From the NCBI GenBank assembly GCA_030753015.1, contig JASMDC010000006.1, positions 80,563 to 144,562 of the forward strand: a DNA stretch of 64,000 bases, read 5' to 3'. The position numbers and the translations under genes were made by a program. How positions within the stretch are numbered: position 1 is the first letter of the stretch; each line of letters opens with the position of its first letter. Under the pieces are notes generated by a model. The model searched no databases, had not been told where the DNA came from, and saw only the letters and a program-made list of their open reading frames with translations. The stretch comes from Candidatus Undinarchaeales archaeon (lineage in GTDB: Archaea; SpSt-1190; JASMDC01). Below are positions 1-64,000 of the stretch, piece by piece.

Positions 1-800
1 TAGCCAAGCTCCTTGACACCGTTCTCGATGGCGGCCCTTCGCGCCTTTACTATCCGGTTGATCGAGTTCCCAAACGCTTTGCCGGTTATACCTGTTGCAG
101 GGTCGAGCACAAGCCGCTCAAGACCGGCGGCTTCGGCCTTCCGTACAAGGGTTCCCAGCTTCGATAGGCTCTTCGAGTAGAGGACGAGGGTCGCATCGTA
201 CGTCTTGGCGAGGGAAACGAAAGCGTCGAAGTTCTTGGCCGTCGCGGTGTACATGACGGGGTTCTTCCCCTTGAGGACCTTGAGACCCTCCTCCATCATC
301 TTCGGATCGACCGTGCAGAGCATGAACGGCTTGTCCGTCTCTTTCAAGGCGAGCTCGATGGCTTTCTTGAACTTGGCCGGATCGTCCGATGCGCACCGGA
401 TGGCGACCATGTCCAGGTTAAGCATGACCCCCAGTCGTTCTATTGAGAATGTGTTGACGAACGCGATACGCTCCTTGATCATCTTCTCATCCATGGTATC
501 GGCGATGTCGACGGCGATGGCCGTCGGATTGAAGTACTTGAGCTCGTGCCGGTAGAGCACCTCCTCGCCGCCGATCGTGATGGTGGACGCACCACTGCCG
601 ATCGTGACCTCCTTGATGGGCGGGGTGAGGATGTCGACGAGCACCAGCCGTTCCATGTCGGTCATGGTGCCGCAGCTCTCGGGGGTCTTCTCCCGCTGGA
701 TCAGCTTCAAGGCCAGGGCCATGCACGATTCCTCACCACAGGCCTCGCAGTTCTTGCCGGGGAGGTACTTGTATATCATCATTGGTGTGAGTCTTGGCAT
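1..800 (-). CDS. cdhE: ACDS complex gamma subunit (corrinoid Fe-S protein large subunit), 5' part only; runs off the left edge
   Basis: Not in the ORF track because there is no stop in the window. Manual translation from ATG at 800 gives MPRLTPMMIYKYLPGKNCEACGEESCMALA...IGGEEVLYRHELKYFNPTAIAVD, with the CxxCxxxxC Fe-S motif. Lies directly after cdhD. Confidence 0.93.
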   Translation of the reverse strand, partial: MPRLTPMMIYKYLPGKNCEACGEESCMALALKLIQREKTPESCGTMTDMERLVLVDILTPPIKEVTIGSGASTITIGGEEVLYRHELKYFNPTAIAVDIADTMDEKMIKERIAFVNTFSIERLGVMLNLDMVAIRCASDDPAKFKKAIELALKETDKPFMLCTVDPKMMEEGLKVLKGKNPVMYTATAKNFDAFVSLAKTYDATLVLYSKSLSKLGTLVRKAEAAGLERLVLDPATGITGKAFGNSINRIVKARRAAIENGVKELG

Positions 801-804
801 CCTT

Positions 805-2025
805 TCATACCCCCTTGATCCATTGCTCAGGTTTCATCGGCTTCGACTCGTCCTTCTCGATGAGGAGCTGCTCGGTGATCGATTGGAGGGCCTCGATCGC
901 GCCGGGGTGTAGCATCATGAAGATGTCCGAACCGGAGAGCAATGCCATGAGCCCGGTTGTCGCCTCCCATAACGGGCCGCGGTAGAGCTTCTCGCCCCAA
1001 GCATCGTTCTTACGCCAGGCCTCCCTGGCGGCCCACGCATTGGAGGTCCCCGAGAGGATCGGATAGTTCAGGTCCTTGTCGCCGCGGAACGACATCTGGC
1101 GGATCCGCTCCATGGTGGTGATGGTGTACTCCACACCGTAGCCCAGAGAACCTGTGAAGGTGTCCATGACGATGCTGTTCCTTGGAACCCCCGCGACGAC
1201 CAATGCCCGGGTCAGGGTCTTCTGGGCGGCAGGGTCCATAGTGGCCAGGGCGAGCACTGCGTGATTGTGCTCTATTACCGCCGGGGCGATCGTCTCGTAG
1301 TTATCGCTCAGCGCCGCTGACAGGAGCACCCGTTCTCCGGAGGCCGCTTCAGCGGCCTTCACCAGCACGGGCGGGTCCTTCTTCCGGTTCCCAGAACCCG
1401 AGATGATCATCGGGACCTTGATCTCCTTGAGCATATCCTCGATGAGCGCGGCGGAGTCCTCTGGTGAGGTATCCTTCCCGTTGATGGGATCGGTAGATAT
1501 CAGATGGAGCGTGATCATCTTGGCATTGTAACGCTCGATGGCCGTCTTCGCCCATTCCACGGGGCTGTCCATGACGCCATCGTAGTACATCCTCACTGCC
1601 TTGGGGAGACTGAGCTCCATGTCGAAGATGTCGAAGGAGAACACAGGGATGTTCGGGACATTCGCCTCGAATGTGTAGAATGGCATGGTCTTCTGGCCGC
1701 CGATGACGAGGCTGTAGTCCCGGGTTCCACCTTCCTCCTTCGTCGCACCAAGAGTGACCTCAAGGATGTCCTGCTTCCATTCGGCGATAGGTGCCTCGAA
1801 CTTGAAGGGCCCGACCTTCTTGGGAAGGGCACCTGGCGCAGCGGCCATTCCCGGCGCCGCTCCGCCCATCATCTGGACAAGGACCTGCGTCAGGCTCGGA
1901 GTGAGCTCGAGCACGAGCTCGTCTGCCTCGATGGACACGTTCTCCAGTTCGAGCCGCTTGACCGTGGACATAAGTTCAGCGATCGTTCCTGCTCCATTGT
2001 TTTTCTTCTTCTTCTCTTCTGCCAT
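805..2025 (-). CDS. cdhD: ACDS complex delta subunit (corrinoid Fe-S protein small subunit)
   Basis: EVTLGATKEEGGTR, ITLHLISTDP, SGSGNRKKD, LGYGVEY, NAWAAREAW, RGPLWE and MMLHP motifs. Start at ATG 2025 or GTG 2034. Confidence 0.95.
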   Translation of the reverse strand: MAEEKKKKNNGAGTIAELMSTVKRLELENVSIEADELVLELTPSLTQVLVQMMGGAAPGMAAAPGALPKKVGPFKFEAPIAEWKQDILEVTLGATKEEGGTRDYSLVIGGQKTMPFYTFEANVPNIPVFSFDIFDMELSLPKAVRMYYDGVMDSPVEWAKTAIERYNAKMITLHLISTDPINGKDTSPEDSAALIEDMLKEIKVPMIISGSGNRKKDPPVLVKAAEAASGERVLLSAALSDNYETIAPAVIEHNHAVLALATMDPAAQKTLTRALVVAGVPRNSIVMDTFTGSLGYGVEYTITTMERIRQMSFRGDKDLNYPILSGTSNAWAAREAWRKNDAWGEKLYRGPLWEATTGLMALLSGSDIFMMLHPGAIEALQSITEQLLIEKDESKPMKPEQWIKGV

Positions 2026-2041
2026 GGTGATCACTACCTTA

Positions 2042-2794
2042 TCATGAAAAGATACTACCGCACAGTTTCGTGACGGCCATAAAAGCGGGCGATTCTTCCT
2101 TGAGGGACGCTACGGGGCGGCCCTCCAGGTCGAGCTCGGTCACGTATTCGTCGAACGGGACGATAGCATCGATATCGAGGCCCATTTCCTGTGCTTTGGA
2201 TAGGAATAAATCGGCCTGACCGTCCCGGATCTTGTTCCCGACGACGAAGAGCTTGCCGACATTGAGCTCTAGGTCATTGGACATCTTGCGGATCGAATAG
2301 GCGGTCTTGAGGGAGTTGAGGGATTGGTCGGTGACCACTACCAATTTATCGACATCCCGGGTGGTAGTTCTACTTAGGTGCTCAAGTCCTGCCTCGGCAT
2401 CGATTACCACGTGGTCATAGCTATCCTTCGCGCTGTCGATGATGTTCCTCAGAAGATGGTTGACCGAGCAGTAGCACCCTCGCCCCTCCGGCCGGCCCAT
2501 GATGAGCAGATCGCAGTTTGGTCCCTCGATGGTGATCTCGAAGATCTTGCCGTCCAGCCACTCACGCTTTGTAACGCTGGGGGCGAGCTTGTCCTTTTCA
2601 GCGAGCAACTGCTCACGGACATCTCCAATGGAACGCGACATTTCGAGACCGAGGGAGAAGGCCAGGTTGGCGTCCGGGTCGGCATCGACCGCAAGGATGG
2701 ATGCGTCAGGGAACGTCTTGCGAAGCTGTGTGACCAGTACACTGGAGACAAACGTCTTGCCCGTACCGCCCTTGCCTGAGACTGCGATGATCAC
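2042..2794 (-). CDS. cooC: CooC/AcsF-type nickel-insertion ATPase
   Basis: SGKGGTGKT Walker A, VDADPD, GCYC metal motif, DAEAGLEHLSR; located inside the cdh operon. Confidence 0.92.
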   Translation of the reverse strand: MIIAVSGKGGTGKTFVSSVLVTQLRKTFPDASILAVDADPDANLAFSLGLEMSRSIGDVREQLLAEKDKLAPSVTKREWLDGKIFEITIEGPNCDLLIMGRPEGRGCYCSVNHLLRNIIDSAKDSYDHVVIDAEAGLEHLSRTTTRDVDKLVVVTDQSLNSLKTAYSIRKMSNDLELNVGKLFVVGNKIRDGQADLFLSKAQEMGLDIDAIVPFDEYVTELDLEGRPVASLKEESPAFMAVTKLCGSIFS

Positions 2795-2809
2795 GAACAG
2801 TCACCCGTC

Positions 2810-4237
2810 CTACTCCTTCGCCTTCTGGATGATGACCTTGTCAGCGTAGATCCTGGCGTTCTTGAAGGTGAACTTGAAGCCACCGCCGCCCGGAACGGTC
2901 ATTGCCGGGAGCGTCATAGCGGGTGCACCTGCCGGGACCTGCATGAGAGTAGCGGGAGATGCGGTCACTGGTACGATCTCGCTTGCTGCTGGAGCGGGTG
3001 CCTCGGCCGGAATCTCTTCTTCCACCGGTTTTGCCCAGGCCTGAGCGAGAGGGTGCCCCTTCTCCTCGAGGAACGATTTCAGCCCCTTGAGGTTCTTGAC
3101 GTCCTCGGTAGCGATCTTGTCCTTGAACTCCTCAGGGATGAAATCCACGATGGAGTCGAAAATCACCTTGGGCATCCAGGCGACCTTGGTCCAGCCGCCG
3201 TCCCCTTGGAGGAACTTCTTGGACCGGAAATACTCGACTGCCGTCCCCAGGAATCCCTCGGTCTGCTCGCCGCCGCCGGTCTGTTCCGCCATCTGGGAGA
3301 ACTTCAGACCGTTCACACAGGTCTCCATGTACTCCCTGTTGACGAGACCGACACCGTCGATCTCAGGGATGTAGAACACGATGGCCTCGAAGCAACCGCA
3401 TGATGTGTGGGGCAGTCCGAACATGGAGTGGAGGTAGATCTCCTTGGTAACTCCGCCCGACTTCTCGTCAACGGCCTCGTCCACACCGGAATATTGTCCC
3501 TTACCAGCGTCCAGTACCTCGCCCTTCTCGATCACGAAGTTGGGGCCTTCCGGATCGATCCGTGCGCTGGCACGTGCATCGAACCAGGAGATCGCGCCGC
3601 ACAGGGCCATGCGCTCAGGGGTGATGACACAGATGTGGATGGGTGCAAAGGACTGGCAGAGGATACAGCCATAGAACTCGTCCACCTCGTCGTCCGTCAG
3701 TGTCCGCGCCCGGGCATCACGTGCCTCGTAGATCTCGCGTGCGCTCTTGATCCTCGACTCGATATCCTTCTCGTCGGTGTAGATGAATGCCTCCATCTTC
3801 TCGATGAACTTGAACTCCTGCTTCATCAGCTGGATGGTGATCTTTCCGAGATGCTCTAGGGTGAGGCCTTTCTTCACGTCCTCCTTGTTGACCCTGATCC
3901 AGATATCGTAGCGCTGGTTCAGGTGCATCACGCCCTCGACGTAATTGAAGAAGTCGTGGATCCTCCGCTCGAGCACCGGCTCCAGGTCCTTCTCCATCTT
4001 CTTGCCGGCGACGTGAAAGATGATCGCGATAGGGGCTCTCGAGCGAGCCTCGAAATCGGCCAGGCCCTTCCCGACGACGGTCACCTTCCCGTCCTTGACG
4101 TCTTTTGGCGCCTTCATCTGGACCAGCTCGAACTTGTTCGGTACCTTCGGGCCACCGAACTCGACATGCATCTGTTGTTGCCTGATCCGCTCTCCCTCGT
4201 GGACGATTCCCACTTCTACTGGTATGTCCTCGAACAT
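2810..4237 (-). CDS. cdhC: ACDS complex beta subunit (acetyl-CoA synthase)
   Basis: MHLNQRYDIW; A-cluster ligands CILCQSFAPxHxC...LCGAISW and PHTSCGCFE; Ala/Pro-rich C-terminal linker. Confidence 0.97.
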   Translation of the reverse strand: MFEDIPVEVGIVHEGERIRQQQMHVEFGGPKVPNKFELVQMKAPKDVKDGKVTVVGKGLADFEARSRAPIAIIFHVAGKKMEKDLEPVLERRIHDFFNYVEGVMHLNQRYDIWIRVNKEDVKKGLTLEHLGKITIQLMKQEFKFIEKMEAFIYTDEKDIESRIKSAREIYEARDARARTLTDDEVDEFYGCILCQSFAPIHICVITPERMALCGAISWFDARASARIDPEGPNFVIEKGEVLDAGKGQYSGVDEAVDEKSGGVTKEIYLHSMFGLPHTSCGCFEAIVFYIPEIDGVGLVNREYMETCVNGLKFSQMAEQTGGGEQTEGFLGTAVEYFRSKKFLQGDGGWTKVAWMPKVIFDSIVDFIPEEFKDKIATEDVKNLKGLKSFLEEKGHPLAQAWAKPVEEEIPAEAPAPAASEIVPVTASPATLMQVPAGAPAMTLPAMTVPGGGGFKFTFKNARIYADKVIIQKAKE

Positions 4238-4240
4238 TCA

Positions 4241-4720
4241 TCATCCCTCCAAGATCGTGTCTATCATTTTCTTCCAGCTCTTTTCGCTCATGTTAGCGAG
4301 TGAATAGGTAGCATTTGGTTGGCCGAACCTTGAGAGGTTGACCGATATCTTCTTCGAGAAGTGCTTGAGGTGACTAAAGGCCGCCGATTTCATGTAGTAC
4401 GGGAATCCGATGATGAACACCACTTCGACCTCGTCGTCGTCCTTGAACCGTGAGAGGTATGCGTAGAGGTTAGTTGTATATTCCGGCTCCTTCTTGGTGA
4501 GGTTCTTGAGGAGCTTGTACCCGCTCCCCACACCGATCAGCCTCATGTTCTTGCGCTTCACCGCCGTCTTCGCGAGCTTCCCAGCAAGGTCCGGATCGGT
4601 GTGCGCGCCCATGAGCACGAGGCACTTCTTCTTAAGCAGCGCAGCCGCGATCTTCTCGTTCAGCTGGCGAGCCCGCTTCGAGCCGGGGACGTTGCCGAGG
4701 TTCCACGCCTCCACCGACAT
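4241..4720 (-). CDS. cdhB: ACDS complex epsilon subunit
   Basis: 159 aa between cdhA and cdhC; GFPYY..S...HLKHF and QPNATYSLAN motifs; start overlaps the cdhA stop. Confidence 0.88.
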   Translation of the reverse strand: MSVEAWNLGNVPGSKRARQLNEKIAAALLKKKCLVLMGAHTDPDLAGKLAKTAVKRKNMRLIGVGSGYKLLKNLTKKEPEYTTNLYAYLSRFKDDDEVEVVFIIGFPYYMKSAAFSHLKHFSKKISVNLSRFGQPNATYSLANMSEKSWKKMIDTILEG

Positions 4721-7023
4721 CAGACCCTCACCTGCCTTTCCAGCAATGTCGGATCCACCGTCTTCTTCCGCTTCCAGCCCTTCTTCTTCAGTTCCTTGAG
4801 TAGCATTTCCCGGGAGGTGAGCGGGATGTCCTGTTCGGTGCGGATGAACTTATCGATGTCGTCCGGGAACCGGTCCAGGTACTTATGTGAGAGGTCGATG
4901 TAATGCGACAGCTTTATCTGGCGGCCCTTGGTGGTGTCGTTGGGCCGGATGCAGAGCTTGCAGGCCATGACGATGGTCTCCTCCACGGTCTCAGCGACGT
5001 AGAGGAGGTGCTCTGGGCACGGATCGATCTGGACCTGCTCGCCGTCCCGGGCGTTTAACACCGTCCACGCCTCGGGATCGTCCGCGTCCCCGAGCATCAG
5101 GCGTCGGTAGATGTTCCCCTGGGGCCCGACTATCACCGGAATCCCCATACGGTTCACGCCCGTGGCGATGGATGCCGCCTTCTGGGCATACGCACCCCAG
5201 GCAATGCCCACAGCGCCCAGTCGGTTGAGGATGTAGTCCGCGATCTCCTCGTAGTTTGCCCTGAGCTTCCGATGGGCGAAGATGGCCGCCACCTTAACAG
5301 CGGCCCCCAGGATGTGGGCGTTGGCCACGCATGAGCCCACGTTGACCAGGCAACCCTTGTCGAAGTCGCCCGGATACCGCTCGAACAGGTCCGAGTAGAT
5401 GGCGATGTCCATGGCGGTGCAGCCGGACACGGCCACGATGTATCCCCTCTTGAGGAATTCCTCGGCGATGGTCGCGTTGACGCTGCCGCCCTCGTGGTTG
5501 GGGCATCCGACCATAGCAATGATCCCGGGGATCTCCCCGAATACGATGGGCTGCCCAACAGTCCGGATCTCAACATCCTGGATAGGGCCTCTGCCGACCC
5601 TCAGCTTGGATTTCTGGTTCGCGATCTTGTCCTTGGCGGCCGCCAGGACCATCTCGGTGATGGGCAGATCCTTATCGCAGGCGCTCTCGCACTTCCCACA
5701 GCCCATGCACTCGTCGAAGAACCTGCCGAGCTCCGATTCGTCCCCATCTGCGGCCTTCTTCATGGCCCCGGGGACGTCCTTGTTGAAGTGGCAGTTTCGC
5801 CGGCATAGCTGACACTGGGTGCAAGTGCTCGCCAGCTCGGCCAGGTTGAGCTTGAGGTAGGGGTTTTTCTTGGACTTTCGCTTCTTGAACATGTCTCGGG
5901 CCAGCTCCACGGCCACCTCGCCCACCTTGTCGAAGTCGGGGATGTACGCACCGGGGAACTCGCCGCCCTTCAGCTTGTCGATGATGACCGCAGGCTCCTC
6001 GTTGGTCATGTCCGGAAGCCCGGCAGTAGCCTTGTTCGATGTCGTCAAGAGAGGGGTGTTGGTGGCCTTTGCGTGCTCCAGCACGTCGGTCCGGATGCAC
6101 TGCTCGTCGACGACGATCACGTCGGCGACACCCATCTTGAGGAACCTCAGTTGCATGGAGAGGGGCCCTATGACCTTCGCCCGGTGGTCGTGCCGCGTGA
6201 TGTCGTGTGAGGTGCAACATATCCCTGCCAGTTCAACCTTGTCGTACAGGTCATTCTTGTCCAGATAATCAGATACATCTGTACCGGACACCAGGTTGTG
6301 GCCGATGAGCAGGATGACGGGTTTGTCCGAGTCCACTACTCCCATACCTATGTCCACCAGGGGTGTGTCACTCTCGCCTTTAGGCATGTCGAACCCGATG
6401 ATCTGGATGATGTCCGCGACCTCCATGGCAAGGATGTCGATCATGCTCACGTGGAATGTCTTGGAGTTGAGGTCGATGTCATCGCCCTCATCGCCGGTGT
6501 GGGTGGATGCGAGGGCGTGGATGATCTCCGCCTCGCAGTAGTTGAGCACCTTCCTGAAGTCCCCGAACCTTCGCGGCTTGATGCCTGTAATGAGCCTGGT
6601 GAGCGGTGCCTCGATGGTGATCTGGCCGCCAAGGTCGACCTTTGTATTGGCTCCCTCCCTCTCGATGAGCACCTCTAAGAGGTGGCGGGCGTGGGCTGCG
6701 TGGGCGGAGGCCCCGATGCAACAGGCAAGAAGTACGATCCTTGCCTGTTGGGCATCGATCTTGATGCCGCATGCGCCCTTCTTCCCCATGAGATCGCACT
6801 TACCCATAGTGCACAGGTCGCAAATATCACTTGCGGGCATGTAGAACGGCTTATACCTCTTCAGGAGCTTGTGATCCCATTCCCTGAGATCGGTAAGACC
6901 GGGGAACGGCGTGGGGCCTTCTTCCTCCTCCCAGTCTTCGACGACCTCGCCGATGTTGATTTGAAGTTTGCCGATATCCGTATCTAGGATATCTTTTGTG
7001 GAATCCGCTTCTTTCTCACCCAT
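4720..7023 (-). CDS. cdhA: ACDS complex alpha subunit (archaeal Ni-CO dehydrogenase)
   Basis: CDLCTMGKC...GACG, HAAHARH, IGHN, GICCT, DEQC, two ferredoxin-type Cys motifs, GCPN, SGCTAM, GSCVAN. ATG 7023 follows a GGAGGTG RBS. Confidence 0.97.
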   Translation of the reverse strand: MGEKEADSTKDILDTDIGKLQINIGEVVEDWEEEEGPTPFPGLTDLREWDHKLLKRYKPFYMPASDICDLCTMGKCDLMGKKGACGIKIDAQQARIVLLACCIGASAHAAHARHLLEVLIEREGANTKVDLGGQITIEAPLTRLITGIKPRRFGDFRKVLNYCEAEIIHALASTHTGDEGDDIDLNSKTFHVSMIDILAMEVADIIQIIGFDMPKGESDTPLVDIGMGVVDSDKPVILLIGHNLVSGTDVSDYLDKNDLYDKVELAGICCTSHDITRHDHRAKVIGPLSMQLRFLKMGVADVIVVDEQCIRTDVLEHAKATNTPLLTTSNKATAGLPDMTNEEPAVIIDKLKGGEFPGAYIPDFDKVGEVAVELARDMFKKRKSKKNPYLKLNLAELASTCTQCQLCRRNCHFNKDVPGAMKKAADGDESELGRFFDECMGCGKCESACDKDLPITEMVLAAAKDKIANQKSKLRVGRGPIQDVEIRTVGQPIVFGEIPGIIAMVGCPNHEGGSVNATIAEEFLKRGYIVAVSGCTAMDIAIYSDLFERYPGDFDKGCLVNVGSCVANAHILGAAVKVAAIFAHRKLRANYEEIADYILNRLGAVGIAWGAYAQKAASIATGVNRMGIPVIVGPQGNIYRRLMLGDADDPEAWTVLNARDGEQVQIDPCPEHLLYVAETVEETIVMACKLCIRPNDTTKGRQIKLSHYIDLSHKYLDRFPDDIDKFIRTEQDIPLTSREMLLKELKKKGWKRKKTVDPTLLERQVRV

Positions 7024-7087
7024 GCTGAGCGCACCTCCGTCCAGTGCCGGAAAAACACTCTCCCGGACACGTCGGGAGAAAGCCGAA

Positions 7088-7104
7088 ACGTTAATATATA
7101 TACC
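7088..7104 (-). promoter_or_regulatory. Putative TATA box of the cdh operon
   Basis: TATATATTAA on the minus strand about 70 nt upstream of the cdhA ATG, in otherwise GC-rich DNA. Confidence 0.55.
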
Positions 7105-7353
7105 GTATGCGCAAGCTGTAATACACAAAGGTGGCTCTTACAAGGGTTCGCATAAATTGGCTCCTTTTATCATCGTAAGCTCACCGAGGTAAAACAATAA
7201 CAAGTGCTTCACCTTATCGAGGATATACCTCAAAGTGAGAGGAGTTTCCGCATCGACAATGAGCGGCGGTCTTCGACCACTCTCGATTGGGTGCCCAAAT
7301 CCACGAAGGTTTGGATGACCTCCCGAACACCCGATCGTCGGACTATCAGCTGA

Positions 7354-8364
7354 TTATTCGCTTCCTACGATCTGTCCCGCGATCTCCTGTACCTTGATCG
7401 CGTTGTCGATAGTGATGTCGGGCGTCTTGCCCTGGAGGATGGACTGGACGAAGTGGGCGTCCGTCTGGCGGTGTCCCCACACCCTCGTGCCCCGCACCGA
7501 AAGGTCCCATTCCTGCCGCTCCGGCTCGGAGCCGTAGAGGATAATCTTATCGGTGTTGATGGCGTGGAGTACGTTCGTGTTGTCCCCGTACACCTCTAGC
7601 CGGCTGATGGCGGCTGCGGCGTTGGTGGTGGCCCCGTAGTGCAGATTGCCAACGATCCCGTTGGAGAGCTTGATCACGCCCATGGTGTTGTAACCGGTAA
7701 TCCCGCCGGCTTCCTCGAGCTTGGGGTAGCTGGGTTTCCATGCCACGCTCTCGATCTCACAATCGAACATCCACCGGAACATGTCAAGCGACCATACCGA
7801 GAGGGTGAAGTCGGGATATCCGCCGCTCTTCTCTAGGTTCCAGGCCCAGGATCCAGGGGGCCACTGCTCTGCCAGTGCCGAAGCCGGGATGAACTCGCGG
7901 AAGTGGAGGGCGATGGGCTTGCCGATAGTTCCGGCCTTGATCATCTCCTTGATCTTGACGTAGATCGGTGCGAACCGGAAGTTGAGGTTGGGCATCAGGA
8001 CGACCCCTGCTTCCTCGGCGGCCTTGCCAAGCTCCTTCGTCTGCTCGATGGTCGCGGCTACCGGCATCTCACAAAGGACGTGCTTCCCCTTCTTGATGGC
8101 CTGCATGGCCATGTTGTAATGGAGGGGTGTCGGGAGCGAGAGCACAACGGCCTCAACCTTTTCGTCCTCCAGGAGCTCATTATAATCCAGGTAGTACGGC
8201 ACGTCGTACTTCTTCGCAAGGGGCTTCACCCGATCCTCTGCCAGATCGCAGAGGGCTATAAGATTCGAACCCTCGATCTTCTTGAAAGCGGGGACATGCG
8301 CCTGCCCCCCGACGAAACCTACGCCAACGACAGCGACTCCAACATTATCAGCCATAATATTCAC
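7354..8364 (-). CDS. Gfo/Idh/MocA-family NAD(P)-dependent oxidoreductase (divergent active site)
   Basis: VAVVGVGFVG Rossmann motif, PTPLH, GKHVLCEMP (canonical EKP), NFRFAP. Confidence 0.88.
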   Translation of the reverse strand: MNIMADNVGVAVVGVGFVGGQAHVPAFKKIEGSNLIALCDLAEDRVKPLAKKYDVPYYLDYNELLEDEKVEAVVLSLPTPLHYNMAMQAIKKGKHVLCEMPVAATIEQTKELGKAAEEAGVVLMPNLNFRFAPIYVKIKEMIKAGTIGKPIALHFREFIPASALAEQWPPGSWAWNLEKSGGYPDFTLSVWSLDMFRWMFDCEIESVAWKPSYPKLEEAGGITGYNTMGVIKLSNGIVGNLHYGATTNAAAAISRLEVYGDNTNVLHAINTDKIILYGSEPERQEWDLSVRGTRVWGHRQTDAHFVQSILQGKTPDITIDNAIKVQEIAGQIVGSE

Positions 8365-8467
8365 CCGATCACCTCTCCCCGAACCGTTGTCAATATTAAA
8401 AACCTAGCCCCTGCGCCGACTGCAAACGAAGCCGTCGGCCAGTGGTCCCGGAGAAGGCTCGGGCGTA

Positions 8468-8854
8468 TCATCCCTTAGGAAACATTTGCACGCTCTTTGC
8501 AATGCTCCTAGTCGTGATGATCCCCACGATGTCCCCGCCGTCCACGACGATGAGCCGCCTGATGTTCGACCGGCCCATGAGCGCGCTCGCCTCGCCGATT
8601 TCCCCATCCTTCTCGATGGTGATGAGGCGAGAGGACATGACTTGGTGCACGTAGGTCGTGGTGGGATCGAGCCCGTACGCCACAACCTTACGCAGGATGT
8701 CACGCTCGGTGATGATACCAATGACCTCCCCGCTTTCCTCCACGAGGACGGACCCGCGTCTCTCCCTGTCCATGAGTTTTGCAGCCTGCGCCACCGTCTT
8801 GTGGTGGTCGATCTTCATCACGTCATGCATGATGTCCTTGACCGTTAGCGTCAT
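8468..8854 (-). CDS. Tandem CBS-domain protein
   Basis: VKDIM...GIITERDIL and VM...GIITTRSI CBS pair; 128 aa; GAGGTGG RBS. Confidence 0.9.
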   Translation of the reverse strand: MTLTVKDIMHDVMKIDHHKTVAQAAKLMDRERRGSVLVEESGEVIGIITERDILRKVVAYGLDPTTTYVHQVMSSRLITIEKDGEIGEASALMGRSNIRRLIVVDGGDIVGIITTRSIAKSVQMFPKG

Positions 8855-8876
8855 TTAGTTTCCACCTCGTCATAAC

Positions 8877-9506
8877 TCAGGCAGTCTTTGCCTTGATCTT
8901 CTTGAGCTGGACGAAGCTGGAGCGCTCCATTTCGTCGAGCTTCATCTTGATGTACCTCACCGTGGCCTCCAGCTTGGGAATGAGAACGTATTCCAGAGCG
9001 TTCACGCGCCGCCTCGTCCGCTCGATCTCGAGCGCGAGGACCTTGATGGACTTCTCGGACTCGCCCAGTTTCACGATGTCCTCGAGTACCTCCTCGAACC
9101 GCTTGGCCGCCTCGTCGACCTCCGACGTGGTGCCCGCGATGGAGTAGCCTCGCTCGAGCCCAACATCCCCCACCTTGAGCCGGAAGGCCGGTGTCTTGAC
9201 GTTCATCACGCCAGTGGTAGTTATGCTGAGCATGGCCCTCCTCCTGAGGAGGAGGGAGGCAACCTCCGTGCTCTCGGCTCCGCTCACAACCTGGGCGGCG
9301 ATGAGGGCCTCGAAGGCCTCGGCCAGCCGCACCTCTGTCTTGGAGCGAAGCTTGCTCGTCCTCTGGACAATCTCCATGAACTGGCGTACCATGCCCTCGT
9401 TCTTCTCCTTCAGGAGCTTGTGGCCTTTCTTTGCGAGCTTGGTCTTCTTTTTTAGGTGGAGGAGCTCCATCCGTGTGGGGTTGACGTTGAGGATCTCCTG
9501 GGCCAC
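8877..9506 (-). CDS. atpD: A/V-type ATP synthase subunit D
   Basis: VNPTRMEL, KGHKLLKEK, TRRRVNALEY motifs. Confidence 0.96.
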   Translation of the reverse strand: MAQEILNVNPTRMELLHLKKKTKLAKKGHKLLKEKNEGMVRQFMEIVQRTSKLRSKTEVRLAEAFEALIAAQVVSGAESTEVASLLLRRRAMLSITTTGVMNVKTPAFRLKVGDVGLERGYSIAGTTSEVDEAAKRFEEVLEDIVKLGESEKSIKVLALEIERTRRRVNALEYVLIPKLEATVRYIKMKLDEMERSSFVQLKKIKAKTA

Positions 9507-10919
9507 CTAGGATGACACCTCGGCTTCCGCCTTCTTGGGAAGGTACTTCTCGATGAACTCCTCATCGATGCGCTTGAGCTCCGACTTCGGCAAGTCCGAG
9601 AGGAGTTCCCACGAGATGCGAAGGGTGTCCTCGATAGTCCTGTGCTCGTGCCTCCCCTGGCCGATGAACCGCTCCTCGAAGTTGTCTGCGAAGTTGAGGT
9701 ATTTCGCGTCGATGTCGCTGAGGGCGGCCTCGCCGATGACGGCCACGAGCTCGCGCATGTCCCTGCCGCGAGCGTAAGCCGAGTAGAGTTGGTTTGACAC
9801 CCCGTGGTGGTCGGCCCGCGTCTTGCCCTCGCCGATGCCCTTGGTCATGAGCCTTGAGAGGCACGGGAGGATGTCGATGGGCGGATACACACCACGTCGT
9901 ACCATGTCCCTGCTGAGGACGATCTGACCCTCCGTGATGTAGCCCGTGAGGTCGGGGATGGGATGGGTGATGTCATCCTCCGGCATGGAGAGGATAGGGA
10001 GCTGGGTGATGGATCCCTTCTTGCCGTAGATCTTGCCGGCGCGCTCGTAGAGGCTGGACAGGTCTGTGTACATGTAGCCGGGGTACCCGCGGCGTCCTGG
10101 GACCTCGTTGCGCGCAGCCGAGATCTCGCGCAGAGCCTCGCAGTAGTTCGTCATGTCGGTGAGGATGACGAGCACGTGCATCTCAAGCTCGAAGGCGAGG
10201 TACTCCGCGGCGGTTAGTGCCATGCGCGGCGTTGCGATGCGCTCGATCGCCGGATGGTCCGCCAGGTTCATGAACACCACCGAGCGCTCGATGGCTCCTG
10301 TCTTGCGGAAGTCGGTGATGAAGAAGTTCATCTCCTCGAAGGTGATCCCCATAGCGCCGAACACCACCGCGAAGTCACCCGCCCCCTCCTCCAGCACTCG
10401 CGCCTGGCGGGCGATCTGGGCGGCGAGCTCGTTGTGCGGCAGCCCTGATCCGCTGAAGATGGGAAGCTTCTGGCCCCGCACGAGCGTGTTCATGAGGTCG
10501 ATGGACGACACTCCAGTCTCGATGAAGTCGGCGGGGTACTCCCGAGCCGTGGGATTGATAGGGTTTCCGATGATGTCCATCATCTTCTCGGGCACGATGG
10601 CCGGACCCTTGTCGATGGGCTTTCCCAGGCCGCTGAACACGCGCCCAAGGATGTCGGGGGACACGGCCAGCTCAACGGACTTCCCGGTGAACTTGAGCTT
10701 GGTATCCCCGATGTTGATACCGGAGGTTCCTTCGAACACCTGGACCACGGCCGTGTTCCCGGACACCTCGAGCACCTGGCCGAGCCTCTGTTCGCCGCCA
10801 GAGAGCTCGATCTTGACGAGCTCGTTGTAGGCAACGTCACGGACGTTCTCGACGATGACGAGGGGACCGGAGATCTCCGTCACACCCATGTACTCCCGAA
10901 GCTTGCTGATGTCACTCAC
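9507..10919 (-). CDS. atpB: A/V-type ATP synthase subunit B
   Basis: [57 protein letters not shown] start at 10919 after GGAGGTGA. Confidence 0.97.
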
Positions 10920-12696
10920 GCTTCTCACCTCCATACTTCTCGACGAGCGCAAGCACCTGATTCTGCATCTCGTCCTCGAGATTCTTTACGTGCGCCTCTA
11001 TCTCCTCCTCCTTCACGAACTTGGTACGTGCGATGCGCTCGCGCACGGGGATGGCGAGGAGGTCAGCCAGGGGGATTCTCTCGGCCAGCACCCCGAGACC
11101 GGCGTTGTGCATCTTGAGGATAAGGCCCATGATGAGCAACTGCTTCCTTCCCGAGGTGTAGGTGTCCACTTCGTGGAAGGCGTTCTGCTGGAGGAAGTCC
11201 TCGCGGATCGACCGCGTCGTCTCGAGCAGGAACCTGTCAGAGGGCCGGAGGGCATCGGGGCCCACGAGCTTCACGATCTCCTCGAGCTCCGCCTCCTTCT
11301 GGAGGAGCTTCATAGCCTCCTTTCGCAGCCCCTTCCACTCGGCGGACACGTTGGTGCGCCACCACTCCTCGACGTCATCCAAATACAGGGAATAGCTCTG
11401 GAGCCAGTTGATGCTCGGGAAGTGCCTGCGGTCGGCAAGCTTAGCGTCCAGGGCCCAGAACACCTTTGTGATACGCAGCGTGTTCTGGGTCACCGGCTCC
11501 GAGAAGTCCCCTCCCGGCGGGGACACGGCCCCAACCACGGTGAGGGACCCCTCCCGTTCGTCGGTCCCCAGGGTGATAACCCGACCTGCACGCTCGTAGA
11601 ACGCGGCCACCTTGGATGCCAGGTAGGCGGGGTAGCCCTCCTCCCCGGGCATCTCCTCCAGCCGCCCCGATATCTCTCGGAGTGCCTCGGCCCACCGCGA
11701 CGTAGAGTCGGCCATGAGACCTACCGAATAGCCCATGTCCCGGTAGTACTCCGCTAACGTGATACCCGTGTAGATGCTGGCCTCTCTTGCAGCCACCGGC
11801 ATGTTGGACGTGTTGGCGATGAGCACGGTCCTGTCCATGAGAGGCAGACCCGACTTGGGATCCTTGAGCTCGGGGAACTCGCGGAGCACGTCGGTCATCT
11901 CATTGCCGCGTTCTCCACAGCCGATGTAGACGATGATGTCCGTGTCAGCCCATTTCGCGAGCTGGTGCTGGGTAACGGTCTTACCGCTCCCGAACGGGCC
12001 CGGAATGCAGGCAGTGCCGCCCTTGGCGATGGGGAAGAACGTGTCGAGTATACGCTGGCCGGTGATGAGCGGGATATGAGGTGCCAGCTTCTCCTTGTAC
12101 GGCCGTCCACGGCGCACGGGCCACTTCTGGAGCATGTTGACCTGCCGTTCCCCCTCGGGGGTCTTGATGACCGCCATCACGTCCTCGACGACATACTCGC
12201 CCTTCTTGGTGACGGAGGCCACGCTTCCGTCCGCGTCAGAGGGCACGAGGATCTTGTGCTCGACCAGGGCGCTCTCCTGAACGACCCCGACCACGTCGCC
12301 CGCCTTCACGGTATCGCCCTTCTTCACCCGTGGCTCGAAGACCCACGTCTTCTTCCTGTCAAGTGGATCAGCCTCCACCCCCCTGATGATGAACTCGCCG
12401 GCCTTCTCCTTGATGACCTGCAGGGGTCGCTGGATACCGTCGAAGATCGCCCCCATGAGCCCGGGGCCGAGCTCCACGGAGAGCGGCATGCCCGTGCTCA
12501 CCACGGGCTCACCGACGCTCAGACCCGAGGTCTCCTCGTAGACCTGGATGGTTGCCGCGGCACCTAAGAGGCCGATGACCTCGCCTATGAGGCCCTGTTT
12601 CCCGACCCGGACCACGTCGAACATCTTGACGCCCTTCATTTCATCGGCATCGATGACCGGTCCTGCTACCTTAACGATCTTGCCTTCTATTGCCAT
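10912..12696 (-). CDS. atpA: A/V-type ATP synthase catalytic subunit A
   Basis: GPFGSGKT P-loop, [31 protein letters not shown]; normal length with no intein. Confidence 0.98.
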
Positions 12697-12698
12697 TG

Positions 12699-13043
12699 CT
12701 ATCCACCTTCTTCATCCTTTGCCAGGATGTCAACACCCACCGCCCTCTTGATAAGCACCCGCACCTCATCCATTGCCGTCCCCTGGCTTCCATGCTTGTC
12801 GGGCAGGGGGAGGACCACGGGAAGGAACTGCTCCTCCGTGATGGCTTGGATGGTCTTGATGAGCTTGGGGGCAAAGAACTCTGTGATTAGGATGAGCGCC
12901 ACGTCATCGTCGCGGCGCAGTCTGAAGAGATGCTGCTCTGCCTCCTCCACGGTGTCGGCCTCGTACGCTCGGGTGACGCCTGCGAACCTGAAACCGATGA
13001 CGGTATCACGGTCCCCTATGACAGCGATCTCGTAGCTAGACAT
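12699..13043 (-). CDS. atpF: A/V-type ATP synthase subunit F
   Basis: [17 protein letters not shown]...IKRAVGVDI. Confidence 0.94.
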
Positions 13044-14226
13044 AGACATCCCTCACGACACCGTGCAGCTTCTCCTTGTCCATGTTCTCGAACTTTGCGT
13101 GGAAGATCATTTTGAGTATGACAGCTTCTCGCTCCATCATGAGCGCGTATGTGATGATGGGATCGGGTGAGAGGGTCCGAGAGAGCGTGCGCTCCCTGGC
13201 CCCTTGCAGGAGGGCATTGTCGCACGCCCGTTCGAAGGCGGAGACTGAGAGGTCACCCTTGCACGTTGAGGCGGCCTTGCTCGCTAGCTTGACGATATCC
13301 GGCTCGGAAAAGGCAGCACTTATCGCATCAGGGTGCTCCCCGAGCAGGTCGTGGAATCGCTCCACATGGATCGTGCCGCTCGGCATGAAGGCCTCCTTCG
13401 GGAGATCCTCCTGATGGTGGAGGTGTGCACGGACAAGTGTCTTGAGGTTCTGCACGTCCACAAGGCTCTTGAGGATGTTCCGGGCCAGGTCCGCTCGCCT
13501 CCCCATGCTCTCGGACAGCTTCGTGTTAAGGAGGGCGAAGAATGCCGTGTCCAAGGCATACGCCACATGCTGGGGATCGATCTCCACCTCTTTATCGCTC
13601 CCCCCGTGGCGGATGATGTACGGAGCGTATGTGGATAGGGGCCCCTCCTGGTCTGTCCCCGTTTTCTTGGCTGTAGTGATCGCCCCGAACGTCCTTTCCA
13701 GGCACGCCGCGTACCCTGTATCGCCCACCAACCCGGGAAGCGCGTCAAGCTCTTCGGCCTTGGCCATTGTCGCCAGCGACTCCTCAGAAAGGGTGCCTGC
13801 ATAGGAGAGCGTCCGCTCGATATGGTCGGGTGGACGCCCCTGCAGCTTGCCGCGCACGACGGCGTGAAGATTGTGTAGGTCGTGGCGCGCCTGGAGGACG
13901 TCGACGAGCACGCGGTCCTCCTCCGGGAGGAGGGAACGCACCAAGACGTACGTGCGCAGGAGCGTCTTGTCAGCAGCGAGGTCGAAGTCGCGCCACTCAC
14001 GCACTTGCCTCAGGTCCTGGCTATAGCTCGAGTCGCCAAGGGCCTTGAGCACCTCAAGGTGCGTTGACGTCTCTACCAACTCATCGATCCTGGCCTTCCG
14101 GAGGAGCCGGTTCTCAAGGGCTCGCACCCTCCCGAGGCCGTACGCGTACTTAGAATCCTCCATACCGTTGAGGCCCAGGTAGGTGAGGACGGCGCCGGAC
14201 CCGAAGATGAAGGATTCAAGGAGCAT
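13036..14226 (-). CDS. atpC: A/V-type ATP synthase subunit C
   Basis: YAYGLGRVRALENRLL, DLHNL...RGK, DVQNLKTLVR; positioned between E and F. Confidence 0.88.
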   Translation of the reverse strand: MLLESFIFGSGAVLTYLGLNGMEDSKYAYGLGRVRALENRLLRKARIDELVETSTHLEVLKALGDSSYSQDLRQVREWRDFDLAADKTLLRTYVLVRSLLPEEDRVLVDVLQARHDLHNLHAVVRGKLQGRPPDHIERTLSYAGTLSEESLATMAKAEELDALPGLVGDTGYAACLERTFGAITTAKKTGTDQEGPLSTYAPYIIRHGGSDKEVEIDPQHVAYALDTAFFALLNTKLSESMGRRADLARNILKSLVDVQNLKTLVRAHLHHQEDLPKEAFMPSGTIHVERFHDLLGEHPDAISAAFSEPDIVKLASKAASTCKGDLSVSAFERACDNALLQGARERTLSRTLSPDPIITYALMMEREAVILKMIFHAKFENMDKEKLHGVVRDVYV

Positions 14227-14236
14227 TCACGATCAC

Positions 14237-14839
14237 CTACGAGAACAGCTCTTTTGCGATCTTTGACCTCAACCCGTCCATGCGAAGCTCGAGCAACGCA
14301 TCAAAGGACGCATTCACCTCGATCTCACCGCACCGGAGCACGATCCCGCCGATGATGGCTCGGCCCTCACGCGAGAGGGTGAGGTGCTTCGTCCCAAGGT
14401 CGTTCTCGACCTGCTTCAGATCATTATCTGAGAGCACGCCGTTCTTCCTGTCCCGTTCAGGGAGGATGACCTCGATATCGGGGCCCGGGAGGTCTTCTGC
14501 TCCCTTCCTAATCCACGAGAGCAGGAGACCTTTGTACTCCTTCCCCCTCGTGAACGCCTCGAGGTTCTCATGAACCCGCTCAATGGTCTCGAGGATGAGC
14601 TTATCCTTGGCCCTGAGCAGGTTGCGCTTGGGCTCCATCGTGCCCACGGCGAGGATCTTCTGTTGCTCGATCCTGGCCTCGCGCTCGGCCTCCCGCATGA
14701 TCCCCTCCCTTATATGCTCACCATCCGCCCTGGCACGGGCCAGGATATCGTCTGCCCTCGCCCGCGCCTGGGAGAGCTCCCGCTCAACATCCTTCTCCGC
14801 GTCAGCGAGGATCTTGCTACCTATCTCCTCTAAACCCAC
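14237..14839 (-). CDS. atpE: A/V-type ATP synthase subunit E
   Basis: GTG start after AGGTGAT; MGLEEIGSKILADA coiled coil; IIGGIVL...VNASFD. Confidence 0.9.
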   Translation of the reverse strand: MGLEEIGSKILADAEKDVERELSQARARADDILARARADGEHIREGIMREAEREARIEQQKILAVGTMEPKRNLLRAKDKLILETIERVHENLEAFTRGKEYKGLLLSWIRKGAEDLPGPDIEVILPERDRKNGVLSDNDLKQVENDLGTKHLTLSREGRAIIGGIVLRCGEIEVNASFDALLELRMDGLRSKIAKELFS

Positions 14840-14864
14840 TGTGAGATCACCTTCTCTGCCCGTA

Positions 14865-15344
<480 letters not shown>

Positions 15345-15356
15345 TTATACACCTCT

Positions 15357-17402
15357 TTAAGCATTCAAACCACTCCCTTGGTTAATTCTGAGGTATTGAA
15401 CCTCTTTCTTGAATGGGGAGAACCTGCGCCCTCCCCCCTCTAGGAACTTACCGAACCATTCAACGTAGTGAAGCCTCGCCGTGTGGATGAATCCCGAGAG
15501 GGCGCTGAGGATCACATTCACCAGGTGGCCGAAGATGAAGAGAGGGATGGCCACGATGAGACCCAGCGCTCCGAAAGAGGTCACTACCATCACGGAGAGT
15601 GAGTCCACCACGTTGGCGATGACCGCCGAAGCCAGCCCTAGGGCGAGGATCCTTGTGTACGACAGGACGTCCCCCAGGTACCCAACGAGGCCATAGAGAC
15701 CAATCAGGCCCACACCAAGCCGTTGGATGGGATTCTTGAAATTCCTACCGAAGAAGAGGACGACGATGATGACGCCCAAGCCGATGAGGGTCTTGGACAC
15801 AATCAGGTACTCCTTGCCGATGGTGCCCGCGTCGATGAGAGCGTAGGCAACGATCCCTGTGAGGAGCATGAGCCATGGAAGGTCGTCCATGAGCGCGTCG
15901 GGCCACCTCCCCATCCGGATGTTCTTGTAGGCTGCGAACAGGATACCGGACATGAGGTGGATGATTCCAAAAGCGATGGTGAGGTACAGGAACTTCATGG
16001 GTTCAGCGAGGGGATCGAAGAGGGAGAAGCGCGAGAGGATGGGTATGTACAGGCTCGGGTACTCCTTGGGACTCGTGAAGATGTTCCCCAGCCAGCTCCC
16101 TCCCACGAGAGCGCCGGCCACGATGCCGAAGAAACCGCCGGCCATGAGGACATACATGAGCTTTCGTGCAGCCCCGGTGAGCCCCTTGATGAAGATGAAG
16201 TATGAGGAGAGGAGGATGAGGATGATGCCATAGCCTGCGTCCGTGAGGCAGAAGCCGAAGAAGACGGCAAAGAATGGCATGATGAGGGGGGTGGGGTCCA
16301 CCTCCCGATAGGAGGGGAGCCCGTACAGCTCCTGCACAAGCTCGAAGGGCGAGACCCGATCATCGTTATCCAGGATCACAGGGACGCTGTCCTCCGGGTC
16401 GGGATCAACCGCCTTCACCTCAACCTTCCCATCCGCGACCTCGTCGAGCACAGTCCGAATCCTCGGGACATCATCAGCCTTCGCCCACCCCGTGATGACA
16501 AAGAGGTTCGTGCTTTGTGCAAGGTTCCGCTCGACATCAAGGCCCTGTTTCTGGAGGGACAGGGCGTCGAAGAGCATCTGGAGCTTCGGCTTGGACGACG
16601 CGACCCTTTCAAGGAACGAACCCTCCGCCTTCTTGATGTTATCCTTCAGGTCCCGGATCTCTGTGCCCAGCCGTTCAGCGACCTCGGAAGGGGTGCCCTT
16701 TGCGTGGGGGAGGCGTGCTTCCTTGGCGAAGCGGTTGAGCACATCCCTGGCCTGCTCGTCGGCCGACTTGTGATACACTACCAAGAAGAGTCTTTCCGCT
16801 CCCTTTGTGCCAAGGTCCTCCGTGTGAACCGCCCCCCCTGTCTCCTCTGCTACGGTCCGAAGACCCTGGTGGAGGGGTTCTACGTTGTTCTGGAGGCATG
16901 TTATCAGGAGCACCCGTGTATGGGGTGTGTCCGTGAGGTGGTCAAGCCGGAGCTGGAGGGCCTCGAAGCCCTTGAGCTGTTCGAGCATCTGCTCTCTGCG
17001 GCCGATCTCCTCTCGAAGGTACGAGAGCCTGCCCTCAACCTCCCGTGCCTCGACCTCGGCAGCGGCGATGATGTTCTCCCCTGACGGGACCACTTGAGCG
17101 AACTCGTCTTGATCGACGTCGAGGAACGTCTTGATACCGATGAGCGAGTCGATGAACGGCGTCTGAGCAGGAGGCTCGTATCGCTTGAACAGGCCGAGGA
17201 GGCTTCTCACCCTGGAGAGCTTGGTCTCGACATCGTCCGCTTCCTCTGGGATGACACCAAAGGAGATGTGCTCGCTCTCCTCGTCGTCGGTGCTGCGGAT
17301 AGCCTCGACGTGAAGCAGGCCGAGATCGTGGAGTGCCGAGATGATCGGCTCCTTGACCTCTCTAACCGAGAGGATGGTGAGCTTCTTGATTAGGGTGATC
17401 AT
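15357..17402 (-). CDS. atpI: A/V-type ATP synthase subunit I (a)
   Basis: YGLPSYREVDPTP, DAGYG, LSYTRILALGLA (essential Arg), RLHYVEWFGKF. Confidence 0.96.
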   Translation of the reverse strand: MITLIKKLTILSVREVKEPIISALHDLGLLHVEAIRSTDDEESEHISFGVIPEEADDVETKLSRVRSLLGLFKRYEPPAQTPFIDSLIGIKTFLDVDQDEFAQVVPSGENIIAAAEVEAREVEGRLSYLREEIGRREQMLEQLKGFEALQLRLDHLTDTPHTRVLLITCLQNNVEPLHQGLRTVAEETGGAVHTEDLGTKGAERLFLVVYHKSADEQARDVLNRFAKEARLPHAKGTPSEVAERLGTEIRDLKDNIKKAEGSFLERVASSKPKLQMLFDALSLQKQGLDVERNLAQSTNLFVITGWAKADDVPRIRTVLDEVADGKVEVKAVDPDPEDSVPVILDNDDRVSPFELVQELYGLPSYREVDPTPLIMPFFAVFFGFCLTDAGYGIILILLSSYFIFIKGLTGAARKLMYVLMAGGFFGIVAGALVGGSWLGNIFTSPKEYPSLYIPILSRFSLFDPLAEPMKFLYLTIAFGIIHLMSGILFAAYKNIRMGRWPDALMDDLPWLMLLTGIVAYALIDAGTIGKEYLIVSKTLIGLGVIIVVLFFGRNFKNPIQRLGVGLIGLYGLVGYLGDVLSYTRILALGLASAVIANVVDSLSVMVVTSFGALGLIVAIPLFIFGHLVNVILSALSGFIHTARLHYVEWFGKFLEGGGRRFSPFKKEVQYLRINQGSGLNA

Positions 17403-17417
17403 GGTCTACCCATTCCT

Positions 17418-17747
17418 CTAGAAACGTCGTTCTTCAGTATCGAGAATCCCCTCTGCAATCTCTTTGGCCACAGCGTCGATGCGCACCGACGCCTTCTTCT
17501 GGAGGGCCTTCACTGCGGTCTTGCCCTTGCTGAGCGCAACCTTCTGCTTGGCCAGGGCATCCTCTTTCAGAGTGCTCAGGAGCTCACCGGCCTCCTTCTC
17601 CGCGTCCCGCTTGGCCTTCTCGAGAATATGTGTGGACTCCTTCTCGGTAGCCGCGACGATGTCCCTGGCCTGGGAGGTTCCGTCATCAACGGTCTTTTTC
17701 GCCTTGGTCTCGATCTCACGAACCACACCGAGAATGTCCTTGGTCAA
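17418..17747 (-). CDS. A/V-type ATP synthase subunit H (peripheral stalk)
   Basis: Charged, Ala-rich coiled coil, first gene of the operon; probable TTG start at 17747 after GGAG. Confidence 0.75.
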   Translation of the reverse strand: MTKDILGVVREIETKAKKTVDDGTSQARDIVAATEKESTHILEKAKRDAEKEAGELLSTLKEDALAKQKVALSKGKTAVKALQKKASVRIDAVAKEIAEGILDTEERRF

Positions 17748-17780
17748 GGGGGTACAACTCCAAGGGCTCCCCAGAGGAAT

Positions 17781-17792
17781 AATTTTATAACA
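17781..17792 (-). promoter_or_regulatory. Putative TATA box of the atp operon
   Basis: TTATAAAA on the minus strand about 35 nt upstream of the subunit H start. Confidence 0.55.
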
Positions 17793-17883
17793 CTTGTGGT
17801 AGCGACCCACGCACCCCCCTAGCCAGAATGAAATAGACAATCACAGCCACGTTCTGAACCGCCTCCATCAAGGCGGTAACGAG

Positions 17884-18087
17884 ATGACTTCAGAACTCCG
17901 TCCGCTCCGTTCCGAGGACAAGCACTTGAAGGCGGAGATCGTTCGACAAGCGGCTCAATTTGAGGACGAGAGAGCACAGCTCAAGGCAGAGATGGCCCAA
18001 CAGGCGGACCACTTCAAGTCGGAACTGGACCATGCTCATCAACGTCTATCCGAGGCCGAGGCGCTCATCGCCAAGCTCACCGAGTAA
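17884..18087 (+). CDS. Small coiled-coil hypothetical protein, possibly a fragment
   Basis: 67-aa ORF with heptad pattern and an internal repeat LKAEIVRQAAQF / LKAEMAQQADHF. Confidence 0.45.
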   Translation: MTSELRPLRSEDKHLKAEIVRQAAQFEDERAQLKAEMAQQADHFKSELDHAHQRLSEAEALIAKLTE

Positions 18088-18092
18088 CTATT

Positions 18093-18122
18093 GTACTTCA
18101 GGCTTACGTACTTCAGGCTTAC
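18093..18122. repeat. Perfect 15-bp tandem direct repeat (GTACTTCAGGCTTAC x2)
   Basis: Read directly at 18093-18107 and 18108-18122. Confidence 0.9.
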
Positions 18123-18333
18123 CGGGATCACGTGATGCACCTCCACTTCACGCACAACGGCTATACTATAATGGGTGTTCCGCCAGGATGAGATGAACAT
18201 ATAGATCGCTACTTGGGCGAGATTCCCCCTCATCCTGTCCGTGCTACTTTGTGCTATGGCAACACACAGGCCGCCCCCACCTACATGGTTTTAAGGCGAG
18301 GGTTGTTTGAAAGGATGCTCGCGGGGCACCATC

Positions 18334-19617
18334 ATGGCACACAAGAATGACCTGTTCACGAATGTCATCGAACAGATTGACAAGGCAAACAGAATCCTGA
18401 AACTGGAAGCCGGTATCGTAGAGATCCTCAAACAGCCCCAGCGAGAGCTCATCGTATCCCTCCCGATCAAGATGGACGATGGCCGTGTACGGGTGTTCGA
18501 GGGATTCCGTGTCCAGCATAACTACGCTCGTGGTCCCACAAAAGGTGGAATCCGTTACCACTCCGAGTTGAGCCTGGACGATGTCCGAGCGCTGGCCGCC
18601 TGGATGACATGGAAGTGCGCCGTGGTCAACATCCCCTACGGTGGCGCCATGGGCGGGGTGATCTGCGATCCTAGTACCATGACATCTAGGGAGCTCGAGC
18701 GCCTCACGCGGCGGTACGCCTATATGATCCTTCCCCTCATCGGTCCAGAGAAGGACATCCCCGCTCCCGACGTATCGACGAACGCTCAGACCATGGCATG
18801 GTTCATGGACACGTTCTCCATGTTCCAGGGCTACTCCGTACCGGGAGTCGTGACTGGCAAACCGGTTTCTTTGGGCGGCTCGAAGGGGCGAACCGAGTCC
18901 ACGGGCAACGGACTGATGTTCGTCGCCCGAGAGGCACTCAAGCATAAGGGGATATCCATGGATAGCGCATCCTGTGCCGTCCAGGGATTCGGGAACGTGG
19001 GCAGCCACGCCGCTCTGTTCATGCACCAGAAGGGATCGAAGGTAGTGGCAATCTCCGACCTGTCGGGCGGTATCTTCAATCCCGATGGCATCGACCTACC
19101 TGCAGCCTTCGACTACGTTAAGACTGGCAAGAGTGGTCTCATCAAAGGCTTCGAGAAGCTCCAGAATGGATGCACTTTTGTGAAAGGAGCGGCCGCTGCG
19201 ACCAAGCAGCTCCTTGAATTGCCTGTGGACGTACTCATCCCCGCGGCTTTGGAACACCAAATCACTGGTGAGAATGCGGACCGTATCAAGGCCAAGGTCA
19301 TCGTAGAGGGTGCCGATGGCCCGACCACTTCCGAGGCGGATGAGATCCTGTTCAAGAAGGGCGTGTTCGTGGTGCCCGATATACTAGCCAACGCTGGCGG
19401 GGTGACAGTGTCGTATTTCGAGTGGGTGCAAGACCTTCAGGCCCACTTCTGGAGCGAGCATGAGGTCAGGGTGAAGCTGCGAGATGTCATGGTTGCGGCC
19501 TTTGAGAACGTCCTTGAACTCTCGAAGAAGCATGATGTCGATATGCGCACCGCAGCCTCCTGTATCGCCCTCAAACGTGTCGCTGACGCCATCACCATGC
19601 GCGGTATATTCCCTTGA
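18334..19617 (+). CDS. Glu/Leu/Phe/Val dehydrogenase family protein (GDH-like; catalytic GGAKGG Lys replaced by Met)
   Basis: RGPTKGGIRY, MTWKCA, GGAMGG, DIPAPDV, VQGFGNVG, EGADGPT, PDILANAGGV. ATG 18334 lies downstream of TTTTAA. Confidence 0.92.
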   Translation: MAHKNDLFTNVIEQIDKANRILKLEAGIVEILKQPQRELIVSLPIKMDDGRVRVFEGFRVQHNYARGPTKGGIRYHSELSLDDVRALAAWMTWKCAVVNIPYGGAMGGVICDPSTMTSRELERLTRRYAYMILPLIGPEKDIPAPDVSTNAQTMAWFMDTFSMFQGYSVPGVVTGKPVSLGGSKGRTESTGNGLMFVAREALKHKGISMDSASCAVQGFGNVGSHAALFMHQKGSKVVAISDLSGGIFNPDGIDLPAAFDYVKTGKSGLIKGFEKLQNGCTFVKGAAAATKQLLELPVDVLIPAALEHQITGENADRIKAKVIVEGADGPTTSEADEILFKKGVFVVPDILANAGGVTVSYFEWVQDLQAHFWSEHEVRVKLRDVMVAAFENVLELSKKHDVDMRTAASCIALKRVADAITMRGIFP

Positions 19618-19879
19618 AAAACCCTCCGTGTCAGCATACTCCGCCTTCACGAAGATTTGTGTGCAATCGGGCATCCCCTACGGAGGAACTGATTCCCCAG
19701 CAGAGGTTCTCCTGCAAAGAGGATACTCCTTTCGACTCTTGAATCCCTCCTCGCCGCTTAAGCGGGAGGGACGAAAAGTTATTGTTAAACAAATAGGGAT
19801 TATATTTAGTAAATCACTCGCGACGGGCAGACGGGTATGCGATAGCATGACGCGGGTTATGTCGTGACATACCTTCGGG

Positions 19880-19896
19880 AAGGTTTATATATTAAC
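19880..19896 (+). promoter_or_regulatory. Putative BRE/TATA promoter of gdhA
   Basis: AAGG-TTTATATATTAA about 95 nt upstream of ATG 19990, which has an AGGTGAT RBS. Confidence 0.55.
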
Positions 19897-19980
19897 TCTT
19901 AATAAGCACGCGCGGTCATGGGTCGTCATTCGTGGCCGGAGAATGGAATAGCAGACGTAGAGGGTATATGTTAAATATAG

Positions 19981-21318
<1,338 letters not shown>

Positions 21319-21333
21319 ACCAGCCCTGAGGTT

Positions 21334-21370
21334 GGGGGGTCGGCGCGGACCGGCCCCCCTTCTTCCTCTT
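21334..21370 (+). terminator. GC hairpin plus pyrimidine tract after gdhA
   Basis: GGGGGGTCGG-cgcgga-CCGGCCCCCC followed by TTCTTCCTCTT. Confidence 0.6.
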
Positions 21371-21465
21371 CGCACCGTGACGCAGGTGGGGGAAGAGCCC
21401 GCTCCATGAGAGGATATCCTTTTACATACGATGCCACGATTACGTCACGTGAGGAGGGATAACTG

Positions 21466-21951
21466 ATGAATCCCGATGAAACCGATATTGTCAAACAAGT
21501 CGAAAAGATCGTCGAGGAGCACGGCCCATACACGAAGTCCCTCATACCCATCCTGCAGGACATACAGGAGGAATACGGGTACGTGCCCGGCGTGGCGATC
21601 GCGACCATCGCCGGGCGGCTCGGCATCTCCGGGGACGTGATCTACGGTGTGACCACGTTCTACTCTCAGTTCAGGTTCAACAGCCCCGGCAGGCACCATA
21701 TCAAGGCATGCCTGGGCACTGCCTGCCACGTGCGGCGGGGATCCATGCTCCTTGAGGCAATCGAGCGTCGCCTGGGGATATCCCACGGTGAGACAACGCC
21801 GGACGGCCTCTTCAGCCTTGAGAAGGTGGCGTGCCTGGGGTGCTGCGCCCTGGCCCCGGTGATCGTGGTCGACGATCAGGTGTTCGGTACCTGCACTCCC
21901 GCGAAGGTTGATGGCATCCTGTCCCGCTACGAGGGCGAGGAGAGTGCGTGA
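21466..21951 (+). CDS. nuoE: NuoE/HydC-like [2Fe-2S] subunit (BfuC-type)
   Basis: LIPILQDIQEEYGY, GVTTFYSQF, CLGTACH, ACLGCCALAP. Confidence 0.92.
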   Translation: MNPDETDIVKQVEKIVEEHGPYTKSLIPILQDIQEEYGYVPGVAIATIAGRLGISGDVIYGVTTFYSQFRFNSPGRHHIKACLGTACHVRRGSMLLEAIERRLGISHGETTPDGLFSLEKVACLGCCALAPVIVVDDQVFGTCTPAKVDGILSRYEGEESA

Positions 21952-21952
21952 C

Positions 21953-23869
21953 ATGGGCTTCGATGCCGTCCGAAAGAGGGCGAAGGCCTCGTGGGACGGG
22001 CTCGTCAGCAGCTCCATTCCCGTGATATACTTCGGCGCGGCCTCCTGCGGGAGGGCGGCAGGAGTGATGGCCGTCAAGGAGGCCGCGGTCAGGTATCTTG
22101 ACCGTACGGACACCGATGCCAGGCTCGTCGACGTGGGCTGCATCGGCCCCTGCTGCTACGAGCCGCTTGTGTACGTCCAGAAGCCGGGGAGGCCGCCCAT
22201 CTGCTACTCCAACATGGACCCTGATGGGATAGAGACTCTCCTGGAGGGCTACCTTGCGAGTGACGATCCGATGGGGGATATGGCACTGGGCGTGCTGGGG
22301 GACGAGGCCGTGGACGGCATCCCGCCGCTCTTTGAACACCCCATGCTGGCACCCCAGGTGCGGCTCGTGCTGCGCAACTGCGGTATCATAGATCCCACCG
22401 AGATCGACCACAGTATCGCCCATGGTGGGTACGAGGGAATACGAAAGGCCCTGTCCATGACGCCCGAGGAGGTCATCGAGGAAGTGAAGGCCTCCGGGCT
22501 CCGCGGGAGGGGCGGCGCAGGATTCTCCACGGGTACCAAGTGGGCGTTCTGCAGGGACGCCGAGGGTGAGCCTAAGTACTTGATATGCAACGCGGACGAG
22601 GGCGATCCGGGGGCGTTCATGAACCGCTCGCTACTGGAGGGCGACCCCCACACCGTGCTGGAGGGGATGCTCATCGCAGGCTATGCAATCGGGTGCCGTC
22701 ACGGTTACGTCTACATCAGGGCTGAGTACCCCCTCGCAATCGAGCGCCTGATCCACGCCATCGAGCAGATGAGGGCGCACGGCCTGCTCGGCGAGAACAT
22801 CATGGGCTCGGACTTCTGCTTCGACATCGAGATCAAGAAGGGGGCCGGCGCGTTTGTGTGCGGCGAGGAGACCGCGCTCATGGCTTCCATCGAGGGGAAG
22901 AGGGGCATGCCTAGGACAAGACCCCCGTTCCCGGCGACCTCGGGTGTGTGGGGTAAGCCCACGAACATCAACAACGTGGAGACCCTCGGGAGCCTCGCGA
23001 ACATCATCCGGATGGGAGCAGAGGAGTACGCAATGCAGGGATCCGACACGGCCAGGGGGACGAAGACCTTCTCCCTGGTGGGCAAGGTGAAGAGGACGGG
23101 GCTGATCGAGGTCCCCCTCGGCACCCCGGTGAAGGAGATCCTCTTCGGGATCGGTGGTGGCATCGAAAACGACCGGCAGTTCAAGGCGGTGCAGACCGGT
23201 GGGCCCTCTGGGGGCTGCATCCCGCGGTCGAAGCTGGATCTCCCCGTAGACTACGAGTCCCTCCAGGAGGCAGGCGCCATCATGGGCTCGGGTGGGATGA
23301 TCGTCATGGACGATGAGACCTGCATGGTGGACGTGGCCCATTACTTCCTATCCTTCACCCAAGCCGAGTCCTGCGGCAAGTGCGCACCGTGCCGCATCGG
23401 CACGAAGCGGATGCTGGACATCCTGGGAAAGATCAAGGACGGGAACGGAGAGATGGGGGACCTTGATGAGCTCGAATCCCTCTCCTGGACCATCCAGAAC
23501 GGCTCCCTCTGCGCGCTGGGGCAGACCGCCCCCAATCCCGTCCTGACCACCCTGCGCTATTTCAGGGACGAGTTCGAGGAGCACATACGCGAGGGGCGCT
23601 GCCGTGCCCGCGTGTGTAAGCCGCTCATCCGCTACGAGATAGTGGAAGAGCGCTGCATCGGGTGCGGGGCCTGCCAGAAGCGGTGCCCTGTAGATGCTAT
23701 CTTGGAGACCAGCCGACCGGTCACGAAGGGCAAGGGCAAGACAAGGGCCATCGATCCCAAGCTCTGCGTCCGCTGCGGCATCTGCCTTTCCGTGTGCCCG
23801 CCGAGCGCGGACGCCGTCGAGAAGTTCTCGCCCGCCACCGCAGAGGTGGCCGGGGGTGGCGGCCGATGA
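21953..23869 (+). CDS. nuoF: NuoF/HydB-like FMN/NAD-binding subunit with N-terminal thioredoxin-like Fe-S domain and C-terminal 2x[4Fe-4S] domain (BfuB-type)
   Basis: GLRGRGGAGF, CNADEGDPGAFM, GAGAFVCGEETAL, GGPSGG, ESCGKCAPCR, CIGCGAC..CP and CVRCGIC..CP. Confidence 0.93.
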   Translation: MGFDAVRKRAKASWDGLVSSSIPVIYFGAASCGRAAGVMAVKEAAVRYLDRTDTDARLVDVGCIGPCCYEPLVYVQKPGRPPICYSNMDPDGIETLLEGYLASDDPMGDMALGVLGDEAVDGIPPLFEHPMLAPQVRLVLRNCGIIDPTEIDHSIAHGGYEGIRKALSMTPEEVIEEVKASGLRGRGGAGFSTGTKWAFCRDAEGEPKYLICNADEGDPGAFMNRSLLEGDPHTVLEGMLIAGYAIGCRHGYVYIRAEYPLAIERLIHAIEQMRAHGLLGENIMGSDFCFDIEIKKGAGAFVCGEETALMASIEGKRGMPRTRPPFPATSGVWGKPTNINNVETLGSLANIIRMGAEEYAMQGSDTARGTKTFSLVGKVKRTGLIEVPLGTPVKEILFGIGGGIENDRQFKAVQTGGPSGGCIPRSKLDLPVDYESLQEAGAIMGSGGMIVMDDETCMVDVAHYFLSFTQAESCGKCAPCRIGTKRMLDILGKIKDGNGEMGDLDELESLSWTIQNGSLCALGQTAPNPVLTTLRYFRDEFEEHIREGRCRARVCKPLIRYEIVEERCIGCGACQKRCPVDAILETSRPVTKGKGKTRAIDPKLCVRCGICLSVCPPSADAVEKFSPATAEVAGGGGR

Positions 23870-26163
23870 GGATCACCATCGACGGAGCGGAGGTGCCCTT
23901 TACGGAGGGCCAGACCATCCTCGAGGCAGCCCGCGATGGCGGCATCTACATCCCTACTTTGTGCGCCCACGAGGGGCTCCCGCCCCTCGGTGCGTGCCGC
24001 CTCTGCGTGGTGAAGGTGGAGGGCATGCGGGGGTTCCCGCCCGCGTGCAGTATCCCTGCCGCAGACGGGATGGTAGTTCATAGTGAAGCTGAGGAGGTCA
24101 TGCGGCTCCGCCGGAACGTCCTGGCGCTCATCCTGATCGAGCACCCCCACGCCTGCCTCGTGTGCGGCGAACGCGAGGAGTGCGAGAAGCTTCGGGGCGA
24201 TCCGGAGAAGGCGGGGAGAGTCACTGGTTGCTCAACCTGCCCCAAGCGGCCAACCTGTGAGATACTCGAGGTCGCCGATTACCTGGGGATGGCCGACACC
24301 GGCATCCCCATGGTGTACAAGGGACTACCGGTGGAGCGTGACGACCCGTTCCTCGACAGGGACTACAACCTGTGCATCCTGTGCGGCCGGTGCGTTCGCA
24401 TGTGCCAGGATGTGCAGGGCGTGGGCGCCATCGCCTTCACCCACCGCGGGAATTCAACGAAGGTCGGAACCTTGTTCGGGCGTCCCCACCTCCTCGGGCC
24501 CTGCCGCTTCTGCGGCGCCTGCATCGACGTATGTCCCACCGGCGCCCTGTCGGCACGGGGGAGCAAATGGCACGGCGAACCCGACGCGACCACCGCGTCG
24601 ACCTGCGCCTTCTGCTCCCTTGGATGCCCAGTGGTGCTCGAGGTGAAGTGGGACAGGGTTATGGCGGCCGTACCTGGCAAGCAACGGGGCAGCGGACACG
24701 CGTGCGCATGCGTCTACGGCAGGTTCTGCATCCCCGCTGTGGTCAACGCCTCCAACCGGCTGCGCTACCCACGGATCAGAAAGGACGGCACACTCGCACC
24801 AGTATCCTGGGACGAGGCGTTCCACTACGTCGCGGATGCTTTTGAGGGCGTCTCACCAGCGGAGACGGGCTTCCTGATATCCCCTCATGTCACGAGCGAA
24901 TCCGCCTGGCTGATCCGGAGGCTCGCCCGGGATGTGGTGGGCACCAGCAACATCGATGTACTGTCTTCCTTCGGACGGGCCGTGATGCGCTTTGCTGCCG
25001 ACGTTGGCGATGGAGCATCGGCCTGGGCTGGCCTGGACGACGTGGAACGCGCCGACTGGCTGCTCCTTGTGAAGGATGACGTTGTCTACAGTCATCCGGC
25101 CCTTGCAGCAGCGGTCAACTGCGCCCGCGAGCGTGGTGCCACGGTCATACTCGTGGACGACGGTGAGAACGACCTGGCGACGTCGGCGGACCTTAAGGTG
25201 CTCATCGAGCCTGGCTCGTTGAGGGCCGTGCTCGCAGCCGTTGCGAAGGGGCTCCTCGTGGAGCATGGGGACGCTGTGATCGAGGGCATCGAGGCCCTCA
25301 GCACATCCCTGGAAGGATCTACCCACGAGGGGGCCGCGAAGCTTGCCGGCATATCCGTGGAATGCCTGGGTGACATTACCAAGACCCTGCACTCATCTCG
25401 AACGGGCGTCATCGTCGTCGGTCCGCGCATCCTGGACGACCCGGAGCCGGACCAGGTGCTCGCCGCTATCCGCGACCTGCTGGTGCTTCGCGGTGTTGAG
25501 CGGGGCTTCATGCCGCTGGTGGAAGAGGGCAACCTCAGGGGAGCGTACGAGGCTGGCGGCTTCCTGGACACGAGTGAGGGAGACAAGGACGTGATGGACG
25601 CACTGCGCCGCGGCGATGTGAAGGTCCTCGTCGCCGGCGAGGGCTCGATCCCTCCCGACGACATCCCCGAGGGGACGTTCCTTGTGATATCGGAGCCACA
25701 TCCCTCTGTGCTGGACGACCGGGCCGATGTTATCTTCCCCTCGGCCGTCTTCACCGAGGAGGACGGGCACTTCACCTCGCTCGACGGCCGAGAACGGAAG
25801 CTTGCAAAGGCTGCAGATCCACCTGGCATGGCCATGCCCGATTGGATGATCACCGCGGGGCTGGCGCGGGTCATGGGAGCCTGCGGATTCGAGCATGGCT
25901 CCAGTGAGGAGGTCCACCGGGAGATGGCGAAGGCCATCTCCCTGTTCCCGGGGAAGGAACGACCTTCCTTCCCATCCCGTAGGGAGCTGCTCCCCATCGC
26001 GGATACGTGCTCGCTCCATCTGGGCGAGCACGCGAGGGCGACGATGCGCTACCGGGGCACGGCCCTGCACGAGCTCGTGGGGGACCTGCGCATCTACCTC
26101 GAGGCCAGGGGGCGTATCCCAATGAAGGACTCAGAGGGATCCGAGAAGGAGGGAACACGATGA
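23866..26163 (+). CDS. NuoG/FdhF-like multi-Fe-S subunit with degenerate molybdopterin domain (BfuA-type)
   Basis: ATG 23866 overlaps the previous stop (ATGA). Contains IPTLC..GACRLC..AC, HxxxCxxC, CILCGRCVRMC, CRFCGACIDVCP and CAFCSLGC..C; no Mo-ligand Cys/Sec. Confidence 0.9.
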   Translation: MRITIDGAEVPFTEGQTILEAARDGGIYIPTLCAHEGLPPLGACRLCVVKVEGMRGFPPACSIPAADGMVVHSEAEEVMRLRRNVLALILIEHPHACLVCGEREECEKLRGDPEKAGRVTGCSTCPKRPTCEILEVADYLGMADTGIPMVYKGLPVERDDPFLDRDYNLCILCGRCVRMCQDVQGVGAIAFTHRGNSTKVGTLFGRPHLLGPCRFCGACIDVCPTGALSARGSKWHGEPDATTASTCAFCSLGCPVVLEVKWDRVMAAVPGKQRGSGHACACVYGRFCIPAVVNASNRLRYPRIRKDGTLAPVSWDEAFHYVADAFEGVSPAETGFLISPHVTSESAWLIRRLARDVVGTSNIDVLSSFGRAVMRFAADVGDGASAWAGLDDVERADWLLLVKDDVVYSHPALAAAVNCARERGATVILVDDGENDLATSADLKVLIEPGSLRAVLAAVAKGLLVEHGDAVIEGIEALSTSLEGSTHEGAAKLAGISVECLGDITKTLHSSRTGVIVVGPRILDDPEPDQVLAAIRDLLVLRGVERGFMPLVEEGNLRGAYEAGGFLDTSEGDKDVMDALRRGDVKVLVAGEGSIPPDDIPEGTFLVISEPHPSVLDDRADVIFPSAVFTEEDGHFTSLDGRERKLAKAADPPGMAMPDWMITAGLARVMGACGFEHGSSEEVHREMAKAISLFPGKERPSFPSRRELLPIADTCSLHLGEHARATMRYRGTALHELVGDLRIYLEARGRIPMKDSEGSEKEGTR

Positions 26164-27020
26164 GCTACCGTATAGTCCACAAGGAGGAAGTGGTTCCCAA
26201 TGTCCACAAGCTGGTGATTGAGGACCCGCGCATCGCCCGGACCGCACAGCCCGGACAGTTCGTGTTGCTCATGCCCACCGAGGAGGGTGAACGCACACCC
26301 ATCACCCTCTCCGACTGGGACGTGGAAAGGGGCACTATAACGCTCTACGTGCTGGAATTTGGCATCACATCCATGAAGCTTGCGAATATGACGGAGGGCG
26401 ACACCGTGTTCAGCCTCGCCGGCCCACTCGGCCTACCAACACGGGTGGAGCAATTCGGCACGGTGCTCCTGGGGGGCGGGTGCTACGGCATCGGCGGCAT
26501 ACTCCCTGTCGCCAGGGCCATGAAGGAGGCCGGGAACCACGTAGTGGTGATAATAGAGGCCCGTAGCAACTTCCTGCTCTATAACAAGGAGGAGCTAGGC
26601 TCCGTTGCGGACGAGCTCCATGTCACGACAACGGACGGTTCCGAGGGGACGAAGGGTCACAACTGGGACCTGATAGGAGAGCTCCTCGACGAGGGCCGGA
26701 CCTTCGACCGGGCCTACTTCGTGGGCTGCACCCGCATGCTGATGAGATGCGCTGAGGCAACCCGGCCAGCCGGGATCCCCACCGGTGTAGCGCTCAATGC
26801 CATCATGGTGGACGGTACCGGGATGTGCGGCTGCTGTCGGGTCACCGTGGGCGGGAAGACGAGGTTCGTGTGTGTGGACGGTCCTGAAATGGATGGACAC
26901 GAGGTGGATTGGGAGGAGCTGTTCAACCGCAAGTGCTCCTACCGGGGAGACGAGGCGCGCGCCTACCAGACCCACACGTGTCGAGTGACCGGTGCTCGTG
27001 TGAAGGGGAGTGATTCTTGA
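26160..27020 (+). CDS. nfnA: NfnA/SudB (FAD/NAD-binding, [2Fe-2S]) subunit
   Basis: AQPGQFV..GERTPIT, GPLG, DGTGMCGCCRV..CVDGP; ATGA overlap with the upstream gene. Confidence 0.9.
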   Translation: MSYRIVHKEEVVPNVHKLVIEDPRIARTAQPGQFVLLMPTEEGERTPITLSDWDVERGTITLYVLEFGITSMKLANMTEGDTVFSLAGPLGLPTRVEQFGTVLLGGGCYGIGGILPVARAMKEAGNHVVVIIEARSNFLLYNKEELGSVADELHVTTTDGSEGTKGHNWDLIGELLDEGRTFDRAYFVGCTRMLMRCAEATRPAGIPTGVALNAIMVDGTGMCGCCRVTVGGKTRFVCVDGPEMDGHEVDWEELFNRKCSYRGDEARAYQTHTCRVTGARVKGSDS

Positions 27021-28450
27021 TGGTGAAGCCGGGAGAGAGGGACCGTGTGAAGATGCCGGAGCAACTGCCCGAGGTGCGTGCCCGTAACTTCGAGGAGGTG
27101 CCCTTGGGCCTCACCGCAGAGCTGGCCGTCGCGGAGGCGGAGCGTTGCCTCAACTGCAAGAAACCGTTCTGCGTGGATGGATGCCCGGTGAGCGTCAAGA
27201 TCCCCGAGTTCATCTCCCTGATAAGTGAGGGCAGGTTCGCCGAGGCCGCACGGAAGGTGAAGGAGACCAACGCGCTCCCCGCTGTGTGCGGACGGGTGTG
27301 CCCCCAGGAGGTCCAGTGCGAAGCAAGGTGCGTGCTCGGCAAGAAGTACGAGCCCGTGGCCATCGGCTACTTGGAGCGCTTTGTCGCCGACCACGAGCGC
27401 GAGAATGATCTGATCGAACTGGCGGAGCGCGCCCCCTCCACTGGGAAGAAGGTAGCGGTCATCGGCGCAGGCCCCTCCGGGCTCACTGTGGCAGGGGATC
27501 TCATCAAGCTCGGGCACGACGTGGTGATATTCGAGGCGCTCCACAAGCCCGGCGGCGTCCTCACCTACGGCATCCCCGAGTTCCGCCTCCCCATGCGCGT
27601 CATCGAGGCCGAGGTCGCCAACCTGCTGGAGCAGGGCGTGAGTCTGGAGATGGACTCGGTCATCGGCAAGGTGCGGACCGTGCGCGAGCTGATGGAGGAG
27701 GATGGATTCGACACCGTGTTCATTGGTGTGGGCGCAGGCCTGCCGCGCTTCATGGGCGTGCCCGGTGAGAACCTCAACGGTATCTACTCGTCCAATGAGT
27801 ACCTCACGCGCTCGAACCTCATGAACGCCTTCCGCTTCCCCGAGTACGACACACCCGTGGAGCGGGCGAGGAAGGCAGTGGTCATCGGCGGCGGCAATGT
27901 TGCCATGGACTCGGTGCGCACGGCACTACGCCTGGGAGCAAAGGATGCCATCATCGCCTATCGCCGCGCCCGGGAGCAGCTGCCGGCCCGGACGGAGGAG
28001 ATCCACCACGCCGAGCAGGAGGGCGTGCGGTTCCACTTCCTGACGGCCCCCATCCGCTTCATCGGCGATGACCGCGGATTCGTGAAGGCAATGGAGTGCA
28101 TCTGCATGGAGCTGGGCGAGCCCGACGCCAGCGGCAGGAGACGGCCGGTTCCTATAGAGGGCTCCAACTTCATCATGGAGGCGGACCTTGTGGTAATCGC
28201 CGTCGGTACGAACTCCAATCCTCTGCTCACCTCCACCATGCCGGAGCTGGAGCTGAACAAATGGGGCAACATAGTCACCAACGAGGACGGCGCCACCAAC
28301 ATCGAAGGTGTGTACGCCGGTGGCGACATCGTCACGGGCAGCGCCACGGTGATCGAGGCCATGGGTGCGGGGCGCCGCGCCGCGAGGGCGATGCACGAGT
28401 ACATGACTGAAGGACGGTGGAAGGTGGAGAGGAAAGAGAGCGAGAAATGA
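27020..28450 (+). CDS. nfnB: NfnB/SudA (GltD-like, NADP-binding FAD/Fe-S subunit)
   Basis: RCLNCKKPFCVDGCP, CGRVCPQEVQCE, GAGPSG, YGIPEFRLP, GGGNVAMD, YRR, GGDIVTG.ATVI.AMG; TGATG coupling. Confidence 0.93.
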   Translation: MVKPGERDRVKMPEQLPEVRARNFEEVPLGLTAELAVAEAERCLNCKKPFCVDGCPVSVKIPEFISLISEGRFAEAARKVKETNALPAVCGRVCPQEVQCEARCVLGKKYEPVAIGYLERFVADHERENDLIELAERAPSTGKKVAVIGAGPSGLTVAGDLIKLGHDVVIFEALHKPGGVLTYGIPEFRLPMRVIEAEVANLLEQGVSLEMDSVIGKVRTVRELMEEDGFDTVFIGVGAGLPRFMGVPGENLNGIYSSNEYLTRSNLMNAFRFPEYDTPVERARKAVVIGGGNVAMDSVRTALRLGAKDAIIAYRRAREQLPARTEEIHHAEQEGVRFHFLTAPIRFIGDDRGFVKAMECICMELGEPDASGRRRPVPIEGSNFIMEADLVVIAVGTNSNPLLTSTMPELELNKWGNIVTNEDGATNIEGVYAGGDIVTGSATVIEAMGAGRRAARAMHEYMTEGRWKVERKESEK

Positions 28451-28532
28451 GGGTATGCTCCCCCCTCACCGACACCCTCGGAAATTGACGGTCGAAAACA
28501 TATAAAGGCAGTATCTCTAAGAGAGTCCACGG

Positions 28533-30836
28533 ATGGCCGCCCGGAAGAACTATCTGCTCAAACGCATCCTCAATGACCGGAAGTTCATCGAGTACGCCCT
28601 CCAGTGGGAAGGCCTGGGTCTCTCGTATGTGCGCTACAAGCAGATGGGGCCGGCAGTGCACCCCGATGAGAAGAAGATCCTGCTCGAGAACATCGCACGG
28701 CTTGTGATCACCAGTGACGAGGCTCACGTGTCCTACATCGCGAACCTCTTCGATTATGATGACCTCATCAAGATCGAGGAACGCATCTTCGGAAAGGGCA
28801 AGATCGGCGGGAAGAGTACGGGGATGCTGCTCGCTTTCAACGCCCTGCACAGGCACAGGGAGCATCTGGGATTCGAGGTCAGGATCCCAGACTCATGGTA
28901 CTTGGGCAGCAACATGGACACCGAGTTCCTGACCTTGAACGGCTTGCAACGGTTCGAGAATGCCAAGTGGCAGGAAAGCATCCAGTTGGATAACTACAAT
29001 GAGTTCATGGAGCTGTTACCCGAGACCCGTCTCCCTCAGAAGATCCTCAAGAAACTACGCTCCCTGCTCCGAGAGACCCACGGTACACCCCTGATCCTCC
29101 GCTCCTCGTCGCTCCTCGAGGACAGCCATGGAACCCCCTTTCCTGGGATGTATGAAAGCTACTTCATCCCGAACTGTTATTCTTTGACAGAGAACCTGAG
29201 GATGACGGTCGACGCTGTCAAGAACATCTACTCATCGATCTTCAAACCTGACTGCTTCAACTACCGGAAGAAGAAAGGCCTATTGCAGGAATATGAGGCC
29301 ATGGCCATACTGATACAGAAGGTCGTGGGGGGAAGGTACACGAGCCCCGAGGGCAAGGAGTATTTCTCCCCGCTCTTCTCCGGGGTTGGATTCTCGCAGA
29401 ACTGCTATCCCTGGTCGAAGGAGGTACGTCAAGGCGATGGTGTCGTGCGGCTTGCCCTGGGTCTCGGCACTGCTGTGGTCTCCCTTCCAGAGGAAGCGGA
29501 GGAGGCCGGTGTGTTCGTATGCGATCTCTCAACGTTCAGGACCCCCGCCCCCGAGGAACAGCTCAAGTCCTCCCAGAGGCTCGTCCATGCGGTGGACCTC
29601 CAAGAGACGGATATCAAAAAGACCATCAAACACCTCCCCATAAAGGACGTCGTGGCGTACAATGGTCTGTCGAGCCTTGGAGAGGGCCAGAACGGGGTCG
29701 AGGCGATCATCAGTATTCAGGAGGACTCGGGCAGTCTCGCACGGGCCTCAGGATACAACCTTCAAAAGGGATTCCCGTTCATCACCTTCCACTCCATCGA
29801 GAAGAAGTGGGGGCCGAGACTGAGAGAGGTCGTGAAGATAATCGAGTTCGCCTATGCAAAGAACGAGATGCACACGTTCCTCGACGAGTCGAAATGGACG
29901 CTCGTCGGGACGATCATCGGCGACTGCCCAGGGGACATCCGGGAGAGGCTCAAGGCGGATGACCTGTCCGATCCATTCGGGAGCATGATCGAAGCCGCTC
30001 AATTATCCTCCGAGATGAAGGAGAACCTGCACTACGTGGTCGAGGCCAAGAGGCTATTGGAGAACCTTTCCGATTATCCATCATTCAAATCAGCCCTAGG
30101 ATCGCTGTCCAATAAGGATCTGAAGGAGAGGCTCGGCCAGATAATAAGAAGGCACGCCATCGACATCGAATTCTCGGTCGTGGGCGACATACTCTACATA
30201 TTACAATGCCGCCCCCTGAGCTTATACGAAGAGACAGGACTGGACGAGAGCATGCACGCCATCCCACCCGAGAGGAGGTTCATCGACGTGAAGGCGGTGT
30301 GTCCCACGGCACAACTGGACATCACACGTGTGATCTATGTGGATGATGAGAAGTACATCCACATGTCACAACAACAAAAATACGCGGTCCGGGACAAGCT
30401 GAGCGAACTGAACAACTCGATGGGCGAGTCCATTGACCAGAAGGGAACCTCACACGAGGGGGATTTCATGTTCCTCCTTCCTGGGAGGGTGGGATCCTCC
30501 CATCCGGAGCTTGGTATCCCCGTGAAGTACAAAGATATTAACAACGCCCGGATACTGGTGGAGTATCCGCTCGGGCTGCAAAAGCCGGAGTTCTCCTACG
30601 GCTCGCATTTCTATCTGAGGTTGGTAGGTGACGGGATCTACACCTTTGGAATCCAGGAAGGTGACCTGTTCCGAAGGGAGCTGATCGAGATGAATGCCGT
30701 GCAGAGGTTCTTTGACGGGGCCATTATCGTCTCGAGACTCCCCCTCGGTGTGTACATGTCCGGAGTGGAGAGAAGGGTCGTATGTGAGATGATGGAGGGC
30801 GGAGAGTACGGACCCGAAGTGCTGCTCGAGATGTGA
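28533..30836 (+). CDS. PEP/pyruvate-binding (PPDK_N ATP-grasp) domain protein of unknown function
   Basis: GKIGGKS, RSSSLLED..FPGMYES, MAILIQKVVG, ALGLGT, DIEF..LQCRP, PGRVGSS..LGIPV, SYGSHF. TATAAA at 28501 suggests its own promoter. Confidence 0.85.
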   Translation: MAARKNYLLKRILNDRKFIEYALQWEGLGLSYVRYKQMGPAVHPDEKKILLENIARLVITSDEAHVSYIANLFDYDDLIKIEERIFGKGKIGGKSTGMLLAFNALHRHREHLGFEVRIPDSWYLGSNMDTEFLTLNGLQRFENAKWQESIQLDNYNEFMELLPETRLPQKILKKLRSLLRETHGTPLILRSSSLLEDSHGTPFPGMYESYFIPNCYSLTENLRMTVDAVKNIYSSIFKPDCFNYRKKKGLLQEYEAMAILIQKVVGGRYTSPEGKEYFSPLFSGVGFSQNCYPWSKEVRQGDGVVRLALGLGTAVVSLPEEAEEAGVFVCDLSTFRTPAPEEQLKSSQRLVHAVDLQETDIKKTIKHLPIKDVVAYNGLSSLGEGQNGVEAIISIQEDSGSLARASGYNLQKGFPFITFHSIEKKWGPRLREVVKIIEFAYAKNEMHTFLDESKWTLVGTIIGDCPGDIRERLKADDLSDPFGSMIEAAQLSSEMKENLHYVVEAKRLLENLSDYPSFKSALGSLSNKDLKERLGQIIRRHAIDIEFSVVGDILYILQCRPLSLYEETGLDESMHAIPPERRFIDVKAVCPTAQLDITRVIYVDDEKYIHMSQQQKYAVRDKLSELNNSMGESIDQKGTSHEGDFMFLLPGRVGSSHPELGIPVKYKDINNARILVEYPLGLQKPEFSYGSHFYLRLVGDGIYTFGIQEGDLFRRELIEMNAVQRFFDGAIIVSRLPLGVYMSGVERRVVCEMMEGGEYGPEVLLEM

Positions 30837-31214
30837 TGCTGGAACACCTTCCGCAAGACAGTATCATCTCGGGCCCGCCCGTACTGGGCTCAAATAATGA
30901 GAGTATCGTATGCCTTCCCGCTCATGAAGGGGGGAGGGAGGGGCTCGATGGCCAGGCATGGTCCACAGCGGTAACATCATCGTGAAAGCGATCCTCGCGT
31001 CTGGACGTGCCTCTAGGGCGATCCGCGGGCGGCTGTCGTCGGCCACCTAGCTCAGACGGACCTGGCAGCGAGCGTGGGCGCCCCGGCACGCGCCCGCCCC
31101 GCCAAGTGATAAATGTCTTGCGCTCGGAACGGATGGCGCAGGGGCCGTCCGGTCCCTTGAAGGAAGGATGCCCATGATGCGACCCGGACCAGTCCTTTGG
31201 GAGGGAGCACATCG

Positions 31215-32774
31215 ATGAGCACTATTGCTTCGTTCCCTCTTGCGACCGGTGCGCCAGTGGTCTGTTTCGTGGTCGGATCCCTCCTCCTGCTCGCCCTTGT
31301 GCGGTGCCGACGCTATATCGCCGACGACCTCCGCTCGAGCTCCCGACGCATCAGGATCGCAGTGCTCTGCGCTCTTGGCCTGTTCGTGTACCTCGTCACC
31401 TTCCAGGTAGGCCAATTCCATCGTGAGATCATCGACGAGTACTGGTTCGTGGAGTGGGCCCGGAACCTCACCCTCGGTGAGGGATTCGTGGACTGTTGGT
31501 ATGTAGGGCTGGACGAGATGGTCTGTCGTCCCCTGACGGACATGCCCGCCTGGCCGACGGCGATCGCAACCGTTTCCGCCCTGACAGGTGTAGGGAGCTG
31601 GACGGCCATCCGACTTTCTATCTTCTGTGGGCTGGCTGCTGTCGTCCTCACGTTTCTTGTAGGACGGGCGCTCTTCGGAGACCTGGCTGGGCTCGTCGCC
31701 GCCGCCTTTCTGGCCGTGAATCCTGTCCACCTGATATGGAGCGCCACCGCTGCCAGCAACGCCTTCGCTCTGGCCCTCGTACTCCTTGCCGTGTACCTCG
31801 CCCTCCTATACATGCGCTCGCACGAACCATGGCTCTTGGCCGCATGCACGTTGGCCCTCTGCATCAGTCTCCTCTCCCGGGTTGAATATGCTCTATTCAT
31901 CGTTCCCTTGGTAATGCTTCTCCGCGCGGAAGGCGCATGGCCTCCACGACGCCACTGGCGGTATGCCATCCTCCCCCTTGCCCTCGTGGCCCTCGTCTAC
32001 CTACCCATGGTGAGAATGATGGCCGGTCATCCTAAGAACGTGGTGTACACGGGCGATCTGCTGTGGAACCAATCGATCCAGTACCTGTTCAAGGTGGCAA
32101 TCGGATTCTACATACCCCTCCCGGCCGTGATCCTCGTCCTGTCGGCCCTCCTCTTGGTTGGCAAGGCCGAACGGCGTTCGGTGCTAGCCCTTGGTGCATG
32201 GTTCCTCGTATTCTTCCTATTCTACAACACCTGGCTCTCCGAAGGTCAGGATCGTCTCTTCCTCCTCACGCTTGTCCCCCTCTTCCTCCTGGCGGGCCTT
32301 GGTGTGCAGTCACTGAGGGGCCGTATTGGGATTCACGAGTTGGTGACGCTGGCGGTCTGTCTCCTTTTCGCTATCGGTCCCCTAGACACTCTTTCCCGAG
32401 GCGAGGAGGGCCCAGGCTCATTGTCATGGAACGCTCTCGCCACGCGACTTGTTAATGATTGGCCCTTCGATGGTGACTGCTATATTGTCACCGCGGATCC
32501 CTCGCTCTATATGGCCACAGGCGTAGCCAGGGCGGTCCCAGCCCGGGCCGTACTGGACGATCCTACCTTGGTGCGTAGACTGGTCGACTCGGGAGTATGT
32601 GTGCGCCTAGCGCGTAACGTCGGGAGTTCGGACGAAACCGAAATGGCGCTGTTGACATCCACGCTTCAAGGGCAGGGGTATTCACTCATCGAGATGGAAG
32701 CGATCGGTGTACCCGGAGCGAACATGACCCTCTACGCGCCTCTTGCGGGACGCGTACGCTCTCTATCCGTGTGA
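31215..32774 (+). CDS. Multi-pass membrane glycosyltransferase-like protein (GT-C / PMT-ArnT type)
   Basis: About 12 hydrophobic segments, luminal DE (IIDEYW), AAAFLAVNP.H..WS, SRVE, DRLFL..VP; GGGAGGG RBS. Confidence 0.7.
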   Translation: MSTIASFPLATGAPVVCFVVGSLLLLALVRCRRYIADDLRSSSRRIRIAVLCALGLFVYLVTFQVGQFHREIIDEYWFVEWARNLTLGEGFVDCWYVGLDEMVCRPLTDMPAWPTAIATVSALTGVGSWTAIRLSIFCGLAAVVLTFLVGRALFGDLAGLVAAAFLAVNPVHLIWSATAASNAFALALVLLAVYLALLYMRSHEPWLLAACTLALCISLLSRVEYALFIVPLVMLLRAEGAWPPRRHWRYAILPLALVALVYLPMVRMMAGHPKNVVYTGDLLWNQSIQYLFKVAIGFYIPLPAVILVLSALLLVGKAERRSVLALGAWFLVFFLFYNTWLSEGQDRLFLLTLVPLFLLAGLGVQSLRGRIGIHELVTLAVCLLFAIGPLDTLSRGEEGPGSLSWNALATRLVNDWPFDGDCYIVTADPSLYMATGVARAVPARAVLDDPTLVRRLVDSGVCVRLARNVGSSDETEMALLTSTLQGQGYSLIEMEAIGVPGANMTLYAPLAGRVRSLSV

Positions 32775-32817
32775 CGGGGGCGTCCTACTTGGGCCCGATC
32801 CCGACCTTAACTTCCGT

Positions 32818-34530
32818 TCACGAAGAGGATGCTAGGTACGGCCCGATGGCCAGGAAATCGATGGCTCCCTCCGTAAAGGTGCGTACGGCACCGGCAGGAT
32901 CGTACACCATGGGTGCCTCATGGAGGTTGAAGCTGGTATTGATCAGGACGGGCAGGCCCGTGTTCTCCTCGTAGAGCCCGAGCAGTCGATGGAGCCGGGG
33001 CGTGGTTTTTGCTGACACGATCTGGGGCCGTGCCGTGCCATCAACGTGTACGGCACCAGGGCAGTGCTTGCGCATCCATGGAGTGCAGTTCAAGGTGATG
33101 GTCATTGTGGTCGCCGGGAGCTCGGCACCGGTGATGTCGCCGAAGCATTGCTCGACCCGCTCCTCGAGCACGAGCGGGGCGAAGGGCATGAACTCTGTGC
33201 GATTGAGGCGATCGTTGAGCCAATCGAGCACGGCCTCGTCGGTTGCGTGGACCAGGATGCTTCGGTTCCCGAGCGCCCGTGGCCCCCATTCAGCTCGACC
33301 ATGGAACCGCCCAACCACCTTCCCCTCAGCTAGGAGCTTTGCCACCTCTGCCTCCAGGTCCGCAGGACGATTGTATGGGACATGGGCACCTTCGAGAGCC
33401 GACCGCACCTCGTTGTCAGTGAACCCTCTCCCCAGGTAGAGGTCGTCCAGGGGCGCTGACGCGGGACGGGCACAGGCGAGGGCAGCTCCTACGGCAAGCC
33501 CTCCGTCGCCCATGTGTGGGTGTACGAACACCGAGTCCACGCCCTCAAGCTCCCAGAGCCGCTGGTTGAGCCGCACATTAGCGAACACTCCGCCAGCCAG
33601 TGCGAGATGGGACAGGCCCGTCCGCCCGACCCATTGGGCTACTAGCTCGGTCATCCGCTCCTCGATGTGGTGCTGTACCCATGCGGCCACATCCTCACGG
33701 TGATAACCAGCGAACATGCGCTCGAGCTCGGGCACCCCGGCCCATCCCCATCGTCCCAAATAGGTACCGGAGTCCGTGAAGGGGAAGGGGACGTCAACAG
33801 CTTTCCAGTCACCTTGTGCGGAGAGGCCCAGGATCTTGCCCTCGTGGCGGTGGGGGAGGAAGCCGAGCCATTGGGTTATCGCGGAATAGAACATACCAAA
33901 GGAGTCGATCCCTTTCATGGCATCGAGCCGTTCGATACGACCGTCGGCGCAGCGGTTCACTGTCAGCGAGTACCCGTCCCCCAGGCCGTCGGCGGTGATA
34001 CCCAGGACGGGATCATGCCCCGACAGGAAATAGGCCCCTGCGATATGGGCCACGTGGTGATCTATGGGGACGAGGGGCCGGTCCCTGATCGGTCGGGGAA
34101 GGTCCTTGCGCATCAAAGCAGGGACCGTGCGGGCGAGGAGACCCCCGCCCCATGATCCGGGATCGATGATGTTGAGCCCAAAACGGTCCTGGACGAAGTC
34201 GGACAGGAAGGGGACGAGCCCTCCTGAACTTGAGGCGCGGACATCGCCCTCCATGGCCTGGAACCGGCGGACCAGGCGTGCGTAAGGGGGAGGGGTGAGG
34301 ATGCCACCGACAGCGATAACGTCCACATCGGAGTAGGTGAGCTCCGATATATCGAGCACCTCGTCGAGCGACCGCTTGGGGAATCCTCCCTGCAGCTTCT
34401 TTTGTGTGAGACGCTCCTCGTTGACGGCTGCCAGAATGGTCCCGTCCTTTACAATACAGGCGCCGCAGTCGTTCTGACTGTCCACCAGTCCGAGTACGAC
34501 TCCCTTGCGCCAAGAGGATTCAGAGCCCAT
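32818..34530 (-). CDS. Carbamoyltransferase (NodU/CmcH family)
   Basis: AAVNEERL, DHHVAH, DGLGD, HEGKILGL, AGGVFANV, MGDGG, GPRALGNRS, MPFAP, HVDGTARPQ, NTSFN. Confidence 0.93.
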   Translation of the reverse strand: MGSESSWRKGVVLGLVDSQNDCGACIVKDGTILAAVNEERLTQKKLQGGFPKRSLDEVLDISELTYSDVDVIAVGGILTPPPYARLVRRFQAMEGDVRASSSGGLVPFLSDFVQDRFGLNIIDPGSWGGGLLARTVPALMRKDLPRPIRDRPLVPIDHHVAHIAGAYFLSGHDPVLGITADGLGDGYSLTVNRCADGRIERLDAMKGIDSFGMFYSAITQWLGFLPHRHEGKILGLSAQGDWKAVDVPFPFTDSGTYLGRWGWAGVPELERMFAGYHREDVAAWVQHHIEERMTELVAQWVGRTGLSHLALAGGVFANVRLNQRLWELEGVDSVFVHPHMGDGGLAVGAALACARPASAPLDDLYLGRGFTDNEVRSALEGAHVPYNRPADLEAEVAKLLAEGKVVGRFHGRAEWGPRALGNRSILVHATDEAVLDWLNDRLNRTEFMPFAPLVLEERVEQCFGDITGAELPATTMTITLNCTPWMRKHCPGAVHVDGTARPQIVSAKTTPRLHRLLGLYEENTGLPVLINTSFNLHEAPMVYDPAGAVRTFTEGAIDFLAIGPYLASSS

Positions 34531-34645
34531 GTTCTGATCGCAATCCAGCAATCAAGTGATAAAAGAGTTGCGTTCATGGTCACCCAGGGTACGTGACCTG
34601 GACCGATATGCTATCTTCGATCCCGGGATGATTCCGTTTGGATCG

Positions 34646-35458
34646 TTACTCCTTGGTCTTCACTTCTTCGACCACGACCTCGCGCATGGGACGGCCGGTG
34701 CCGCCTCTGAACACGTTCAGCATCTCGGCGAATATGGCCACTGTGATCTCATAGGGCGACTCGGCGCCAACGTCCAGACCAATGGGGGCACGGACCTTCG
34801 CTATGGCCTCCTCGGAGACACCATCCCTACGCAGGCGCTTGAGCGCAGTGCGCGCCTTGTTCCTGCTCCCGATCATCCCGATGTACCCTGCATCGGACTC
34901 TACGGCGGTCCTGAGGCAGGTAAAGTCGTGGGCATGCCCGTGGGTGACGATCACGACAGCGCACATGGGATCCAGGGGTATGGTCGGGACCGTCTCGGTG
35001 TATGGGCCGCAGAAGAGCCGCTCGGCCTGGGGGAACCGCTCCTCGTTGCAGAAATCGGGTCTATCATCGGCCACCCATACGGGGATGCCCATCTTGTCTC
35101 CCATGTCCGCGAGCGCCGCCCCGATGTGGCCGCCGCCGCAGATGACAAGCCTGATGACAGGGCCGTGCGTTTCGATGAACACCGTAACCTTACCGCCGCA
35201 CACCATTCCCTGCTTTGAGAGGTCGACGTCTATCGTTTCCGTGACCCGATGCTTCATCAGATGCTTGGCCTTGCCGTGCACGTACTTCTCAACCGCGCCA
35301 CCGCCGATGCTCCCGACGATGGAACCGTCAGCGCGCACGATCATCTTGCTGCCGATGTGACGGGGGCTGGAGCCCTCCGATGCTGTGATGGTGGCTACAG
35401 CGAACACCTCTCCCGCATCAGCCAGACGGCTCATCTCAGCGAGCAGCTTGTCGACCAT
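34646..35458 (-). CDS. XdhC/CoxI family Mo-enzyme maturation factor
   Basis: GSSPR..GSKM, GSIGGG.VE, MVCGG, GGGHIG, DDRP, THGH..D, YIGMIGS, APIGLDVGAESP.EI. Confidence 0.92.
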   Translation of the reverse strand: MVDKLLAEMSRLADAGEVFAVATITASEGSSPRHIGSKMIVRADGSIVGSIGGGAVEKYVHGKAKHLMKHRVTETIDVDLSKQGMVCGGKVTVFIETHGPVIRLVICGGGHIGAALADMGDKMGIPVWVADDRPDFCNEERFPQAERLFCGPYTETVPTIPLDPMCAVVIVTHGHAHDFTCLRTAVESDAGYIGMIGSRNKARTALKRLRRDGVSEEAIAKVRAPIGLDVGAESPYEITVAIFAEMLNVFRGGTGRPMREVVVEEVKTKE

Positions 35459-35531
35459 GTCATTCGTCCATATTCAATTCTTTTTTTATCTTCGTCCCTA
35501 TCGGGCCTGCCTGTTTTCGCACGGACGTCCT

Positions 35532-36530
35532 CTAATCATTGAGGGATCGCAGGACCTCGCCGGGAGGGAACACGCCCTGCTCGGTGATGATTGCAGTTAT
35601 CAGTCGTGCGGGTGTGATATCGAAAGCGTAGTTATAAGCGCGGGCGCCGGGCGGTGCGATGGGAGTCCCCAGTACCGCGAGCACCTCATTCTCATCGCGC
35701 TCCTCGATGACTATGTCTTCTGCTGAGGCCGTTTCCGGATCGATGGTGGATGTGGGGGCCGCCACGTAGAATGGGATGCCGTTATCCTGGGCCGCAAGGG
35801 CGACCATATAGGTCCCTACCTTATTGGCAACATCGCCGTTGGCTGCGATGCGGTCGGCGCCCACCACGACCTTCTGGACCATCCCGCGACGCATGAGAAG
35901 GCCGGAGGCCCCGTCCGGGATGAGCCTGGCCGGGATCCCGTCCTCCATGAGCTCGAACATCGTGAGCCGGGCACCCTGGAGCCGGGGCCGGGTCTCGTCG
36001 GCGACCACTTTGATGCGCTTCCCCGCCTCGATCGCTGCCCGGATGACCCCCAGGGCCGTACCGTACCCTCCAGTGGCCAGTGCGCCAGCGTTGCAGTGGG
36101 TGAGCACGGTATCCCCGTCCTCAAGCAGGGCGGAGCCATGGTGTCCCAGAGCGCGGTTGCGGGCGATGTCCTCTTCGAGGAGACGCTGCGCCTCCGCCAG
36201 GGCTCGTACCGCGACCTCCTCGTCGGGGACGTTGCGGACCGCGTTCTCTACTCGCTGCACACCCCAGGCGAGGTTGATCGCAGTAGGGCGTGTTCGCAGA
36301 AGGCGTTCTCGTGCGCAGGCGAGGGCCTTGCGGGGCTCGTCCTCGCGAGCTGCCAAGGCCATACTGAATGCTGCAGCGACACCGATAGCAGGCGCCCCAC
36401 GCACGGCCATACCCTCGATGGCGCAAGCGAGCTCCTCGACGGTCTTACATTTGAGCGTGCAACGCTCGAAAGGGAGCAGTCGTTGGTCGATAAGTTCGAT
36501 AGAGTCATCTGCCCAGCGAACGGTGAACAC
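35532..36530 (-). CDS. mtnA: 5-methylthioribose-1-phosphate isomerase (eIF-2B-like family)
   Basis: IDQRLLP, VRGAPAIG, TRPTAINL, THCNAGALAT, ETRP, GADRI, NKVGTY. GTG 36530 is about 25 nt below a TTTTTAA box; the ORF extends to 36551. Confidence 0.92.
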   Translation of the reverse strand: MFTVRWADDSIELIDQRLLPFERCTLKCKTVEELACAIEGMAVRGAPAIGVAAAFSMALAAREDEPRKALACARERLLRTRPTAINLAWGVQRVENAVRNVPDEEVAVRALAEAQRLLEEDIARNRALGHHGSALLEDGDTVLTHCNAGALATGGYGTALGVIRAAIEAGKRIKVVADETRPRLQGARLTMFELMEDGIPARLIPDGASGLLMRRGMVQKVVVGADRIAANGDVANKVGTYMVALAAQDNGIPFYVAAPTSTIDPETASAEDIVIEERDENEVLAVLGTPIAPPGARAYNYAFDITPARLITAIITEQGVFPPGEVLRSLND

Positions 36531-36596
36531 ATGCTCGTGGACAGCATTCAACGTTAAAAATCGTTCGCTGGCGCCTGAGGGGAAGTGTCAGCGGCG

Positions 36597-36716
36597 CTAG
36601 AACAGGGAAGCGAACTCCCCATAATCGGGCTCGTTAGCCGGCCCGTGGACCTCGGGTAGCTGGGCGAGGTCCATGCCCTCCCGAAGTTCCTCTGATAGGA
36701 TTACGTCAACGTGCAT
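36597..36716 (-). CDS. Putative 39-aa acidic small protein
   Basis: MHVDVILSEELREGMDLAQLPEVHGPANEPDYGEFASLF; GGGGT 7 nt upstream; TTTTTTTAAA box near 36750-36759. Confidence 0.4.
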   Translation of the reverse strand: MHVDVILSEELREGMDLAQLPEVHGPANEPDYGEFASLF

Positions 36717-36867
36717 TCCATACCCCGAGGTTGGGGGTTTTGTTTCCCCTTTAAAAAAATATCGTAAAAATGCCCCCAAACGGGAGTCTTACCCGGAGGA
36801 ACGGAGGGTCTGGGCACCTTGTGCGATACCCTTATTAATCATGGCTGTCGATTGACCGAGGGCAGTT

Positions 36868-37431
36868 ATGGGAGAGGTCGTCGCGTTCGTGGAGCTGATG
36901 GGGAACTACAACTCCCTCCGCGAGACCGTGGACCTCCTCAAGGAGCAGGAGCACTGTGCTGCGGTGCTCGCGGTCACCGGACCGTACGACTACCTTGTTG
37001 AAGTGCGGTGTCAGAGCATCTGGCAGCTGACCAAGGTGCTCGACCGCCTCACGAACTTCCCCTGGGTCACCCGCTCCCGGTCCTCGGTGGTAAAGGAGGT
37101 CGTGAAGGAGCCGTCGGACTTTACGTTCATCGAGCCCTCGGATGCTGACCAGAAGCAGATGCTCAAGTCCCATCTCATCGCCACCGTGTCGATCAATGTC
37201 CGGACAGGGATGACCAAGCCCCTCGCATCACGGCTCAAGAAAGTACCACAGGTCGCTCGGGCGTACGTGGTCACCGGGGAGCACGACCTCTTGGCATCCA
37301 TCGACTGCGGGTCCATGCTGGACTTCGCCGAGTTCCTTGACACGGTGCACGAGTACGAGTACGTCAAGTCCACGAACACGGCCTTCATGGTCCGGGCCGG
37401 CCGGATGTTGCAGCCGAGCGACACGTCCTGA
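36868..37431 (+). CDS. Lrp/AsnC ligand-binding (RAM) tandem-domain protein without HTH
   Basis: Two repeats of the VTGxYD/HD motif (VTGPYDYLV, VTGEHDLLA), each ending in S/T-x-T/S strands; no N-terminal HTH. Confidence 0.82.
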   Translation: MGEVVAFVELMGNYNSLRETVDLLKEQEHCAAVLAVTGPYDYLVEVRCQSIWQLTKVLDRLTNFPWVTRSRSSVVKEVVKEPSDFTFIEPSDADQKQMLKSHLIATVSINVRTGMTKPLASRLKKVPQVARAYVVTGEHDLLASIDCGSMLDFAEFLDTVHEYEYVKSTNTAFMVRAGRMLQPSDTS

Positions 37432-37451
37432 GGGCGCAACGGGGGGAGACC

Positions 37452-38405
37452 ATGTCCCCGCGAATCCGTGACATAGCGACAGTTATCCTGTGCCTGTTCC
37501 TCTGCGGATGCTTCTCCTCGGTCCCTGAGGATACTCCGTCGCCCGCGGACGGGACGTTCATGGTCGGAGGACATACCTACAGGTTCGTCCAGGGAACCCT
37601 CGTCCAGGATGACCGCGACAATGACAGTATCGCTGTGGTCGGTGTGGCATGCGATCTGCACGGGAACGGGACCACCGCAACTGCCCTGGCGGCCCGATTC
37701 AAGGACGCTGGTGTTGACATCGTGCTGGTGTGCGGCGATATCTGTGATCATTACCGTGATCCGGGACCGGACGACGCGGAGATGGAACGGGTGCTTGCGC
37801 CCTTCCTAGCGACCAGCATGCTCGTGCTGACCATCCCCGGGAACCACGAGCAGATCCCTGTGTACGACGCGGTCATGACCCGCATGGCGACAGCGAATCC
37901 GAACCTCGTGAACATGCTCACTGTACCCGTGGCTAAGTTGGATGACATTTCCATCGTGGCGCTGGGCGGGTACCACGACCAGCGCTTCATCCCGGCCAGC
38001 GGTCGCCTTCTGGGGGACGAGGACTACACAGTGGCGGTGCGTCGGACCACGGGCCTTCCCCTGCCTCGGCTCTTCCTCACTCATGGGCCTCCCCGGTCAG
38101 CGCGGGAGGGTGGCGTCGACCAAGTCACCGGCGGTTCCCATGTTGGCGACCCGCGTCTCAATGAAGTGTTCGAGCAGGGCGGGTTCAACGTTCACGTGTT
38201 CGGTCATATCCATGAAGCGGGCGGACGGGCAGAAACGCCAGAGGGCGATCCTGTCCCCCCGGACACTCCGGTGGCGCGGCTCCTGCTCAACGCGGCACCG
38301 GGCTCCCCCTGGACCCTCCTTGATGGCTCGCACACACCTGGCCAGGCGATGATCGTACGGATGGGGAACAGCACGACATCGTACCGAATCATCAGCGCGT
38401 CCTGA
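37452..38405 (+). CDS. Calcineurin-like metallophosphoesterase, probable lipoprotein
   Basis: N-terminal LFLCGC lipobox-like segment; DLHG, GDI, PGNHE, THGPP, FGHIHE. Confidence 0.88.
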   Translation: MSPRIRDIATVILCLFLCGCFSSVPEDTPSPADGTFMVGGHTYRFVQGTLVQDDRDNDSIAVVGVACDLHGNGTTATALAARFKDAGVDIVLVCGDICDHYRDPGPDDAEMERVLAPFLATSMLVLTIPGNHEQIPVYDAVMTRMATANPNLVNMLTVPVAKLDDISIVALGGYHDQRFIPASGRLLGDEDYTVAVRRTTGLPLPRLFLTHGPPRSAREGGVDQVTGGSHVGDPRLNEVFEQGGFNVHVFGHIHEAGGRAETPEGDPVPPDTPVARLLLNAAPGSPWTLLDGSHTPGQAMIVRMGNSTTSYRIISAS

Positions 38406-38516
38406 TCCGGGATCCGCCGGAGCGCCCAAACGGAGTGAACTACCCCTCTCCAAGTAAAGGGGCTTCCCGCCGTAACAAAAAAAGAGTTAAAAGCTTGATG
38501 ACGCGTCATCGACCAA

Positions 38517-39767
38517 ATGGTGCTCCCCATCCCTCGTCAAGGCGTGAGCATGACCCTTGCCGAGGCTGTGCGGGCGGTGACCTCGATCCCATTCTCCTCC
38601 TTTATGGAGGGCGAAGCGTTGGCGCGCTTCGAGGAGGCCTTCGCCCGGTACCTTCACGCGGAGCATGCCGTGGCAGTGGCCTCGGGCAGGTACGCCTTTC
38701 AGTTGGTGATGGATGCTATCGGGTTCACACGGAAGGACGAGGTCATCTTCCCGTCCCTCACCATCCCGGTCATGCCCAACGTAGCTATGTGGTCTGCCGC
38801 CGTGCGGTTCGCTGACGTATCGCTGGAGAACTATACGCTCGATCCAACAGCAGCAGCTGACGCGGTCACACCGAGGACGAGGGCGATCGTCCCCACACAT
38901 CTTTATGGGTGTCCGTGCGATATGGGGTCGCTGGGTGACCTGGCCGAGGACCGCGGTCTCGTGATGATCGAGGACTGTGCCCATGCCACGGGTGCACTGT
39001 ACAAGGGTCGCCAGGTCGGTACCCAAGGAGTGGCTTCAATATTCTCCATGGCGACCGGCAAGACCCCCATGGCCTTTGGTGGTGGCATTATCACCACGGA
39101 CGACGGCGCGATCGATCATGCCGTGCGCGAGGCAGTAGCAAAGGAAGTGCGACCTTCGAGAACACGGACCACCAAGGCGGTGCTCAAGGACACTGCTGTC
39201 TGGGCCCTTACTCGCCAACCCCTGTTCAGCCTGTCAGTGTTCCCTGCCCTGGCCCTCTCCTCCGCCCTGGGGTCGCTCTCGGGCTCTGCGGCAACCGATC
39301 CCTTCGCCGAGGAGGAGCGTCGGCTCGAGACACTGCCCGCCGGTTCCCGTGGCAATCTCACCAATGTACAGGCCGTCAAGGGCCTTAGCGGGCTTGACCA
39401 CCTCGATGAGGAGCTGTCCCGGCGCCGGGCGAACGCCCACGCGCTAGACCGCGAGCTCGCCGACATACCTGCGCTCACTCTCCCTGGGGCACCCCGGAAC
39501 GCTGAGCACGCATACCATGGGTACTGCAGCCGTGTCAAGGACCGAGCCGGTTTCATGAAGCGTATGCTCCGACGCGGCGTGGACACGCGGGCGACCCCCA
39601 TGATGGCATGTGGATCCCTGTCGATGTTCGGTGGCGCCACGGGAAGGTGCCCGACGGCCGAGGTGTTGGCTCGGGAGCTGGTCCACCTGCCCGTTCACCC
39701 GCCGCTGGGCAAGCCTGAGATGGCCGCCGTTGCCCGGGCCGCCCGGTACGTGACGGAAGGCCGCTGA
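38517..39767 (+). CDS. DegT/DnrJ/EryC1/StrS sugar aminotransferase
   Basis: SGRYA, PTHLYG, IEDCAHA, FSMATGKT (PLP Lys), GGG, LPVHP. Confidence 0.88.
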   Translation: MVLPIPRQGVSMTLAEAVRAVTSIPFSSFMEGEALARFEEAFARYLHAEHAVAVASGRYAFQLVMDAIGFTRKDEVIFPSLTIPVMPNVAMWSAAVRFADVSLENYTLDPTAAADAVTPRTRAIVPTHLYGCPCDMGSLGDLAEDRGLVMIEDCAHATGALYKGRQVGTQGVASIFSMATGKTPMAFGGGIITTDDGAIDHAVREAVAKEVRPSRTRTTKAVLKDTAVWALTRQPLFSLSVFPALALSSALGSLSGSAATDPFAEEERRLETLPAGSRGNLTNVQAVKGLSGLDHLDEELSRRRANAHALDRELADIPALTLPGAPRNAEHAYHGYCSRVKDRAGFMKRMLRRGVDTRATPMMACGSLSMFGGATGRCPTAEVLARELVHLPVHPPLGKPEMAAVARAARYVTEGR

Positions 39768-40997
39768 TCACTCCTCTTCGCGGAAGAGGTGCTCCTCGCC
39801 TGCCAGGATGCTGGCCGCGCGCTCGCCCTCCAGCTCCGCCTTGGTCTTCTCGGTATTGGAGCCGCTGTAGATGGCGCCGATGTTGCCGGCAATGCCCATG
39901 TACTGGCCCAGCCCGAAGATGAGCGAGGACGCTGTGGCGACGGTGCCGCCGGCGATACCCAGAGCAATCGCCTTGAATGCGCCGCCGATGGACATCTTGC
40001 GCTTCTTGGTAAAGGAGCTGACACCGTAGGACACGAGCCCCAGCCCGCCGAACTGTACGCCATTGCGGACGTACTGGCCATACTCACCAAGGAGCTCGAG
40101 GCTCTCTGCGTCCTCGGGGGCCACCTCGATACGGGCTTGGGCGATGGCCTCACGGATCTCGTCCATGTGGGCGCCAGGGTTCTTCAGGGCCTCGGTTATG
40201 TCAGGCAGCTTCTCATGATCGTATAGGAGTAGCTTGCCCATGGAGTCGTAGTCCTTGATGTTGCCCGTGATCGCCAGGGCATCGCTGAGCTGGCTGAACG
40301 GGTGCCCTGCATCGAAGGAATGGATGTAGTTCTCGGAGTAGGGCCCGATGTAGTTGTTGGTCGGGTCGACGATGAGATACTGTACGCCCTCTTCGGTCTG
40401 GACGGGGACCTCGGCCCAGGCATGGCCCACGCCGCGAGATATGCCCGTGCGGATGACGGCAGGTATGCCCTGCTCCCGGGCGATAGCTGTGAAGAGGTTG
40501 GCGTGCTCGGCGCACACACCGGTGCCGTCCTGGAATGTCTCGGCGGCGGTCTCGGGGACGTTGACGTCGTAGATCCCCAAATAGTAGCCGTTCATACCGA
40601 TGTGCTCCTTGACGTACTCGGAGTCGGCCACGATGGTCTCGAGCACGGTGTCCTCCTCGAGCTGGGCGGCCACATCCTCCATCTCATCGGTGACCGCAAG
40701 ATAACCGGTGGTCTCGGTGAGCTCCGCGTAACCGCTGGTGTCCACGACACTGTCGAGTTCCTCCCAAGAATCCTCCTCCTTGAGCGAGGTGTAGTCGAAG
40801 CCCTTCTCCTCCACCTTCTGCTCGGACACCTCGGGATCCCGGTCCAGGAGCGCGGTGAGCGCGTACCCGGCAGCGAAGAGCCCGCCGAGCAGCATGACCT
40901 TGCTCACGTCACCGTTGTTCAAATCATCATTGATGACGTACCCGTCCGCACCCTCGGCAGCGGCGGAACCGTCGCTCTCAAGATCATATCCGACCAT
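39768..40997 (-). CDS. Membrane-anchored transglutaminase-like (Cys-His-Asp) domain protein
   Basis: GVCAEHAN, GHAWAEV and VDPTN triad; one N-terminal and two or three C-terminal hydrophobic segments; very acidic. Confidence 0.8.
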   Translation of the reverse strand: MVGYDLESDGSAAAEGADGYVINDDLNNGDVSKVMLLGGLFAAGYALTALLDRDPEVSEQKVEEKGFDYTSLKEEDSWEELDSVVDTSGYAELTETTGYLAVTDEMEDVAAQLEEDTVLETIVADSEYVKEHIGMNGYYLGIYDVNVPETAAETFQDGTGVCAEHANLFTAIAREQGIPAVIRTGISRGVGHAWAEVPVQTEEGVQYLIVDPTNNYIGPYSENYIHSFDAGHPFSQLSDALAITGNIKDYDSMGKLLLYDHEKLPDITEALKNPGAHMDEIREAIAQARIEVAPEDAESLELLGEYGQYVRNGVQFGGLGLVSYGVSSFTKKRKMSIGGAFKAIALGIAGGTVATASSLIFGLGQYMGIAGNIGAIYSGSNTEKTKAELEGERAASILAGEEHLFREEE

Positions 40998-41122
40998 TGA
41001 TACCTACACCTGTCGCGGCGAGCCCTCCCCGCAGGTTAAAAATCTTTCGGCGGGGCTAAATCGTGCGTTAGCGTGCCACGCAGGAAATCATTATAAGGTT
41101 TGGCGGCGGGTCGAGACTTGCG

Positions 41123-42163
41123 ATGTTCAAGCACCGGACGCCGAGCCTCAAAGTGCGCAAGGCCATGTCCGTGGCCGCCGTGGGCCTCGGTAAGGACTAC
41201 ACCTCCTCCAAGGGCGCTGGCGCGACAAAGGAGCTTGTTGCCAAGGTCTCGCGGATGACTGGGAAGGCCCATGTCCGCCCTGTGTCGAGCGGTAACGGTG
41301 CCATCTTCGCGGCGCTCTTCGTTGCCCCGGGCCCCGTGATGCTGCCCGATACCGGTGGCTGGATCGCGTTCCGAACCCATCCCAAGGTGCTGGGGCTGGC
41401 CACCCACGCACTCGAGACCGACGCGGGTTACATCGACCTCGACCTCCTGAAAAAGCACCTGGACATGAAGAACCCAAAGACCCTCCTCTATAGCGCGTCC
41501 TCAGGGTTCCTTGCGGAGAACGACGGTCGCCACATCGCCGACCTCTGCCGTGACAAGGGGGTCCGGACCATCGAGGACATCACAGGCGTGCTCGGGAGAA
41601 AGGACGCTGGACGGCATGCCGATGTTGTTGTTTGTTCCACCGGTCCCGCCACCGTGGCCAACCTCCTCTCCGGAGGGTTCATCGCCGCTGACAGCGAGGA
41701 GCTCCTGGAGACGGCAAAGTTCGCTCTCTCCCTGGCCGCGCCCGATCCAGTGACCATCGCGGGGATGGTCGCCGCTCTGGACGAGGCGCCTCGAATCTAT
41801 CAGGATCTGGTGGAGACGGCCGACCAGCTCAAGAGCGATCTTGAGGGGTACAGCCAACTCGTGCATCCGCGGCGACGAGGTATCGGTGTCGGCCTTGATC
41901 TGAGCGAGGGTGTGCTCTCCCCCGAGTGGGTGTACAAGCGCTCTCTGGAGCTCGGCCTCCTCACAGAACTGCGCTCACCGCTCATGCTCAAGGGCCCGCG
42001 GTACGATCGACTCGACGTGCCGAGCGTCACCATCGAGCTTAAAAAGGTTGACATCGCGTACTACGAACGGGAGGCGCTGATCGGCCGCCTTGTCGAGGCC
42101 GTCGATGCCCTCCTCAGACCACAGGCCTCCGTAGCTCAGCTGGTCAGAGCGGCTGATTCGTAA
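41123..42163 (+). CDS. Fold-type-I PLP-transferase-like protein of unknown function
   Basis: SSGNGAI, PDTGGW, IEDITG (pyridine-N Asp), STG...SGGFI; TTATAA at 41091. The 3' end overlaps tRNA-Thr. Confidence 0.65.
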   Translation: MFKHRTPSLKVRKAMSVAAVGLGKDYTSSKGAGATKELVAKVSRMTGKAHVRPVSSGNGAIFAALFVAPGPVMLPDTGGWIAFRTHPKVLGLATHALETDAGYIDLDLLKKHLDMKNPKTLLYSASSGFLAENDGRHIADLCRDKGVRTIEDITGVLGRKDAGRHADVVVCSTGPATVANLLSGGFIAADSEELLETAKFALSLAAPDPVTIAGMVAALDEAPRIYQDLVETADQLKSDLEGYSQLVHPRRRGIGVGLDLSEGVLSPEWVYKRSLELGLLTELRSPLMLKGPRYDRLDVPSVTIELKKVDIAYYEREALIGRLVEAVDALLRPQASVAQLVRAADS

Positions 42164-42198
42164 TCAGCAGGTCGCGCGTTCGAATCGCGTCGGGGGCT
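42125..42198 (+). tRNA. tRNA-Thr (anticodon CGT), intron-less, CCA not encoded
   Basis: Acceptor GCCTCCG/CGGGGGC, D arm GCTC..GAGC, anticodon arm GCTGA-TTCGTAA-TCAGC, T arm GCGCG-TTCGAAT-CGCGT, discriminator T followed by a T-tract. Confidence 0.96.
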
Positions 42199-42307
42199 TT
42201 CTTTATGACCACCTAAGCAGAGCTCAGCATACCTGTATACGGTCTCCAGCGGACAAACCGTTATAAGCCACGATTCGCTGTAAGGAAGTCTCTGACGGGG
42301 ATGAGGG

Positions 42308-43138
42308 ATGAGCGGGATGTACGCGGAGTTTGAGAACGCGGGGGCCACCTTTACCGGCGACGTGTTCGAACCGGACATGCCCAACGGCCACGGCGTGGTC
42401 CTCTGTCATGGTTTAGGTACCAACCGTAACGAGCTGTACGACGTAGCAGAAGCGCTCCGGGACGAGGGCTTCGTGGTGCTCGCGTACGACGAGCGAGCCC
42501 ATGGCCAGTCAGAGGGTATCTTCCACCTGGACACCATGGTCGACGACGTCCACGCGGCCCGCAGGTATCTTGAGAACGCATATGACGTTGACCGGATCGG
42601 TATGTTCGGCCATAGCCTCGGTGGCTACCTCGCTGCCAGGGCCGCAGCCGAGCGGGATGGATTCGATGCAGTGGTGACCTGGGCCGCTGCAATTTCACCC
42701 CGGGAGGTGCTGAAGGAGACCCAGCCCTGGTTCGACGTGATTGACGCATGGGTGGACACCGTCGGCCGCCACCTCCACTACTCATCCAGCTACAAGGAGC
42801 TGCGCATCGACGATATGGGCGACTATCTGGCCAACCTCTACGACCGTGATCAGGTCCGAACGGACGACTCGGTGAAGGCTCTTGGCGACGTTCCCTATAC
42901 TCTAATCCAGGGCGATGCTGACAAGGTGGTCTCGATGCACCACGCAAAGGCCATCGCGGCTGCCGCGGACACCGAGCTCGTCGTTGTCCCCGACTGCGGC
43001 CACTCCTGTCTCCCCACTCACTCGGAACCACCCTTCTACCTTCCGGAGCCCGACCGTCCTGAGGCCCGGCGGGAGGTCATTGCAACGGTGGTGGGCCGGT
43101 TCCAGCGGTACCTCGTGGACGCGCCGGGCACCCGATAA
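42308..43138 (+). CDS. Alpha/beta-fold hydrolase
   Basis: CHG, D.RAHGQSEG, GHSLG nucleophile elbow, QGDADKVV, GH. Confidence 0.9.
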   Translation: MSGMYAEFENAGATFTGDVFEPDMPNGHGVVLCHGLGTNRNELYDVAEALRDEGFVVLAYDERAHGQSEGIFHLDTMVDDVHAARRYLENAYDVDRIGMFGHSLGGYLAARAAAERDGFDAVVTWAAAISPREVLKETQPWFDVIDAWVDTVGRHLHYSSSYKELRIDDMGDYLANLYDRDQVRTDDSVKALGDVPYTLIQGDADKVVSMHHAKAIAAAADTELVVVPDCGHSCLPTHSEPPFYLPEPDRPEARREVIATVVGRFQRYLVDAPGTR

Positions 43139-43180
43139 TCCAAAGGGTTTTAATCCTGCTCGACCGTAAAGGAGACCACG

Positions 43181-43420
43181 ATGGCTGACGGAATGATCTC
43201 CATCGCTCTCCGGGCCGTGGGCACGCTCACCCGGTTAGTCAAACCACCCATGCACCGTGAGGTCCCTCTCGGTACCACCGTGCGCGAACTGGCACACTTG
43301 AACGGCGTGGAGGACGGCATGGTGATGCTCGTGTTCGTCAACAAGGCGAAGACGACCTTCGATCGTGTGCTTGAGGACGGGGACGAGGTCGTGCTCTACC
43401 CTATCGTCGCCGGTGGTTAG
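43181..43420 (+). CDS. MoaD/ThiS/SAMP-type ubiquitin-like sulfur carrier
   Basis: 79 aa; FVN...LEDGDEVVLYPIVAGG ending in a C-terminal GG. Confidence 0.9.
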   Translation: MADGMISIALRAVGTLTRLVKPPMHREVPLGTTVRELAHLNGVEDGMVMLVFVNKAKTTFDRVLEDGDEVVLYPIVAGG

Positions 43421-43587
43421 CCTTTCTTACAGCAGACCGGGCACTTCGGGTCCCGCTCTACGGTCATGACTTCCCCGGTGAGCGATGTCGGATCCTGGTC
43501 GAACAGCTTGTTGTAGTGTGGTTCCCCCGCACTGGTGAGGACCTTAACGACCTCCGCACCCTGTGACCGTGGCACAGGGCGCACCAT
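43417..43587 (-). pseudogene. C-terminal fragment of a ThiF/MoeB/UbaA E1-like enzyme (56 codons)
   Basis: Manual translation MVRPVPRSQGAEVVKVLTSAGEPHYNKLFDQDPTSLTGEVMTVERDPKCPVCCKKG matches the ThiF C-terminal pattern QaaEvvK.l.g.Gep....L...D......v.rdP.CPvC. Confidence 0.65.
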
Positions 43588-43649
43588 CACGTTTTTAAAT
43601 CAGCCTCCGTACCCCGCCCCCTGCCACAGGACGGGAACGGGTCATTGCC

Positions 43650-44705
43650 ATGGAAGGTAAGATGCGAGCTGTCATGAAGGTCCGGCCGGAGTACGATGGG
43701 ACCGAGATCGTAGAAGTTGACATTCCCAAACCGGGCCCTACTGAGGTGCTCATCCGGAACAAGTGCGTGTCGATCTGCGGTACTGACGTCCATATATTCG
43801 ATTGGGACCCGTGGGCACAGGGCCGGATCAAGACCCCGCTCATCTACGGGCACGAGTTCGCCGGTGAGATCGTCGAGGTGGGTTCTGCGGTCACCAGCGT
43901 AAAGGTGGGCGACCAGGTTTCCGGCGAGTGCCACATCGTGGACAACCGGTGCGAGATGTGTCAGTCAGGTCGGGCCCACATCTGTGACAACGTGGAAATA
44001 TTCGGTGTGGACCGCACTGGTATCTTCGCAGAGTACTGCTGCATACCGGCATTCAACGTGTGGGTCAACGATCCCACGCTCCCCCCCGAATTCTGCTCCG
44101 TGCAGGACCCTCTGGGAAATGCCGTGCACACGGTCTTCTCCACGAACGTATCGGGACAATCTGTGGCGATCCTGGGAGCTGGCCCCATCGGGCTCATGGC
44201 CACTGCCGTGTGCAAGGTCTGCGGTGCCTCGGAGATCTACGTCGTCGAGGGGAACAACAAGTACCGGGCCAAGCTCGCCAGGAAGGTGGGCGCCTACAAG
44301 ACCTTCCTCGCCTCTGAACAGGATGTAGAGAAGGAGATCCTCGAACGTACCAATGGTGCGGGTGTCGATGTCGTGCTGGAGATGTCGGGCAACGCCCATG
44401 CGTTCAACACGGGCCTGCGGATCCTCAAGAAGGGAGGTCACTTCGCGATCCTCGGAGTGTACAAGGAACCGATCCCGATCGACATCACCGACATGGTGGT
44501 ATTCAAGGGCATCACGATGGTGGGTATCACAGGCCGCCACATGTTCAAGACCTGGCAGATCACCAAGAACCTCCTCAACATCCCCTCGCTCTGCGAGGAC
44601 CTGTCCACCATCATCACCCACAACATGCCCTTCGAGGACTTCAAGAAGGGTATGGAGATCATGCGCTCCGGGCAGAGCGGTAAGGTAGTGCTGTCCCTGG
44701 AGTGA
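43650..44705 (+). CDS. tdh: L-threonine 3-dehydrogenase (Zn-MDR)
   Basis: SICGTDVHI..WD.WA, GHEFAG, SGECH, DPLGNAVHT, GAGPIG, LEMSG, GITGR.MF.TW; adjacent to kbl. Confidence 0.93.
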   Translation: MEGKMRAVMKVRPEYDGTEIVEVDIPKPGPTEVLIRNKCVSICGTDVHIFDWDPWAQGRIKTPLIYGHEFAGEIVEVGSAVTSVKVGDQVSGECHIVDNRCEMCQSGRAHICDNVEIFGVDRTGIFAEYCCIPAFNVWVNDPTLPPEFCSVQDPLGNAVHTVFSTNVSGQSVAILGAGPIGLMATAVCKVCGASEIYVVEGNNKYRAKLARKVGAYKTFLASEQDVEKEILERTNGAGVDVVLEMSGNAHAFNTGLRILKKGGHFAILGVYKEPIPIDITDMVVFKGITMVGITGRHMFKTWQITKNLLNIPSLCEDLSTIITHNMPFEDFKKGMEIMRSGQSGKVVLSLE

Positions 44706-44743
44706 ATCACCGTCACGGTCACAACGACATGGAGGGAGGAGAC

Positions 44744-45925
44744 ATGCGCGACTCTAAGGCATTCCTGAAACAGGAGTATGAACGACTGGTCAACGAGAAC
44801 CTCGACTGGCATCTCAAGGTGCTTGAGGGGCCGAGCACCCCCCGGTGCACCATCGATGGCCGTGATGTCATCATGCTCTGCTCTAACAACTACCTCAACC
44901 TCTCCAACCACCCGAAGATAAAGCAGGCGGCCATTGACGCCATCAAGAGCCACGGGGCCGGTTCGGGGTCCGTGCGGGCCATCGCCGGGAACATGGACAT
45001 CCACGAGGTACTGGAGGCGCACCTGGCCCGGTTGAAGGACGTCGAGGCAGCCCTGGTGTACCAGACCGGGTTCGCGGCCAATGCAGGTCTCGTCCCCCAG
45101 CTCGTGGGGGCCGGCGACATCATCATCTCCGATGAGCTCAACCATGGCAGCATCATCGACGGCGTCCGTCTCTCCAAGGCCGACAAGGGCGTGTACGCCC
45201 ACAACGACATGGCCGACCTGGAGCGGGTGCTGAATGACGCTGACAAGGACTTCAAGCGCATCCTAATCATCACCGACGGTGTGTTCTCCATGGACGGCGA
45301 CATCGCTCCCTTGGACAAGATCGTCAAGCTTGCCGAGGAGTTCGGCGCCATGACATACGTTGACGACGCCCATGGTGAGGGTGTCATCGGCGATGGCGGT
45401 CGCGGTATCGTCTCTCATTTCGGTCTAGAGGGGCGAGTCGACGTGGAGATGGGGACCTTCTCAAAGGCGTTCGGTGTAGTCGGTGGCTATGTTTCGGGCA
45501 CCCAGGACCTGAAGAACTTCGCCCTGAACAAGTCGCGCACATGGCTGCTCTCCGGCTCGCATCCGCCGGCCGTCGCGGCCGCCTGCAACGCTGCCATCTC
45601 CGTGCTGGAGGACGAGCCACAGCACCACAAGACCTTGTGGGAGAACATCCGCTACTTCAAGGCACAGCTCGAGTCCATGGGTTTCGACTGCGGCCACTCG
45701 GACACGGCCATCACACCGGTAATCGTGGGCGAGTCGAAGAACGCCAAGGCCCTGTCCGACGCCATCATCGCCGACGGCGTGTTCGCCCTCCCCATCCTGT
45801 TCCCCATGGTGGCAAAGGACAAAGCACGCATCCGCACAATGATGAACGCCGGGCACACCCGTGAGGACCTAGACACCGCGCTCGAGGTCCTGGAGCGCAA
45901 CGGGAAGAAGCTGGGCCTCATCTGA
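44744..45925 (+). CDS. kbl: Glycine C-acetyltransferase (2-amino-3-ketobutyrate CoA ligase)
   Basis: CSNNYL, SDELNHGSIIDG, TDGVFSMDGD, VDDAHG, GTFSKAFG, ARIR; GGAGG RBS. Confidence 0.9.
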   Translation: MRDSKAFLKQEYERLVNENLDWHLKVLEGPSTPRCTIDGRDVIMLCSNNYLNLSNHPKIKQAAIDAIKSHGAGSGSVRAIAGNMDIHEVLEAHLARLKDVEAALVYQTGFAANAGLVPQLVGAGDIIISDELNHGSIIDGVRLSKADKGVYAHNDMADLERVLNDADKDFKRILIITDGVFSMDGDIAPLDKIVKLAEEFGAMTYVDDAHGEGVIGDGGRGIVSHFGLEGRVDVEMGTFSKAFGVVGGYVSGTQDLKNFALNKSRTWLLSGSHPPAVAAACNAAISVLEDEPQHHKTLWENIRYFKAQLESMGFDCGHSDTAITPVIVGESKNAKALSDAIIADGVFALPILFPMVAKDKARIRTMMNAGHTREDLDTALEVLERNGKKLGLI

Positions 45926-45947
45926 AGATTAACGGAGGCCCGCTATC

Positions 45948-47090
45948 GTGGAACCCAGGCGCATCGGGTTCGTGATGAATCCCATTGCCGGTATGGGTGG
46001 ACGCGTGGCGCTCAAGGGCACCGATGGTGTGGTGGACGAAGCCCGGGCTCGGGGTGCTGAGCCCGTGGCGCCCGGCAAGGCCCGGGAGACGATGGACGCC
46101 TTAGTGCAGCTCGCCGAGAACAAGCCCCTGGCCATCGAGTGGGTGACCAGTGCAGGGGCGATGGGCGCTGACGCTCTCTCGGTCCTTCCAGATGCACGGA
46201 TCGAGGTTATCCACGAGCATGCTGACGCCACCTCCGCCGTGGACACGACGGCGGCCGTCCGGGCTTTCCTGGAGCGCGGGATCGAGCTCGTCGTGTTCTG
46301 CGGTGGCGATGGCACGGCCCGTGACATAGTATCCGTGACAGGGACATCGGTCCCAGTGCTCGGGATCCCCTCGGGCGTGAAGATGTACTCGGGTGTGTTC
46401 GGTATACATCCTGCAAGCTGTGCACAGGTCATCTGGGATTTTCTCCACGGCCAGGTGGGGATGGCTGATGCAGAGGTACTGGACCTGGACGAGGACGCGT
46501 TCCGGAACGACCGGGTCGAGGTCCGGCTCCATGCTGCTGCCAGGACGCTCGCAGAGCCCACTTACATCCAGTCAGGGAAGATGGGGTTCGAACGCGTTGA
46601 TGAGGATGAACTCAAGGACGAGATGGCGATGACGGTCGTGTTCGAGATGAAACGGAATCCGGACACCCTCTACATACTCGGCTCGGGCTCAACCGTGGAG
46701 GCAGTGGGCAGACGCCTCGGGCTCGGGCTCACGGTATTGGGCATCGATGTCGTCCTGGACCGGAAGATCATTGCTAAGGACGCGGATGAGAAGACCCTCC
46801 TGAACATCCTCGAGGAGCATGCTGACCGGCCCCGCTGCCTTGTGCTCACACCTATCGGCGCCCAGGGATTCATCCTTGGCAGGGGGAACCAGCAGCTCTC
46901 ACCACAGGTGGTCCATACGATAGGCATGGACAGTATATTGATACTAGCAACGGCCTCGAAGCTGGCGAAGACGCCCGTCCTCCGCGTGGACACCGGCGAT
47001 CCCGGTCTGGACCGGGAGTTCACCAAGAAGGGCTATCTTCGGGTGACGGTCGGGTTCAACACTGTCCGGATGGTGAAGGTGGAGGGCTAG
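45948..47090 (+). CDS. ATP-NAD kinase / AcoX-like family protein
   Basis: NPIAGMGG.VALKGTDG, GGDGTARD, GIPSGVKMYS, QGFILGRGNQQ, VDTGD. Confidence 0.88.
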   Translation: MEPRRIGFVMNPIAGMGGRVALKGTDGVVDEARARGAEPVAPGKARETMDALVQLAENKPLAIEWVTSAGAMGADALSVLPDARIEVIHEHADATSAVDTTAAVRAFLERGIELVVFCGGDGTARDIVSVTGTSVPVLGIPSGVKMYSGVFGIHPASCAQVIWDFLHGQVGMADAEVLDLDEDAFRNDRVEVRLHAAARTLAEPTYIQSGKMGFERVDEDELKDEMAMTVVFEMKRNPDTLYILGSGSTVEAVGRRLGLGLTVLGIDVVLDRKIIAKDADEKTLLNILEEHADRPRCLVLTPIGAQGFILGRGNQQLSPQVVHTIGMDSILILATASKLAKTPVLRVDTGDPGLDREFTKKGYLRVTVGFNTVRMVKVEG

Positions 47091-48262
47091 ACCCCCTCCA
47101 ACACCCGATACACCTCGCCCGCTCGCTCCCGCAGCCGCGACAGCGCATCGTCGACCGATCGTCCCTTGGCAAGGACCGTGCACACGGGCTCGCCTTGTTC
47201 GAGCGGCGTTCCGGGTGCCGGGCGGTCGGACACGTCCGACAGCTTCGGTGCGGCGCCGTCCGCTCTGGCGTACACGATCGCTTTCCCCCAGACCTCGGTC
47301 CCGGGACGCGGCAGCTCGTCGGGCAGGCGTCCCCGACACGCCTCGACGTGGAGACGACCGATGGAAACGTCGAGGGCGCGGTCGAGCGTATCGACCGTAG
47401 ACTGGGTGCGGGGATTGACCTCGAACACGACCACTGAGCCGTCTCGGACAGCGAAGTCGATGCCGAAAGAGCCGAGTAGACCGAGGCGGACCGCCAACAT
47501 CGAGCCCAAGGCAACCAGTTCGTCGTGCACCTTCTCAGGCACGGGGGCGGGGGAAATGCATCCGCAGAATTGGTATCCGTCCACCCCCAGCCACGGCTCT
47601 CCCAGGAGCTGGCGGTTCGTCCCCACGAGGAGCGCTCGTTCGCTGTCGGCAATGAAGCTCGCCGACAGGGGTGCACCGGGCACATGCTCCTGGACGAGGA
47701 ATCCCTCTGGCGGGATGTCCTGGGGGACACCGCAACATCCGCTGGTAGAATCGTCCTCCCAGGTAGGGAGCTCATCCGGATGCTTGACGAGACGTACGCC
47801 CACCCCCGCCGAGCCCACTGGTGGTTTGACCACACAGGGAAATCCTATCCGTTCCGCGGCCTCTTCGATATGCTGCGTGTCTTGCATCCAAACCGTGCGG
47901 GGGAGGGGGATACCAATTGCCTTGAGCGCACTCACGTCCTTGGCCTGTCGCATTGCCTCTGGCGGAGTGCCCAACACCTCTCCCTTCAGTCCTTCCAGCA
48001 CCTTTGGATCACGGTCGAAACCTGACGTGGGGACGAAGGTCGTGCAGCCCGTTCGCTCCGCCAGACCGTTGGCAAGTGCTACCAACTTGCCGGCATCGTA
48101 GTCGGAGGTACCCTCCTCATCGGCCAGAGCGAGCACCAGCTCAGCGGCAACGCGGAGGTCCCCGTCACCGAACACGTCCGCGGCAGCGACTGTGAATCCT
48201 GCACTAACAAGGGACTCCACGACCGGCCTGGTATTCATTCCAAGCGCGATGAGGTCGACCAC
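47087..48262 (-). CDS. ATP-grasp protein (COG2232-like, associated with archaeal C1-cofactor genes)
   Basis: DVFGD.D, VVKP..GSAGVGV, VQEHVPG, GSFGIDF, EVNPR.QST. GTG start about 25 nt below TATAAA; the ORF extends to 48286. Confidence 0.82.
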   Translation of the reverse strand: MVDLIALGMNTRPVVESLVSAGFTVAAADVFGDGDLRVAAELVLALADEEGTSDYDAGKLVALANGLAERTGCTTFVPTSGFDRDPKVLEGLKGEVLGTPPEAMRQAKDVSALKAIGIPLPRTVWMQDTQHIEEAAERIGFPCVVKPPVGSAGVGVRLVKHPDELPTWEDDSTSGCCGVPQDIPPEGFLVQEHVPGAPLSASFIADSERALLVGTNRQLLGEPWLGVDGYQFCGCISPAPVPEKVHDELVALGSMLAVRLGLLGSFGIDFAVRDGSVVVFEVNPRTQSTVDTLDRALDVSIGRLHVEACRGRLPDELPRPGTEVWGKAIVYARADGAAPKLSDVSDRPAPGTPLEQGEPVCTVLAKGRSVDDALSRLRERAGEVYRVLEGV

Positions 48263-48365
48263 GTGATATGGGACGGACACGAACATTTATACTCTGACGT
48301 GTTCATCTCAAGCGCGGCCAGGCGCCGGACAAAGACATTAATTTGATGGGCGCTTCCACACAGCA

Positions 48366-49259
48366 ATGACTACATCCCTCATCATCCCCGCCTACGACGA
48401 GGAGGAAGCGCTCCCCCACGTCCTCGATGAGGTTATGGGAATAGTCGATGAGGTAATCGTCGTCGACGACGGATCTACCGACGGCACGTCGTCCTGTGCA
48501 CGCAAGGACGGAATCACCGTCTACCAACACGACGTTAACAGAGGGAAGGTGGCCGCAATCCGTACCGGTGTCGGACATGCTACGGGCGACATAGTCGTTC
48601 TCATGGACGCAGACCATACCTACCCGGCCGAGCATATCCCCCAGATGGTGGCGTCGATCGAACAAGGGGCCGATCTGGTCCTCGGGTCCAGGTTCATGGG
48701 AAGAAGTACGGCAATGCCATTCCTGAACCGGGTGGGGAACCGCATCTTCTCCTTCATTATCTCTTATGTCGGAGCCACCACCATCACCGATGGGCAGACG
48801 GGCTACCGCGCCTTCCGGCGGGAGATGTTCGAGAAACTCGATGTGGAAGCCACGGGACTTGAATGGGAGACAAAGATGACCGTGCGGGCCCAGAAACTCG
48901 GTTATACCATCAAGGAGGTCCCCATCACCTACCGACCACGGATCGGCAGGTCGAAGCTCAATCCACTGCGGGATGGTATCCATATGTTCATGGCCTTGGC
49001 CTCGATCTTTGTGCGGGAGACCTCCTTACTGGCGGGCTCGATAATCCTCCCTAGCGTGCTACTTGGCGTCATTGGGCTCGCCTTCGGCCTCATCTCGCTG
49101 TACGAGAAGTTCGCCTACGTCACCCTGCGCCATGAGTACTTTCCACTCATCGCGACGCTGTTCATCCTCCTTTCCATCCAATTATTCTCACTGGGATTCC
49201 TCCTCGACCACTTGATTAAGCGATTAGACAGGATCGAGGAGCGGTTGAAGGAGCGTTAG
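48366..49259 (+). CDS. Glycosyltransferase family 2 (DPM1-like, two C-terminal TM helices)
   Basis: IIPAYDEE, VDDGSTDGT, NRGK, MDAD.TY, VLGSRF, D.QTGYRA, EVPITYRPR.G.SKL. Confidence 0.92.
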   Translation: MTTSLIIPAYDEEEALPHVLDEVMGIVDEVIVVDDGSTDGTSSCARKDGITVYQHDVNRGKVAAIRTGVGHATGDIVVLMDADHTYPAEHIPQMVASIEQGADLVLGSRFMGRSTAMPFLNRVGNRIFSFIISYVGATTITDGQTGYRAFRREMFEKLDVEATGLEWETKMTVRAQKLGYTIKEVPITYRPRIGRSKLNPLRDGIHMFMALASIFVRETSLLAGSIILPSVLLGVIGLAFGLISLYEKFAYVTLRHEYFPLIATLFILLSIQLFSLGFLLDHLIKRLDRIEERLKER

Positions 49260-50668
49260 GCGCTCTTCCCTTCTAGTGCCGACGCTTCTGTGGGAGGGGT
49301 CAGAAGGAGGAGCACGACCACAAGGCTCGGCCAGAGGTGCAGGACGAGGCGGTCCAGTGATGTCTGCAGGTGCCAATGAAGGGGATATGGTGTGGTCACG
49401 TACACGAGTCCATACCCCACGACCATCAGCGCGAGGGCAAGGAGCGCAGTGGTCGGCCCCGACGCCAAGTCCCTTTCGGTCCCTGAAAGGTACAGATACA
49501 GGGCCAGCACGAGCGTTGGAGGGACAGCCAAGTTGCCGAACCAGAGGATTCCCGTGGTGAGCGCCCACCACACCCGAGCGTGCCGAGATGGATCCAAGAG
49601 GGCGTCGAGCGTGCTGTCCGCTCCCTGAGCGGCTACTAGGTCGTTCGGCGGAGCGAGCATGCCCTTGAAGAGGACGATCATCACAAGCGGGACCAGGGCC
49701 CCTGTCGTGAATGGGAGCATCGTGCGCAACGACGGTTGCCATCCTCTGGAGTGGGCCACGATGACGAGGCGGGCGGCCACGATCGCAACAAAGAACAACA
49801 GGCCCTCGTTCTTCGTCCAACCTGCGAGCCCTGCCATCGTCCCGGCAAGGATCATCAGGGGACGTCTTTCGCCCGGGCCCTTGTCGTGAAGACAGATGAG
49901 CACAAGGGTCGCCAGGATGTAGAACGCCAGATGAACATCAGCGTACTGGGTGGTCCCATGGAGGAAATAGAACGGTGTCCCGACAAGGAGCAGGCAGGCC
50001 ACAAGAGCTTGGTCACGACCGCGGAGCAGGCTGAGCGCGGACGCGGTCAGGCCGATAGTGGCAAGGGTGAACAGGAGGGAGATGAGCGCGGGTAGGACCG
50101 TCACATCGGCGCCAGCGTATCGCCAGCACCTTGCGATGAGCCCCGGGACGAGCAATGGATAGTCGAGGTGCGGTACATCGAGGAGGGGCGAGAAGCCGTC
50201 CTGCCAGTTCTCGCCACCCTTGACAAGGAACCGAGCGCGAAGGTTCCATACGGCCCATGCATCCCATCGCCCGTGGGGTTGGGCTAGGCTCAATAGAAGG
50301 AAGGTGAGGCAGGCGATGGCGAGGACGGACCAGAGGCAGAGGGCGCGGACGTCTGATGTCAGGAGTTCCTCCAGAATCCTTGAAGGAACGATGCTCTTCC
50401 CCCGTTCGCGGAGCGCTCCCCAGAGGACCGCCGCCGAGCCAGCGAGCACCGCCGTCTCCATCATGACGAACGGTCCACCAGCGAGCCCCGGGATGAGCAG
50501 GTGGAGGAAGAAGACGCATGATGCGAGCCCGAGCCCCATGCCCACAGCGAGGCATACCATAGCGACGAGGAGTGATGGAGAGTCATCCGCCTCGGGACAG
50601 GAATGACGGAGGAGAAGGTACGCTACTATGATAGGGCCGAACACCGAGACCGCGAGGGAGACGATCAT
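49256..50668 (-). CDS. Multi-pass membrane protein, GT-C-like (copy 1)
   Basis: About 12 TM segments; WDAWAVWNLRARF, HLDYP, YAD, TKNEG, DRL motifs; paralogous to 55653-57077. Confidence 0.75.
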   Translation of the reverse strand: MIVSLAVSVFGPIIVAYLLLRHSCPEADDSPSLLVAMVCLAVGMGLGLASCVFFLHLLIPGLAGGPFVMMETAVLAGSAAVLWGALRERGKSIVPSRILEELLTSDVRALCLWSVLAIACLTFLLLSLAQPHGRWDAWAVWNLRARFLVKGGENWQDGFSPLLDVPHLDYPLLVPGLIARCWRYAGADVTVLPALISLLFTLATIGLTASALSLLRGRDQALVACLLLVGTPFYFLHGTTQYADVHLAFYILATLVLICLHDKGPGERRPLMILAGTMAGLAGWTKNEGLLFFVAIVAARLVIVAHSRGWQPSLRTMLPFTTGALVPLVMIVLFKGMLAPPNDLVAAQGADSTLDALLDPSRHARVWWALTTGILWFGNLAVPPTLVLALYLYLSGTERDLASGPTTALLALALMVVGYGLVYVTTPYPLHWHLQTSLDRLVLHLWPSLVVVLLLLTPPTEASALEGKSA

Positions 50669-51096
50669 GTGGCATCACGGTGATAGAGGACGACCCCGCT
50701 CTCGAGCTCTCGGAGAATCCTGAACGTGGCGTTCCCGCTCCTCTCGGGGTGAATGACCTCGTAGTAGTAGTTACCGACGACGAGTGGGTGGTCGGGCGTA
50801 TGGGCAACGATGATGGGGGCAAGGGTGTACTGCGTCAGGTAGTACTCGGCGCTGGCATTGTTGTCGGCATGGTAGCCGACGGTCCCACGAGCGGGGAGAT
50901 GGTCCCTTATATCATCGAACCGTCGCTCGTAGCGCGTGACATCGTCAACACGCGCGAGCTCTGTGCGAAGCCCTATGGCGAGACGAGCATAGGTGGCCAC
51001 CGACAGGATAGTGAACAGGACCAGGACGATCGTCATTGCCTCATCCTGCCCCAGGGGCGTTGCGCACCGGAGCCATTGGGCAACACCCTTACCCAT
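50665..51096 (-). CDS. Small N-anchored membrane protein (copy 1)
   Basis: One TM, then RF..IR..LP..GTVGY..D...YYLTQYTLAP; ATGA overlap with the downstream gene. Confidence 0.7.
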   Translation of the reverse strand: MGKGVAQWLRCATPLGQDEAMTIVLVLFTILSVATYARLAIGLRTELARVDDVTRYERRFDDIRDHLPARGTVGYHADNNASAEYYLTQYTLAPIIVAHTPDHPLVVGNYYYEVIHPERSGNATFRILRELESGVVLYHRDAT

Positions 51097-51261
51097 GATA
51101 TCAGCGCAACCCGTCCACCAATAAATCCTTACCTGTTTCAGGTGTCGCCAACATCGCTATCAAGGCTCCGTCATGCCGGGTGATGCACGATGGAATACCT
51201 TATCAGTAGATTACCGGGTCACTCCGCCCTCACCCTTATAATCCTCCCCCGATCCATAGTC

Positions 51262-51330
51262 ATGGGGATGATGGGTTGTGGGTTTACCGAAGGGATTCTC
51301 TACCCGGATGTGGACATTCTGGAGCCCTGA
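51262..51330 (+). CDS. Putative 20-22 aa small peptide
   Basis: MGMMGCGFTEGILYPDVDILEP; TTATAA at 51236-51241; hairpin starts at the stop codon. Confidence 0.3.
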   Translation: MGMMGCGFTEGILYPDVDILEP

Positions 51331-51358
51331 CCCCCCTGGGGGCGCTGCCCCCGGGGTC
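51329..51358. terminator. GC-rich hairpin downstream of GGGP synthase
   Basis: GACCCC-cct-GGGGGC-gct-GCCCCC-GGGGTC. Confidence 0.5.
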
Positions 51359-51369
51359 TTACTCGCCCT

Positions 51370-52128
51370 TTAGACACCTTTGACCGCGGCCACGATCTGC
51401 TTGAAGGTCTCGGATGCCCCGCCCTTCTCCTCAAGCACCGTGCCCGTCACAACGATGTCGGCGCCGGCCTTCACGACGTTCCGGGCGTGCTCCGGTGTCC
51501 GAATGCCCCCGCCTACGATGATGGGGATGTCGATGGTGCCACGTACGGCGGCTATCATCTCGACGGGAACAGGAGTGTCGGCACCAGAGCCGGCCTCGAG
51601 GTACACCAGCCGCATACCCAGGTACTGGGCGGCCAGGGCGTAGCACGCCGCCAGCTCGGGCTTCGAGCGGGGCATCAGCTTGGCCTCTCCGACCCAACCC
51701 ACGGTACCCCCCGGCTCCACGACGATGTAGCCCATTGGGATGGGCTCGATACCCATCCGCTTGATCGTGGGCGCACCCAGAGCCTGGGCACCGATGACCC
51801 AGTAGTGGTTCATGGAGTTGAGCAGGCTCATGAAGAGCACTGCATCTGCGTTGGGTGTGATGCCGTCGACATTGCCCGGGAAGAGCACCACTGGCAGGGA
51901 GCAGGCCTCCCTGATCGCGATCCCCGTGGCATTGAGCAGCTGGGAGGCGCCGGTGGAACCCCCCAGGAGGATGACATCACTGCCAACCTCCTCGGCGACT
52001 CGGGCCGTGTTGGCGGCCTCCTCGGGCGATTGAGCTGCAGGGTCGATAAGTGTGAAGTGTACACGCCCCTGGTGGAGGAGGGACGTAATATGTTCGTACA
52101 CGGTCTTTGTCCTGTTGTATGCCATGAT
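51370..52128 (-). CDS. Geranylgeranylglyceryl phosphate synthase (group II)
   Basis: HFTLIDP, LGGST, LFPG, FMSLLNS, GYIVVEPGG, YLEAGSGA, VGGGIR, VTGT. Confidence 0.95.
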   Translation of the reverse strand: MMAYNRTKTVYEHITSLLHQGRVHFTLIDPAAQSPEEAANTARVAEEVGSDVILLGGSTGASQLLNATGIAIREACSLPVVLFPGNVDGITPNADAVLFMSLLNSMNHYWVIGAQALGAPTIKRMGIEPIPMGYIVVEPGGTVGWVGEAKLMPRSKPELAACYALAAQYLGMRLVYLEAGSGADTPVPVEMIAAVRGTIDIPIIVGGGIRTPEHARNVVKAGADIVVTGTVLEEKGGASETFKQIVAAVKGV

Positions 52129-52130
52129 GA

Positions 52131-52976
52131 TCACCGGTTACCTACTAGGAACGCTATAAGAGCACAGAACATGCCAAACTTTATAATCCGCTGTGAACGG
52201 CCAGCCGAGTCACTTGTGAGCTCACCCTGGAAGAGCTGGGCCGCGGCGGCGGCGAACAGCGCGTCGGCGATGAGGATGGCCACGATGTAGTATGTGGACG
52301 TGAGGAATCCGAGGTAAACTGGCAGGAATCCCAGCACGATAGCCGCACTGAGGGCGATCGTGGCGAGCGTGCGTGCGTGTTCAGGGCCGTGAACTGCCGG
52401 GACGCTCCGGGCATCCTTGGTGAGGTCGCCCTCAAGGTCCTCGATGTCCTTTACAAGTTCGCGGCCTAGATTCGCGAGCATTGCGCACATCCCGAGCACG
52501 CCCACACGTCGGAGCGCGGTAGTGTTATCAGCGGCCACAGCGACGCCCCCGTACACGATGGTGAGCCCGACCAGGAGCGAGACTATGAGATTGCCCCAGA
52601 TGCCCATGCGCTTACCGCTGTGGGCATAGGCTGCAAGGAGGACCGCAGCGAGAGTGGCGATGCTGAGGGCGAGAGTGTTGATGGTGGCGGCCAGTCCCAC
52701 ACCGGCAAGGAAGAGAATGATCGCGTACGCTTGAGCACCCTGCGGTGAGAGCCGACCGGAGGGGATGGGGCGTTCCGGAGCGTTGACCGCATCAATATCG
52801 CGATCGTAGTAGTCGTTGACGACATTACCTGCTCCGCATATAAGGAACACAGTGGCGGCTGCAGGGAGGACGTCGGGCCCTAGATCGGACCCCGAGGCGA
52901 CCGCTGCCCCCAAGGGCACGGCTGCCGCTGCCATGAAGCAGTTGGCGGGACGGAGCACCTCGGCAAATGCCCACAT
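52131..52976 (-). CDS. Digeranylgeranylglyceryl phosphate synthase (UbiA family)
   Basis: RPANC, NDYYDRDIDAVNAPERPIPSG, GNLIVS, RELVKDIEDLEGD; adjacent to GGGPS. Confidence 0.92.
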   Translation of the reverse strand: MWAFAEVLRPANCFMAAAAVPLGAAVASGSDLGPDVLPAAATVFLICGAGNVVNDYYDRDIDAVNAPERPIPSGRLSPQGAQAYAIILFLAGVGLAATINTLALSIATLAAVLLAAYAHSGKRMGIWGNLIVSLLVGLTIVYGGVAVAADNTTALRRVGVLGMCAMLANLGRELVKDIEDLEGDLTKDARSVPAVHGPEHARTLATIALSAAIVLGFLPVYLGFLTSTYYIVAILIADALFAAAAAQLFQGELTSDSAGRSQRIIKFGMFCALIAFLVGNR

Positions 52977-53149
52977 CAGGCCTTACCGGAGCCCTTCTTC
53001 CTCACTCTCAGTCTATCGCATCCGCACTTGCGGCAGCGGACCTTCCCCTGGCGGATCTTAGATAGGGCCGCGCGGTTCCGGGCGTTGCATCGCATGCAGA
53101 CGAACACGTTGTGGAACATCCTTTGCTCGACGACGGGATCAAGCGCCAT
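52976..53149 (-). CDS. rpl40e: 50S ribosomal protein L40e
   Basis: VCMRCNARN...CRKCG...LR Zn ribbon in the tsr3-rpl40e-GGGPS context. Confidence 0.92.
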   Translation of the reverse strand: MALDPVVEQRMFHNVFVCMRCNARNRAALSKIRQGKVRCRKCGCDRLRVRKKGSGKA

Positions 53150-53657
53150 GATCATCACCCATTACCTCGGCCTGTATAGACAGGATTTCCGAGGGAGAGA
53201 CTGCTTCGGAGTACCTCCTTAAAAGGTTTTCGTTAAGTGACAGAAAGGAATCGCCCCACCGGAAGGGCGCAATGAGCTGTCTTGCCTGCTCCTTTTCCCC
53301 AAGGATGAAGAGCGCCGCGCACAGTGCCTCGACCGTCGAGAGCTTGGTCGGCTTCCCGTAATTGGTGGGATTGGCGGCAACGAGGTACGGCAGCGCCCGC
53401 CTTCGCACCCCCCGTCGCCCGAGGCGAGGATCGGTGAAGATCTCGATCCCCCGGTTCCACGAGCAGTCGAGGGCAACGATCGGTGTACGGGAGCCCACGT
53501 CCTCCTGGGAGAGCACGTTCTCACTGGTGGGGTCCAGTAGTACCGAGCGAGCGGGGACCGAGCGCACCTCGCGGGCCAGCCCGAACCTGATGAGCTTCAA
53601 GGCCGTGCACTTGCGCGGATCGCACTGCCGCTCGCAGTAGAGGAGGACCGATCGCAC
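53139..53657 (-). CDS. tsr3: 16S rRNA aminocarboxypropyltransferase Tsr3 (DUF367)
   Basis: QCDPRKCTALKL, LDCSW, RALPYLVAANPTNYGKP.KLSTVEA, FRWG..FL.LN. Confidence 0.95.
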   Translation of the reverse strand: MRSVLLYCERQCDPRKCTALKLIRFGLAREVRSVPARSVLLDPTSENVLSQEDVGSRTPIVALDCSWNRGIEIFTDPRLGRRGVRRRALPYLVAANPTNYGKPTKLSTVEALCAALFILGEKEQARQLIAPFRWGDSFLSLNENLLRRYSEAVSPSEILSIQAEVMGDDHGA

Positions 53658-53716
53658 GAGGATGTGCTGCGTGGAAATACATAAGAATATGGGCGTTCAT
53701 ATCATAATCGACCACA

Positions 53717-54244
53717 ATGGGAGACGACCGGCCCTTAACCCATACTAACAGGCTCCTGATCGTGCTCATCGTGAGCGTAGCGATAGTCATTCTCTTCACG
53801 CCCCACATCCCTGCTCCCCGGGGCCCGACCGCGGCCACGGCGGGCGTGGTGACCGTCATCGCACGATATGAAGGCGGTGGTCCTGCTTCCGGCGCTCTGG
53901 TGACCGTAGCGGCGCTCCAGTGCGCCTCCCGGAGCGAGGTGGGGGCCGCGCGCACGGACATCGGCGAGACGACACCGCCGCCCGCGCTGGAAGGTCCCAC
54001 CACCTCAGCGGTCACCGATATCGATGGCATAGCACAGGTCGCGCTCGACCGCACCTTCTATGAGGCGGCCTGCGGTTCACTTCGGGTGGACGTGTTCAGG
54101 GCAGAGCGACGTGGAGCTGAGCATGAGCCCGACACTGCTGGCTGGTGGGCTGTTGACGCTGTCTCCCCTTACCGCACCTCTCGGGAGCACACGGTCTCTT
54201 TGGAACTCGTCTCGACCCGGCTCCGCCCCCGGCCCGCACGGTGA
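53717..54244 (+). CDS. Hypothetical N-anchored exported protein
   Basis: Hydrophobic segment LLIVLIVSVAIVILF, then a beta-rich region (GALVTV, TDIDGIA); fills the gap between tsr3 and gpmA. Confidence 0.55.
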   Translation: MGDDRPLTHTNRLLIVLIVSVAIVILFTPHIPAPRGPTAATAGVVTVIARYEGGGPASGALVTVAALQCASRSEVGAARTDIGETTPPPALEGPTTSAVTDIDGIAQVALDRTFYEAACGSLRVDVFRAERRGAEHEPDTAGWWAVDAVSPYRTSREHTVSLELVSTRLRPRPAR

Positions 54245-54245
54245 G

Positions 54246-54992
54246 CTAGCGCGCAGAGCCCTGCTTTGCGACAGCATCGGCAGCAGCGCGCACCGTCCTC
54301 TCGTCCGCAAGATAGCGTTTGTCTAGAGGTCGCAGATCCCCGTCCAGCTCGTACACCAGGGGAATCCCTGTGGGGATGTTGAGTTTCGTGATGGCCTCGT
54401 CACTCATCCCGTCCAGGTACTTGACCAGTGCACGTAGGCTGTTGCCGTGGGCGGCGATGAGCACCCGATTTCCTGCTTTTATGGCCGGGGCGATGGTGTC
54501 GTGCCAGTACGGTAGCACCCGGGCAACCGTGTCCTTCAGGCACTCGGTGAGGGGCAACTCGTCAGGCCCGAGGGCCGAGTAGCGGGCGTCATTACCGGGA
54601 AAGCGCGGATCGTCCGTTGTCAGGGCGGGAGGTCGAACATCGTAGCTGCGGCGCCAGACGAACACTTGGTCCTCCCCGTACTTACGGGCGGTCTCGCTCT
54701 TGTCCAGTCCCTGGAGCGCCCCGTAGTGCCGCTCGTTAAGGCGCCAGCTGCGCTCGACGGGCACCCAAATTATGTCGGCCTCCTCCATGACCTGCCACGC
54801 TGTCAGGATGGCCCGCTTGAGGTAGGATGTGTACACCACGTCGAAGGAGAGGCCCTCCTGCGCAAGTACCCGTCCTGCTGCGACGGCCTCCTCACGGCCT
54901 CGTGGTGAGAGGTCCACGTCCGTCCAGCCGGTGAACCGGTTCTCCTTGTTCCATATGCTCTCGCCATGGCGCAGGAGAACGAGCGTATACAT
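54246..54992 (-). CDS. gpmA: 2,3-bisphosphoglycerate-dependent phosphoglycerate mutase
   Basis: [51 protein letters not shown]. Confidence 0.97.
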
Positions 54993-55239
54993 GCCTAGGG
55001 AAAGGAGGCCATACTTTATCTGTATTCCAGTTACTCTGCCCCCGTCCGTCCTGCGTCTTTACGTTCACTAAGCATCGCCTATATTCCGATTCTGATCCCG
55101 ATTAATGAAGGTCGTGCGACCAACGTATCCCATTCAAATAAAATGGTTAGTGGTTCACGGAACGTCCATCGGTATGACTGGACGCAGATAACGATGCTCC
55201 GTGTCCAGTACGACTATTCACCACGGAGATGGGAGAACG

Positions 55240-55656
55240 ATGCCTCAACACGTGAGACGAAGTCCTTCCCGAGTTAATGCAGCCGCTATTCTAGTAATCC
55301 TCTATGCGATGCTCTCTATTCCCGATCTTTCATGGATGGGCGCCCGCGTTGTGTTCGGGGATCCTGTGTATGACAGCATCGCTCTGAGCGAACAACGGTT
55401 CAAGGAAATTAGAACGGCTCTTCCCCCACATGGTACTGTTGGCTATCTCACAGATGATATATATGACGAGGGGAGGTACTATCTTGTACAATATGCCCTT
55501 GCCCCTGTCGTGGTCAACAGGTCGGTCGAGCACCCACTCATAATCGTGGACCTCCGTAATCCCGATGCTCTCGATAACGTCACACGGGAGCACGCTCTTG
55601 TGCCGTTACATGACTTTGGGAAAGGGCTCATGCTCTTCCGGCGGGGTCAACGATGA
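55240..55656 (+). CDS. Small N-anchored membrane protein (copy 2)
   Basis: One TM, then RFKEIR..LP..GTVGY..D...YYLVQYALAP..HPL; ATGA overlap with the next gene. Confidence 0.7.
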   Translation: MPQHVRRSPSRVNAAAILVILYAMLSIPDLSWMGARVVFGDPVYDSIALSEQRFKEIRTALPPHGTVGYLTDDIYDEGRYYLVQYALAPVVVNRSVEHPLIIVDLRNPDALDNVTREHALVPLHDFGKGLMLFRRGQR

Positions 55657-57077
55657 TGTTCGCACTTGTCCTCTCCTTCTTGCTGCCTGTGTGCGCAGCC
55701 TTTCTCCTTCTCTGCCTGGTCTGGCCAGGAGGACGGCATGTACGCACCGACATCGGCACCAAGGTTTGCCTCGCCGTCGGCATTGGTATCGGGCTGTCCT
55801 CGTGCCTCTTCTTCATACTGATGAACATCGGCCTGACGGGCAGGGCTGCCGTCATCGTGGACGGTACCCTCCAGGTAATCACGATCATAGCGCTCGCGAT
55901 GGTTATGGTGTCCCGTGGATTCACGTGGAGCTCAGAGCATCACGGGAAGCGTGGTGGGCCGATGGACATCGTAGGTCTGCTCACGATCGCGTTCTACTTC
56001 GTCCTGTTGGTACAGATATTTGTGTTCATCGCTCTCTCATTCTCCCGACCGCACGGAGGGTGGGACGCGTGGGCTATATGGAACATGCGCGCCCGGTTCC
56101 TCGCCCGTGCGGGCGCCGACTGGCGTGAAGCCTTCTCACCAACCCTCGGCGTGCCACACCTCGACTACCCATGCCTCATACCGATGAGCATCGCCCGGGC
56201 GTGGTTGTACGGGAACCATGAGAGCCCGATAATCCCCGTCATCATCTCTCTGCTCTTCACTTTCTCCACCGTTGGGCTCATGGTCTCGGCTCTTTCGTTG
56301 CTGAAGAACAGGTACACAGGGCTGATGGCAGGTCTCGTCCTCATGGGAACTCCCGTACTATTTCAACAAAGCCTCCTCCAATATGCGGACATACCCCTCG
56401 CGTACTATATTCTCTCAACGCTCGTCCTACTCACCCTTCATGGTAGGGATGCTCCTGGGAGGAAAAGGTACCTGATACTTGCGGGATTGATGACAGGACT
56501 ATCGGCATGGACCAAGAACGAAGGACTTCTCTTCCTCGTAGCGATACTGTTCTCCTATGCTATCCTTGTGGTGTTCAGAAAGGGACGGGGCGCCCTCTGG
56601 CCCCAGTCGTTCCCCATTTTAGCGGGCCTTATGATCGTTCTTCCGGCCATCGTCCTCCTCAAAGCCCATTTCGCCTCGTCGAACGAAGTCGTTTCGCCCC
56701 AGAACCTAGATGTCAGCGCCAAACAGTTGTTCGAACCAGCACGTTACCAAGACATTGCCTTCGGATTCATCCTGAGAATAACCTCGTACGGGGACGGGAG
56801 ACTCTCCCCGTTCGCGGTGCTCATTCCTCTTCTGTTCCTTCTCGGCTTGGACCCGGGGTACAGGTCTGAACGAGGTCTACGTACGGCAGCTCTCGTGTTA
56901 CCATTCATGTTCATGGGATACGTGATGGTCTACTTGATAACGCCCAATGATCTCGGATGGCATATTCTAACCTCACGAGACCGTCTTCTCCTCCATCTCT
57001 GGCCATCATTCCTCTTCTCGTTCTTCCTCTTAGTGAAATCAACAGAGGGGGACGTAAGGTCATCGACACCGTGCTAA
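55653..57077 (+). CDS. Multi-pass membrane protein, GT-C-like (copy 2)
   Basis: WDAWAIWNMRARF, HLDYP, YAD, TKNEG, DRLLLHLWPS; paralogous to 49256-50668. Confidence 0.75.
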   Translation: MMFALVLSFLLPVCAAFLLLCLVWPGGRHVRTDIGTKVCLAVGIGIGLSSCLFFILMNIGLTGRAAVIVDGTLQVITIIALAMVMVSRGFTWSSEHHGKRGGPMDIVGLLTIAFYFVLLVQIFVFIALSFSRPHGGWDAWAIWNMRARFLARAGADWREAFSPTLGVPHLDYPCLIPMSIARAWLYGNHESPIIPVIISLLFTFSTVGLMVSALSLLKNRYTGLMAGLVLMGTPVLFQQSLLQYADIPLAYYILSTLVLLTLHGRDAPGRKRYLILAGLMTGLSAWTKNEGLLFLVAILFSYAILVVFRKGRGALWPQSFPILAGLMIVLPAIVLLKAHFASSNEVVSPQNLDVSAKQLFEPARYQDIAFGFILRITSYGDGRLSPFAVLIPLLFLLGLDPGYRSERGLRTAALVLPFMFMGYVMVYLITPNDLGWHILTSRDRLLLHLWPSFLFSFFLLVKSTEGDVRSSTPC

Positions 57078-57393
57078 GAAAAGGGCATGTGACTCGGATT
57101 CACTGAGATTCTTTCATGGGGGTGTTTCACTCCGCCACCAAAGCATCGATATTTAAACGGTGAGTGTGTATAACCGTTTTTAGATGACGCTCCCTGGGCT
57201 GTCCGAGGTCTGCCACTATAACGGACAGACTGTGTGCCCGCGTTCTCTTGTACCTTTCATGCACGACAGTTCGACCTATGGTCGCGGCTGAGCGCGGGGG
57301 GACGGCCCCGTGCGATCATGACAGGACCTCCTATTCGCCATCTAAACCGGTGTGAAGTAAAGATACTTAAATGGTGAAGTAGAGCCAACCTCC

Positions 57394-58326
57394 ATGTCGC
57401 AGTTGGACAAGGACATAATCTCCATGCGCGACCTCTCCAAGGACCAGGTCACAGGTATCCTGGAGCGGGCGCGGTACATGGACGAGCGCCTGAAGGCGCG
57501 GGATCCTCCTCGGAGCCTCGCCGGACGGATGATCGCATCGCTCTTCTTCGAGCCCAGTACCCGCACACGGCTGAGCTTCGAGACCGCCGCGAAGTGCATG
57601 GGCGGGATGGTCACCGGGTTCTCCTCTCCCAAGGGTACCTCGGTTGAGAAGGGAGAGACCCTATCGGACACGGTACGCACCGTGGAACAGTACGCCGACG
57701 CCATCGTGATGCGTCATCCTTTTGAGGGCGCCGCCCGACTGGCGTCCGAGGCCGTATCGATACCGGTGGTAAACGGTGGGGACGGCTCGAACCAGCACCC
57801 GACACAGACCTTGCTGGACCTCTACACCATCTGGAAGCACAAGGGGACCTTCGATCTCAAGGTGGCCCTCGTGGGTGACCTCAAGCATGCGCGGACGACC
57901 CGTTCCCTGGCCTACGCGCTGGGGATGTTCGGCGCGGACATCGCCCTCGTGGCGCCCAAGGGGCTGGAGATGAGCACCGAGGTGGTGGACGAAGTGCGCC
58001 AACAGTGGGGCACCAACATCACTCATGCCCACGATCCCGCAACGAGCCTAGGGGACGTGGACGCCGCCTACGTCGTCCGTATACAGAAGGAGCGGTTCGC
58101 CGATCCCCTGGAGCTCAAGCGCCTCCAGCGATCCTACCGGATCACCAAGGACACTCTCGCGTCGCTAAAGAGCGACGCCATCATCATGCACCCGCTTCCC
58201 CGGGTGGACGAAGTGGAGACCTCCGTGGACCAATCCGATCACGCTGTGTACTTCGACCAGGCCTACAACGGGGTGCCGGTGAGGATGGCGGTGCTTGAGA
58301 TGCTCATCAATGGAGGTGACGCCTGA
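57394..58326 (+). CDS. pyrB: Aspartate carbamoyltransferase catalytic subunit
   Basis: FFEPSTRTRLSF, KGETL.DT, HPTQTLLD, RIQKER, MHPLPR; CTTAAAT box at 57366. Confidence 0.97.
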   Translation: MSQLDKDIISMRDLSKDQVTGILERARYMDERLKARDPPRSLAGRMIASLFFEPSTRTRLSFETAAKCMGGMVTGFSSPKGTSVEKGETLSDTVRTVEQYADAIVMRHPFEGAARLASEAVSIPVVNGGDGSNQHPTQTLLDLYTIWKHKGTFDLKVALVGDLKHARTTRSLAYALGMFGADIALVAPKGLEMSTEVVDEVRQQWGTNITHAHDPATSLGDVDAAYVVRIQKERFADPLELKRLQRSYRITKDTLASLKSDAIIMHPLPRVDEVETSVDQSDHAVYFDQAYNGVPVRMAVLEMLINGGDA

Positions 58327-58790
58327 TGGATACGGACATGAAGGTACAGAAGCTCGCGAACGGCTATGTGATAGACCACGTCCCGGCCGGAAACGGGCTC
58401 GTGCTCGCCAAGGTGCTGGACCTCACGACAACCAACGGGGGGACCCTCCTCGTTGGTACGAACCTCGCCAGCGGGAAGCACGGCAGGAAGGATATCATCA
58501 AGATGGAGGACCGTACCCTCACCGAGGAGGAGGAGAGCAAGGTGGCCCTGGTCGCTCCCAATGCCACGGTATCGATCATCCGCGACTATAAGGTCGCAGA
58601 GAAGCGGACCCTGCGCATCCCCGAGGCCGTAGAGGATCTCATCCGTTGCCCCAATCCCCGATGCATCACACGGCTCGAGCCGCGACAGTCCTTCACCGTG
58701 GAGGGGACGGATCCCGTGCTGGTGCGGTGTCGCTACTGTGAGCGCACCCTCCAGGGGAACGAGGTCGGGGAGAACATCGTCCCAGGATAG
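58326..58790 (+). CDS. pyrI: Aspartate carbamoyltransferase regulatory subunit
   Basis: NGYVIDHVPAG, KDIIK.E, CPNPRC...CRYCE Zn site. Confidence 0.96.
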   Translation: MDTDMKVQKLANGYVIDHVPAGNGLVLAKVLDLTTTNGGTLLVGTNLASGKHGRKDIIKMEDRTLTEEEESKVALVAPNATVSIIRDYKVAEKRTLRIPEAVEDLIRCPNPRCITRLEPRQSFTVEGTDPVLVRCRYCERTLQGNEVGENIVPG

Positions 58791-58793
58791 ACC

Positions 58794-59708
58794 ATGGCCG
58801 ACCTCGCCACTGACCTCGGGTTGGGACGGGTGCTGGCCGCCCCCACCATGCTCGCCTCGGGCATCCTGGCCACGTCAGCCGGTGCCATCCTCCGGGTGGC
58901 CCGGCACGGGCCGGGGGCGATAGTCACCAAGTCCGTGGGACGGGATCCCAATCCCGGCTACATGGGCCCGAACGTGGTAGAGGTCCCCGGCGGTTACCTC
59001 AACGCCATGGGGCTCCCTAACTGCGGGTGCGAGGCGTTCGCCAAGGAACTTGTCGATGCACGCGCATCCAGCGATGTACCACTGATCGCCAGCGTATATG
59101 GTCCCAGCCCCGAGGACGTGGGCGCGGTCATCACGACCCTTGGGGACGGATTCGACGCTGTGGAGGTCAACGTCTCGTGCCCTCATGCCGGTCGCGGTCA
59201 CGGGGGCATCCACGTCGCCCAAGACCGCGAGCTTCTCCTCGCCATCCTCGACACCGCCAAGGATGCGACGCGAAGGCCAGTGCTCGTCAAGCTTCCCTTC
59301 TCACACTCTCTTGTGGACCAGGCCCGCGACCTCGGAGCCAACGGCGCTGACGGAATCGTCGCCATCAACACCCTCCCAGCCATGGATATAGATGTCGGGT
59401 TCCGCCGGCCGGTCCTCGGGAACACCTTCGGTGGTCTCTCGGGACCTGCTATCCTACCGGTGGCACTGCGAGCGGTTTACGCGCTGCACGACGCTGTCGA
59501 TATCCCCGTCATCGCTTCCGGGGGTGCTGTATCCGGGGAGGACGTGGTCAAGTTCATGCTCGCGGGTGCGTCAGCTGTCCAGCTGGGCACCGCTGTCGCC
59601 TATCACGGACCAGAGGTGTTCGAGCGTGTCCATCGTGAGCTCGGGGACTACCTCGACGCCAACGGGTTCGCGCGGGCGGCCGAACTGGTGGGTGGTGCCC
59701 ATGGATAG
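58794..59708 (+). CDS. pyrD: Dihydroorotate dehydrogenase, family 1B catalytic subunit
   Basis: ASG, TKS, NAMGLPN, NVSCPH, VKL, AINT, GGLSG, GASAVQLGT. Confidence 0.95.
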   Translation: MADLATDLGLGRVLAAPTMLASGILATSAGAILRVARHGPGAIVTKSVGRDPNPGYMGPNVVEVPGGYLNAMGLPNCGCEAFAKELVDARASSDVPLIASVYGPSPEDVGAVITTLGDGFDAVEVNVSCPHAGRGHGGIHVAQDRELLLAILDTAKDATRRPVLVKLPFSHSLVDQARDLGANGADGIVAINTLPAMDIDVGFRRPVLGNTFGGLSGPAILPVALRAVYALHDAVDIPVIASGGAVSGEDVVKFMLAGASAVQLGTAVAYHGPEVFERVHRELGDYLDANGFARAAELVGGAHG

Positions 59709-60465
59709 GCCTACCAAAATGACGGTCACAGGCGCCGACCGGGTGGCTACTGACACGATACGGCTAACCCTGGACGCCACCTGGGACGCCCGCCCGGGGC
59801 AGTTCGCTATGGTATGGGTTCCGGGCGAGGGTGAGAAGCCCATGAGCGTGGTCGCCAGCGATCCCATGGCCGTGTGCGTGCGGTCCGTAGGCCCGTTCTC
59901 GCGATCATTGTGCTCCCGGACCGTCGGGGACATGATCGGGGTCCGAGGTCCCTACGGTACCGGCTTCACCCTTATGAAAGATGCGAACGCCCTGCTGGTG
60001 GCCGGTGGGATGGGTGCCGCTCCCCTGGCCTTCCTGGCCAACGAGCTCGCATTGGGGAACGAGGTCACCACCCTCCTGGGAGCGCGCACGGCCGACCAGC
60101 TCATCATGCCGGAGGCATTCACCAATACGGGCGGGCTCCACATCTTCACGGACGACGGCAGCAGCGGCGAGTCCGGCATAGTCACGTCGTCGCTGGACAG
60201 GTTCATTTGGGACACGGACCGTGTGTACGCATGCGGCCCGGAGCGGATGATGGTCGCCGTGCTCGACGCAGCGCTTGCGGCGGACGTACCTTGCGAGCTG
60301 TGCGTGGAACGCTACATGAAGTGCGGCGTGGGACTATGCGGTTCATGCCACGTGGGCGAAATCTGCGCATGTACCGAGGGCCCCGTGCTCTCGGGCGAAC
60401 GACTGAATGGGACGGGATTCGGACGGACGGCGCGTGACTGTGCCGGACGGAGGGTACCGGTGTAG
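59701..60465 (+). CDS. pyrK: Dihydroorotate dehydrogenase electron transfer subunit
   Basis: PGQFAMVW.PG..EKPMS, RGPYG.GF, GGMG.AP, TDDGS, CGPE.MM, MKCGVGLCGSC..C.EGPV. Confidence 0.94.
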   Translation: MDRPTKMTVTGADRVATDTIRLTLDATWDARPGQFAMVWVPGEGEKPMSVVASDPMAVCVRSVGPFSRSLCSRTVGDMIGVRGPYGTGFTLMKDANALLVAGGMGAAPLAFLANELALGNEVTTLLGARTADQLIMPEAFTNTGGLHIFTDDGSSGESGIVTSSLDRFIWDTDRVYACGPERMMVAVLDAALAADVPCELCVERYMKCGVGLCGSCHVGEICACTEGPVLSGERLNGTGFGRTARDCAGRRVPV

Positions 60466-60469
60466 CATC

Positions 60470-61693
60470 ATGGTGTCGTACGACCTCGCCATCACCGGTG
60501 GACGCTGTCTTGTGGGTGGTCGTCTCGTACGCGCCGACATCTTCATCCGTGACGGCCGGATCGCCCGCATCGCCCGACGGTCCCTACCGGCCGACCGTGC
60601 AATAGATGCCAGGGACAGTATCTTGCTCCCCGGCCTCGTCGACCTCCACGTCCATCTACGGGACGGAGATCTTGCCCACAAAGAGACCTTCGCCACCGGC
60701 AGCGCAGCCTGTGCCCAGGGCGGCATTACAACCGCCGTGGACATGCCCAACAACGATCCTCCCACCGACACAATCGGAGCGCTCGAGGGGCGTGAGGCCG
60801 CTGCCGCTCGCTCCAGCCGTATAGATTTCCTTATCAATCCAGCCCTGCCGTTCCGCGGGGGACCCCCGCCCGACGTCCCCGCTTTCGGAGAGCTGTTCTG
60901 CTATCAGCATGGGACGGGAGCGCTGCTAGACACACCACCACCGCCAAAGAGCCTGCTGATGTTCCATGCCGAGTCCGATCGGACCGACGAGGGGGAACGT
61001 GAGTGCCTGCCGGACCTTCTGGCGGACCTGCACCGTCGCGAGCTTGCCAATCCCGTCCATCTCTGCCACATCTCCACGGCGGCCGGACTGGACGCCGTCC
61101 GCGCCAATCCCGGGGCCACATGCGAGGTCACCCCGCACCACCTATTGCTCACCACGAGACCGGAGGACCCTCTCTTTCGGGTCCGCCCCCCTCTCAGACG
61201 CTCTCATGATGTGACCGCTCTGTGGCAGGGAGTGACCGATGGCACGGTGACGACCATCGGTTCGGACCATGCTCCTCATTCGCGGGCCGAGAAGGAGAGC
61301 GGCGATCCGCCCTGCGGTATCCCCGGGGCCCCCACCATGCTCCCTCTCCTCTTCACAGCGTTCCTACGGCGCCGGCTGCCACTGGCGCTGCTCGCGCGCC
61401 TGACCTCCGAGAACCCGGCCCGGCTCCTCGGGCTCTACCCCGCGAAGGGGGCCCTGCGCGAGGGGAGCTTCGCCGACATGGTAGTGGTGCGCAAGGAAGA
61501 GGGGCGGATCCGGGCGGAGGACCTGTACACCATGGCGCGCTCGACGCCCTTCGATGGCCACAGGACAGCGGGGACGGTGGTGGCCACCGTCCGGCGCGGG
61601 GAGGTCATCTATCTTCATGATCATATAACCTCATCAGGAGGCGGACGAAATGTCAAAGGACTACTCAAGGAACTTCGGACGAAGAATGCGTGA
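60470..61693 (+). CDS. pyrC: Dihydroorotase
   Basis: PGLVDLHVHLR, GGITT..DMPN, HAE, HLCHIST, CEVTPHH, GSDHAPH, NPA. Confidence 0.93.
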   Translation: MVSYDLAITGGRCLVGGRLVRADIFIRDGRIARIARRSLPADRAIDARDSILLPGLVDLHVHLRDGDLAHKETFATGSAACAQGGITTAVDMPNNDPPTDTIGALEGREAAAARSSRIDFLINPALPFRGGPPPDVPAFGELFCYQHGTGALLDTPPPPKSLLMFHAESDRTDEGERECLPDLLADLHRRELANPVHLCHISTAAGLDAVRANPGATCEVTPHHLLLTTRPEDPLFRVRPPLRRSHDVTALWQGVTDGTVTTIGSDHAPHSRAEKESGDPPCGIPGAPTMLPLLFTAFLRRRLPLALLARLTSENPARLLGLYPAKGALREGSFADMVVVRKEEGRIRAEDLYTMARSTPFDGHRTAGTVVATVRRGEVIYLHDHITSSGGGRNVKGLLKELRTKNA

Positions 61694-62348
61694 CGCGATA
61701 CGGGAGCGGGGCAGTCGGGTGGCGCTCGCCTTGGACGTGCTCGACGAGCAGGAGGCCTATCGTGTGCTGGACGCGGTCCATCCACACCTGGCCGCAGTGA
61801 AGGTGAACTATCCCCTCTTCCTCTCCGTGGGCAGGGAGGCGGTCGGACGGATGATCGGACGCTATGACCTTCCATTCATCGGTGACTTCAAGATCGCTGA
61901 CATCGATGCCACCAACACGAAGATCTGTGAGATCATGTACGATGTCGGGTTCGACGCCCTCATAGCCCACAGCGTCGTGGGAAGGCAGGGGGCGCTGGAC
62001 GCTGTGCTCGACGCAGCAGCTCGCCATGGTCGGGGCGTCATCCTCGTGACCAGCATGTCCCATCCCGGTGCGAAGGAGTTCATGCCCCCTTACGAGGACA
62101 CGGCTCGGTTCGCCCGTGAGCTCGGTGTGGACGGTGTCATCGCCCCGGCGACCCGCACCGAGGAGGTGGCGGCCATCCGACGCATCGTTGGCGAGGACAT
62201 GCTCATCCTCTCACCCGGAGTGGGACCCCAGGGCGGAAAAGCCCAGGAGACGTTGGATGCCGGTGCCGACGCCCTCATCGTGGGCCGATCCATCTATTGC
62301 GCCGACGACCCGGAAACCGCGGCGCGACGGCTCGCGGAGGTGGTCTGA
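61650..62348 (+). CDS. pyrF: Orotidine 5'-phosphate decarboxylase
   Basis: LALD, VKV, DFKIADI..TN, MSHPGA, PATR, SPGVG.QGG, IVGRSIY; GGAGG RBS; overlaps pyrC by 44 nt. Confidence 0.95.
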   Translation: MSKDYSRNFGRRMRDAIRERGSRVALALDVLDEQEAYRVLDAVHPHLAAVKVNYPLFLSVGREAVGRMIGRYDLPFIGDFKIADIDATNTKICEIMYDVGFDALIAHSVVGRQGALDAVLDAAARHGRGVILVTSMSHPGAKEFMPPYEDTARFARELGVDGVIAPATRTEEVAAIRRIVGEDMLILSPGVGPQGGKAQETLDAGADALIVGRSIYCADDPETAARRLAEVV

Positions 62349-62887
62349 TGGCCGATATGCGAGAGCGTCTGGTCGGTCTCCTGCAGGAGCGTGAAGCACT
62401 GCTTTTCGGCGAGTTCACCCTCAGCTCCGGGCGGAAGAGCTCGTACTACATCGACCTGCGCAGGGGCCAGTCCTTCCCCGACATCGCCGCGTCGTTCGCC
62501 GACCTGGGCGCGGGGCTCGTCCAGGATGCGGGGCTCCGTTTCGACGCCGTGGTGGGCGTACCCCTTGGCGGTGTCCCGCCGGCAGTGTTGCTTAGCCAGC
62601 GTCTGGACATTCCCTTCGGCTACCTCCGCAAGGAGGCCAAGAAGCATGGTACCCGCAAGAGAGTGGAGGGCGTCGTTGGCGAGCGTGTCCTGGTCGTGGA
62701 CGACGTCCTCACCACGGGCGGCAGCCTCCGTGATGCCGTGAAAACCCTCATGGGTGAAGGGCTCGAGATCGCAGGTGTGCTCGTCCTTGTCGACCGCAAG
62801 GAGGGGGGACAGGAGAACCTCGAGGATTTGGGGGCCCCGGTCATCTCGGTGCTCACATGCGAGGACCTGCTGTCCGCCGAGGAGTGA
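62348..62887 (+). CDS. pyrE: Orotate phosphoribosyltransferase
   Basis: FGEFTLSSGRKSSYYID, RKEAKKHG, VVDDVLTTGGS, VDR.EGG. Confidence 0.96.
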   Translation: MADMRERLVGLLQEREALLFGEFTLSSGRKSSYYIDLRRGQSFPDIAASFADLGAGLVQDAGLRFDAVVGVPLGGVPPAVLLSQRLDIPFGYLRKEAKKHGTRKRVEGVVGERVLVVDDVLTTGGSLRDAVKTLMGEGLEIAGVLVLVDRKEGGQENLEDLGAPVISVLTCEDLLSAEE

Positions 62888-62921
62888 TCGTGATAACGTA
62901 GTTGGATTGTGAATACCTCGT

Positions 62922-62947
62922 GAGTACTAAAGCATGTTTTAGTACTC
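62922..62947. repeat. Perfect 10-bp inverted repeat GAGTACTAAA-gcatgt-TTTAGTACTC
   Basis: Read directly in the pyrE-MEMO1 intergenic region. Confidence 0.85.
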
Positions 62948-63053
62948 CTATAATCAACCTTGACTCGACACAGCGACCAGGGATGATTAGCGTCCCGACC
63001 GATACCAACCTTTTTCAAGCTTGGACCCCAATCTCCCTGAGCAGGGACCCGCC

Positions 63054-63893
63054 ATGGCAGAAGAGGTTAGACGTTCGGTCATCGCCGGCTCGTGGTACCC
63101 CGGTTCGGAAAAAGGTCTACACGCGGCGCTGGACGAGTACTTCGATAATGTTGATACGATAGGGAGGAATGTAGATGATCCCATCGCCCTCATCAGCCCA
63201 CACGCGGGCTATTCCTTCTCGGGACCCACGGCCGCCTATGCCTATCACACGCTGAAGGGGAAGAGCTACGATGCCGTCGTGATACTTTCACCCCTCCACA
63301 GACTACCTCTCGGCAGGTACGTGGTGACCAAGGCCCGGGCCTACGAGACACCACTGGGAGAGGTACACGTCGACCAGGAACTGGTCGAAACGCTGGAGAA
63401 GGAGATACCCATCAACCGCTCAGGGTATGACGGCGAGCACTCGCTCGAGATCCAGCTACCTTTACTCCAGTACGTGCTCGGGAACGTGCCCATCCTCCCT
63501 GTGATGCTCGGTACAAGCTCCCTGGACGAGGGCGCCGAGCTGGGCAAGGTCCTGGCGAAGGTGCTCGACGACCGTAATGCCCTCATCGTGGCCAGCTCCG
63601 ACCTCCATCATATAGAGGACTTCGAGGAGGTGGCGACACGCGACAGGAAGGTCACCGACGCTCTCGCTTCCTTTGACATGGCACGTATCAGGGAATCGCT
63701 CTCGCCACCTGACTGCTCGGTGTGCGGTAAGGTGCCCATCATGGCAGCGCTCACCGCCGCTAGAGAGCTCGGGGCCGACACCATCGATGTGCTGAGCTAT
63801 ACAAACTCAGCCGAGGTAACCGGCCAGAAAATAATCGGACAGTACACAGTTGGATACTGTGCTGCGGCGGCGTACAGGAAGGGCGGGGCATAG
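63054..63893 (+). CDS. amrB: MEMO1 family / AmmeMemoRadiSam system protein B
   Basis: AGSWYP, PHAGYSFSG, SP.H, TPLG, EHSLEIQLP, ASSDL.H, CG..P, YTVGY. Confidence 0.92.
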   Translation: MAEEVRRSVIAGSWYPGSEKGLHAALDEYFDNVDTIGRNVDDPIALISPHAGYSFSGPTAAYAYHTLKGKSYDAVVILSPLHRLPLGRYVVTKARAYETPLGEVHVDQELVETLEKEIPINRSGYDGEHSLEIQLPLLQYVLGNVPILPVMLGTSSLDEGAELGKVLAKVLDDRNALIVASSDLHHIEDFEEVATRDRKVTDALASFDMARIRESLSPPDCSVCGKVPIMAALTAARELGADTIDVLSYTNSAEVTGQKIIGQYTVGYCAAAAYRKGGA

Positions 63894-63921
63894 GCCTCCG
63901 CCCTTCCAAGTGACACCGGAA

Positions 63922-64000
63922 TCACACGACCTGGTGCGATACCTTGAATCCGCTGGGCAGGTTCAGACCAATGATGATGCGCTGGTCCTTCACATCCCCG
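63922..64000 (-). CDS. 3' end of an unidentified CDS running off the right edge
   Basis: Open frame ...GDVKDQRIIIGLNLPSGFKVSHQVV-stop, convergent with amrB, with codon usage like the other genes. Confidence 0.4.
   Translation of the reverse strand, partial: GDVKDQRIIIGLNLPSGFKVSHQVV

Follow-up and report, generated by a model that had tools for sequence, protein, structure and literature searches.

A five-gene operon of an Undinarchaeales archaeon joins a Bfu-type core to NfnAB and may encode a single NADH/NADPH/ferredoxin oxidoreductase

Results

Organisation of the locus and its genome

The window, a stretch of 64,000 nucleotides from a contig of a Candidatus Undinarchaeales archaeon, carries at 21466-28450 on its plus strand a five-gene operon comprising nuoE-like, Bfu-type nuoF-like, nuoG-like, nfnA and nfnB reading frames (the first three hereafter E, F and G; Table 1). 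The initial annotation described genes separated by one nucleotide or overlapping, and both the ORF coordinates and the junctions agree: TGAcATG between E and F (a one-base gap), ATGA at F/G and again at G/NfnA, and TGATG at NfnA/NfnB. Its further claim, that two types of bifurcating module are combined in a single tightly coupled operon, is likewise upheld by the ORFs and by Pfam and NCBIfam matches. Relatives of the PPDK_N protein encoded downstream also adjoin nfnAB at loci L019, L021, L087, L157 and L189.

Table 1. Positions of the operon genes, sites of interest and neighbouring genes in the window.
Feature	Position	Strand	Properties
Glutamate dehydrogenase, second, archaeal-type	18307-19617	+	NF040817 529 bits, under its cut-off of 750
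Glutamate dehydrogenase, NADP-specific, directly upstream of the operon	19981-21318	+	NF006929 736 bits, cut-off 536
E, nuoE-like/BfuC subunit	21466-21951	+	161 aa; thioredoxin-like [2Fe-2S]; PF01257 160 bits; Cys82, 87, 123, 127
F, nuoF-like/BfuB subunit	21953-23869	+	638 aa; Complex1_51K, SLBB, NADH_4Fe-4S, 2x Fer4
G, nuoG-like/BfuA subunit	23866-26163	+	765 aa; Fer2_4, NADH-G_4Fe-4S_3, Fer4_Nqo3, Molybdop_Fe4S4, Molybdopterin
G insertion, residues 101-131	24166-24258	+	duplicates the CxxCx5C motif: C106, C122, C125, C131
G site matching the catalytic Cys/Sec-His of formate dehydrogenases	24964-24999	+	reads SSFGRAVMRFAA
nfnA	26160-27020	+	286 aa; NF004862 333 bits; 5jca_S 273 bits, 4ylf_A 230 bits
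NfnA Cys108 codon	26481-26483	+	GGGVG to GGCYG, Gly-rich NAD loop
NfnA Cys190 codon	26727-26729	+	VGP to VGC
nfnB	27020-28450	+	476 aa; TIGR01316 598 bits; 4ylf_B 586 bits, full length
NfnB sites			two [4Fe-4S] motifs; FAD; NADPH site Y314 R315 R316; flavin-N5 Arg189
PPDK_N (ATP-grasp) domain protein	28533-30836	+	PF01326 122 bits

In the genome, which is 98.9% complete, E, F, G and NfnA are each present once, the NfnAB of the operon being its sole Nfn-type enzyme; it also encodes Rnf and the archaeal Wood-Ljungdahl pathway. The initial annotation had allowed for a hydrogenase, FDH or AOR subunit encoded elsewhere as partner of the E-F-G trio. A search of this 98.9% complete genome returned no NuoD family (PF00346), NiFe hydrogenase or FeFe hydrogenase. 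The missing PF00346 match, together with domains in F that NuoF lacks, rules out a complex I N-module (NuoEFG). One RNA library gives a weak hint at expression: 12 small contigs, each with an identity of 99% or more, map to GDH2, to F, around the nfnA/B junction and to the PPDK_N gene, but DNA carry-over could also explain them.

E and F resemble a bifurcating core

As the available sections of PMC9304861 define the Bfu family, BfuC holds one [2Fe-2S] cluster, BfuB combines an FMN/NADH site and cluster B1 with clusters B2-B5 absent from non-bifurcating homologues, BfuA holds at least clusters A1 and A2, and NAD and ferredoxin reduction are coupled to a third substrate. E corresponds to BfuC in its PF01257 match and four cysteines, and G to BfuA in its ligands C33/44/47/61 and H93/C97/C100/C106, with further Cys patterns extending the series from A1 to A5. 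F corresponds to BfuB in ligand patterns (C474/477/480/520; C457/H544/C550/C555), Pfam domains and full-length alignment with solved BfuB chains. All of the motifs by which F had been singled out from the letters are present, namely NADEGDPGAFM, FKAVQTGGPSGG, ETCMVD (C457) and EEHIREGRCRARVC (H544, C550, C555), as are a Cys-rich domain at the N terminus and, at the C terminus, two CxxCxxCxxxCP motifs. Placement in the Bfu classification by alignment to solved chains, a check proposed at the outset, puts F closest to the Stn/NfnABC B subunits (9bov_B 726 bits, 8oh5_B 719, 9n5u_B 706), with 7t2r_B (687) and the FeFe HydB chains lower.

G lacks a catalytic site but keeps the Fe-S cluster patterns

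An alignment of G with FdsA (6tg9) puts SSFGRA, and so Gly-Arg, opposite that enzyme's catalytic Cys-His (ARVCHS), and a Pfam search finds no Molydop_binding cap (PF01568) in the window's G. These two features rule out a metal-dependent formate dehydrogenase catalytic subunit. Past C282, no Cys is invariant among 40 G relatives, and only 9 of their 43 invariant columns lie there. Other members of the family differ: 13 of 80 large subunits retain a Cys/Sec-His site, eight of them with nfnAB downstream; L068 and L030 read CARL-U-HAPT at the position of the window's SSFGRAVMRFAA; and the FDH-type relative L032 has the cap domain PF01568 at 112 bits. In the G tree a single branch (SH-aLRT 100) separates ten FDH-type rows from 61 others. 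Since relatives with the FDH site also have nfnAB, loss of the site is a derived state of one lineage, so that the absence of a substrate-activating site, as initially described, holds for the window's G but not for the architecture as a whole.

G also carries a family-specific insertion whose Cys pattern is invariant in 40 of 40 relatives. Besides the window, 79 related loci have sequence across this region, and 74 of them contain the insertion. The FDH-type loci L068, L074 and L086 lack it and have a canonical NfnA. A role as the NfnAB docking site is unsupported as stated, the insertion being missing from these three nfnAB-linked loci and present in two unlinked trios.

The trio and nfnAB are conserved together

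The initial annotation called for a synteny survey and named separate purification of the trio and NfnAB, together with a lack of joint conservation, as grounds for abandoning its reading. Of 80 loci retrieved through the G family, 62 extend 2.4 kb or more beyond G, and in 56 of these nfnA-nfnB follows G directly on the same strand; six others have the trio without adjacent nfnAB. A further six loci on shorter contigs also show nfnA and nfnB. The linked loci, with 10 archaeal and 49 bacterial records, represent no fewer than 17 named phyla, Asgard and Thermoplasmatota archaea included. Across 59 loci the median G-to-nfnA distance is -4 nt: the two genes overlap in 39 loci and lie no more than 30 nt apart in another 12, which makes this the operon's tightest junction (the nfnA-to-nfnB median is 13 nt). 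At L075, L078 and L079 the two genes are fused into a G::NfnA protein with a molybdopterin-like domain shorter by about 200 residues, and a search with the fusion found, among the matches listed, PF10418 plus G-type domains in all of at least 120 clusters. The relatives form a natural series from live formate dehydrogenase through dead scaffold to truncated fusion. All five proteins have their best hits at loci L017 and L018, and the trees of NfnA, NfnB and G are consistent with one another. Seen from NfnB, only 6 of its 80 closest relatives have E/F/G genes beside them, and 74 stand alone.

NfnA is the changed subunit

NfnA keeps its ERxPxT flavin strand (E44 R45 P47 T49) and its DGTGMCGxCRx10CV [2Fe-2S] motif (D218 C223 C226 C238). 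Its NAD domain departs from the usual form at two positions: residue 108 is Cys in 94% of 66 linked NfnA and Gly in 71 of 76 stand-alone ones, while residue 190 is Cys in 94% of the same 66 and Pro in 73 of the 76. The pair C108 and C190 is found in every NfnA encoded after a dead G (55 of 55), in all three fusions and in one of the 76 stand-alone sequences, counts that are not independent because the signature belongs to one clade and probably to a single event; all 58 of these NfnA from dead-G operons and fusions fall in one 60-row clade (SH-aLRT 97). At E<=0.01, PF00175 (NAD_binding_1) is recognised in 39 of 40 stand-alone NfnA and in none of 40 linked ones, that of the window among them, although a non-match is not proof of lost NAD binding. 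Of 56 operons or genomes scored for the G insertion and the NfnA Cys pair, 55 show the two together, a count with only two independent contrasts. In genome G061 a dead G that bears the insertion is accompanied only by NfnA of the stand-alone type. The available text of PMC6405883 records no NAD-dependent activity for P. furiosus NfnII and attributes a changed NADH domain to it; 5vj7_B (NfnII) is altered in the same Gly-rich loop as the linked NfnA. Judged from its sequence, the linked NfnA is a specialised subunit with a remodelled NAD pocket.

In NfnB, by comparison, R42-V57, G91-C104, R189 and Y314 R315 R316 are all invariant in 24 sequences, and its motifs are those given in the accessible part of PMC6405883 (RCx2Cx4Cx3CPV and GRVCPQExQCx3C). 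No column tells 51 linked from 83 stand-alone sequences, the latter mostly bacterial, and we therefore reject a special subfamily of linked NfnB; a 62-row clade of linked NfnB came from a tree whose outgroup was archaeal stand-alone NfnB only. The 'usual cofactor motifs' first ascribed to both proteins accordingly hold for NfnB and for the flavin and [2Fe-2S] sites of NfnA, and fail in the NfnA NAD domain (G108C, P190C, PF00175 unmatched). According to the portion of the Stn paper available (PMC10482914), a flavin-N5 Arg makes bifurcation possible in NfnB, and StnC no longer bifurcates. With R189 kept, the present system may have two bifurcation sites and, given the likeness of its NfnB to stand-alone NfnB, NfnAB could work by itself.

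Discussion

Taken together, the conserved gene order, the fusions and the specialised NfnA favour a single complex. We suggest, with a probability of about 0.58, that the products of the five genes form a single NADH/NADPH/ferredoxin oxidoreductase whose NfnA subunit passes electrons to the BfuA Fe-S chain and not to free NAD. Such a complex would be a soluble Fe-S flavoprotein interconverting NADH, NADPH and ferredoxin, with E and F as Bfu-type core, G as a BfuA-like wire bearing a dead formate-dehydrogenase scaffold, and NfnA-NfnB as NADP(H) module. NfnA would be the adaptor: as its flavin and [2Fe-2S] sites are kept and its NAD pocket is remodelled, the flavin most likely exchanges electrons with the Fe-S chain of G. 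NAD(H) would be handled at the FMN of F, and ferredoxin at the C-terminal clusters of F, at the [4Fe-4S] pair of NfnB, or at both. NADPH from glutamate oxidation would probably be re-oxidised to NADH and reduced ferredoxin, or a reverse run would make NADPH; from their context, we envisage that the genes feed the glutamate dehydrogenase and the Wood-Ljungdahl pathway. Complex, activity, electron route, direction and stoichiometry are all conjectured from genes. Simply passing electrons from the high-potential branch into a bifurcating core is energetically awkward, and no unique stoichiometry could be derived. In a bolder version, which we regard as improbable, two bifurcation sites would act in series, with a new metal or Fe-S site between G and NfnA, formed by the insertion of G with its duplicated CxxCx5C motif and by C108/C190 of NfnA, replacing NAD as partner of the NfnA flavin, and with an NADH:ferredoxin:NADPH stoichiometry unlike those of Nfn and Stn.

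Two separate co-transcribed enzymes, with NfnAB as a canonical transhydrogenase and the trio as a BfuABC-like NADH:ferredoxin module acting alone or with a partner encoded elsewhere, would accord with the canonical NfnB, the stand-alone state of 74 of 80 close NfnB relatives, the 6 of 62 loci with a lone trio and the self-sufficiency of NfnAB in T. maritima and P. furiosus (PMC6405883, available text). We nevertheless consider this unlikely in view of the frequent G::NfnA fusions, the tightness of the G/nfnA junction and the loss of the FNR-type NAD-domain signature in linked NfnA; moreover, a BfuABC trio with a dead BfuA is left without its third substrate, in a genome that offers no hydrogenase or complex I partner. 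The operon could also be a Stn-like enzyme in pieces, with NfnB docking on G through its [4Fe-4S] pair like the fused GltD-like domain of StnC/NfnABC, the NfnB flavin only feeding or receiving mid-potential electrons, and NfnA an accessory or regulatory flavoprotein. The similarity of F to Stn/NfnABC B subunits speaks for this arrangement, as do the canonical NfnA and missing insertion at the three FDH-type loci and the connection of the Stn GltD-like clusters to the BfuA chain in the accessible part of PMC10482914. That NfnB is unadapted and retains its flavin-N5 Arg, that fusions join G with NfnA and not NfnB, and that NfnA is the subunit that changed make it quite improbable.

A third reading has the molybdopterin-like domain of G alive, binding another cofactor or substrate, with NfnAB supplying NADPH-derived electrons to that reaction. 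The domain, of about 500 residues, is retained in most lineages, its C-terminal (Y/F)RG motif is conserved, and sister operons have a live formate dehydrogenase. Still, the molybdopterin-like fold serves as a cofactor-less scaffold in complex I, a G-like subunit is also part of NiFe-Bfu, the Cys/Sec-His site and cap are gone with sparse conservation past C282, and the fusions dispense with about 200 residues of the domain, all of which leaves this reading very remote.

If a single complex is indeed formed, anaerobic redox balancing would have a major node so far unassigned, an enzyme that unites a Bfu core with a complete NfnAB pair and recurs in no fewer than 17 named phyla. The divergence of NfnA turns its mechanism into a testable question, namely whether the flavin partner is NAD or the Fe-S wire, and the natural series from live formate dehydrogenase to fusion offers a way to dissect how bifurcating modules combine. 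For this archaeon, the operon is the only candidate link between NADPH of the adjacent glutamate dehydrogenases and the ferredoxin-dependent enzymes of the Wood-Ljungdahl pathway.

Separate NfnA and NfnB occur in no characterised Bfu type in section 5 of PMC9304861 as available, and the available text of that paper and of PMC12018979, PMC11406978, PMC10482914, PMC6405883, PMC5736913, PMC5911951, PMC7382037, 10.1101/765248, 10.1101/717884 and 10.1101/2021.07.06.451242 describes neither a Bfu trio with separate NfnAB nor a NuoG::NfnA fusion, although Supplementary Table 1 of PMC9304861 may list such operons. Closest in kind are the Type 1 (Nfn-Bfu/Stn) enzymes StnABC/NfnABC (S. ovata 8oh5, C. 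saccharolyticus 9bov, T. sibiricus 9n5u), which share a HydBC-type core, a NuoG/Fdh-like domain, a GltD-type NADPH module and, as predicted here from the genes, the same three substrates. Their GltD-like domain lies within the large subunit and NfnA is absent, as the initial annotation stated in agreement with the accessible text of PMC9304861 and PMC10482914, and their flavin is non-bifurcating. By Pfam, the G studied here has no GltD-like part; NfnA and NfnB are separate genes, the former specialised and the latter canonical with its N5 Arg. The proposed 'split or hybrid' transhydrogenase accordingly survives as a hybrid operon with a Stn-like F and not as a split Stn, NfnA and not NfnB having changed. 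Nfn and Stn themselves are treated as alternative answers to one problem, most species being said to have one or the other (PMC10482914, available portion).

NfnAB/NfnSL (T. maritima 4ylf, P. furiosus NfnI 5jca) aligns with NfnA and NfnB from end to end, all cofactor motifs included, but is a stand-alone dimer with the NAD site on NfnA, whereas in this operon a Bfu trio precedes the two genes and the NAD-domain motifs of NfnA are altered. P. furiosus NfnII (5vj7) shares the altered Gly-rich NAD loop, yet is far more distant (175 bits) and keeps VGP; the part of PMC6405883 available gives its high-potential acceptor as unknown, and none of the literature covered connects it with a Bfu trio. The Fdh-Bfu/FdhA-HydBC formate dehydrogenases, G's sister lineage and in some cases also accompanied by nfnAB, have the Cys/Sec-His site and cap domain, both missing from the window's G. 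Finally, the Type 3 Bfu NiFe-HydABCSL of A. mobile (7t2r) contains a G-like chain, 7t2r_A (692 aa; 203 bits over query residues 3-110 and 131-656), and likewise places its catalytic module on extra subunits, a NiFe hydrogenase there and NfnAB here.

Results

The five plus-strand genes of the operon (see table) overlap or stand 1 nt apart, as the initial annotation had described, with junctions TGAcATG, ATGA, ATGA and TGATG, in order. Upstream, 147 nt lie between the GDH gene and the operon, and downstream 82 nt lie between the operon and the following gene; as read from the sequence, AT-rich boxes in both intervals look like archaeal promoters. All five proteins received strong family assignments. 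The bifurcating-type features first noted on the NuoF-like subunit stood up to comparison, F carrying every feature that separates BfuB from NuoF-like proteins in PMC9304861, and clusters A1 to A5 were assigned in G from its Cys pattern. The usual cofactor motifs claimed for NfnA and NfnB are likewise present: the ERxPxT flavin strand and [2Fe-2S] motif are intact in NfnA, and NfnB shows no variation in the N5 Arg, in either cluster motif or in the residues for the NADP phosphate.

Genes of the five-gene operon in the window
Gene	Position	Strand	Product
E	21466-21951	+	161 aa
F	21953-23869	+	638 aa
G	23866-26163	+	765 aa
NfnA	26160-27020	+	286 aa
NfnB	27020-28450	+	476 aa

A G-family alignment searched against one genome per species returned 591 relatives, the best 80 of which were used for the E-F-G-nfnA-nfnB synteny survey that the initial annotation had proposed. 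Where at least 2.4 kb follows G, nfnA and nfnB lie directly 3' of it on the same strand in 56 of 62 loci, three of them G::NfnA fusions; nfnAB is not directly downstream of G in the other six (L019, L030, L055, L056, L059 and L065), four of which have NfnB elsewhere in the genome. The 18 loci with less than 2.4 kb after G divide into six with nfnA and nfnB, one with nfnA, and 11 that stop at G or have a different gene. The linked loci number 67 and span at least 17 named phyla as well as unnamed groups, TA06 and WOR-3 among them; 10 of the records are archaeal and 49 bacterial. Median distances (59 loci) are -1 nt from F to G, -4 nt from G to nfnA (39 overlapping) and 13 nt from nfnA to nfnB. 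Surveyed in reverse, only 6 of the best 80 of 599 NfnB relatives come after E/F/G genes, some contigs (for example that of locus L170) being too short to show linkage; judged by gene order, the surveys show the linkage of trio and nfnAB to be one-sided.

The best solved relatives of G by sequence are FdsA (6tg9, 247 bits) and HydA of NiFe-HydABCSL (7t2r_A, 203 bits). The Cys-His position of FdsA is Gly-Arg in the window's G, Pfam gives no match in this subunit to a Molydop_binding cap, and only 9 of the 43 columns invariant among 40 orthologues fall after C282; G is, as read from its sequence, a dead formate dehydrogenase. The claim that the operon has no substrate-activating site thus holds for the window, but does not extend to all relatives, 13 of 80 aligned large subunits keeping CARL[C/U]H. 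An in-frame TGA occurs in three of these 13, seen directly in L068 and L030 and inferred in L059, where the ORF is interrupted at that position; the Molybdopterin and Molydop_binding domains are complete in L032, and nfnA-nfnB lies downstream in 8 of the 13. In a quick-search tree of 71 G rows, with 3 Sec-split and 7 truncated rows left out, one branch (SH-aLRT 100) parts 10 FDH-type rows, which keep the active site, from 61 others, a split that makes the dead form, on this tree, one lineage with a single transition away from the live form.

Comparison of 66 linked NfnA (encoded beside a trio) with 76 stand-alone NfnA yielded four discriminating columns: 53 (W in 95% of linked vs mostly S, Y, T or F), 108 (C 94% vs G 93%), 141 (Y 86% vs I 76%) and 190 (C 94% vs P 96%). 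The Gly-rich loop GGGVG becomes GGCYG, with C108, and C190 lies in the 'VGP' motif; both cysteines are within the NAD-binding domain of the FNR-type NfnA, presumably in its pocket, a placement that we take from general knowledge of the fold. The pair is found in 55/55 NfnA after a dead G, 3/3 fusions, 4/7 FDH-type operons, 0/1 short-G operon and 1/76 stand-alone NfnA (L170, which has only 857 nt of contig upstream), counts that reflect one clade and not independent events. That clade, in a quick-search tree of 148 rows, has 60 rows (SH-aLRT 97): 58 NfnA (the 55 after a dead G and the three fusions), L170, and L099, an unlinked copy whose genome has the trio elsewhere. At E ≤ 0.01, PF00175 (NAD_binding_1, Pfam) matches 0/40 linked vs 39/40 stand-alone NfnA, and FAD_binding_6 4/40 vs 19/40; the flavin strand and [2Fe-2S] motif are unbroken. 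At the thresholds used, no NfnB column parts 51 linked from 83 stand-alone sequences. On these alignments, the adapted subunit is NfnA, not NfnB.

In G, a CxxCx5C motif is duplicated after the His-ligated cluster motif (residues 101-131; window 24166-24258), giving three surplus invariant cysteines, and the duplication is absent from five FDH-type relatives. It and the NfnA C108/C190 pair occur together in 55/56 cases, which provide only two independent contrasts.

Single proteins joining G (1 to about 400) to NfnA occur in L075, L078 and L079, all Hydrogenedentota. Residues 330-846 of the L078 protein, searched against a 5.8-billion-protein collection, matched 3888 proteins at E ≤ 0.001; among the matches listed, 120/120 clusters combine PF10418 with G-type domains, at identities as low as 48%, and source names indicate Hydrogenedentota, Planctomycetota and Dehalococcoidia.

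Other rearrangements were also seen. In L002, L038, L045, L057, L075, L078, L086 and L089, F has a complete GltD-like module instead of its C-terminal ferredoxin-like domain, making an F::GltD protein of about 1030 aa, and all but L002 of these eight loci have two NADPH-type modules. Second Nfn copies with a stand-alone-type NfnA signature stand in L017, as an NfnA::NfnB fusion immediately 5' of E (90-2456), and in L087, in the order nfnA-nfnB-E-F on the other, minus strand (1-4126). An archaeal variant, L122 (G055:C1, minus strand, 8479-14560), comprises E, F, a 267-aa BfuA with N-terminal Fe-S domains only, a 700-nt gap without a long ORF, nfnA and nfnB; the NfnA of this variant carries the stand-alone signature.

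E, F, G and NfnA are each encoded once in the host genome (3.85 Mb, 98.9% complete), which also has two unrelated GltD-like paralogues and Rnf; the NuoD family, NiFe hydrogenase, FeFe hydrogenase and Mcr were not found in it. The window's contig also carries cdh, A-type ATPase, fwd, ftr and mtd genes, and two GDH genes, one of NADP-specific type, lie directly upstream of the operon. A G-like gene occurs in only 1 of the 17 genomes surveyed from the phylum, the window's own, and by this distribution the operon is judged not ancestral in the lineage. Its G+C is 0.63-0.65 vs 0.55-0.59 in the flanks; the best matches of all five proteins are in two Thermoplasmatota MAG loci (54-78% identity), and near-identical DNA is found in marine and seawater metagenomes of several studies.

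Gene content varies between the conserved GDH1 and PMT_2 genes. In the window (19981-30836, about 11 kb) this interval comprises an NADP-GDH (GDH2), the five operon genes and a PPDK_N gene; its counterpart in the sister species (G001, 99% complete; locus L126) spans about 2.7 kb, with one GltD-like gene and a GDH paralogue. Whether or not the trio is there, nfnAB repeatedly has as neighbours an NADP-type GDH and/or a large PPDK_N protein, in some cases bearing DUF5752, in Thermoplasmatota, Bacteroidota, Acidobacteriota and Syntrophomonadaceae records (L021, L087, L157, L159, L178, L189, L019; window 19981-21318 and 28533-30836). Further up the contig, 0.5-18 kb before the window begins, is an fwd/ftr/mtd cluster (L097). 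Between formylmethanofuran dehydrogenase subunits it encodes an HdrA-MvhD fusion of 813 aa and a Fer4-containing GltD-like protein of 493 aa, which may supply CO2 reduction with electrons by a flavin-based route. An NAD kinase gene (PF01513/PF20143) is at 45948-47090, 17 kb downstream of the operon on the same strand, and a tRNA at 42125-42198.

Discussion

Our observations fit one complex with NfnA docked on G. In such a complex, NADP(H) would react at the NfnB flavin, where bifurcation may persist, and the high-potential branch, from [2Fe-2S] to the NfnA flavin, would join the G chain in place of free NAD; NAD(H) would react at the FMN of F, and ferredoxin at the F C-terminal clusters, the NfnB clusters, or both. 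We derived no unique stoichiometry for this route, and since a bifurcating core is an awkward recipient for high-potential electrons, rival readings stay alive. Precedent comes from P. furiosus NfnII, whose small subunit (5vj7_B) is altered in the same Gly-rich loop as linked NfnA; section 8 of the Nfn review (PMC6405883) describes it as lacking NAD-dependent activity, its high-potential acceptor being unknown.

The Bfu classification (PMC9304861) sets out FeFe, Nfn (fused), Fdh, F420, Wor, FdhFeFe, Bam, Codh, Por, Mbh, NiFe, Nuo and Rub types, none of which has a separate NfnAB, and none of the four patterns in section 6 of PMC6405883 is linked or fused to NuoG. Within these sources, the suggestion that the architecture is not a characterised Bfu type is borne out. 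Stn/NfnABC, with its GltD-like domain fused in the large subunit, is the fused Nfn type of the classification, whereas NfnA and NfnB are separate genes in the window. In its predicted working the window system is like Stn/NfnABC and classical, stand-alone NfnAB, yet it belongs to neither as these are defined.
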